A DNA stretch of 54,643 nucleotides, counting the filler, from Jimgerdemannia flammicorona (taxonomy: Eukaryota), in the NCBI GenBank assembly GCA_003990765.1. It is 3 parts of 3 records of this genome, joined end to end, with 100 filler letters (N's around TTAATTAATTAA, not from the genome) between each part and the next. Parts side by side here need not be neighbours in the genome. Positions count along the whole stretch, not along the records: positions 18,250 to 36,397 come from RBNJ01002288.1; 2 more parts are not named here. One strand, given 5' to 3'. The notes under the pieces were generated by a model. It saw nothing but the letters and a program-made list of their open reading frames with translations, did not search any database and had not been told where the DNA came from. Within the stretch, counting starts at the first letter, position 1; the number at the start of each line of letters is the position of its first letter. The position numbers and the translations under genes are program-made. Of the stretch, positions 1 to 54,643 are shown one piece after another.

Positions 1-394
1 AGACTATATAGGCCAAAACCCTCCCCCACCACCCACCGAACAATATCCCCCCATTAACCTAGGCTATGAAATTGTCCAGCAGTCCCACCACTCCAGCTAT
101 GCCTGTCAAACACTAGCTACGTCGACCCCAACGACATAGACTAGACTTGTCTGCTCACCAGGGCTGGATCATCGTTTACATGCGAGAGCACACCTACACG
201 TCAGATCTAGCAGCGCCGGGACTGAATTAAGAATAGCCCCCCAAACCCCAAAAGAAAGCCCGAGGCAAAGAAAAAAAACCCCCCAACCAATCAACAGAGA
301 GCAAAGTAGATTCAAAGCGGGTGAGTAAAGGACTTATATGCAGCACCTTCCTCAAAGGACTTACACATGGGCTAGGGTCTGAAAAGACCCCACT

Positions 395-546
395 CCCACT
401 CCCCGAGCCTGTGGGCCTCGATTACGTTGCCGTGTCAGCTCCCGGTTCCAGTCGGGTACTGCCAAATGAGGAAGGTCCCACTCCCCAAGCCTGCGGGCCT
501 CGATCGCGTTGCTGCATCAGCTCCCGGTTCCAGTTGGGTACAGCCA
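395..546. repeat. Two-copy direct repeat, ~70-bp unit, 82-bp period
   Basis: 395-464 (cccactccccgagcctgtgggcctcgattacgttgccgtgtcagctcccggttccagtcgggtactgcca) vs 477-546 (cccactccccaagcctgcgggcctcgatcgcgttgctgcatcagctcccggttccagttgggtacagcca). Confidence 0.9.
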
Positions 547-1174
547 GGACACCGGCCCCTACACTACCCCACCCCCCACCAGCCAATCGAAAGGCCCCAC
601 CGAAATATTGTCCGCCCCAACCCCGATGACCACCCCCAGCCTGGCACCCTACTGGTTCACCGTAATTGCCCTTCCTCCTATCTGTGATGGCCATCTCCCC
701 TCCCATCCCGACATCACCCGAAAAGCAGTCACCTATGCCAGAACCGCGCTCGCTGGGAAGCTCGCCAAAGCCAGAGGGCCCCACCACAGGTACCGAGGAC
801 CTGCAGGTAACCTACACTGAGCACTTGATGCCCAAGGTCGGCCGACTCCCTATGTAGCCCGAGACACACCGAGACAGCACCTTGTTGACGACGGCAAAAG
901 GAAGAAGGTGCCGCACCAAAACGGATGCACTCCAGACGCAGCCGAAGACACCAGAAACCGCGAAAAAGTGGAGAAGACACCGATCCGACACTGATAAAGG
1001 GGCAACTCATCACCATTGCCCTCCTCCCACCATGCCCATGCAGGCACAGCAAATCAACCCAAGGTAGAGGGGGTAATAATAGGGGAAAGGGGACTCGGAA
1101 GGTCGCCTACCAAACCTTGTGATGGGTAAGGTAGTGGAGAAAGGAGCATCCTCGAAAGTCTTTCAGGCCTTAGC

Positions 1175-2212
1175 TCACTGTTCCACAGCTCCATCCAGCT
1201 CCTCCAGTACTTCCAATAAATCCTCCTCCTCTTCTTCACTTCCTTTCACCCACGTCACCTTGCACAGGAACACTCTCCAAACCATCACCGAAGGCCAGTC
1301 CCTTGTCTTCCCAGTAGCCTCTTTCCCAGCCAGCCGAATCCTCACATCTACATCCCCAGTCCTGAGTGTAGTCCCTTCCCAGACCCTGAATCTGATATCC
1401 ACTATCTCTTCATACTCTACCATGACATTCTCTACTCTCTTCCTCGTCTCTATCACCGTCACCATGGGTACTCCTTTCACCAGCAGTTGGACCACCCTCA
1501 GATCCCATTTCAAACACCTCGCCATCAGAACACACATCTCCCCAACCATCAACCCAACCTTCAGTGCCTCCTCCAGTGGTTCAACCTCCTCAAAACCCAC
1601 CTTCACTCCCTCCAGTCCCTTCAGAAACTTCACTGAAGCTGCTCCTGCCACCTGCTTAGTGATAAGCCCCAATACTATTTTTGCCATCACTGCTAAGCCC
1701 CGGAAGCACAGCATGACCATGAATACCGAGATCAACTTCTTGAGTAATGGAGCCACCACCAGTCCTGTTATACCATCTGCCAGATCCCTGGGCCTTGTGC
1801 CCTTCCCACTGCTTAGCTTACCATCAGCAGTCCCATCTAGATTTTTTTCCAGATCACCCATCACACCCCCATCAGCAGTTCCCGCCCCAGCTGCAACCCC
1901 CCCAGCTCTATCCCTATGGCCCTCCAGAGAGGTACCCCCAAGAGGTTGCTGTCAAGAAGCCTTCACCAGTACCTTCCCCCCTCTCAGCCAGCTCTCCAGT
2001 CCAGCTCCCTGCCGACCCCCCTTCACCTTCTCTGCAAAGCTCACTCTGCCAGACCCTTGACCTCCAGCTCCACCCTCTCCTCCACTGCAGCCTCCCACCA
2101 GTAGGCCCCTCATACTTCCCTCCAAGCCGGGGCCTCTCCCCACTTGCTGCCATTCAAACGCTCTAGGGCTACTCTGCTCAGTATGCACCTCCAGCTGCTT
2201 GTTGGTCACCAT
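1175..2212 (-). pseudogene. Degenerate non-LTR retrotransposon (L1/Tx1-like) ORF1 remnant
   Basis: Minus ORFs 1952-2212 (SFAEKVKG) and 1175-1864 (GVKVGFEEVEPLEEALKVGL, VQLLVKGVP, LRTGDVDVRIRL) resemble the RRM-type ORF1 of L1/Tx1 LINEs. Frameshifted; no zinc knuckle or ORF2 seen. Confidence 0.45.
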
Positions 2213-2611
2213 GATACTAGTAGCTTTTCTCCAGAAACTGTGTCAAAAGTATTGCCAAAAGATTGTATAACCTGAATGTTACTGGAGAAAGATGATCTTA
2301 TAGCTCATTATAAATGCTTACTAGTTCTCTTACTTTCTCTTTACTTTGAACTATTTTGATCTGAGATTTATTTACTCTAGATATTGAGGATATTTATATG
2401 AGTTTGCTAGCTATAAGGTAACTAAGTTATAACTATATTTCATATGAGTTATTTTTCATAAGTATTAATTCTTGATATTTGTTAAATCTTTGACAATTGT
2501 CAAGATTATCTATAAAATATCAACATTTGTAAAAATATTAATATTTGTCAAAACTTTAATATTTGTAATTTATAAGACTATACTATATTTGGGAATTAGA
2601 TTCAGATACTA

Positions 2612-4200
2612 CAGTAACAGCCAAAACTGTAACAATGTTTAGTTATTTTTTATATATAATTATATTATAGCTTCAATATAAATACAATAAAATCCAAATT
2701 TTTACCATTAATAATATAATATCTCAGCTTTTGAATGGTATATTTTTTATTTTATTTGGATAAATATAGACATTAATATAACCATTTTAAGTTATATTAC
2801 CATTGTTATAGTTTTGACCCTCTTGGTCATCCAAACCTATTTGGGTTCACCACATGCCATTAAGTTGGGCTATAATTATCCACTTTTACTACAGTGTTGT
2901 TTCAGACATTCTTTACCACTCTATGGTATTTTGCCATCATTTTCAAGCAATGAAAAAGCTTTCTGTCGATGTTTGTAACCACATCATCTACTTACTGCAA
3001 TCTGGTTTATTCACATATAAGATTGCCAAAGAAACCAATGTGAGTGCAATGACAGTAAACCACGTAAAAATGGCATATTGCAATAATATTCCTTCATCGA
3101 AAGGTGGTTGTCTGACTATGTTTTCAGCTCAGGATGAAGTATGGATCACCCACTAAGTTACAATTGGCAAAGTAGATAATGCTACCAGGATTGTAAAAGC
3201 CCTTCAAGAAAGTGGCAAAAAGGCAAGCCTTAGCATGGTAAAACAAATACTCAAAAAGGCCGGCCTCAAAGCATACATGAAGCAAAAGAAACCACTTTTG
3301 CTGTCTTACCACATAAAGGTACGCTATAAAATACAAGCATTGGACAGTTGCCAACTGGAAAACTGTTGTATTTTCTGATGAAACAAAGATTAACTGTTTG
3401 GGTTCTGATGGACGTAAATGGATATGGCGTAAATCAGGTGGTGGTGGGGAGCTCCAACCAAACCAGGTGACTGGAATGCTAAAATTCAGTAGTGGATCAT
3501 TAATGCTTTAGGGATATATGACATACAAGGGCATCAGATACGCATGCCAAATCGAAGGCCGAATGAATGCTGAATTATATACTAGTATCCTTGGTGATGA
3601 ATTGCTTCAAATGATTAAGTATTACAAACTTAATCAAAAAAAGATCACCTTCCAACAAGATAATGATTCCAAACACACATCCAAAATAGCATGCAAATGG
3701 TTCAAAAACAACTCTATCTGCATGTTAGACTGGCCAGCGCAATCGCCAGACTTCAACCCCATCGAACATTTATAGTGCAAACTTAAAAAATGGTTGAATG
3801 CATATGACAAACCACCTAAAGGAATGCTGGAATTATGGGAGCATATACAGTATGTATGGAATAACATTCCAAAAGATGTTTGTATCAAATTAATTAAAAG
3901 TATGCCCAGGCACATTGCAGTAGTATATAAAGCCAAAGGTAGATATGTTAAATACTAAATAAAAATAAATAAGAGGTTTAGATGGCCAAGAGGGTCAAAA
4001 CTATAATAATGGTAATATAACTTAAAATGGTTATATTAATGTCTATATTTATCCAAATAAAATAAAAAATATACCATTCAAAAGCTGAGATACTATATTA
4101 TTAATGGTAAAAATTTGGATTTTATTGTATTTATATTGAAGCTATAATATAATTATATATAAAAAATAACTAAATATTATTACAGTTTTGGCTGTCACTG
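2612..4200 (+). mobile_element. Tc1/mariner DNA transposon, full length, ~227-bp TIRs, TA target duplication
   Basis: TA|cagtaacagccaaaactgtaa ... ttacagttttggctgtcactg|TA. TIRs at about 2612-2838 and 3974-4200 are near-perfect reverse complements. Confidence 0.95.
2950..3958 (+). pseudogene. Tc1 DD34E transposase pseudogene
   Basis: MKKLSVD.. HTH region, then VVFSDETK, FQQDNDSKH, WPAQSPDFNPIEHL, ending AKGRYVKY*. Internal stops and a frameshift. Confidence 0.92.
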
Positions 4201-4249
4201 TATAATCAAATGTCTATTCTACTGATTCATATTTCTAATTTAGATTAAC

Positions 4250-6291
4250 TGTAAGAGAGTTACTTATAAAAGTACTGTTACATAGTTCTGGAAGAGTTTT
4301 CTGGAAGTTCTGAATATTCTGAAAGACTATTTTCTTTAGGTTAAGATCAATTTTATATAAAGTATATCCTCTATACTTATTGATTTCAAGATTGGGTTAA
4401 CATCTTAACCAAAGTCCTTTTTCAGACTAGTTCTGGAAGTTTAGGATTTTCTGTATTTCAGGAAGTTTAAAAAACTAAGACCAGCTTAGTTGAATTGACA
4501 TATCACTATAGACAATACCCAATTAGGAAATTTTGTAATATGGTTAGAAGTGGAATCTAATGAGGTTTGAATTTACTTAAGAGTGATTTATGGGTTATTA
4601 AATAAGTTTATTTACTATTCATAATATTGCTATACTAGGAGTAGTTGTGTAAAGAGATATTGTGGAGAAGTATTCAGGGGTTATATTCAGATTATTCAAG
4701 TCTAAGTTTCTGAGGTCTGGAGAAGAGAGTATTTATACTAATAGGAGACTATCTGAACTATACTAAATATAGATGTAGCACTTAGTATCTTGCTGAGTCA
4801 GAATGTAGTTATATAGTATAAGTATGAACTGATATATCAAGAGATCATCTGACTGCTAAGTTAATATACAGTTATATCATATAAGATTAATCTAACTATA
4901 CTAATAACTACTAAGCTATCTATAGATTTAGATACTATCTAGATAGTCTTCAATGATATTACTATTGATGATATCATCTCTGATGAAGTAGTTATCTAAG
5001 AAGGGTGGTTCTTGAATTACTTCTCTCTATTCACTCAAATAATAATATATTAGAATCATATTACTATTTTATAGGATAGTATTATCTATCTTATATACTG
5101 GATATGAGTTGGTAGACAAAAGAGGAGTACATTATCTTCACTTTTCTCAGATTTGCTATCTATATATCTTTTGTAGATTATGATACTATATGTTACTGGG
5201 TTGTAGTAAGCTGGTAGCTATACTTTATATCACTTATACTCAGGTGGTATAGTTATTAGTTCAATCTCAGGAGTTGTCTGGAGGTATAGATTATATTCTC
5301 TAGTTTCCTTATTATAGTTAAAGTAATCAGGCATAAATACAGATTAATACTCATACTAGTAGTCATTATCTCAATAGGTCTCATAAGTGGTTATGAACTA
5401 TTGTAAGTTTATTAGTAAGGTTGGCAAAGTGATCAGGACTGGTAAGAATTCTTGGCTAAAGATCATATTGGTGTCAGAGAGATCATTATCTTCTACTTCA
5501 TCATTATCAAACTAGATTATATCATAGATATTCTTTATGGCATATCCAACTTGGGGTATTTGCAAGATATGGTCATCAGAGTGTAGGAAGGTTCTGTCTG
5601 TAGTTTTAATATACTTGATATACTTATGGTTGAGTTCTTGTATTATATTATCAATTTGGCTATAGGACAGAGTGGTAACTATTTCAGTGGTAGTGATTCA
5701 GAGATAGAGAATAATAGTACTATACTTATAAAAGAGTTCTTAATATTTATAAGTAATGAGTTTTTAGTGTTAAGACATCTGGATAATATCTGTATCATAG
5801 TGATGTTCAACTATGTCTTCTAGAAGGCAGCTGATCTGATAGTAGCTTGAGATTTATCTGATTTAGTGAGCTTTGCTGAGTATATTCAGGGTATTCTATT
5901 GGGCTTCTATGAAGTAAAGAGGTGTCAGGCTGTAGATATTCATGAGGGGCAAAGGAGATGTAGCTTGGTTGACAATGGTATTCTAAATGTCAGTACAGAT
6001 GTAGTTATAGATCTTGGTAATTATAGTTGTATATATATTCAAGAGTTGTAGTTGTTTGTTTTGTTTATTGTAGTTCTTCATTTTGATGTATTTAAGTACT
6101 TAGTATATATGTATTTAGTTCTAATTGATAAGATTCCATTTATATAAATCTTGTATTCTGTAACTTCAAGTTAACTTAGCTTTGTACTCTGTAACTTTGG
6201 TTTGACTCAGCTTTGTGATCTTATATGTGATTTTCAGATTTGTTCAGAGAGTAATGTGTGATTTCAGTGGCTTAGAGGTTGTATATTTACA
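4250..6291 (-). repeat. Family-A 3' LTR (~2.04 kb) with degraded internal ORF (~4928-6024)
   Basis: TG...CA termini; colinear with the reverse complement of 31792-33856; PPT immediately upstream on the minus strand. Confidence 0.92.
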
Positions 6292-9200
6292 ACTCTCCCC
6301 TTCTTAGCTTTTGATATTCTCATTAAGATTTTCTAATTTTGATCTAGTATTGTTATACTATTTGGATAGTCAAAAGTTCAGTAATATCTATTTTTCTCAA
6401 AAAGTGGTATACTCAAAGTACAGTTGTCTAATACATTAGATTTATATATTAAAGGATCATATGTTCAATACTGTATACCAGAAGTGATTCTGGTATCATT
6501 CGCTGCTGGAGAGTTTTATCTAAAGAATCTTCTTAAATATCTATATCTCATTTCTCATCAGTAATATGGAGAGAATAGACTGGCTTTCAGTTTTGCTATT
6601 TTTCTAGAGAATCAGTATTCTTTTATCTTGTCTTGCTGAGTTCTTGATTTCATTCATGATAATTATAAGGATACTTGATATTTAGGAGGGATAATATATA
6701 ATATAGACTAATAGATATTAGAGTATTCAGATTTCAGTTGTTCAAGAAATTATATTCTTGAACTAAGTCAGTAGTATTCTAGAGGTTAGTCTTGGGTTCT
6801 CATGTTGCATTATAGATCAGATATTCTTTCCATTTGACAAGATATTCAGAATAGTTCTTGTAGCTATATTTGTTGAGGATTTATTCAACTTTATATTCTT
6901 CTTGATCATTAATAATGACAGATATAGATGGTTTTGCAGTTTAGTTTGGAAATAACTCATTGTTATTTTCATTATATCACTTGAGACTTTGAATATTGAA
7001 GACTGGGTAAATCTTAATGGTATCTAGTAGTACCAATTTATAGAAAGTTGGAGAGACTTGTGCAATAACTTCAAATAGTTTAATAAATTTACTATTCAGC
7101 TTTGTAGATAGTCTGTGCTTAAGGTTGTCAACTTGGTATCCTCAGATATCTAGTAGAACTTTTTCTCTAATATCAAAAGTTTCTTCTTACTGGTACTGAT
7201 TGATATATTATAACTATTGTTCTTGAGCTTGAGATAAATTCTTGATTGCAATCTGACTTAAATTACACATTCAGAGTAGGAATTCTTTGACAGCTTTGAC
7301 AGTAGAGGGTTCATCAGTAGTTTAGATAAGTGTCAGAGAGATGTTTGGATTTTGTCCAGTATTAGTGAAAAATGGAGTCATTATAAGAGAGACTTAGTTA
7401 TCATTATTGTAGACAAACTCAACTGCAATAAGGTGTTCATACCAATAATTTTATCTATAGGAAATATACGTAGTTTCTTAGTATTTGTTCTAGAGTTCAG
7501 TTCATTCTTTCTGTTTGATCATTAGTTTGGAGTAAAAAGCTGTAGATAGTGTAAGTTTCATTCTAAGGTATATATAGAGGATTTTCTAAAAATAGCTAGT
7601 AAATTTCAGATCTTGATTACTAACAATAATCTTGAGAAGATCATAATAGCAGAAAATGTTGTCAAACAAGAGTATAGCTATATCTGGTACTATTGCAGTG
7701 ATAGTAGTTAGTATAAAGTAGACTTGTTTACTGAGATAGTCTATGAAAATAATAATTGTATCTTTCTCATTCTTGGTTTGGGATAGTTGTATAATGAAGT
7801 CTATAGAGATTTATTTTCAATTAGCAGATGGTACTGGAATAAGATAGAATAGACCAGGTTTTTCTAGTATTGAGAACTTGTTACATTAGCAGGTATTATA
7901 AGAAGTGATATAGGTCTTTAGCTAATCTGCCATATGAGGCTAATAGAAGTTTTGGAAAATAACTTCATAGTATTTATCAAATCCTAAATATCTGACTATA
8001 GAGGCATTATAATATTCAAATAGGATAGTTCTTCAGAGGTCTTGATTTTTTAGAACATACAATCTGTCTTTATAATAGATAGTATTATTCTTTAGTTAGT
8101 ATTGATAATACTGGATATACTTGTTAATATCATTACTGCTCAGGATTTCTTAAAGTACTTGAGCTTCTTTATCATCAGCATATGTTGTAATAATTTGTTT
8201 CTTAATAGAGTTGGTAACCAAGGCAAGAGTTTAGATAACTTCTTTAATTGGTAGTCTGGAGATTATATTGAAAACAATATTTTTCTTATTAGAGTAATAC
8301 TGAATTTTATAGTCAAAGTTAGTGAGGACTTTCATCTATCTGGCTTGCTTCTGAGAAAGGGTAGCCTGGGTCTTGATGTTGACTAATGATTTATAGTCCA
8401 TCAGTACTATATTCAAGATAGGATTACCATTTAATCAAAGTGTCTACAATGGCTAACATTTCCTTCTTATAGGTTGTATAGTTGATTTTAGTATCATTGA
8501 ACTTGCAGGAGTGATAGGCCACAGAGTATTCTTCTTACATGAGTACTGTTTCAAGAGCTAGGTCAGAGGCATCAGTAGTAACTTCATAAAGTATGGCAGG
8601 ATTTGCTGCTTGAAGTCCTAGAGTAGTTATCAAGGCATCCTTCAGAGCTTGAAAGGCTGTATCTTATTTAGATCCCCAATTTATAAGATTGTTGAAGTCT
8701 TTTTCTTATTTTGTAGTCTAGGGCTATTCTTCTTTCTTACTATACTTGGTCATTTGAGTGAGAGTAGTAGTGATCTTGGCAAAGTTAGTAACAAATTACT
8801 AATAATAGTTTGCTAGTTCTAGGAATAACTGGAGGTCCATTAACTTCTTAGGTCTGGGCTATTTCTTGATTGTAGAGATTTTACTAGGATCTACTTTAAT
8901 TCTATTGAGAGTAATAATGTATCTAAGGAATTAAATTTCCTTCAGAAAAAATTTATATTTGCTGAGTTTTACAAAAAGTTGGTTTTCTCAGAGCTTCAGT
9001 AGTACTAGTTCAAGATATTCAAGATGTTTCTCTAGGATTTTGCTAAAGACTAGGATGTCATGAATATAGACAACAACAAATTTGTCTAGATATAGATATA
9101 GGATGATATTTATCAGTATCTGGAAGGTTGTAGAGGTATTAGTTAAGCCAAAAGGTATAACTAGAAACTCAAAATATCCATAGCAGATTTGGAAAGCAGT

Positions 9201-11669
9201 CTTGTAGATATCTTCTTCTTTTATGGCAATTTGCTAGTAACTATTTCACAGATCAAAAGAGCTTATAAATTATAAGTTGGTAAGTCTATCAAATATTTCA
9301 TTGATTTAGGATAGTAGATAACAGTTCTTGATGATCTATTTATTGAGATCTTGGTAATCAATATACATTCATAGGCCTCCTTCTTTCTTGATAACAAAGA
9401 GAACTAGTATACTATAGAGTAATATACTAGATCTAATGAATTCTTGTTCTAGGAGTTCATCAATCTCTTTCTTGAGTACATTAATTTCCCTAGAAGACAT
9501 ATGATAGATTGACTTGAAGGCAGGCTTGGCATCTGGAATAGTCTTGATAGTATGGTCTACTACTCATTTAGGTGATAGATCTTTTAGAAGTTTCTTTGGG
9601 AATATATCTCAGAATTTCTAGAGTAAGGGTCTGATATAGCTGTCTACTTTGGAAAAGTCTTCTTTAAGGGTTTTCAATTCTTCTTTGGATGGGTAGATAG
9701 AGATAGCAAAGAGAGGGTATTTCTTGGCCAATTTCTTGAGTTGTAGCTTATTGATGTGGGTAATCTTTGAGCCAGAGTCACTAGAACTGAGTGGGTCTTT
9801 TTTGTCTTACAGTTTGAAATTATGGTATCTCTTCTTAATGGTTAGAGAATGATTTATCCAATTGATCATAAGGTTCTCTTATTTTAATCATGAGGTCTCA
9901 AGGATGATTTCATTATTAGAGAGTAGTATAATCTTGAGTATAATATATACTCAGTAGTCACTAATTTAGAAGAGTAGGTTGTGAACTTCCTTGCTAATGA
10001 TATGTGAGATTCTATCAGCTATAGTAACTGCTTGAGTCTATTATACTAAAGAGGTCAGAACCTTGAGTCTGTTGGCTGTTTCTTTATTAATAAAGTTACC
10101 TAAGGCACTACTGTCTATTATAATCTTAATAACTTAGAGTATAAGCAGTTTGTCTGATCTAATGATAATGATTTCAGTTATAAGAGCTTTTCTTCTATTG
10201 GTTCTCCTTTGGACCAGTTCATTGATACAAGAGAAGCAATCATTGATTATTCAGGAAGAGTATATTTCAATACTATGGGGGCATTAGCCACTTAGTACAA
10301 ATCTATCTTCGATTTTCTTGTAGAATTGTTCTTGTTTATAGTGAGTTAGGCTGAGACTTTATTTGATAAGCCAAATTCTCTGGGTCCTCAAATGGTAGGC
10401 AGTAGTTCAGAGACTTTCTTGACTATCAGAGTTGATTTAATTTTCTTGAATAGGATCTAGTGATATAGAAATCAATAGAAATCTTGAAGAGTATTCAACT
10501 ATAGTTTTAAATAAGGATAATGATTTTGTCTATATAATTTTCATCAATAACTCCTCCTTCTACTGAGAGTCCTTTCAATGCTAGGCTACTATGATAGTAT
10601 ATTCTTTCAATATATCTTTCAGGTATTTGAATACTGATTTCTATATAGACTTACTTAACTTCTCAGTTGGAGACTATGACTTCTTCAGCTAAATATAGGT
10701 CATATCTAGCTACTTTTTGACTTTTTTTAGTTGGGACCTTAGCAGTTGGCCTTAACTTGACAAAGTCTAGTATTTTGGTAGTCAGATTGTTAAGATGGTG
10801 CAGAGTGATAACAGTTGCTTATATTGCTATTTAGAGTTTTCAGTTAGGATAAGTACTGGCTATGTGTCCTGTCTTTTGGCAATAGAAGTATACTCCACTT
10901 CTACAAAGTTCATTTCTTTCTCCTTTAGTGAGTTTCTTAAAGATACTTAGCTAGATAGGTTCAGAATTTTTGGAGTGTCCAAGAGGTAGATATGGAGGGA
11001 ACTCAAGATGCTTCATATTTGAATTAGTCAAAGTTTTTTCCTTATTGTTGAATTATCTTCAAAACAGAATTGGTCCAGCTATTAGAATTCACTTGACCAT
11101 AGTCTTGATTCTTGTCAGGTACTATTGTTAGTAATTACAACCAACTGAGTGTCCTTATTCTTGGATTTTTCTTATAAGCCATTCAGGTAGTATATCAAAT
11201 AAATGATCTGCTCTTATACCATTTCATACTTCATTATTAACAATATATTCTAGACCAATAGTATTCAGGAGTGACTCAAATTTTATATAGAAGGTTTTAA
11301 ATTTCTCCTTGTCATATATATCAAATTTGAGATTTTTGAGTTTTATTCAAGATTTGGTAATTAGAGTTTTGCTATAGTATTGAGCAATCATGAGTTATTT
11401 GAGTCTAGGGGCTGTAGGATGGTTTCCATATTCTGGGGTATTATTTGCTATATTTTGGGTAATAACTGCAGGTCAGGTATCCTATATTAGAGATTTTTCA
11501 GAAAGGGTTCACCACTATTCTTCAGCAGATTCTTGAAAGAATATAATAATTTGACAGATATAGGCTGTAGAAGTAGTAAAGAGTTGTTCCAGAGTATAGT
11601 CTTAATTATTTATCAGAAGGCAATCAGTAACTCACTCATTGGTCCATTAGTTGACTTTAAAATTAGTAT
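4250..11669 (-). mobile_element. Ty3/gypsy chromovirus family A, copy A1 (3' LTR, pol, part of gag; 5' end lost at the A2 junction)
   Basis: Minus strand: gag, CCHC knuckle (~10850-10900), dUTPase (~10370-10780), protease, RT (VVYIHDIL ~9060), RNase H, integrase, chromodomain EEYKVE.ILNK..EYLVKWKEY..NAT.EP (~6770-6905), PPT aagaaggggagag, then LTR. Confidence 0.93.
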
Positions 11670-11856
11670 TGTAAGGACTGGCCATTCTTGTCTAGGGCAA
11701 GTATAAGCACACAACCTCCAAGTCACAGAAATCATATGTCACCCTTTGAACAAGCTACTGAAACCACACATGACCTCTGAACAAATCTGGAAATCATCTG
11801 CTTGATCATAAAGCTGAGTCAAACCGAAGTCACAGCACACAAAGCTGAGTCAACAC

Positions 11857-12480
11857 TAGTGCTCCTAACGAGTCAATTTAATCCAGATTGGATTCAGATT
11901 GATTCGGATTGAATCCCATCCAAATCAACTCGGATGGGATTCGAATCAACCATTGTTTTGATTTCCAAATTAGATAATTAAATATTTACATCAATAAATC
12001 AATGAATAATCATCCAAATTTGATGATCTTAGTGTCATTTGAAAGCCCTTAATAAGGCCTATCTAATGATACCAAGAACATTGAAATCCGATCATGTGTT
12101 GCTGAGTTATGAAGGAACCCATCTGAATCGCCGATTTTGGAAATTCTTCGATTTGCCGATTTTGGAAATTTCGTCAAATAGAACATTTTCCTTAATATAT
12201 CGGTAACACGTAATCCGATTTTAATTTTCTTGATAACATTAGAAAGGCCTTATTAAGGGCTTTCAAATGACACCAAAATCATTAAATTTGGATGATTATT
12301 CATCGAGTTATTGATGTAAACATTTAATTGTCCAATTTGGAAATCAAAACAATGGTTGATTCGAATCCATCTGGATGGGATTCGAATCCAATCTGAGTTG
12401 ATCTGGATGGGATTCGAATCCAATCCGAGTTGATCTGGATGGGATTCGAATTCATCTGGATTGACTTGTTCAGAGCACTA
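11857..12480. mobile_element. hAT-family foldback MITE inserted in the A2 LTR
   Basis: Ends TAGTGCTC...GAGCACTA; 8-bp TSD GTCAACAC at 11849-11856 and 12481-12488; long internal inverted arms; GATTCGAATC-type subterminal repeats. Confidence 0.93.
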
Positions 12481-12892
12481 GTCAACACAAAGTCATGGAA
12501 TACAAGATTCACACAAATGAAATATCAGGACCAAATACATATATATTAAGCACTAAGACATGTTGAAACAAAGAACCAAAAAAAACAACAACCACAACTT
12601 CTGAACATATACAAACATGACCACTGAGATCTATAATCGCATCCATGCTGATATTTGGAATATCATTGTCAACTGAATCACACTCCCTCTGCCTCTCATG
12701 AATATCCATAGCCTAGCACCTCTCTACTTCATGGAAGCCCAATAGAATACTCTGAACATACTTAACAAGATCCACCAGATTGGACAAATCTCAAGCTACT
12801 ACCAGATTGGCTGCCTCCTAGAAGATATGGTCAAACACCACCATAATACAGACATTACCCAGATATCTCAACACCAGAAACTTATCACCTAT

Positions 12893-13156
12893 CCCTTAGA
12901 TGGTAATGCAGCCAAATATGGCTGCAAATTTTTGAAAATTCATAAGTCTGAAAATAATAATAACTTTTCAAAAATATTTAAATTATTGATTTTTTATATA
13001 TTTTTTTACCTTTGGGTAAAATTTTATATAAAAATAAAATTTTGAATTTAGATGAATTGAGTTATATTTCTAACAGAAAATGTAAACTTGAAAAAATCAG
13101 ATTTTCTCAATTAAAAAATCACTGCTTAAAAGACGTTCCCATATACCATCTAAGGG
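12893..13156. mobile_element. MITE with CCCTTAGATGGTA TIRs and 2-bp AT duplication (CMC/EnSpm-like)
   Basis: AT|cccttagatggta...taccatctaaggg|AT. The empty site acc-tat-aaa-tac is visible in the sister LTR at ~21676. Confidence 0.8.
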
Positions 13157-16100
13157 ATAAATACTGAGAACTTTTTTATAAGTACAGCACCTTTATTCCC
13201 CATCTCCAAGTTACTATCAGCAAAATGGTTACTACTCTATCTTATGGCCAAATCAACAATATGATATAAGAACTCAACCATAAGTACCTCGAGTATATCA
13301 AGACTACAGACAGAACCTTCCTACACCCCAATGACCATATTCTGCAAATGCCTCAAGTCAGATATACTATGAAGGATGTCTATGATATAATCTGATTCAA
13401 TGAAGACAAAGCAGAAGACAATAATCCCTCTAATGCTGACATGACCTCAAGTCAAGAATCTCTACTAACTCTGATCATACCACCAACCTTGCTGATGAAC
13501 TTACAATAGTTCATAACTATATATGAGACTTATTGGGACAATAACCACTAGCATGAATACTAACCCACATTTACCTCTGATTACTTCAACTATAATGAAG
13601 AGACTAGAGAACACAATCTATACCTTCAGACAACCCTCAAGATAAAACCAACAACTCTACTATCTGAGTATGAATAACATGAACCATAGCCACCAACTTA
13701 CTACAACCCTGTGACTTATAGTACTGTAACCTATAGAAGGTATGCAGATAGTAAATCTGATGAAAGTGAAGATGATGCACTACTCCTTCACCTACTAACA
13801 TCTTATCCAGCATATGAGACAGATGATGCTATCCTATGGGATAGTGATGAAGTCCTAATGTATTATTATCTCAGTGAATAAGGAGAAGTAATCTGCAAAT
13901 CATTCTTAGACAACTACTTTATCAGAGATGATATCATTGATAGTGATATTATCGAAGACTACCCAGACAGTATCTAAATCTATAAATAGCTTAGCAGTTA
14001 TAGTATAGTTATATTAGCCTTGTATGATATGACTGTGAACTGACTCAGCAGTCAGACAATCTCTTGACATATCAGATCACACTTGTACTATGTGACTGCA
14101 TTCTAACTCAGCAAAGTATATACTAAGTGCTACACTCATATCTAGCATAGTCCAGATAGCCCCTCACTAGTATAAATATCCCCTCCCCCAGACCTCAGAA
14201 TCTCAGACTTGAACAGACTCAAATACATAAGAACAATCCTGAATACTTCCCCACAATATCCCTTCACACAACTACTCCTAGTATAGCAATATCATGAATA
14301 GTAAATAAACCTATTTAATAACCTATAAACCACTCTTAAGTAAATCCACTCTCTATTAGGTCTCACTCCTAACCCCATCATGAAATTTCCTAATTGGGTA
14401 TTGTCTGCAGTGATATGCCAATTTAACTAAGCTGGTCTTAGTTTCTTGAACTTCCTGAAATACAGAAAATACTGAATATCTAGAACTAGTCTGAAAAAGG
14501 ACTTTGGTTGAGATGTCAACCCGATCTTGAAATCAATAAGTATAGAGGATATACTCTATATAAAATTGATCTTGACCATAAGAAAACAGTCTTCCAGAAT
14601 ATCTAGAACTTCCAGAAAACCCTTCCAGAACTATGTAATGGTTATCCTAAAAAGCAACCCTCTTACAACTTGATAGCAGCAGTTTACAATCCAATTCTGC
14701 TTCAAGATACTTCCTCACCCCACTACAAACCCCTCTGAGAATTTCTACAAGTTGGTATAAAGCCCAACCTCTGAACTAGAATTTATCCTGAACTATCTGA
14801 CAATCTGGAGAGAATTGAACCTAATGTACAAGAACAATTTGACCTCTATATCTGCAACAAGTAGAACAAACTTCATTCAAAGAAAGAAATACTCCAGTTA
14901 AATCAGAAAATAGGTGAAACCCTATTTACCAAACTCCTTGCTCTATACCCAGTAAGTTAAGACAAAGAAGGTCTTATTGAAGCCTTCTTTACTCTTCTCA
15001 ACAAGAGTTTTGTCAGCTCCACAAATCTAAGTGACCTAGGACAATCAGCAGCAGTCTTTTTAGTCTTAGTTCCTTACAAAGCTCAAGCCTCTGTAGCCAA
15101 GTGGCTCAACTCTACCGACTTTCACTATATCAGGACCAAGACTATATTATACTATCAATTTCAGAACAGCAAGGCCTGCTATATTCTTAAAGAAGAAGTA
15201 AGAGAAACCCTTCATCAACTATCTGATCCTGAACCTGAAGTAGGCCCTACTACAACTCTACCTGAATCTGAAATCAACACTGAACCAGAACTTGACTTTG
15301 AATTAAGTTCATCTGAAATCAGATATACAACTGATTCTATCTACTTCAATGCTAAGCAAACCCAACTATATGGGGATCAAACTGAAGAGGAGGAGAAGTA
15401 TCTTAGTGAATTCGATCCTGGATACACTACCAAAGAAGATGCACCTCCATTAGGCCAGAACATACCTACACAGCAACAAATAGCTATCTATCAAGCCCTC
15501 ACTCCAGACCCACAACTACTACTTCAGCAACTTACACAGACCCAAAGAACACCCTCACACTTTACACCAGTACCTCAAGTAGTACCAGTAATACCACTAC
15601 TAGTAGTTTAACCACCTCCAGTAAACAACATAGTAAACCAACAGATTCTAGACCTCATAGCCTAGGTGCAATAATGGTAGCAACCATTACTGTCTTAGCT
15701 GAACAGATCTGACCTACCAAAAATCTGAGCCTACCTATCTTCAATGATACTGTATAAGAAGTCCAAAGCTTTATTAGTATAGTTGATACTAACTTTGAAG
15801 TCAATCAATAGACCAATGAGCAAGTTGCTGACCACCTTCTGACAAACAATCAAGACCACACTCTGGAACAACTCTTTGCTACTACTATGGCCTATGTCTG
15901 CTGAGTTATTCCATTCTTCTAAGGACCTGCTGAAGAATGGTGGCAAACCCTTTCTGAAAAACCCCTCACATGAGATACCTGACCTACAGTAATTGCTCAG
16001 AATGCAGCAAACAATACCCCAGGATATAGAGCCCATCCTGCAGCCCCTGGACTCAAACAACTCATGATTGCCCAATACCACAGCAAAATCATGATTACTA

Positions 16101-18149
16101 AATCTAGAGTAAAACTCTGCAACCTCAAATTTGATGTACATAGTAAAGAAGAATTCGAAACCTTCTGTATAAAACTTGAGTCACTCCTGAACACTGTTGG
16201 CCTAGGATATATAGCCAATAATAAAACATGAAATAGTACAAGAGCAGACCATCTATTTGATGTACTGTCTGAATAGCTTACTAGAAAAATCCAAGAACAA
16301 GGCTACCCAGTTAGTTGTGATCATCAACAATGATACTTGGCAAGAATCAAGACTATGGTCAAGCAAATTTTAACAGCTGGACCAATTCTGCCCCAAAGAC
16401 AATTCAACAATAAGAAAAAAACTTGAACCAAGAAAGAAGAACCCAAGTATGAAGCATCCTGAGCTCTCTCCACATCCACCTCATGGACACCCAGAAATCA
16501 TGAACCCACTCAGCTGAGTACCTTCAAGAAACTCACTGAAGGCAAAAGGAATGAACTTTGAAGAAGCAGAGCATACTTCTATTGCTGAAAGATAGGACAC
16601 ATGGCCAGTGCCTGCTCCAACTGAAAACCCTGAACAGCAATATGAGCAACTGTTACTACTCTGTACCATCTCAATAACCTGACTACCAGAATACTGGACT
16701 TTGTTAAGTTAAGACAAACTACTAAGGCCCCAAAGGAAGTTAAAAGATAGCTGGATATGATCTGTATGCAGCTGAAGAAGCCACAGTTTCCAACCAAGAA
16801 GTCAAGCAAGTCTATATAGGAATCAGCATCCAAATCTCTGAAGGACATATTGGAAGAATATACTGTTACAGCAGCCTAGCATTAAAAGGACTCTCAGTAG
16901 AAGGAGGAGTTATTGATGAAGATTATACAGGTGAAATTATTATCCTCATCTGAAACCATAGTTGGACACTCTTTAAGATTCCTATTGGTTTCTGCATTAC
17001 CCAGATCCTATTCAAAAAAATCAAATCTACCCTGATAGTCAAGAAAGTCCCTGAACTACTGCCCACCATCCAAGGATCCAAAGGATTTAGTTCATCAAAC
17101 AAGGCTCTAGCCCAACCTACCATGAATAAAGAAGAACAATTCTACAAGAAAATTGAAGATGGATATATACTAAGTGGCTGATGCCCCTATGGTATTAGAA
17201 TGTACTCTTCCTGAATAATTAATGATTGCTTCTTTTGTGTCAATGAACTGGCTCAAAGAAGAACCAATAGAAGGAAAGTTCCTACAACTGAAATCACTAC
17301 CATTGGATCAGACAAACTGCTTATACTTCAAGCTTTTGTCAACCAAGTACCTGTCAAGATTATGATAAACAGTAGTGCCTCAGGCAACTTCATCAATGAA
17401 GAAACAGCCAACAGACTCAAGGTCTTCACCTCTTCAGTACAACAAACTCAAGCAGTTGCCACAGCTGATAGAACCTCGCATGTCATTAGTAAGGAAGTCT
17501 GCAACCTACCCTTCCAAATTGGTGATTACTGAGTACATATTACTCTCTAGATTGTACTACTTCCTGACAATAAGATCATTCTTGGGACTCTATGGTTAAA
17601 ATAAGAAAACCCTATGATCAATTGGGTAAACTATTCTCTGACTATCAAGAAAGGATGCCACAACTTCAAATTGCAAGGTGAAAAGGACCTACCCAACTCT
17701 AGTAACCTTGGATCAAAGATCACCCACATCAATAAGCTACAGCTCAAGAAATTGGTCAAGAAATGCCCTCTCTTTGCTATCTCCATCTGCCCATCCAAAG
17801 GAGAACCTGAGAACACTGAGGAAGACTTTTCCAAAGTTGACAGCCATGTCAGACCACTACTCCAGAAATTCCAAGACATATTTCCAAAGAAGCTTCTGAA
17901 GAGCTTACCTCCTAAACAAGCAGTAGACCATATAATTAAGATCATCCCAGATGCTAAGCCAGCCTTCAAGTCAATCTACCACATATCACTGAGAGAAATC
18001 GATACACTCAAGAAAGAAATTGATGAACTCCTAGAACAAGAATTCATAGACCCAGTATATCACCCTATGGTATACCAGTCCTCTTCATTGTAAAGAAAGG
18101 AAGAGACCTGTGAATGTATATTGATTACTGTGATCTCTTTTTTTTTTTT

Positions 18150-18249
18150 NNNNNNNNNNNNNNNNNNNNNNNNNNNNNNNNNNNNNNNNNNNNTTAATTA
18201 ATTAANNNNNNNNNNNNNNNNNNNNNNNNNNNNNNNNNNNNNNNNNNNN
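18150..18249. other. Artificial contig linker
   Basis: N runs around TTAATTAATTAA (stops in all six frames). Confidence 0.97.
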
Positions 18250-18296
<47 letters not shown>

Positions 18297-18364
18297 CATG
18301 CTACAGGTTTGATTTTTTTTTCAAAGAAATCGTTTTCTTACCCTCGATTTTCATCTATTTACAG

Positions 18365-19760
18365 GCTTTTCCCCGTTCACGCTAACGCGTCCGACTTTGT
18401 GCAACGAACCATCCGGCAGGTCATTAAGGGATTGATCAAGTCTATCGGCCCTCAATCGCCCAAGCTGTTGAACATCATTCGTAATTTCCCACCGGGTGGG
18501 GATCGGCTGGTTATCAGGATCTTGGTTGTGTTGACAGATACGGGTAGGTTGCTTTTTCATCCCGTTTTAGGTGTTGTTTCGAACTGGTTGTCATGCGGAG
18601 CGCATGGTTTGGCTGTGTCGAAGAATATGGCGTCTTTGTTCGCCTTCTATTCTATTCGATTGATTGCTTTCCGTCGTCATTTGTTGCAGTGAGGCCATCA
18701 CCGGAACTTGTCAAGACTGTGAAGGCAGTGTTCGTGGAGAGAGATCTTGATGCCAAGTTCTTGATTCCCATCATTTCCGGGCTGACCAAGGTATGACAGC
18801 ATTACTTCATTCAACCATACCTTCGATCATATGAGTGCGTTCAAACCAACCCCGATCCTATCTCCAAATGAAATAAGGTCGGTTTTTGTTTGAACGCACT
18901 CATCATATATAGTATTAGGTAAAACTAATTGTCCATTCTTGATTTTTCATCGAAACCCTTCGTGCGTGTCCCGCAGGACGAGATTAAGCAGTACCTACCT
19001 CGGATCGTCGCTCTTCTCGATGGTACACCGATGCAAAACCAAGTCGTTAAAAGGGTGTTCTCGCGGATCACCACAGGCGTTGGCAACACATCGCCGCCGA
19101 TTAGCTCTCAGGACCTTTTGATGGCGCTGCATGATATGGAAGGTATTCCACCTCAGAAGGTTGTTGAAGGTATGTGTTAGTATAGGTTGAGGATGTACTA
19201 TTTCATAGGGGCGACTTTTGGAATTCACATAATCAAATTTGGCCTGACGTATTCTCGTTGTTCATTTCGAAACAGCCATCAATGTCTGCTTTAATATGTC
19301 TGAGGCGTTCAAGTCGGAGATTATTGCCGTGGTTTTACAGCAATTGATCGATCAACCCAAAATTCCTGGGTTATCGATGATGACGGTTAGTCAATACGCC
19401 TCCATTGATCGTCGATTTATCCATCATATCAATATTTACTAATAATATCTGCCATGGCATCGTTTCCAGATAATTCGCAGTGTACAGGTGTACAAGAACC
19501 TGACCGGGTTTGTCATGTCGCTGCTCGCGAAGCTGATCCAACGCAAAGTGTGGAATGACCCGAAACTGTGGACCGGTTTTATAAAGTGCTGCGAGCGAAC
19601 CCAGCCGCAGTCGATCAGGGTTCTCGCTACCTTACCGCGACAACAGCTTAAGGACGTGATCACGAAGGTCCCCGCGATGGAAAAGCCCGTGCGCGAGTAC
19701 GCGGAGAAGGGGAAGCATACCAGGGTTTTGCAGGCGTTGGATGAAGTAATGGTGGCGTGA
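18365..19760 (+). CDS. SYMPK: Symplekin (mRNA 3'-processing scaffold), 3' exons; 5' part missing
   Basis: GT-AG exons 18365-18543, 18690-18790, 18977-19169, 19276-19385 and 19470-19760 splice in frame: FPPGGDRLVIRILVVLT, DAKFLIPIISGLTKDEIKQYLPRIV, AINVCF..FKSEIIAVVLQQL, LIQRKVWNDPKLWTGFIKCC..TQPQS..LATLP, as in Symplekin_C. Confidence 0.92.
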
Positions 19761-20455
19761 TGGGAACGAGGAATGGAGCGGAGAGAAGGGTGTCCCCGGT
19801 TTTGAGAAGGTGAGATTATATTGCTGCAGAGTTATGGTTGGGTGCTTCTGGAACCTAAATCATTGTCGCATTTGAAGTCTTGCTCACTTGCAATAATTTC
19901 GTTCGATTCAAACGTTGTTTCAAATTGGCAATGCCTTTGTACAGTATTTAGATCACCTTACCTCTCTTTCGCTCTTTTGTCAGTAATGGTTTTCTCTTCC
20001 ATCGTGAAATTCGTAGAACCGGTGCATAAAAGTTGGGCGTCTGGCAAAAAGGAGTGGCTTGTACAGGTGATGTCGCATATTTTCATAGCTAGAATCTTAC
20101 TTTCTGTGACTGTACATACGAAGAAAACAACATGTAGATAAATGAAGAGGCAGTCGGTTGTAACCCCGCACGTGATTCTTGATATACAGTCCTCCTGATA
20201 TCCGTTCAGGACGTTGTCCCAACACTCGTTGTGACGCGCTTACCTGGGCATGATATGGAAATGTTTACGGGACGGGAACAAAGTTTATCTTGGCCAAAAT
20301 ACTTACGGGTGATACTCGCCGGTTAGCCTAAGGAAACCATGTATCTGTCAAAAAAGTGCCTGGAATTGAATGTCTTGACTTACATTTATGTCATTGAGCT
20401 AGATATTACTATATAAGTGATGATGGCTTTACTTTGTAAATCAGACTATATTAGC

Positions 20456-20581
20456 TAGTGCTCCCAAACGAATCGAATCAATTTGAATCAAATCGAATTG
20501 AGGGTCATTTGAATCAAATCGAATTGGGGATTTTTCAATTTGAATTGAATTGACCTTCGATTCGATTCGTTGGGAGCACTA
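20456..20581. mobile_element. 126-bp hAT-type mini-MITE
   Basis: TAGTGCTCCCAAACGAATCGAATC...GATTCGATTCGTTGGGAGCACTA; same termini as 11857 and 28904. TSD not clean. Confidence 0.8.
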
Positions 20582-20760
20582 AATATTACAACTTGGATGA
20601 TATTTTTAGCTTATATTTTTGGTCTGCAAAAATGATATTATAGATTTAAATAATTAATAGTTAAATATTTAAAATTTAAATATTTACTACTTAATATATA
20701 TAAATCTACTAATTGAAATATTTTTATTTTTTAATTTTATTAACTTATATATTTATAAAT

Positions 20761-20931
20761 TGTTATAACATATGATCTGAATTAGGAACAAGAATCAGAG
20801 GATAGATATTTGATTATAGCTTACAATTGTAGAAAAATTTTATAGTTATAAGATAAAAAGAAGTTATATACTTACATATATAACTATCTCTATAACTAGA
20901 AACCTTATATAAATATTCTCAGTATCTAGAG
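20761..20931 (+). repeat. Family-B-related LTR fragment, interrupted by a hAT MITE
   Basis: gatctgaattag...gatatttgattata and ttatataaatattctcagtatctagag match the reverse complement of the B LTRs. Confidence 0.6.
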
Positions 20932-21162
20932 TAGTACTCTCAATGAATTAAATCAAAGATCCAATTTGATTTAAGATTTGATTTGAACTCTATTTTTTGA
21001 AATGTAATAATTTGACAAAAATATGTCCAAATTTAATAATCTTTAGTTTGTTAGATTTCTCTATATAAGAGAAATCTAACAAGCTAAGAATTATTAAATT
21101 TAGATATTTTTTCATCAAGTTATTATATTTTGAAAAATAGGATTTGAATTGGACCCTCAATT
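20932..21162. mobile_element. Truncated hAT MITE (one end plus one palindromic unit)
   Basis: Starts TAGTACTCTCAATGAATTAAATC; contains the ~180-bp unit seen at 23215-24100; cut by a family-A LTR. Confidence 0.7.
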
Positions 21163-24100
21163 TGTATAAGTATGTAATATTACTCTCAGAACCCATTTAG
21201 AAACTATATGTAAGATCATGAAGCTAAGTCAAACTGAAGTTATAGATTACAAAGCTGAGTTAACTTGAAGTCATGAAATATAAGATTTATAAAAATAGAA
21301 TCTTACTAATTAGAACTGAAAGTATATATACTAAATATACAGATATATTGAAATAGAGAACTACAATAAACCAAACAACTATAATTCTTGAATATATATA
21401 TAAACATGACTATTGAAATCTATAATTACATCTGTATTAATATTTAGAATATTATTATCAACTAAGCTACAACTTCTCTATCTCTCATAAATATTCATAG
21501 TCTAGTATTCCTCTATTTTATGAAAGCTCAATAGAATATTCTGAATATACTCAGCAAAGCTTACCAAATCAGACAAATTTCAAGCTACTATCAGATCAGC
21601 TATCTCCTAGAAGATATGGTTAACTACTACTATAATATAGATATTACTAAAATATCTCAATACCAGAAACTTATTACCTATAAATACTGAGAACTTTTCT
21701 ACAAGTATAGTATCTTTATTCTCTACCTCTGAGTTACTACTGCTGAAATAGTTATTACTCTATCTTATGACCAAATTGATGATATAATATAAGAACTTAA
21801 CTATAAGTATATTGAGTATATCCAAACTATAGACAGATCTTTTCTGTACCTCAATGATCATATTCTGTAAATGTCCCAAGTTAGATATACTATAAAGGAT
21901 ATCTACAATATAATTTAGTTCAATAAAAATGAAACAAAAAACAATGATCTCTCTGATGTCAATATGATCTCCAGCTAAGAATCTCTATCAACTCTAATCA
22001 CTTTATTAATCTTACTGATGAACTTACAATAGTTTATAATCACCTATAAGACCTATTGAGATAATAACCACTAGTATAAGTACTAACTTACATTCACACC
22101 CAATTACTTCAACTACAATGAAGAGACTAGAGAATATAACTTATATCTTCAGACAACTCTCGAAATTAAACTAACAATCCCACCTCTTAAGTATAAACAA
22201 AATGAATTGCAGCTGCTAGCATATTATAACTCTACAATCTATAATATTATAATCCACCAAAGATATGCTAACAGCAAATCTGATGAAAGTGAAATAATAC
22301 ATCTCTTCTCTATCTACTAATACTCTATCCAGTATATGAGACAGATAACATCATTCTATAGAATAGTAATATGATTCCAACCTACTACTATATAAATAAA
22401 TAAAGAAATATCATCTAAGAACTACTCTTCTTAGATAACTATTTTATTAAAAATAATGTCATTGATAGTGATCTCATTGAAGAATATCTAGACAGTATCT
22501 AAATTTATAGATATATAGCTTAGTAGTCTTTAGTATAGTTAGATTAGTCTTATACTATATGACTATATACTGAATCATCAGTCAGACAATCTCTTGATAT
22601 ATTAGTTCACACTTATATTATATAACTATATTTTGACTGAGTAAGGTACTAAGTATTATATTTATATTTAGCATACATAGTCTAGATAGCTCTCATTAGT
22701 ATAAATATCCACTCTTTCAGATCTCAGAAACTCAGATATAAATAGATATAAATAGACTTAAACAGACAGAAACATAGATAAGAACTCCTGACCACTTCTC
22801 TACAATATCTCTTTACATACTACTTTTAGTATAGTAATATTATAAATAGTAAATAAATCTATTTAATAATCTATAAATTACTCTTAAGTAAATTTATATT
22901 CTATTAGGTCCTACTTCTAACTAAATTCTGAAATTTCCTAATTGGGTATTGTCTACAGCAATATATTAATTAAACTAAGCTGGTTTTAGTTTCTTAAACT
23001 TCCTGAAATACAGAACCTCCTGAATATTTAGAATAAGTCTGAAAAAGAACTTTAGTTAAGACTAGTACTTTTAATAAATCAAATTAAATTAAATTGAACC
23101 CAAATTCAATTTGATTCAAAAACTTCAAATCAAATTAAGGCCCAATTTGATTCAAATCAATTTGAATTGAGGTCTAATTCAATTTGAATTTCAATTCAAT
23201 TTGAATTTTAATTCAAACCTAAATATTTTAAAATTCAATAACTTGATGAAAACATGTTCAAATTTAATCATCATTATTGTACTAGATTCACCTTATTAAG
23301 GCAAATCAAACAAGCTAAAATATATCAAATTTGGATATATTTTCATCAAGTTATTGTATTTCAAAGTTTGACTTCAAATCAGATCTCAATTCACAAATCT
23401 AAATTTTTGAAATTAAATAACATGACAAAAACATGTCTAAATTTAATGATCTTTATTGAACTGGGTTCACCTTATCAAGGTGAATCCAACAAGCTAAAAT
23501 ATATCAAATTTGGATATGTTTTCATCATGTTATTATATTTCAAAGTTTGACTTCAAATCAGATCTCAATTCATAAACCTAAATATTTGAAATTTAATATC
23601 ATGACAAAAACATATCCAAATTTAATGATCTTTATTGTACTGGATTTGCCTTATCAAAGCAAATCCAACAAGCTAAAATACATTAAATTTGGATATGTTT
23701 TTGTCAAGTTATTATATTTCAAAGTTTGACTTCAAATCAGATCTCAATTCATGAACCTAAATTTTTAAAATTCAATAACCTGATGAAAACATATCTATAT
23801 TTAATAATCTTTATTATACTGGATTCGCCTTATTAAGGTAAATCTAACAAGCTAAAATACATCAAATTTGAATGTGTTTTTATTGAGTTATTGTATTCTA
23901 AATTTTAATTTTCAATTTCAAATTGAATCAGATCTCAACTTTGAACCTAAATATTTAAAATACAATAATATGATGAAAATATGTTCAAATCTAATGATTT
24001 TTATTATACTGGATTCACCTTGTCAAAGTGAATCCAATAAGCTAAAATATATCAAATTTAGACATGTTTTCATTGAGTTATTATATTTCAAAGTTTGACT

Positions 24101-24345
24101 TCCAATTTCAAATCAAATCAGACCTCAATTTGATCCAATTTGATTTGAACTCAATTCAATTTGAAACACTCTTAATTTGATTCAATTTGAATTGATTCAA
24201 TTTGTTTAGGATTACTAGTTAAGACATTAATCTAATCTTGAAATCAATAAGTATAAAGGACATACTCTATATAAAATTAATCTTGACCTTAAGAAAATGA
24301 TCTTTCAGAATATCCAGAACTTCCAGAAAACCCTTCCAGAGCTAT
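21163..24345 (+). repeat. Family-A LTR, heavily mutated, with ORF remnant (~21406-22502) and a MITE insertion; 3' tip replaced by another element
   Basis: Starts TGTATAAG; colinear with 31792-33825. Confidence 0.9.
23063..24217. mobile_element. hAT non-autonomous element carrying five tandem ~180-bp palindromic units
   Basis: TAGTAC...TACTA ends; TSD GTTAAGAC at 23055-23062 and 24218-24225; units at ~23215-24100. Confidence 0.88.
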
Positions 24346-24480
24346 CCCTTAGGTCATTGGCATCCACAGGCAAATTTGCCTGCAAATTTCGCCACATGAT
24401 TCACGTGATATAATCAACCCCCATTGGTCAGAATTTGGTGACATCATCCATATCTTCATAAATACACCCCGCCATATGCC
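24346..24480. mobile_element. One end of a second CCCTTAG-terminated element
   Basis: LTR homology stops at ..gctAT|CCCTTAGGTC; caaatttgcctgcaaattt parallels caaatatggctgcaaattt of the 12893 MITE. Right boundary approximate. Confidence 0.5.
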
Positions 24481-24614
24481 GTATACCACTCAGGTTAACA
24501 CTCAAACACATAGTTGTAGTACTTCTTCTGGTATTATTGTATCTTGGCAGTAGGTTCTCATACTTGCTGGTATATTTTGTATAACCAGATGATCTCTTCA
24601 GTAACTTGTTTTGT

Positions 24615-27600
24615 AGTCTTGCATATGGTTTCCAAATTGGTTCTGAGGATGATATACAATTTTGGTGGCTTAGAGATTGTGCACTTACAACTCTCTCCTT
24701 CTTAGCTTTTAACATCTTCATCAGAGTCTTCTAATTTGTTCTAGTATTGTTGTACCATTTAGATGGTTCTTGTAGCTGTATTTGTTGAGAATTTGTTCAA
24801 CTTTGTATTCTTTTTAGTCATTAATAATGATAGGTATAGGTGGTTCTATAGTTTGGTTCAGAAATATGTCTCAGACTTTCTGAGATAAGAATCTAATATA
24901 GCTGTCAACTTTGGAAAAGTCTTCTTCAGAGTTCTCAGATTCTCCTTTGGATGGACAGATAGAGATGGCAAAGAGAGGGCATTTCTTAGCCAATTTCTTA
25001 AACTATAGCTTATTGATATAGGTGATCTTTAGTCCAGGGTCACTAGAGCTGAGTGAGTCCTTTTTACCTTATAGTTTGAAGTTGTGGTATCCTTTCTTGA
25101 TGGTCAGAGAATGGTTTACCCAATTGATCATAGGGTTCTCTTATTTCAATAATAGAGTCTCAAGGATGATTTCATTATCAGGAAGTGATACAATTTGGAG
25201 GGTAATATGTACTTGGTAGTCACCAATTTGAAAGGGTAGATTGTAGACTTCCTTGCTAATAACATGTGAGGTTCCATCAGCTGTGGCAACTGCTTGAGTT
25301 TGTTGTATCAGAGAGGTGAAGACCTTGAGTCTGTTAGCTGTTTTTTCATTGATAAAGTTGCCTGAGGCATCACTATCTATCATAATTTTGACAGGTGCTC
25401 AGTTGACAAAAGCTTGAAGTATAAGCAGTTTGTCTAATCCAATGGTAGTGATTTCAGTTATAAGAGCTTTCCTTCTATTGGTTCTTCTTTGAGCCAGTTC
25501 ATTGACATAAGAGAAATAATCATCAATTATTCAGGAAGAGTACATTCTAATGCCATGGAGACATCAGCCACTTGATACATATCTGTCTTCAATTTTCTTG
25601 TAGAATTATTCTTCTTTGCTTATGGTAGGTTGGGTTGGGGCCTTGTTTGATGAGCCAAATCCTTTGGATTCTTGGATAGTAGGCAGTAGTTCAGAGACTT
25701 TCTTGACTATCAGAGTTGACTCAATTTTCTCAAATAAGATCTGAGTAATACAGAAACCAATAAGGATCTTGAAGAGTATCCAACTATAGTTTTAGATAAG
25801 GACAATGATTTTGTCTGTATAATCTTTATCAATGACTCCTCCTTCTACTGAGAGTCCTTTTAATGCTAGGCTGCTGTGACAGTATATTTTTCCAATATAT
25901 CCTTTAGGGATTTGGATGCTGATTTCTGTGTAGACTTGCTTGACTTCTTGGTTGGAAACTGTAACTTCTTCAGCTGTATACAGATCATATCTAGCTACCT
26001 TTTGACTTCCTTTGTTTGGGGCCTTGGTAGTTTGTCTTAACTTGATGAAGTCCAGTGTTCTAGTGGTCAGGTTATTGAGGTGGCGCAGAGTAGTAACAGT
26101 TGCTCATGTTGCTGTTCAGGGTTTTCAGTTAGGGCAGGCACTGGCCATATATCCTATCTTATGATAATAAAAGTATGCTTTACTTCTTCAAAGTTTATTT
26201 CTCTCTCCTTCAGTGAGTTTCTTGAAGATACTCAGCTGAGTAGGTTCATGATTTCTGGGTATCCATGAGGTGGATGTTGAGGGAGCTCAGGATATCTCAT
26301 ACTTGGGTTCTTCTTTCTTGGTCCAAGTTTTTTCCTTGTTATTGAATTATCTTTGGGGCAGAATTGGTCCAGCTATTAGAATTCACTTGATCATAGTCTT
26401 GATTCTTGCCAGGCACTATTATTGGTAATTATAATTAACTGGGTAGTCTTATTCTTGGATTTTTCTAGTAAGCCATTCAGGCAGTGCATTGAATAGATGG
26501 TCTGCTCTTGTATCATTTTGTGCTTTGTCATTGGCAATATATCCTAGGCCAATGGTATTTAGGAGTGATTCAAGTTTTGTACAGAAAGTTTCGAATTCTT
26601 CCTTGCTATATATATCAAATTTGAGGTTGCAGAGTTTTACTTGATATTTGGCAATCATGGTTTCACTGCAGTATTGAGCAATCATGAGTTATTTCAGCCC
26701 AGGGGCTGCAGGATGGGCTCTATATCCTGGGGCATTGTTTGCTATATTATGAGCAACTACTATAGGTCAGGTGTCTCATGTGAGGGGTTTTTCAGAAAGG
26801 ATTCACCACTATTCTTCAGCAGGTCCTTGGAAGAATATAACAACTCAGCAGACATAGGCTCTAGTGGTAGTAAAGAGTTGTTCCAGAGTGTGGTCTTGAT
26901 TATTTGTCAGAAGGTGGTTAGCAACTCACTCATTGGTCCATTGATTGGCTTTGAAGTTGGTGTCAACTATACTAATGAAGCTTTGGACTTCTTGTACAGT
27001 ATCATTGAAGGTAGGTAGGCTCAGATTTTTGGTAGGTTGGGTCTGTTTGACTAAGGCAGTAATGATTGCTGCCATTATTGCTACCTGAGCTGTAAGGTCT
27101 AGAATCTGTTGATTTACCATATTATTTACTAGAGGTAGTTGGGCTACTAGTAGTAGTATTACTGATACATACTACTTGAGATACTGGTGCAGAGTGTGAT
27201 GGAGTTCTTTAGATCTGTGTAAGTTGCTAGAGTAATAGTTGTGGGTCTGGAGTGAGGGCTTGATAGATAGTTGTCTATTACTGTATAGGTGTATTCTGTC
27301 CTGATAGAGGTATGTCTCCTTCAGTAGTATATCTGAGATTAAATTCACTGAGATACTCCTCCTCTTCTTCAGCTTGGTCCCTATATAGTTGAGTTTGCTC
27401 AGTATTGAAGTAAACAGAATCAATTATATGTATATCTGATTTCAGATAGACTTAATTCAAAGTCAAGTTCTGATTCAGTATTGGTTTCAGGTTCAGGTAG
27501 AGCTATAGTGGGGCCTGCTTCAGGTTCAGGATCAGGTTGTTGATAAAGAATTTCTCTTGCTTTTTCCTTAAGAATATGGCAGGCCTTGGTATTCTGGAAT

Positions 27601-28822
27601 TGGTAGTATAGTGCAGTCTTGGTTCTAGTATGGTGAAAGTCAGTAAAGTTGAGCCACTTGGCTATAGAGACTTGGGCTTCATAAGGAACTAAGACTAGAA
27701 AGACTGCTGCTGGTTGTCCTAGGTCACTCAGATTTGTGAAGCTGACAAAACTCTTATTGAGGAGAGTAAAGAAGGTTTCTATAAGACCTTCTTCATCTTG
27801 ACTTGTAGGATGTAGAGTAAGGAGTTTGGTAAATAGAGTTTCATCTATCTGCTGATTTAATTGGAGTACTTCTTTCTTTAAATGAAGTTTGTCTTACTTG
27901 TTACAGATGTGGAGATCAAATTGTTCTTATACATCAGATTCAATTCTCTCCAGATTGTCAGATGGTTCAGAATAAATTCCAGTTCAGAGATTGAGCTTTA
28001 TACTAACTTGTAGGAATTCTCAGAGGAGTTTGTAGCAGGGTGAGGAAGTATCTTGAAGCAGAATTAGATTGTAAACTACTGCTATCAAGTTGTAAGAGAG
28101 TTACTTGTTAGAGTAATTATTATGTAGTTCTGGAAGGGTTTTCTGGAAGTTCTGGATATTCTGAAAGACTGTTTTCTTAAGGTCAAGATCAATTTTGTAT
28201 AGAGTATATCCTCTATACTTATTGATTTTAAGATTGGGTTGATGTCTGAACCAAAGTCCTTTTCTGGACTAGTTTTGGATATTTAGGATTTTCTATATTT
28301 CAGGAAGTTTAAGAAACTAAGACCAGCTTAGTTGAATTAGTATATTACTGCAGACAATACCCAATTGGGAAATTTCATGATGGGGTTAAAAGTGGGACCT
28401 AATGGAGAGTAGATTTACTTAAGAGTGGTTTGTAGGTTATTAAATAGGTTTATTTGCTATTTATGATATTGCTATACTAGGAGTAGTTGTGTGAAGAGAT
28501 ATTATAAAAAAGTACTCAGGAGTTATATTTGGATTGTTCAAGTCTGAGATTCTAAGGTCTGAGAGAGGGGGTATTTATACTAGTGAGGGGCTATCTAGGC
28601 TATGCTGAATATGGATATAGTACTTAGTACCTTACTGAGTCAGAATATAGTCATGTAGTACAAGTGTGATCTGACATATCAAGAGATCATCTAACTGCTG
28701 AGTTAGTTCACAGTCATATTATATAAGGCTAATCTAACTATACTATGACTGCTAAGCTATTTATAGATTTAGATACTGTCTGGATAGTCTTCAATGACAT
28801 CACTATTGATGATATCATCTCT
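24615..28822 (-). mobile_element. Family A copy A3, internally deleted (no RT, RNase H or integrase)
   Basis: Partial 5' LTR 28091-28822, PBS, extended gag, dUTPase (~25650-26060), protease MIDSDASGNFI. A junction at ~24865 jumps to the chromodomain start and one at ~24765 jumps to the pre-PPT region. The 3' LTR starts at 24689. Confidence 0.9.
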
Positions 28823-28903
28823 AGCAAAATTTGAGCAGTTTTCTGACTTCTGACATCATCAGTTTCCAAGGTATTATTACTTCTATCATAGAAGTAATAA
28901 TAC

Positions 28904-31791
28904 TAGTGCTCTGAATGAGTCAATTCGAATCAAATCTGGATTTGATTTGTCATATAATAGTTTGATCTGAATCTCAAATCTGAAGCCATCTGAATCAACT
29001 TGGATTAATCCAAATTGCCCCATCTGAATTGCCTCATCTAAATCACCCATCTGAACTACCCCAATCTGAATCACTCAATCTGAATCACTCAATCTGAATC
29101 ACTCAATCTGAATCACTTAATCCAAATTCTCTAATTTGAATCCTCTAATTCAAATCCTCTAATTCAAATCCTTCAATCTGAATCCTCATCTGAATCCTTC
29201 AACTGAATCCTCCAATCCAAATTCTCCACATGACTTATATGCTGGATGCATCTATAATATAATACACACACATACATATACAATACACACACATGTATAT
29301 ACATGTACATATAAACACACAAACACACATATTAACAGATCAGTCTTCAACAGTTCACAGTACCAATGATGCTTCAAGTCAAACATCTCTGATAGTTCCA
29401 CACCTTCTATGCAATCCTCCCTCCAAAATCTGGTGACATTGTACTAAAATAGGAGATAATATTGTTTATAATTATTGCAGGTAAAAAATTAAGATACACC
29501 TATTGACACTTTTTGTTTATTTTGACACACACATGATATTGTTTCATCTACCCCTATAAACTGCACCAGCCAGAAGTTCAAAATGCTTGGGGGTATAACT
29601 TCAAACATGAATTGACACATAAAAGACAAGCACTCTGACAAAATCAAAAAGAACATAGAGACAAATAAAATTGATATCCAAGCTGTGGTGGGTATGTTTA
29701 TCCGATTGCCTGACCATTTTTGTATCAACAATACCATTTAATCAAAAATATTTAGCCATACTCTTCAGCAGAATTTTGAAATCAGCTCATTCACTGGATT
29801 GTATATACAGACCAGCCATTCACAATCATCGAGAGTGATCAATTACATAGCATCTTTGACCTCCTCAAGCATGATTTATATTTGCCAAGTGCTAATACTA
29901 TTCGCAAAGATATTCTGGAGGCCTATAGAAAGGAGCATGACAATCTCTGCCAGATACTTCAGGTAAAATAAGAGCAGTACTGTGACCTTTACAAGCTGAA
30001 TTATATAAAAGAGCTCACCAATTTAACCTTATATTTAATAAGCAGAATTTGGCAGACAAAATTTTGTTTATGATTAACACATAGATATCCCCCAATGCAA
30101 TTTCATTTCTGGGTATTACTAGTCATTAAATTGATCTTGATTGATAACTTAAATCTCTCACCCTTGACTTTGTCAAACTTACTGGCCCTTATTCTAGAGA
30201 CAACATCACAGATGCTTTTATTAGTTATATCTGAGAGCTTGGGATCACAACCAAGGTAAAAAAGGAGAGCTTGCCATCAGGTCAGTATTTTGAGAGAGGT
30301 CCTAAAACAAACCAGATTTTATTGATTATTTATTTTCACATAAATTCACTGACCGAATATTTCAAGTATAGATTTTGGCCATTATGATAGATAATGCCAC
30401 AAACAACTCAACATTTTTCAAAGTTTTAGTGGTCAGCCTCAAACAGAAAAACATGGCCTTCAGTACAGAAAGCTGCTATGTGCAATGCCAGGCCCACATA
30501 CTGAACCTTACTGTTCAGAACTATCTTATATACATAGACAAAACATCCAAGAGAGAAGGGGCCCTGAGTATAATTTCCAAGCTATGCAACCTGGTTGTGT
30601 CAGTCTGATTGTCCCCACAATGACAAGACAAATTTGTTATATAGTGTAGAGCAATCAGTTTAGCCCTGAAAGAGCTTATATTAGATATCTATATGCATTG
30701 GAACTCAACATTTGTAATGATCCAGTGCATACTGGAGTTTGCTATAGTATGCATCCTTTTTTTCTTTGGTCAGCTGAAGCAACTTGTTTCAGATAATTGA
30801 AGATTTATTTTAAAAAAAAAAAAAAAACAAAAAAAGGCAATAGATTCAACAGTGGCTGCCAATAAGGAAATATGGGCTAAGGCTCTAGGTGAAAGCAAGT
30901 GGGACATACTTAGGAATATTGTCAGAGTTTTGGAAGTAAGTGGTGATTGCTCTGGCTCCATACTCATTTTGTTAATCTCTACACTCATTTTGTCTATCTC
31001 TGTATAATGCAACACCTCACCATATATAACCGCCAGTGTTTTGATAATTGTATGAAGGATATAGTCAAACAAACAACCCCAACAATAAGCTCGGCAATAC
31101 CAGTATACAACCTTCTGATTGACTGGCTAGAGGACAAGCTCAAGGACAGACTGGAGGGTTGCAGTGATTTATGGTTGAACCTGGATCAGAGAGATGCTAT
31201 GGAGGTTGCTCTTAGCAAGCTCAGAAAGTATTACTCTCAAACAGATACTGCTGTATACTCAATCAATACAGGTATATTGATGTCAGCATATAGCTGTTGC
31301 CCCTTCCAAAATAGAGAAATCTCTGCAAAAACTCACTCTCTCCTCTTCTTTGAACAGTGCTGGACTTACACTTAAAGCTATAATACTATAAAGATCAGGG
31401 CTGAGAGCAGCACTTCATTGAGAGAACCAAACAGACCATAATTGAAGTATATCAGAAAAACTATACACTGCCACAAGGTTCTGGCTAAAGTCTAGATGAA
31501 TATACTGAGAGATCCCTCCTATTCCACATTTACTTCAGCAGAAAGAGGAAGAGAGAGCTGTCAGTGGAAAAGCTGTCATCAATAGATGAACTTACCATTT
31601 ATCTTGCCAGCAACTGCATGATCCTGCTGGAGAGTACATAGGTGCTCAACTGGTGGAAGGTGAGTTGTTAGGTGGGCATTGGGCCAATTTAACCATCAAT
31701 CTAACTACTGCTCTACTCACCAGGGCATGCAGCTGTGTCAAACAGACTTCCCCAGCCTGTGTGGCATAGCTCAGGACTACCTGGTGATTCC
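28904..31791 (+). mobile_element. Autonomous-type hAT transposon (left TIR plus transposase), interrupted by copy A4
   Basis: TIR TAGTGCTCTGAATGAGTCAATTCGAATC; subterminal AATCTGAATC(ACTC) repeats at 29040-29225. Confidence 0.88.
29480..31791 (+). pseudogene. Intron-containing hAT transposase pseudogene
   Basis: BED-like GITSNMN.HIKDKH, then DQPFTIIE..LPSANTIR, SFLGITSH, IMIDNATNN, CQAHILNL, HWNSTFVMI, SKLRKYY, VLNWWK, FPSLCGIAQDYLVIP. Start approximate; many stops. Confidence 0.9.
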
Positions 31792-33856
31792 TGTATAAGC
31801 ACACAACCTCCAAGCCACTGAAATTATATATTACCCTCTGAACAAGCCACCGAAATTACACACGACCTTTGAATAAATCTGGAAATCACCTGCTTGATCA
31901 TGAAGCTGAGTCAAACTGAAGTCACAGCATACAAAGCTGAGTCAATACGAAGTCACGGAACACAAGATTTATACAAACAGAATCTTACCAATCAGGACTA
32001 AATGCATATATACCGAGCACTGAGATGCATCGAATCAGAGAACCAAAACAAACAACACCACAACTTCCAAAATACACAAACATGACCACTGAGATCTACA
32101 ACTGTATCCGTGCTGACATTTGGAATGCCATTGTCAACCGAGCCACACCCCCTCTGCCCCTCATGAATATCCATAGCCTGGCACCTCTCTACTTCATGGA
32201 AGCCCGATGGAATGCCCTGAACATGCTTAGTGAGGCCCACCAAATCGGACAAATCTCAAGCTACTACCAGATCAGCTGCCTCCTAGAAGACATGGTCAAA
32301 CACTACCATGATACAGACATTACCCAGATATCTCAACACCAGAAGCTCATCGCCTACAAACATCGAGAACTCTTCTATGAGTACAACACCTTTATTCCCT
32401 ACCTCCGAGTTACTACCAGCGAAATGGTTGCTACCCTGTCCTATGGTCAAATCGATGACATGATATAAGAACTTAACCACAAGTACCTCGAATACATCCA
32501 GACCACAGACAGAACCTTCCCACACCCTGATGACCATATCTTGCAAATGCCTTAAGTCGGATATGCCATGAAGGACATCTATAATATAATCCACTTCGAC
32601 AAAGATGAAGCAGAAGACAATGATCTCTCTGACACTGACATGACCTCTAGCCAAGGATCTCTGCCAACCCTGATCACTCCGCCAACCTTGCTGATGAACT
32701 TACAATAGTTCATAACTACATACAAGACTTATTGGGACAATGACCACTGGTATGAATACCAACCTGCATTCACCCCCGACTACTTCAACTACAATGAGGA
32801 GACTGGAGAACACAACCTGTACCTCCAGACAACCCTGGAGATTGAACCAACCTCCCCACCACCTGAGTACGAGCGACATGAACCACAGCCACCAGCTTAC
32901 TACAATCCTGCAACTTATAGTGCTGTAATCTATAGAAGATATGCAGATAGTAAATCAGATGAAAGCGAAGACAATATATCCATCCTTCGCCCACCAACAC
33001 CTTATCCAGCATATGAAACAGATGATGCTATCCTGTGGGATGAAGATGAAGTCCCAATGTATTACTACCTCAGCCAACAAGGAGAAGTAATCTGCAAACT
33101 ACTCTTCCTAGATGACTACTTTATTAGAGATGATGCAATCGATGGTGATGTCATCAAAGACTACCCAGATAGTGCCTAAACCTATAAATAGTCTAGCAGT
33201 CATAGTATAGATAGATTAGCCTTGTATGATGTGACTGTGTACTGACTCAGCAGTCAGACGATCTCTTGACATGTCAGATCACACTTGTACTACGTGACTG
33301 CATTTCGACTCAGCAAGGCACTTAGTCCTACATCCATATTTAGCATAGTCCAGATAGCCCCTCACTAGTATAAATATCCCCTCCCCCAGACCTCAGAATC
33401 TCAGACTTGAACAATCTGAACACAACTCCTGAATACTTCCCCACAATACCCCTTTACACAAATACTCCTAATATAGCAATATCATGAATAGCAAATAAAC
33501 CTATTCCATAACTCACAAACCACTCTTAAGTAAATCTGCTCCCTGTTAGGTCCCACTCCTAACTCTGTCACGAAATTTCCTAATTGGGTATTGTCTGCAG
33601 CGATACGCCAATTCAACTAAGCTGGTCTTAGTTTCTTAAACTTCCTGAAATACAGAAAATCCTGAACATCCAGAACTAGTCCAGAAAAGAACTTTGGTTG
33701 AGACATCAACCCGATCTAGAAACCAATAAGTGTAGAGGACGTACTCTATATGAAATTGATCTTGACCATAAGAAAACAGTCTTCCAGAATATTCAGAACT
33801 TCCAGAAAACCTTCTAAAACTACATAACAGCTACCCTAAAAAGTAACCCTCTTACA
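31792..33856 (+). repeat. Family-A 5' LTR, 2065 bp
   Basis: TGTATAAG...CTTACA; TATAAAT at 33369; AATAAA at 33494. Confidence 0.93.
32082..33179 (+). pseudogene. LTR (U3)-internal ORF, 365 codons, unknown product
   Basis: ATG to TAA in one frame (MTTEIYNCIRADIWNAIV...DGDVIKDYPDSA*) with three in-frame stops. Two read CAA in sister LTRs; TAG at 32706 is shared by all four copies covering it. Confidence 0.75.
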
Positions 33857-33859
33857 ACT

Positions 33860-33874
33860 TGGTAGCAGTGGTTT
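33860..33874 (+). promoter_or_regulatory. Primer-binding site, probably tRNA-iMet
   Basis: TGGTAGCAG 3 nt after the LTR CA; mutated equivalents at 14671 and ~28075-28087 (minus). Confidence 0.75.
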
Positions 33875-35879
33875 ACAATCCAATTCTGCTTCAAGACACT
33901 TCCTCACTCCACTACAAACCCTTCTGTAAATTCCTACAAGTTGGTATAAAGCCCAACCTCTGAATTGGAATTTATCTGAACCATCTGATAATCTGGAGAG
34001 AATTGAACCTGACATATAAGAACAATTTGACCTCCATACCTGCAACAAGTGGGATAAACTTCATTCAAAGAAAGAAGTACTCAAGTTAAACCAGCAAATA
34101 GGCAAAACTCTATTCACCGAACTCCTTGCACTATACCCAGCAAGTCAAGATGAAGAAGGTCTTATTGAAGCCTTCTTTACTCTTCTCAACAAGAGTTTTG
34201 TCAGCTCCACAAATCCGAGCGACCTAGGACAACCAGCAGCAGTCTTTCTAGCCTTAGTTCCTCATGAAGCCCAAGCCTCTGTAGCTAAGTGGCTCAACTC
34301 TACTGACTATCACCATACCAGGACCAAGACCGCATTATACTACCAATTCCAGAACAGCAAGGCCCACCATATTCTCAAAGAAGAAGCAAGAGAAACCCTT
34401 CATCAACTACCTGACCCCGAACCTGAAGCAGGCCCTGCTACAGCTCTACCTGAATCTGAAACCAATACCAAACCTGAACTTGACTTTGAATTAAGTCCAT
34501 CTGAAATCAGATATACAACTGATTCTGTCTACTTTGACATCGAGCAAACCCAATTACAGGGGGACCAAACTGAAGAAGAGGAGGAGTATCTCACCGAATT
34601 TGATCCCGGATATACCACTGAAGGAGACACATGCCCATCAGGACAGAATACACCTACACAGCAACAAATAGCTATCTATCAAGCCCTCACTCCAGACCCA
34701 CAACTACTACTCCAGCAGCTTACACAGACTCAAAGAACCCCATCACACTCTGCACCAGTATCTCAAGTAGTACCAGTAACACCACTACCAGCAGTCCAAC
34801 TGCCTCCAGCAATCAACATGGCGAACCAACAGATTCTTAACCTCACAGCCCAAGTAGCTATAATGGCAGCAACTATCACTGCCTTAGCTGAACAGACCTG
34901 ACCTACCAAAAATCTGAGCCTACCTACCTTCAATGATACTGTACAAGAAGTCCAAAGCTTCATTAGTGTAGTTGACACCAACTTCGAAGCCAATCAATGG
35001 ACTAATGAGCGAGTTGCTAACTGCATTCTGACAAACAATCAAGACCACACCCTGGAACAACTCTTTGCTACCACTACAGCCTATGTCCGCCGAGTTGTTA
35101 CATTCTTCCGAGGACCTGCTGAAGAATGGTGGCGAACCTTTCCTGAAAAACCCCTCACATGAGATATCTGACCTGTAGTAGTTGCTCAGAATGCAGCAAA
35201 CAATGCCCCAGGATATGGAGCCCATCCTGCAGCCCCTGGACTCAAATAACTCATAATTGCTCAATATTACAGCGAAACCATGATTGCCGAATCTCAAGTA
35301 AAACTCCACAACCTCAAATTTGATGTATATGGCAAGGAAGAATTCGAAACCTTCTGTACAAAACTCAAGTCACTCCTGAACACTGTTGGCCTAGGATACA
35401 TTGCCAATGATGAAGCACAAAATGGTACAAGAGCAGACTATTTATTTGATGCCCTGCCTGAATGGCTTACTAGAAAAATCCGAGAACAAGGCCGCCCAGT
35501 TGGTTGTGATCACCAACAATAGTGCCTAGCAAGAATCAAGACCATGGTCAAGCAAATTCTAACAGCTGGACCAATTCTGCCCCAAAGGCAATTTAACAAC
35601 AAGGAAAAGACTTGGACTAAGAAAGAAGAACCCAAGCATGAAGCATCCCGAGCTCCCTCCACATCCACCTCTTGGACACCCAGAAATCCTGAACCCACCC
35701 AGCCCAGTACCTTCAAGAAACTTATGGAAGGCGAAAGGAATGAACTTCAAAGAAGTGGAGCATGCTTCTATTGCCGAAAGACAGGACATATGGCCAGTAC
35801 CTGTCCTAACCGAAAACCCCGAACAGTAATATGAGCAACTGTTACCACTCTTTACCACCTCAACAACCTGACCACCAGA

Positions 35880-36290
35880 ACACTAGACTTTGTCAAGTTA
35901 AGACAAACTGCTAAGGCCCCAACCAAAGGAAGTCAAAAAGCAGCTGGATATGATCTGTATACAGCCGAAGAAGCTACAGTTTCTAACCAAGAAGTCAAAC
36001 AAGTCTATACAGGAATCAGTATCCAAATCCCTGAAGGACATGTTGGAAGAATATGCTGTCGCAGCAGTCTAGCACTGAAAGGACTCTCAGTAGAAGGAGG
36101 AGTCATTGACGAAGATTATACAGGCGAAATCATTGTCCTCATTCAAAACCACAGTTGGACACTCTTTAAGATCCCTATTGGCTTCTGCATCACCCAGATC
36201 CTATGAAAAAATCGAGTCAACCCTGACCATCAAGGAAGTCCCTGAACTACTGCCCACCATCCGAGGATCCAAAGGATTTGGCTCATCAAA
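35880..36290 (+). pseudogene. dut: dUTPase domain of the family-A polyprotein (between NC and PR)
   Basis: AAGYDL, RSSLALKG, GGVIDEDYTGEI, ITQIL, RGSKGFGSS: the five trimeric dUTPase motifs. Confidence 0.93.
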
Positions 36291-36397
36291 CAAGGCCCCA
36301 GCCCAACCTACCATGAGCAAAGAAGAACAATTCTATAAGAAGATCGAAGATGGATATGTACCAAGTGGCTGATGCCCTCATGGTATTGGAATGTACT

Positions 36398-36497
36398 NNN
36401 NNNNNNNNNNNNNNNNNNNNNNNNNNNNNNNNNNNNNNNNNTTAATTAATTAANNNNNNNNNNNNNNNNNNNNNNNNNNNNNNNNNNNNNNNNNNNN
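36398..36497. other. Artificial contig linker
   Basis: N runs around TTAATTAATTAA. Confidence 0.97.
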
Positions 36498-38304
36498 TCC
36501 TGTTCTGATCACACAATGTCCCACACGTTCCCGACAATGCAGCCATTACTCTACCCTGCTCTTCAGCGGCGCCAAAGACCTGCCCAATTTTGAGGCGCTG
36601 CGGTGCCGGTGACGACCATCCTGCACGAGAAAGGGTTGAAGGGGGGGGGCGGCAGAGAAGGGGGTCGAGACGATGAAATTCGCGTTGTAGGTGGGTGGTC
36701 CGGTTTTGGGGGGTTTGGTTTGCAGTTAGTTTGATCGGGGCAACATATGTGTTTGGGGTACGGTGTCCTGGGGGTATGTCCCCGGAAGTTAATTGTTCTC
36801 GTATTCCACGCAGCCACACTACATCCATCAATCTCCAACACCATCTAAAAGATCCGTGCCAACCGCTCCGTGAGCTCAATTCTCTCCAAGCAGCTCGACA
36901 GAACCGACGCCGCCAACTACACAGGCGCTTTCGACCTCAAACCCAGTCCTCGTCCGCAACATTCCGTTCGGCATTTCTTCGTCGCCCTTTGACGCTTGCG
37001 ACACGATTCCTCTTCCATCTCTGTCTATCACCTGCCGCCAGTGTCGAGGTGCAATTGGGATTCAACTGGCAGCACATGAGCAGGTGATAATGTATCGGTT
37101 GTTCTAACTGGGTGGAGCCGCATGAGTGAATCTCCCCATTTTCGTTCATCACGTTTGTTAACCTCTCCGCATTAATCGGATTATGCGCAAGGTCTTCGTA
37201 GAATACGTGACTTCCTGTCCCATTGCGCCTTCTCCTGCAGTACGGTGATGCTTTCCGCTACAAACTCCTTCCAATCGATAACTCCGCGATGGGCGTATCT
37301 GAATTGGCATCACCGCAGATTGACAATGGATGGAATGGAGGCAATCTCACGGTTGCGGTTAACAGATTCTGAATGACGTCTTTTCTTCTAATCTGTTAAT
37401 GAGATGCGGGTTCGTTGCCTAGACGGAAGAGTGGGATATCCATAGTTGCTCTTATTTTTCTGGAGATGAATTTGGGACGGGGTGATCTGCTAGCAGCTTT
37501 GTTGCACAAACTGGAATAAGCCATGGTATATGAATACAAACTATACTGGGAGGGCTGACGTTTCATAGATTATCTGGATCAGACTTTGACGATTATGCCT
37601 CATACACATTCATACACCAATTGACAAAACGCACGGTGCATTAATTGACGGGAGCATGTGCTACAGGATCTAGCAACGAACAAGGGCCGAAGCAATCCAA
37701 GCCATCCATTGGTACTTGGCTGACTTTAGCCGCTCAATGGAAAGAGGCTAATCGTCGCTCAGGGGATAATTTTTCTGTCTCATTACCATATGCAAGCATA
37801 ATTTCATATGAAATGTGTACAACTATGCTTGGTGTGACAGTGCTGACGAAATCCTGTCACAAGATTTCGATGACGTACCCGGCGACACTCCAAAACAGCC
37901 TGCGCCCCTATTCAAACGGACATCATCGACAGATTTAAATGTCCGCACAACACCAGTCGATCGTAATCTTGGCATGGTGTATACATCTTGTTGGATCGCA
38001 ATTACAGGGCTGGACACGATAACTAGTTTCGTTGTGAGGAGATTTATTGTCTCGAATCGTGTAACAACTGAGCCACGTTCTCTGAAAATTTATTCCCACC
38101 CTCAATATCCAGGTTAAAGCTCCTGTTTAACCGTGACATGGTTATCTGGAAGTCAACAGACTTTAATAATTTACATAGAATGGAAGATAATCATATTCCT
38201 TAGTTCTCAGCTATGTGCAGGCCAATTTTCATGATATTTATTTGATTTTTTATATCCAGTTTGTTATAATTATACAATTCAATAAAAAGAATATAAAACC
38301 TTGG

Positions 38305-38337
<33 letters not shown>

Positions 38338-38861
38338 TATAAATCTTTTTTTAATATATTTTTTGAATTGAATAATTTTACAGTCAATCTTATATTTGAA
38401 ACTCTTGTAGGCTAATATGTCCGCAAACTACATGGAAACGGGAGGTAAAAAAAACGACTCATTGGACCAGTGGAATTAGACACATGATGTAATGAAACGA
38501 TTCCAAATTTGGCGAGGCCGCTGCGAGAAGACATGCTCACTCAATTTAAGGTATTCTCGGATTTTCCTCTACCTCTTGGCGCCCTTATCTGACCTATGAA
38601 AAATAATCAGTCACAGTCAGTCCTCGTGTTCTTTTCCCTGGCAGTAACAAACAGCTGGACCATTACCACTAAGGAAAAAAGGAACACCCTCTATGGTGCT
38701 TTTTGAATCTGCTGAATTTGAGGCTTGAGAAGAATATTTTAATACGCATCAGGGGTCTCACAACCTTCAAATCCCCGAAATGTATAAATCTTCTCGGCCT
38801 CGTCTCAATTCCATTCATTATACCTTTCCAGAACGCCCATCATTCATTCAGCAAATCCAAC

Positions 38862-39383
38862 ATGGGCAACATATTCTCTCGTAGGCATGCCTCCAAACCT
38901 CGGTCTCGCCGCATATCGCCTGCAAACAAGGTGTCCCGTCTTAGCCCTATAATGGAGTTATATGGCACGATCATAGCGCGCTTCATCCAGATAACCTACG
39001 ATCAGGTTCTGGTGATGAACCAAACATGCTCCGGCAAATTCGTGGAGATTGATTTGCGGTTCCCAATCTCAGATCCGATGAAACTGGTGGCGGTAACGAC
39101 AAGCGGCACGGCAGATAGTAACAACCGAAAGGAGATGTGGAAGAAGCTCAGATCCGGGGAGCGCAGCGCCTGTGACCGCGCGGACTGGTCAATTTTCTGG
39201 GACTTCGTTGAGGAACGCTTTGCCCAGGTGGGGGTCAACATGGAACGATTCAATTTGGAACTAGTGGCAACGGTGAATAGAGGCCGGTTCAGTGTGACCG
39301 ACGTCATTACAAAGGTGAATCCCCCGGCGTACCCCGACATGCGCTTGATTCGGTTTCAGCTCCAGTATCACGATTTCGAATAG
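38862..39383 (+). CDS. Hypothetical 173-aa protein, candidate N-myristoylated; paralog of 51384-51899
   Basis: Intact single-exon ORF MGNIFSRRH..; aaacATG/caacATG start context in both copies; TATAAA ~80 nt upstream; full-length protein similarity to the paralog. Confidence 0.8.
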   Translation: MGNIFSRRHASKPRSRRISPANKVSRLSPIMELYGTIIARFIQITYDQVLVMNQTCSGKFVEIDLRFPISDPMKLVAVTTSGTADSNNRKEMWKKLRSGERSACDRADWSIFWDFVEERFAQVGVNMERFNLELVATVNRGRFSVTDVITKVNPPAYPDMRLIRFQLQYHDFE

Positions 39384-42300
39384 ATATTTTGTTTGGGACC
39401 ATACGAACCATCCGCCAATTTGACAATAATGCGACTCATTGTAAAGTACAAACAGCGTCACGAACAATTCGCAATACCTTAGAGATCTATAATTATATCT
39501 ATACCGTTCGGCCTTCCCGAACTAAATCCAGAATTCTCTATGTCTCTCTGGCGCTCGCACAGGAAGCGCCATATGTTAAAAATATGTAACACCTGAAATG
39601 TATTTCCAAATATTTGTAAATACGATATGCTTATGGTTAATAATAAACTATGTAACTCTTGGTCGAGTTCATGGCGGGTACTGACTTCATCCGTTGATAT
39701 GCTGTATCTTAAACTTTGCTGTTACGTACATCTGAATTCTTGCGGGGTTACCCGTGATTTGTCACGGTTATTATTTTGTTGCTGACGAAAGTCACTGAGA
39801 TCTATAATCTATTAGCTGTTAGCCGCGGCCAGGAAGGTTGAGCTTGTTGAGTTGTATGCGCGTTCTTCTGCCTTCGCTGAGTTGAACCATGTTTGATTTG
39901 ATTTGATTGCCCTAACCGAATTTCGTTCGGACGACAATAGAAGGGAGTGTTTTTATTACGGAGAGGCAATCGCAATCTTGATCCAAGATCGTCGGCAATA
40001 ACGATAGCGAGGGAAGTAGCTCGTTTATATTTCTGCGATTCGGCCAACCCATCCGCAAAACCCGATACCCAGCGCGGCGATACCCGCGTTGGCCGAGTCG
40101 GGCCTGGTTACGGAGCACTAAATGCACATGATACATAAGACAACTAGCAAAATAAGCGTATTAATCCGCTAAGATCTTTCTACATGATTGGTGGCATATT
40201 AACCCCATTTCCACGTCGTTTTAAAAGTTTACTATCCCTTCGCAGTTGCAAGATTACAGTTGTTATCATCCCTGCAGGTTCCAAGGACAAGATATTTTAT
40301 GCCGTCGATGGTGGGATAGGCTTAGTGTCATTTTCATTCCAATAGTCTGTTTGTAAGAAAATACCACAAGCTTAAAGGATCAAAATAATTCAAACGCGCG
40401 AATTCCTCGACCAAAGGATCTGGAGGGATCCTGACCTAAAACTATTAGCCACCGGCCAAGGAAAAACCGCAGAGCTACGATTATCAGCTGAGCGTCTGAC
40501 GTCCACAAATCGTGAATGGATTATTTGAAATTGGGTTCGGAGTTTGATCTAAAGGTCGGGATCGGGCCCATTCGGAGCTCCACTCCGTAAATTCCATGTA
40601 GACTGTACAGCACATGTTCTCGTTACGTTTTTCGGTGCGAATGTATACAAAGGTTAACACCGTGTCACTTTCAGGCGCTGAACGGTGCATCTGAGGACTC
40701 CGAATAAATGAGCTAATTTTGCGCGTGCGAGGGATACTGCCGTCACTATTAAGTGCCAGTTTGTGTCGAAAAATCCCTCATATAACAGATATCCGTGATG
40801 TATTACATTATCATTTAATTATGAACTACATCTCATGTAATTGTATTCAATTATGCTATTCGTATGGATAACCGATCGATATAATCAACTCTCGGGCTTC
40901 GATGTCTAATGTTGTTAACCACCTTCACGCTCAATTACGTGACGCGGTCACTCTCGAAATAAACTTCGGTCTGGGAGTGGGCGCGGTGTCGTGTGTATCG
41001 CCATTATCCCGTTTCTTGGCAGCAGCACGCTTCTTTCCTCTTTTGGTAATCATTTCCTCTGGGTGCCGGCCATCGGACAATGAATTTAGCACAAATTGGT
41101 CAAAGTTGTGGACACCGAAATATTGGGACTGGCCGCTAAGGATTAAATGCGTATCACCCAACGAGAGTGTACTGGATAAGGGCCGACCGGACGAGTTTGC
41201 TATCCGTATGGAGAAACCGCCCTTGCGATATCGACATCAAAATAAAAAACCCAAAAAAACACCACGTTTGTTTGTACTTTTTGGAATGTCATCCAAGTTT
41301 ACTGGGCAAATTAACCTGGGAGGCAAATATACTTAATTAGTGTACAATGGAAATGGTTCCCGAACTAATAAATCCCGGCGCACGCGTTTGAAAAGGCGGC
41401 GACAATTTCCTAATTCGCCTAGGCACATGGACATGAAGAGTGTGATTCGTTCGTTATGAGTTTGCGGGACCTTTATACAATTCGTCCGTGGTTCGTTCAA
41501 CGACAAGGTCAATCCTCTTTCGGCTAGCCTTCCAATAATATGCAAATTTACCAAATCCACGGCGACATCCAATGCCGAGGTTGTGTTGACGAATATGAAT
41601 ATTTAAATGTTCTCGGTGTGTTTCTTGATTTGGCCAGTGCATTTGGCCAGGGCACAGTTCCGATTACCTTTTAAATATGCTTATATATTAACTTTAACGG
41701 AAGCTATTACATGCACGGCTCTTCTTGCCGTGTGTTTCCCAAAGCTTCGGCTACTTAATTAAATGGCAAGTCACAAGCGTTTCGTTGTACTGCGTTGTTC
41801 CCCCGCTATGATTCCCCTCAGATTACACTCTCTGCTAATTACTATTCCTGGGTATCAGCCACGTGCAATTTTCGGCCGCAGTCTCCGATCCAGCTCAATG
41901 TGGTCTAGTTCACCATCTTCACACATTATCTCCGTGTCCTTTACAAAATACCCCTCTAGTGTATTTATCGGTCCACTAGACGCCGTCACCCCCTGCGACT
42001 TGCTACCCATATTTAGGCCCTCCACGTAATGGAACCTGATTCGCCAGTTCAAGAAACCAGGTTCAGAGGTGATCCATCATCCTTGACTTGTTGGTGCTAT
42101 CCACTTGGATTCCCACGTGTTCGCATTATCGTTGAGTTAGGGGGGGTGGGAGGGGGGAGTTCCACCAGACCAGTAATTTTCTTAAAGAGTTATACAGTTG
42201 ATGTTGGATTCAATTATTCATCAAAGGCCCTATGGAGAGATCTGGCGGAATACCATATTGATGCAAAATGAGGTGCATTAGCTTGTAGAACTAGTCATGG

Positions 42301-42522
42301 ATTAGATGGATCAAATGAATATTTTTAAAAGCACATGGTTCTGTTGGGATATGCATAAGCAACCCAAAATCTATTATTCTATGTTACCCATTTGTGGCTT
42401 GTACAAAATGCTTACGCCATAAACAATCAACACGCGCAAAAGCGCATTATTTATCCTCTGAATAAAGTGCCGCTCTGGTTTACGATCTCAACAGGTTCTG
42501 TAAAGTCGTGGAGATGGCGAGG

Positions 42523-45500
42523 ACTAGTTCTCTTGCTTTCTCTTTGCTTTGAATGATTTTGATCTGAGGTTTATTCACTATAGATATTGAGGATATTTAT
42601 ATAAGTTTACTAGCTATAAGGTGGCTAAGTAATAACTATGTTTCCTGTAAGTCACAAGTGTTAATCCTTGATATCTGCTAAATCTTTGATGATCATTACA
42701 ACTTCCTTCTGAATAGATAATTTGTCTCTAAAACATCCTATTCACTCAAACTCCCAAGCTTTTATAATTTGTATCTTCTTATACTATACAATCTATATCA
42801 TTATGTTCTCTCAATAGTATCTCTTAATGTATCCAAAGTCTTCTGAGACTACTTCTCAGAAATAGACTAGAGCTGGTACATTGTCTTTGAACAACTTATT
42901 AACTTATTTGGTAATTGTGATCTGAGTATAAGAGAGCTTGATCTAGTCTTCTTTTTTCATCTCTGGCTATGAGTTTAGTAGTTATTCCAACTTGAAGTAT
43001 TCTTGAAACTCAGTTCAGTTCTAGTAAGCTTTGAAATATAAGATTTATGATAAGTGTATCTGGACTATACTCTTGATACTGTCAAAGAATTCTTCCATAA
43101 TTAGTAGTTCAGTAGTATATCATTATCTTTCTATAACTCATTATATAGCACTAGAGATCTTGAGGGCTGCAGTAGTACTTTATTGATTAGCCATAATACT
43201 TCTTGAGTCAGTTTTAGTAAATAGTAGTAGGGATAATTGTGTCTAAGAGTTTTTATAACCAAAAGGTGGTTTTTTTTATATCTTGCACCAAGTAATAGTC
43301 CTTCTCACTTAGGCTCCAGCTTTCATAACCATGAAGCTTATACTATATTTTGATATTTCAGGACTTTGTCTCCTATCTTGATAATATCCAGAGACTTGTG
43401 AATCTTTTCTGCATTATTCTATTATAGTGCCTGTGCCTTGATTATATAATCCTTAGCCTTTTTCCTAATTTGGTATAGTCTCTATATCTCTATTTTTACA
43501 TATTTCCATATTGTATCTTTATTGGACAATAAGGTTTCTTGAGAACTTTCTTCTCTAAACAGTATTTCTTAAGGGGTGAAATGGGTGCTCTGTGATCAGA
43601 TATTCTGAGGAGTAGATAATACTAATAGCAGATAGTAATTTCAGTTTTTGTAATTATTGCAGATCTTGACAATGATATTTTTAAAAGTCTTATTAGTTCT
43701 TTCTATTTATCCATTTTCCTGAGAGTGATAAGTTATAGTCTGAATATGCTAGATCTTATACTTCTTATAGAGAACCTTAAGGAACTAGTTCACCAATTCT
43801 ATTCCTCTGTCTGTAGTTACTTGTAATGGAATCTTGAATTAGCAGATGAATTCTTTATACATAGAAGAAATCAGTAATTAACTATATATTGATATCTTTG
43901 AGAAGTCCTGCCTCTATCTATTTTATGAAAAGGTCTATGATGATAATAATATATCAGTTGCCAGTTAAAGTCAAGGGTAGAGGACTAATTATATTTATTA
44001 TAATGTGTGCAAAGGGTATTAATTCTATGTATACTGGTCCAGGATTTTGATTTTGTTGGTCTTATTTCTGTTTCTGATATTTGTTACTTATCTTGATAAA
44101 TTATCTGATATCTTTCTCTATTCCTGACCACTATATTGTTCTTCTTACTTTATTATATATATTTGTTTCTCCTAGATAAATAAGTTAGTATACTGATTTC
44201 ATTACTTACTCCTTCTTATATTTAGATATAACTAGTAGCTTTCCTTTCTTCAGTATTTCTCTATCAGTTTCAAATTATTTCTATATTCTGTTGATAATCA
44301 TTTACATCTATTCTTCTAGATATTGGGGCATCTTTCACTGTCTCAGATAGGTAATAATTCTGTAGTAAAGTTTCTTATTTATGGTTGATTTACTGATTAG
44401 TAGTCCTTTAGAGTATCTATGAGAGGGTATCTGTATTGGTATTAGTTCTTTTGGGGCAGTATACAATGGTTGCATTATAAGCTTATAACTTCATAATCTA
44501 TCTAATATAGATTCCTTTGGATTGCCCAGTGGTCAGTAGCTGAGTGATCAGTCTGAATGATAAAGTGTCTTCCTACAAGATAGTAGTGGAACTTCTCTAT
44601 AGCCCAGATGACTGCAAGATATTTCAACTTATAGAATTTATACTTTTTTTCAACTTCTCAGATTCCTTAGCTGAGATATGTAATTATATATTCTACTTTG
44701 TCTTTCTTCTGAACCAGAACTACTTCTAGTCCTTATGTACTTATACATATCTGTCTACAGAATAAATTTCTGAGTCCAATTTGGTCTTCTGAGGATGGGT
44801 GCTTGGGTCAGCCTGATCTTGAGCTCATCAAATGCTTTCTGTTGCCTGCCAGTCTATTGGAACTTAATATCCTTCTTATTGAGTTCATAGATTGGTCCTA
44901 TAATATTGAAAAATTCTTTGATAAATCTGCAGTAGTAAGAGGTAAGTCCTAAGAAGACTTGGGCTTCAGTAACTATAGTAGACCCTACTACTGCTTGAAT
45001 CTTGAGAGAGTCCATATATATTTCATCTCAATTAATAATATGGTCAAGATAGGAGATCTTGATTTCTGCAAACATGCACTTCTTGGGCTTGATGTAAATA
45101 CTATAATTTCTTAGCTTCTCTATCATCTGCTGGATGTGCTGCAGATGTTCATCTAGTGTCTTACTATAGATGATAATATATCTATATAAACTATCATCTA
45201 TCTTCTTATTTCATAGTAAAAGATTTTATTTATCATTTACTGAAAGCTTGCTAGTACATTGTAATTCTAAATGGCATTTGCAGATAAACATAGGTTCTAT
45301 CTAGAGTGATAAAGGTTGATTTTTCACTTGCTACTTCTGTGAGGCTGATTTGAATATAAGTTTAAGATACTGTAGTACTATACTTCACCTCTTAAGGTTA
45401 TAAGAATATTACTAATGAGGGGCAGTAACTAGTAATCCTTTTTTGTAACCAGGTTGAGCTTTTTGTAATCAGTGTAGAGCCTTGGAGTGAATTCTCCTAA

Positions 45501-48500
45501 CTTGTTTCCTTTTTTCAGGACTAGTATAACTGGTGAAGACTAAGAACTGCTGGCTTTTTTTGATGATACTGACTTCTTTTATCTGCTTGATTTCTGCTCT
45601 GAGCCATTCATAGTTGGCTGATAGTATTGGCCTTGCTTTTTGGTAGATTGGTTCAGTGTCTCTTATGTATATTTATATTATAATAGTATTGTGAAATCTT
45701 TCTCTTAATATTCTTGAAGTCTGTGACTAAAATATTCTCAAATTTATAGAGTATCTTCTTGAGTTCCTTCTTGAGTGAGAATTCATCTCCAATGATATAG
45801 CTATACTTATTTGTAGTTCTCTTCTTCTTGTGATTCAGTTCAGTAATCTTGGTACTAGTGAATACTCCTCTTTCTGTAGATCTAAATCTCTTTTTTTCTC
45901 TTTCTGTTTCTTTCAACTTCTTAACTTCTATGATCTTTAGCTGAAGAACTAGGAAGATCAACATCTATATCAATCAGTTCTTCTTCTTGATTGGAAATGG
46001 GATTATAGAGTTATGGTTCTTAGTAATAAGTAGTATCTCTCCAATATAATTCAAATCAATGACTCCTCCTTCAATTATAATCTCACTTAGCCAGGCTACT
46101 TCTTGTCTTAAGGATTCCAACATAGTCTTTTGGATTGGTCAGCTCTAGACTAGTTGCTAATAGTTATATGGAGCTTGAGTATAGTTTCTTCTACCATAGT
46201 GATATCTATTCCAGCTACATTTTCTGACTTGTATTCTGATAGAACTATATCAGAGTAGATCTTCTAAATCTTGACCTTGATTTCTTCTTTGTCATCACTG
46301 TCTTCCAGGAGGGCTGGTAGTTTGTCATCCTCTTCTTTCTCTTTCTCTTCTCTTGCCTGCTTTTCAAGAGCCTTCTGTCTTTTTTTATAGTAGATCTTCT
46401 TAATACTACTGATATACTGATAGCTATCATTGACATACTCCATATAGTACATCTTGATTCCATGGAGGCAGACTCCTTGTGGTATATATTCTTCTATAAT
46501 CTTTGTACCAGTTCTCTTCACTGATCCATCTAACCTTCTTCTTCTATTTCTAAATAGTCACTATATAGGCTTCCTCTTGCTTGCTTTCTTCTTTCTCCAT
46601 CTCAGGCAGTACTCTTTTGTTAACATTGATGGGGATTTGTATCTTCTGATCTCAGTAGATGATCTGTATCTTCTGAGCATTTAGATCAATTATTGCTCTG
46701 ACATTATAAAGCCACTGGTTACTGATAAGGATATTATAGTTCATTATATTAGTTCCAATGATATCTACTGGAATAGTTACTCCTCTAAACTTGATAGGAA
46801 CATTCTGGATCTTTCCTAGAGGTGTGGCTCTTATACCATCTGCTGTTATAAATACTAATTTGATTGCTTCTTCAATCTCCCAACCTAGATAGTCTACTGT
46901 TTTTTTACTGAGAAGACATCCTCCTGCTTCAGTATCAATAATAGCTTTGAAGATTCTATCTTCAATCAGACAGGTTGCATAGGTAGAGGTCTTGCAATTA
47001 TCTTCACTTTCTTCTCTTGAGTCTTCTTGAATATTGTTGACCTAGGTTATCTTCCAACCTTACTCCTTAGTTATCTTAATAAGTCTAAATCTCATTTACT
47101 ATCTGAACCTGGGTATTTCCACCAGCTGGCCAAAGTTGTATTGACCTTTTGTTAGCTGAGATCCTTGAAGATATCATATTTGAAGGTCTTGGTTTTGCAA
47201 TACTTTCTTTTCTTTTTTTCCTTCACTGGCTAGAACTAGAGTAGTTCCTCAGATAATATCTTAAACTACTTGCTCCAGCTCCATATCTTGATCTATTTCT
47301 TCAGCTTGATTTTCTATAGCAGTTTCTATCAGTTTCTTTACTAGATTCTTCTTGGATCTTTCTGATGGTCTCTTGTAGGGTTGCTTGTAGACATCCTTTC
47401 TGATAGTTTCAGCAGAGTAGGCATTCTATTCTTCTTCATCTGATTCTCTAATCTCCTTATAGATAATAGTATTGGCCTGTTCCTTATTTTGAGTAATATT
47501 GCTTAACTAGATCTTACACTTGATTTTGCTCATATATTCATAAGTAGTGGCTTCTTCTCCACAGGTTTAGCAGGTATCTTTCTTCTTGACTGAGGTAGTG
47601 GTAAACTTCTGAACTAGGTGGCAGTCTCTTTCTTTAATTTCTTTTATTATATCTCCTAGATGAGTAGTTATTTTGGCAAACTTCTTAGCAAGTTCCTCCA
47701 TAAGATCACTATTTCTCTATTGCTCTATAGCTTTTGGCTGAAGTGTATTCCAATTGATCACTATGATAGAGATCATGATAGTTGTCTTAAGTGCTTCAAT
47801 TCTAACTCCAGTGACTCTTTCCATTATATAGTCTTATAGCTGTCTAGCTATCCAGTATTACTAGATATAGGTGATCTTTTGTACTAAATCTAGGACTACT
47901 GGTGATAAGTAGATGACCAAGGCTATCTCTGGATAGACTTTCTTCATAAAGGTTACTTCTGCTACTTAATCTCAGATGGAGGCAGTATAGTCTATAAGAA
48001 TTATCTGATATCAGATTCTGGTGTAGAATGTATTCAGATCTTACTCATTTCTTGATATATTATATTGAGCTAATCCTTTAGGGCTTACTTGATCTTATCT
48101 ATATAGTAGGTGATTTGAAGCTAGACTTTCTATACTGCTAGCATGATATTATTATTATTTCTCACATAGGTTGTAGCTGTGAATGCTGCTCTTGCTGAGC
48201 CTCAGAGACTGAAGAGTATGAGGGCTACTTATTGTCTTACTGTCAGGGTCCTTATAGCAGTATATTGCTCAAAATTATCAATAAAGATAATGATTGATTC
48301 ATCTGAAGTATATCTATAGAATACTAGTGGTCTCATATCTATCTTATCTGAATATTTTGATTTGATTTATATAGTTGTTTGAGCAGTAGTTATTTAGCTT
48401 AAAAGTGAGAGATTTATCTTAAATCACTAGTTAATAGATACTAAGTTGTAATGTAGTAGATATATAACTATATAAGTATATCAGATTTCTATATCTTAAA

Positions 48501-48940
48501 AACTTAATCTTCTTTGACTCTGCAGAGTCCTTGGGATGTAGGGGTAGGTGAGTTTGAAGTATATATATCTGCCTATAGACTTACTAGTTCTCTTGCTTTC
48601 TCTTTACTTTGAACTATTTCAATTCTAGGTTTATTCACTCTAGATACTGGAGATATTTATACAAGTTTACTAGCTATAAGATGGCTAAGTTATGACTATG
48701 TTTTCTATGAGTCATAAGTATTAATTCTTAATATCTACTAAATCTTTGAAAATTATCAAAACTTTAACATCTGCAAATACTTTAACATTTGTGAATACTT
48801 TAACATCTATTAAAGTTTTTACATTTGTGAATTATAACTACTATTTGTAGGGCCATGCTATATTTGAAAATCAGATTCAGGTACTATAATCAAATGTCTA
48901 TTCTCTTAATTCATATTTCTAATTCAGATTAACTATTATA
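42523..48940 (-). mobile_element. Ty3/gypsy family B copy B1, near full length, degraded
   Basis: LTRs at ~48583-48940 and 42523-42700 (shorter); PPT agaaggaag. Order: gag with knuckle (~47550), protease AIIDTEAG (~46940), dUTPase, RT (KPKKCMF, FLGLTSYY), RNase H, integrase (KLEPK.EGLLL, GPY-like). Confidence 0.9.
45870..46280 (-). pseudogene. dut: dUTPase domain of family-B pol (between PR and RT)
   Basis: Minus strand: NVAGIDI, KTRSSLAK, IEGGVIDLNYIGEI, ETEREKKRFRST (eroded RGxxGFGST). Confidence 0.85.
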
Positions 48941-48944
48941 CTAG

Positions 48945-49270
48945 TTATAATTTTAAAGAAATATTATAGTAATAATCTTACAAAACAAATTTCTATTTTA
49001 AAATATATATAATTTATATTAAATTTTCTTATTTTATAAATATTCCATATATTATATATTATATTAAATATATTTAATAATAATTATATAAAACAAACTA
49101 ATTTACAAATTTATAAATATATTTTATTATATAATTTTAAGAGTCTATTTTTATATTTTTAATAATTTTTTTATATATAAATTAAGTAGTTTAATATAAA
49201 ATGGGAAATATAATTCTTTTAATATCTTTATAGTAATTAACTATTACTGATCTTTATGTGTACTTCAAAA
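48945..49270. repeat. Extremely AT-rich relic repeat, unclassified
   Basis: Almost no G or C, adjacent to the B1 LTR. Confidence 0.4.
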
Positions 49271-51383
49271 TTTATAAACACAAAAAGGAGAGGGTACTGA
49301 CCACGTGATATTGTGACTTATTCCCCTAAACCCAGTCTATGAAATCCGATCGGATATCACCGTAATCCGATACGGGATCAATCTTACAATAATCCGATAG
49401 GAGATAGGGACCTTTCTCTCTGTGGGAAAAATAAGCTCTCATCTGTCTGGCGTGAGCAATTGCCATGTAGGGTATTAAACGGCGTGGCCGTTCTTAATCA
49501 AATAAATTCCCCCCAACCTGAACTTGTCAGCAACAAGATCCGCCTATTAGTTGCTACCCTGTTATTGAAGAATGTCGCGCTTTTTCGGAAATGACACCCT
49601 TACCCAAAATTACCGAGCTTCAGATGAAATTGATTGTGTTTCCGATCGTTCCCGTCTCTAAATCTTCTACGGGGAGGGTTTTTTTTATCATTTGTATTTC
49701 TCTCTGGATATTTCATCTACGGCGCCCATGGCACCTTGGCCCCTCGACTCAAGGCTACCGCCACGACTACCATTGTTCCAAAAACGCTGCTTTCTTGTCT
49801 TTACCTACGTGAATGGAATGGGGTAATGGAACCAGTTAAAGAATTGCGAACTGATACAAACGCAGAAAACACGTTGCTCTGTCTGTATAGATGGAACCTA
49901 AGGCACCTGCTTTTCCCAAAACCTTTGTCATCCCCCCTTCCGTCGGGTCGCATACTCACGTAACTGAAAATTTATGCCGAGTCGTTGGTTTCATTGCTTT
50001 GTAAGACGGTTTTTTCAATTTTTATTTTTATTTTTATTTTTTTTAAAAAAAAAAACAAATTCGGTTATTTCTCTTTCGAGGGGTTTACTTGTGTACCCCA
50101 CGCTGTTTCCCTTACAATACATATCATAAATGCTTCGAAGGAATGAATGGTCACCAAGATCTGTTAGCGTGGACCGAGACTTATCCGGTTCACCTGCCGC
50201 GGCGAGCACATTTCCAAAATGCTTATATCCTTCCCCCCCCCCCCCCCCCCCCCACAGGACTTGGCAAATCTTAGTCTCACAACCAAAAGGCGCAAGATTT
50301 CGCATTTCAATCGGAGATCGTCATAGGTCAATGTCAAAATTAGGAAGATGGCCCATTGTTCTCTTTCGGGATCCACATGGTGACATAATGATGGACTCCA
50401 CACCTCGTGTTGCAATAACTAAAGAAAACAAAAAAGCGTACTATAATACCATCGAAACTCGATAGTGGTGAAAAATAATTCAAAGCAGTGTCGGATTTTC
50501 TCCCTCAAAAGTACATCGACACGGATCCAAAGAACCTCACACCTGTCATTATGGGTGGTGGGGCGCCATACCATTCGCCGAAATTAGAGATGAAAAATTC
50601 ACTTACAGCAAACAATAGCTCCACCGTCAAAATAAAATTTAATTATGAGCTACTACTCTTGAGTTTAGTAATAAACTAGTTTGCAATCAGAACATTGCCT
50701 TCCCTGATTGAAAGGCTTCAATGTGCCCTACCGATGCTCTAGGCAGTTATTGTGCCGATGGTCGTCCCACCGGTACTTTTTCTTCAAACCCGCAGCAATC
50801 GTGATTGGGAGCTACATTACAGACGCATAATGAGCATCCGTTCTCGTCCACTCGCCGCTAGGAATTCTCACGGCCTCACGGTCGCACTACTACTATGGAT
50901 TTCCTGGGTCTTGATTATCAACAAACTAGATGTATGCCCAATCACCTTACTCCAGCTCTAGTAAACCACCATTGGTACACATAGCTGTGGATAGGGTTAC
51001 CCCGCGCAAACTTAAAATGCGTACTACACAAAACAAGTACCTTATATATATTAGACCACCTATCATAACTGATATCTCCCATTCACTTCCGATGACATCC
51101 GGCCATATTGAGTTATTTGATATATTTCTCTTTGCAAATTCCGGCTCAGTCACCACTAACGTGCACCAAGAATGAAACACCTCACGTTAATTAATTGTAA
51201 TGGAATATAAAGTGGCATTAGCATAACCGTTCTAGTATTATTTCATGTCATACAAATTTATCATTTCAAAGCCAGTGTCCACGAGGTGGTGTCCTTAATA
51301 CAATCATTATGCGTATCATCCCATTTGACTATATAAGTCGATCTGAATTCCGTACAATTCGAACGCTTCTACCTCATTCAAAC

Positions 51384-51899
51384 ATGGGCAATAAACTTTC
51401 ACGAAGTCGTGCTCCAAACCTTCGGTTCCGCAAACGTCATACAGACGAGGTATCCCGTCGTAGCCCTATGATGGAGGCGTATGGTGTTTTAATTGTGTGC
51501 TTCCTCCAGATAATTTGCGACCAAGTCCCAGTGAAGAAAGAAAAATGCCGGAGAAGCTTCCTTTTGGAGTTGCAATTCTCTGATTCGGAGCCAGAGAAAC
51601 TTGTGGCGGTCACGGTTAACAACCCCGGCGATAATAGTAACCGAATGGAGCTGTTAAAAAGTCTCAAATCGGTAGAACGGCGCGCTTGCTACCGCCGGGA
51701 CTGGTCGATATTCTGGGACTTCGTCGACGAGCGATTTTCTCAGGTGGAAGAAGAGTTCGAGAAATTCATGTTGGAGCTTGTGACAAAAGTTAACAGGGGT
51801 CCACTAAGGATCGACGACATCATCATGGAAGCGAATCCCTACGCGGGCATCGACATACGTTCGATGATCTTTCTTATTCAATTCCACGAGTCCCAATAA
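51384..51899 (+). CDS. Hypothetical 171-aa protein, candidate N-myristoylated; paralog of 38862-39383
   Basis: Intact ORF MGNKLSRSR..; TATATAA ~55 nt upstream; shares KLVAVT, DWSIFWDFVxERF and LELVxxVNRG with the paralog. Confidence 0.8.
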   Translation: MGNKLSRSRAPNLRFRKRHTDEVSRRSPMMEAYGVLIVCFLQIICDQVPVKKEKCRRSFLLELQFSDSEPEKLVAVTVNNPGDNSNRMELLKSLKSVERRACYRRDWSIFWDFVDERFSQVEEEFEKFMLELVTKVNRGPLRIDDIIMEANPYAGIDIRSMIFLIQFHESQ

Positions 51900-53039
51900 G
51901 ACACTTGAGATGTGGGACTCATGCATAGTGATCTCACAATACAATTGCATCATGAACTATTTACATTACCCCAATATGTCTATGCTAGTATTTGTACCTT
52001 CCACTTAAGTATTCTGATATATTTCAGATATTCCAATTTCACGATCCTTGGCTTTGAGCTGGATCGTGCATAGTATATGATCGAGCCAAACTATTATGCT
52101 ATGAATATTTATGAAATGAGCGTCACACTGTAAGCATCATATGTCAAATCTAAGTATAAACCAACCAGTATAGCCTTTATCAATTATATCTTTATATTTC
52201 TTACGGTGGACATTATTAATATTTGAGATAGCAGAAGAACAGTCGGGGCTTTAACAGTCTGAGTTCACGATAAACAATGACCATATCTGGTATTTTCTCC
52301 ACACTAAAATTAATTCAAGCAGGTGCGAGATTTTCTTGGTCAAGAACGCATTGACACTAAACGAGGGAGTCTCGGTGAATAATGGGACGACCGAAATTTG
52401 GGAGGATCTTAAAATTGACCTAAGGCAAACAATATCATTATCATTGAAAAAAAAAAAAAAAAAACGAATTATCTGAGTTTAGGAATGAACCACCTTTAAT
52501 TTGAACATTGCCTTATTTCCCTGGCTGAAATTCTTCCATATGTCCTTCATGCTCACTGTCATCATAGTATCGTTGGTAGTTCCACCTATTTTTTTTTCCG
52601 AACTCTGCGGCATATCTTGTTGGAAGGAATAGCGAAGCCACGGAAGTCTTTACTTGAGACAGTACTCTACAATAGAGATTTCATTGCTGACAGTGAATTG
52701 CTAAACTAAGCAAATTCGGCGACCCGTCGAACAGAAAATTTGAGCTTGTTGACTTGTATACGAGTTAAGTTGGCCTCATCGTTCTTATTTGTTTACTGCT
52801 GTAGAGTTTATTGCATAGCGACTTTCTAAAGTGGTTGTCTCGATATTGTCGCTGCCCGACGTATGACTCACAAGTTATGTGACGCCGCATCAGCCATTAT
52901 TGATTTTTGTGGCTGGCGCCGGACCAAGACGGAAACGTCAATGCACGTGATCTTTCAAGAACACGTAATATAAATAAAATAAAATTAATTAAATAATTAA
53001 ACATTTTATTTTATTTATCTATTATATATATTGTAACAT

Positions 53040-54625
53040 AGTGGATGCATACTGGAAGAAGTGTGGTAGATTTCTATATCTTGAATATTTGATCTTCTTT
53101 GACTTCTCAGAGTTCTCAGATATAGGGGTGGGTAAGTTCAAAGTGTATCTTGCTGCAGGCTTACTAGTTTCTTGCCTCTTTGCTTGAACTATTTCAATCT
53201 GAGATTTATTCACTCTAGATACCAGATATATTTATATAAGTTTGTGAGCTATATGGTTGCTAAGTTAAGAATTTCTTTTCTGTGAGTTATTTTGTATAGT
53301 TGAGAGATATGTACATCTGTGAAATCTGTATAGCTGAGAGATCCATACATATATGCTTTTCATATAATTATACAAATCATATAACTGAGGGATTAAGTAA
53401 CTACTAAACTATATCTAGAATTAGATTTAGATACTATGATAAAATATATATCTTCTGATTATTATTTCTATTTTAGATCAACTATCACAACTTTTTCTGA
53501 TTAAGTGATTTTAACTCTGAATTATCTTATGCAAACTTCTATACTTCAACCAATTATATATTCTTATACTATATAATCTGCTTAATTATATTCTTCTAAT
53601 AATATTGCTTTATAAACTAGAAATCTCCTAAGACTACTCTTCAGAAATGGATTAGAGCTTACTTATTCTCCTTGAATAGTTTTTAGACCTACTTTTCTAT
53701 AGTGATCTGAGTGTAAGTTATCTGATACTTTGCAATCTATTCTTCTTTAATTATGTTCTTTTTATTTAGTAATTTTCTCAACTTAAAGTACTCTTAAAAC
53801 TCAATATGATATTAGTAGACTTCAAAGTATGAAATTTATAATAGATGAATCTATATAATACTTTGAATACTATTAAAGGATTCCTCTATAGCTAATAGTT
53901 CAGTAGAACACTATTGTCTTTCTATGGCTTTCTGGATAGTACTTATAATCCTAAGGGCTAGAGTAGTTCTTTATTAGTTAGTTATAATACTTCTTAAGTC
54001 AGTTTCAATAGAGTGTGGTTGGAATGATTATACATATTAGTTTTTATAGCCAAAAGGTGATTCCTTTTATATTTTGTACAATATAAGATTCTTTCTACTT
54101 AGGCTTTCATTTTGGTATTTATAAAGCTTTTATTATATTCTAATATACTAGAACTTTGTCTCCTATCTTAATAATCTCTAAGGACTTGTAAATATTCTTT
54201 ATATTATACTATTATAATATCTCTATCTTAATTACATATATAATCTTCATATTTTAGCAACTATATATTTCTATACTATATCTCTATTAAATGATAGGGG
54301 TTCTTTTAAACTTTCTTCTCTAAACAGCAATTCTTAAAGTATAAAATGAGTCTATATAGAACCTTAAAGAGCTAGTTTACAAATTCTGTTCTTCTGTCTG
54401 TTGTAACTTACTTTGAGATCTTGAATCAGCAGATGATATCTTTGTGAAAAAAATTAGCAATTAACTATATATTGGCTTTTTTGAGAAATTCTGCTTCTAT
54501 TTATATTATACAGAGATCCATAATGATAATAATATATTAGTTACTAGTCAATATCAAGAGTAGTAGACTAATTAAATCTTTACAATATTACAAATAGTAC
54601 TAGTTCTATATCTGCTGATCTCAGT
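53040..54625 (-). mobile_element. Family-B-related copy B2: integrase 3' part, PPT, LTR (53161-53489), then leader sequence
   Basis: 53490-54620 is colinear with 42700-44030; the LTR starts TGTGATAG after agaaaaag; 53066-53160 matches 48483-48580. Confidence 0.85.
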
Positions 54626-54643
54626 TTTTTTTTTTTTTTTTTT

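Follow-up and report, generated by a model that had tools for sequence, protein, structure and literature searches.

Evidence for a protein-coding gene, since decayed, within the U3 region of a Ty3/gypsy chromovirus LTR in Jimgerdemannia flammicorona

The long terminal repeats (LTRs) of a chromovirus family in Jimgerdemannia flammicorona, designated family A, would seem to have carried an accessory gene of 365 codons lying wholly within U3, which was functional in the active ancestors of the family, expressed from the LTR cassette and acting in trans; a probability of roughly 0.7 is assigned to this reading. The observation on which it is built, a frame at 32082-33179 of the window (the whole stretch of DNA analysed, 54,643 nucleotides in length with filler included), is confirmed, and the evidence set out below supports the view that this frame represents a protein-coding gene once under purifying selection rather than a chance frame. 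To our knowledge, a protein gene situated entirely inside an LTR is otherwise encountered mainly in complex retroviruses. No live copy is left in the window: RIP-like C>T/G>A decay has broken gag-pol as well as the LTR gene, and present-day function within the window is excluded because every copy is broken (3 to 17 internal stops). Should the proposed reading be correct, the acquisition of accessory genes at the position of sag and nef would extend beyond the vertebrate retroviruses, retrotransposon biology would acquire a new protein family, and solo LTRs, usually deemed inert scars, could be coding. The case would also serve as a worked example of past selection being detected under heavy RIP-like decay through transversions only.

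Family A is a decayed Ty3/gypsy chromovirus of the fungal type without env. Its assignment to the chromoviruses in the original prediction was upheld by Pfam, through both the order of the Pol domains and a C-terminal chromodomain. The family reads gag(CCHC)-dUTPase-PR-RT-RNaseH-INT-chromodomain, with the dUTPase placed after the gag zinc knuckle and before the protease. In the minus-strand copy (11699 to 6292), Pfam recovered RVT_1 (8e-19), RT_RNaseH_2 (5e-18), Integrase_H2C2 (1e-4), SH3_Tf2-1 (8e-9), and Chromo (6e-7). The copy that follows LTR A4 yielded the gag zf-CCHC (E = 1e-4) and the dUTPase (E = 4e-27) with a few stops before being interrupted by a run of N's at 36398-36497 (assembly gap), and the protease was detected by Pfam in the translations of copies A2 and A5. 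LTR A4 possesses the termini TG...CA, with TG at 31792 and CA at 33856. The primer-binding-site-like TGGTAGCAGTGG is found 3 nt past the ends of LTRs A4 and A2, and the polypurine tract AAGAAGGGGAGAG precedes the 3' LTR A1. The last ~30 nt of A3 are without homology to the other LTR copies, and A5 consists of the proximal LTR together with only the final ~55 nt of the frame. The coordinates of these features are collected in Table 1.

Table 1. Features of the family A elements, with positions along the window
Feature	Position	Strand	Basis
LTR copy A1, 3' LTR of minus-strand copy	4250..6291	-	Alignment; polypurine tract precedes
Internal region: dUTPase, RT, RNase H, integrase zinc finger, SH3_Tf2-1, chromodomain	6292..11699	-	Pfam on X-read-through translations
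LTR copy A2, 5' LTR	11700..14667	+	Alignment; 632-nt foldback insertion and 266-nt insertion
LTR copy A3	21163..24345	+	Alignment; 1163-nt insertion with 179-nt tandem array
Partial LTR copy A5	28091..28822	-	Self-BLAST, alignment; followed by gag-dUTPase-PR, minus strand
LTR copy A4, 5' LTR, 2,065 bp	31792..33856	+	Self-BLAST, MAFFT alignment with other LTRs
Putative U3 of A4	31792..33418	+	TATAAATA at 33369; contig depth as a hint only
Candidate distal-U3 promoter	31907..32012	+	Motif positions only: TGAGTCA at 31907 and 31938, TATATA at 32007
LTR-borne gene, 365 codons and stop	32082..33179	+	Frame, selection tests, relatives P0002 and P0006
Proximal TATA box, LTR promoter	33369..33376	+	Conserved in all five LTR copies
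Putative R region, AATAAA at 33494	33419..33515	+	Contig letters, a weak hint
Putative U5 of A4	33516..33856	+	Remainder of LTR to terminal CA
Primer-binding-site-like TGGTAGCAGTGG beside A4	33860-33871	+	Sequence reading
gag (CCHC zinc knuckle) and dUTPase of A4 copy	34020..36397	+	Pfam, frame read through

On re-reading, the frame in A4 was found to run without a frameshift, exactly as first described, to a terminal TAA at 33177, and is punctuated by three internal stops (TAA at 32466, TAA at 32553, and TAG at 32706). Its counterparts occupy 6024 to 4928 on the minus strand in A1, 12617-13977 in A2, and 21406-22502 in A3. The claim that the four full-length LTRs share the frame stood to the extent that it aligns in all of them, but in A1, A2, and A3 it is not clean: a 1-nt deletion lies within it in both A1 and A3, A2 bears a 266-nt insertion and a 3-nt deletion, and the in-frame internal stops number 17, 11, and 16 in A1, A2, and A3, respectively, as against the three of A4. 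The two TAA codons of A4 had been described as CAA in A1 and A2; this is true of 32553, where A3 also reads CAA, but at 32466 it is true of A1 alone, A2 and A3 having TAA. An extension of the start to the ATG at 32025 was ruled out, as the copies carry indels at 32053-32071 and the database relative P0006 (see below) begins at the methionine of 32082.

The frame is situated between the LTR start at 31792 and the proximal TATA box, both of the TATAAATA sites in A4 (33183 and 33369) being 3' of it. Since it terminates at 33179, upstream of the proximal TATAAATA at 33369, it is borne by U3, as the original prediction had maintained. It is present in the 5' LTRs A4 and A2, which are followed by the primer-binding-like site and gag, as well as in the 3' LTR A1, which comes after the chromodomain and the polypurine tract, and it is therefore part of the LTR. 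The frame is copied along with the LTR to either end of the elements and is not located in the internal region.

Of the 451 variable columns in the frame, 407 show nothing but C/T or G/A, and the affected dinucleotides follow the preference CpG > CpA > CpC > CpT, a pattern that fits a RIP-like process but also the deamination of methyl-cytosine. The selection tests were restricted to transversions, the changes that RIP-like decay cannot make, across the four DNA copies. The 44 transversion columns in the frame are distributed 15/2/27 over the three codon positions (p = 2e-5), the corresponding control counts being 13/14/14 in the non-coding LTR at 33180-33855 and 7/10/21 in gag. When read in frame +1, 23 of the 44 are synonymous compared with an expectation of 15% (p = 9e-9), while the same test returned p = 0.37, 1.0, 0.73, 0.02, and 1.0 in the other five frames. 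The transversion-based dN/dS between the window copies is ~0.16 (21 non-synonymous changes over 1856 sites and 23 synonymous changes over 328 sites), and the non-synonymous changes are mostly conservative, with E/D exchanged five times and I/L three times. Distinct indel sites amount to 3.6 per kb in the frame (4 in 1098 nt) versus 18-28 per kb in its flanks (8 in the preceding 290 nt and 12 in the following 677 nt). In a least-mutated state, built by retaining C/G wherever any of the four copies retains C/G, a single internal stop is left in frame +1 as opposed to 15, 19, 5, 21, and 19 in the other five. In strand composition, the frame (A 0.33, C 0.28) is close to gag (A 0.34, C 0.27) and unlike a host-like ORF at 1083-2060. 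The codon-position and synonymous-excess tests therefore bear out the earlier proposal of a protein-coding gene. An antisense gene was ruled out by the specificity of the synonymous excess for frame +1, and a duplicate of the element's gag was likewise rejected, the best match to the element's own gag or dUTPase having E = 3.

The predicted product has a helical N-terminal part of ~170 residues and a C-terminal half that is strongly acidic and rich in aromatic residues and proline; no hydrophobic segment was found in it (maximum 19-residue Kyte-Doolittle mean of 0.95). Searches of 5.8 billion clustered proteins and 1.84 billion representatives uncovered two relatives, P0002 and P0006, which are two independent gene calls on other records. 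P0006 comprises 128 aa, is 88% identical, and has the same start, MTTEIYN. P0002 comprises 247 aa without a stop, shares 64% identity across residues 115-364, and has Q at each of the three stop positions of A4, the shared TAG included. Judging from its sequence, P0002 may be a copy that has undergone light decay in its turn. The PPPEY and PPAYY motifs highlighted in the original prediction do exist in A4, at residues 260 and 270, but were not kept in P0002, in which the corresponding sites read PLSEY and PLAYY and PPxY is absent. Because these L/S residues at the PPxY prolines represent C>T-type changes, an ancestral PPxY is possible, and for the same reason the open frame of P0002 carries less weight than that of an orthologue under selection would.

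Beyond these two relatives, a profile search of the representative library returned P0002 alone, with a profile that covers the 247 C-terminal positions only. Scans of the JGI metagenomes gave 339 stretches that match the protein patterns, with none confirmed by tblastn, and no match to a 24-nt conserved LTR pattern. Pfam reported no family at E <= 10 for either the window protein (P0001) or P0002, and the best hit of a PDB sequence search (E = 0.52) was unrelated. Structure prediction and Foldseek, both of which had been proposed as checks, were carried out: the whole protein was modelled at a mean pLDDT of 31.8 and its N-terminal 128 aa at 54.6 with five helices, in neither case with a confident fold, and the low-confidence model had no match in the PDB at E <= 0.001, the best (E = 0.84) being to generic helical bundles. 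The ESM Atlas model of P0002 (pLDDT 0.39) provided no usable match either. The admission in the original prediction that the protein was not recognised is consequently well founded, given that no Pfam family, PDB relative, or confident fold was obtained.

These findings have to be weighed against several other accounts of the frame. It is extremely improbable that the frame is not a gene at all, having arisen by chance or owing its conservation to cis-acting LTR sequence. LTRs do contain conserved regulatory DNA, and the N-terminal third, with only 5 transversions in 384 nt, would also be compatible with a cis element; however, only frame +1 shows three-base periodicity and a synonymous excess, the frame is open in its least-mutated state, and it was called as a gene independently on two other records. 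A passenger relic, in the form of a host or foreign gene fragment captured in the LTR of one lineage and having no role for the element, would be in keeping with an orphan protein that has so few relatives in databases of this size and no Pfam domain, as well as with the breakage of every window copy. This account is nonetheless regarded as quite unlikely: the differences between copies reveal strong purifying selection in the frame, which is unexpected for a passive passenger in diverging lineages, the strand composition resembles gag and not the host-like ORF, a relative of 64% identity keeps the frame open, and no longer or fused host form was seen among 925 candidates, although the last point is weak evidence.

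The TAG at 32706 gives rise to a further alternative, namely that the true product ends there at 208 aa or requires programmed readthrough. The codon is TAG in all four of the full-length copies, as the original prediction had cautioned, and the chance of one CpA site being struck in all four by independent decay is only 0.014. On the other hand, per-copy and per-context C>T rates lead to an expectation of 0.92 stops common to all four copies by independent decay over the 28 at-risk codons, P0002, the sole outside relative to span this site, has Q there and continues for 155 further residues, and the transversions downstream of the TAG, at 9/1/22 over codon positions, make up the strongest coding signature of the frame. 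A shortened or readthrough product is thereby rendered improbable, and the second half of the caution has been largely resolved in favour of the TAG being a probable decay product of CAG and not a designed stop. The shared TAG could also have been inherited from a TAG-bearing master copy. An intron ending at 32706 was ruled out, with no donor-like site identified and the frame continuous in P0002.

With regard to expression, the favoured reading of a U3-borne accessory gene envisages the following scheme. Located between the polypurine tract and R, the gene would for that reason be carried at the 3' end of the genomic RNA, and reverse transcription would copy it into both LTRs in each cycle, the copying of U3 into both LTRs being the standard replication scheme of such elements. 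A putative distal-U3 promoter, consisting of two TGAGTCA motifs and the TATATA at 32007 some 75 nt 5' of the ATG, would drive the gene, the transcript of which would be terminated by the LTR's own AATAAA at 33494, and the genomic RNA would be driven by the proximal TATA at 33369. The protein would most likely be trans-acting, serving the element as a putative regulator or adaptor by way of its acidic, aromatic tail. Allowing for C>T and G>A changes, the motifs of the distal promoter recur in the other LTR copies, and TGASTCA is not significantly enriched across the window (16 sites versus 9.8 expected, with 7 of 100 shuffles reaching at least 16). Contig depth increases ~100-fold from the bin at 33401-33481 onwards in two runs guessed to be RNA, and this offers only a hint; library-adapter letters immediately 5' of 33421 in one contig hint at a transcription start, and the loose letters before 33419 in one contig correspond to the LTR's own stretch ending near 33515, a weak hint. 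The stretch at 33401-33724 is deep in the same two runs and the frame has little or no cover, which speaks neither for nor against its expression because contigs cannot rank expression.

The same gene might instead be expressed through a spliced or subgenomic RNA derived from the full-length transcript, in which case it would have no distal-U3 promoter of its own. Such a route is used by MMTV sag and HIV nef, would suit a gene within the U3 portion at the 3' end of the genomic RNA, and gains from the distal promoter motifs being weak evidence. It is nevertheless considered unlikely, since no conserved acceptor-like signal was found 5' of the ATG in the four copies, the 60 nt before the ATG have suffered indels in every copy, and no joint between leader and ORF was present among the contigs of four runs, which as contigs cannot exclude such a joint. 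The boldest form of the U3-gene reading, wherein each LTR would constitute an autonomous gene with its promoter, ORF, and poly(A) signal, encoding an accessory protein that acts in trans and belongs to a new family, in a layout akin to that of the complex retroviruses, can be put forward only tentatively, its odds being rather worse than even. If true, every full element would possess two copies of the gene, and every solo LTR would amount to a dispersed protein-coding gene able to serve or police the family.

MMTV sag is comparable to the window gene in being a complete frame of ~320-365 codons inside U3 and in occurring in both LTRs of each provirus. The MMTV gene sits in a vertebrate retrovirus that has env, and it encodes a type II membrane glycoprotein; the window protein lacks a hydrophobic segment, belongs to an env-less chromovirus of the fungal type, and has no sequence relation to the sag product. 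HIV/SIV nef and foamy-virus bel/bet are 3' accessory genes with trans-acting products and with coding sequence extending into the LTR; these start upstream of the polypurine tract and merely overlap U3, whereas the window gene is entirely downstream of the tract. No homology to sag, nef, or bet was detected by sequence (Pfam and PDB) or by Foldseek with the low-confidence model.

The LTRs of retrotransposons are generally treated as non-coding promoter and terminator modules and are masked by annotation pipelines ahead of gene calling. Additional genes of these elements, such as the plant aORFs and brtn of Botrytis, generally reside in the internal region, either in the stretch separating the 5' LTR from gag or in that from pol to the 3' LTR, and frequently run antisense, in contrast to the window ORF, which is sense-oriented and inside the LTR. 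The aORFs of plant LTR retrotransposons (PMC7264820) and the antisense gene brtn of Boty/BcGypsy1 (PMC8365987, citing Zhao et al. 2011) are described as extra ORFs additional to gag-pol, with function unknown. A full-text literature search, with subscription papers outside its scope, yielded no description of an LTR-internal gene in fungal or plant LTR retrotransposons. For the fungal chromoviruses that bear a dUTPase, the available portion of the source contains an 'add. ORF' only in a figure legend and no mention of an LTR-internal ORF (PMC2864245). The same portion documents a dUTPase domain in fungal Ty3/gypsy chromoviruses, namely Tuber Tmt1 and the Phanerochaete and Postia elements (PMC2864245), which resemble the window element in being fungal chromoviruses equipped with a dUTPase.

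Self-comparison resolved the 54.6 kb of the window into a nest of decayed repeats, in which a single LTR type occurs in five copies, A1 to A5. The internal regions adjoining these LTRs, translated with an X at each stop and scanned against Pfam, matched a gag zinc knuckle, a dUTPase (best E = 4e-27), an aspartic protease, RVT_1 (E = 8e-19), RT_RNaseH_2 (E = 5e-18), an integrase zinc finger with SH3_Tf2-1, and a chromodomain (E = 6e-7). This domain set identifies the family as a Ty3/gypsy chromovirus, as originally predicted, with the dUTPase placed between gag and protease; dUTPase-bearing fungal chromoviruses are published for Tuber, Phanerochaete, and Postia (PMC2864245). In the copy at 24346-28090 (-), a chromodomain-like stretch (…EYKVEQILNKYSYKN…) comes almost immediately after the protease, which suggests an internal deletion from RT to integrase. 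The copies led by A2 and A4 are interrupted by N runs at 18150-18249 and 36398-36497, the filler at the joins between records, which were taken for scaffold gaps or masked stretches; each consists of 44 + 44 bases around 12 identical-looking bases, and both breaks fall about 2.5-3.5 kb past the 5' LTR.

Copies of the chromovirus LTR in the window
Copy	Coordinates	Strand	Source
LTR A1	6291->4250	minus	self-comparison
LTR A2	11700-14667	plus	self-comparison
LTR A3	21163-~24345	plus	self-comparison
LTR A5, partial	28822->28091	minus	self-comparison
LTR A4	31792-33856	plus	self-comparison

The LTR frame of A4 runs without frameshift, as had been proposed, from the ATG at 32082 to the TAA at 33177-33179 (365 codons), with three internal stops (TAA 32466, TAA 32553, and TAG 32706). 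A4 and A2 are 5' LTRs, both ending ...TTACA, with TGGTAGCAG... lying 3 nt further on and gag beyond it, the DNA on their 5' side not being pol; A1 is a 3' LTR, preceded by the chromodomain and the polypurine tract AAGAAGGGGAGAG. Because the frame is present in 5' LTRs with no pol upstream as well as in a 3' LTR, it is part of the repeat itself and not of the internal region. Downstream of it in A4 lie TATAAATA at 33369 and AATAAA at 33494. In two small sequencing runs, possibly of RNA, summed contig depth rose from ~12-23 to ~330-1590 at the 33401-33481 bin, and one contig carried library-adapter letters directly 5' of 33421. Both hint at a transcription start ~45 nt past the TATA box, which would put the frame in U3, in agreement with the original placement upstream of that box.

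The frame is heavily decayed, 407 of its 451 variable columns in the four-copy alignment being pure C/T or G/A, with a C>T context order of CpG > CpA > CpC > CpT and a load lowest in A4 and highest in A3 among the full-length copies. The decay is RIP-like, and methyl-cytosine deamination would look similar; classical RIP in Neurospora is CpA-first, whereas the LTR copies are CpG-first (per-copy C>T rates of 0.38-0.75 at CpG versus 0.15-0.60 at CpA). Such decay explains the in-frame stops, of which there are 3 internal ones in A4, 17 in A1, 11 in A2, and 16 in A3. When the least-mutated state was taken, with C or G retained wherever any copy retains it, the consensus corrected for C>T and G>A that the original prediction had called for was, for the four window copies, open in frame +1 save for one internal stop, the shared TAG; the other five frames kept 15, 19, 5, 21, and 19 stops. 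The stops at 32466 and 32553 had been described as CAA in both A1 and A2, which is correct for the latter (CAA in A1, A2, and A3) and, for the former, in A1 alone.

The coding test was restricted to transversion columns (purine and pyrimidine both present), which decay is unable to fake. The frame contains 44 of these, distributed 15/2/27 over the codon positions (chi-square p = 2e-5), with 13/14/14 in the non-coding LTR control at 33180-33855, 5/4/9 in the 5' LTR part, and 7/10/21 in gag-dUTPase (three copies). Synonymous transversions account for 23/44, against 15% of all possible transversions (binomial p = 9e-9; p = 0.37, 1.0, 0.73, 0.02, and 1.0 in the other five frames), and the non-synonymous ones are conservative in the main. 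The 1098-nt frame has four distinct indel sites (a 1-nt deletion in A1, another in A3, and a 3-nt deletion and a 266-nt insertion in A2) versus eight in the preceding 290 nt and twelve in the following 677 nt. Selection on protein function therefore sifted the copy differences that date from active lineages, a pattern that a frame carried as a passive passenger would not give. The predicted protein-coding gene is thus supported, as a past gene under purifying selection.

TAG 32706 was found, as reported, in 4/4 full-length copies, and it had raised the caveat that the product may be 208 aa or need readthrough. The codon-position signature peaks downstream of this stop (9/1/22), an outside relative, P0002, reads Q there, and the measured per-copy rates over 28 at-risk codons predict 0.92 stops shared by all four copies through independent hits, which together argue that neither a 208-aa product nor programmed readthrough would be needed. 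The TAG could also have been inherited from a TAG-bearing master copy.

In the standard replication scheme, the genomic RNA has the region between polypurine tract and R at its 3' end, and this region is copied into both LTRs; the LTR gene, situated there, would ride along and be duplicated by reverse transcription. On the 5' side of the ATG are TGAGTCA at 31907 and 31938 and TATATA at 32007, motifs that the other copies retain if decay is taken into account. Together with the AATAAA, these distal motifs may turn every LTR into a complete gene unit, leaving the proximal TATA to drive the genomic RNA. This arrangement is a proposal because no motif enrichment was found across the window, and the main alternative is that the gene might be expressed from a subgenomic RNA made by splicing, the route used by sag and nef.

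Residues 1-170 of the product are predicted to be helical, in line with the helical N-half envisaged originally, in a low-confidence model (five helices, pLDDT 54.6, for residues 1-128). The acidic, proline-rich C-half was borne out: residues 171-365 hold 41 D+E versus 10 K+R (pI 4.05), 29 aromatic residues, and 19 prolines, and the acidic, aromatic tail is reminiscent in composition of acidic activation domains. The two PPxY motifs noted in A4 are present, and in P0002 they read PLSEY and PLAYY; the differences are C>T-type, and an ancestral PPxY is possible. A composition scan found no hydrophobic segment. The protein had not been recognised by the first reading, and it matched 0 Pfam families, nothing meaningful in a PDB sequence search, nothing in Foldseek at E <= 0.001 with the predicted model, and nothing usable in the ESM Atlas. 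A copy of the element's own gag was ruled out for want of similarity.

Among 5.8 billion protein clusters, a word-indexed search returned one relative of similar length, P0002 (ENA, 998-nt contig; 247 aa), with 64% identity and 81% positives over residues 115-364, two small gaps, and Q at all three A4 stop positions. The search for shorter proteins yielded P0006 (JGI; 128 aa, 88% identical), which starts with MTTEIYN, as does the LTR gene, and ends at the position of the 32466 stop; that for longer proteins found none. An exhaustive HMMER search of 1.84 billion representatives, with a profile of the 247 C-terminal positions, recovered P0002 alone, and two JGI metagenome contig scans were negative. 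By these searches the family appears to be an orphan of narrow spread, and such scarcity says little because repeats are usually masked ahead of gene calling.

MMTV sag lies wholly in U3 and is the closest parallel by position, whereas nef and foamy-virus bet merely overlap U3; to all three the LTR gene is unrelated by sequence and fold. The additional ORFs of plant elements and Botrytis brtn lie in the internal region. The LTR gene differs from the plant ORFs (PMC7264820) and from brtn (PMC8365987). A full-text literature search for LTR-internal ORFs gave only papers on MMTV and texts in which the words had an unrelated meaning; "LTR ORF" in PMC12037069 denotes polyprotein ORFs, and PMC1560396 was unrelated. 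We class the LTR gene with the accessory ORFs of LTR retroelements; it occupies the U3 position known from retroviruses, and its carrier is a chromovirus.

Other insertions and repeats were also observed. In LTR A2, a 632-nt insertion of foldback or MITE-like type (11857-12479) has terminal inverted repeats beginning ACTAGTGCTCC and 88% complementary arms (11937-12117 and 12188-12368), similar terminal letters being seen at a contig end of run X14 beside another LTR copy; the 266-nt insertion of A2 inside the LTR gene (12892-13165) is AT-rich. The 1163-nt insertion in A3 holds a tandem array (23214-24106; 179-nt unit, 4.9 copies, 83% match) flanked by short AATTTGA-type repeats and looks like another non-autonomous insertion. 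Between the N run and A3, a Symplekin_C match (E = 3e-31, about 18970-19670 (+)) marks a host gene, split over two frames probably by an intron or frameshift. Adjoining the end of A1, a 232-nt inverted repeat (2610-2841 / 3971-4202; 96.6% identity, ~1.1 kb between) may represent the terminal inverted repeats of a young DNA transposon, and a second, unrelated repeat family (68-75% identity) occupies 38856-39231 / 51378-51747 and 42695-43586 / 53484-54351.
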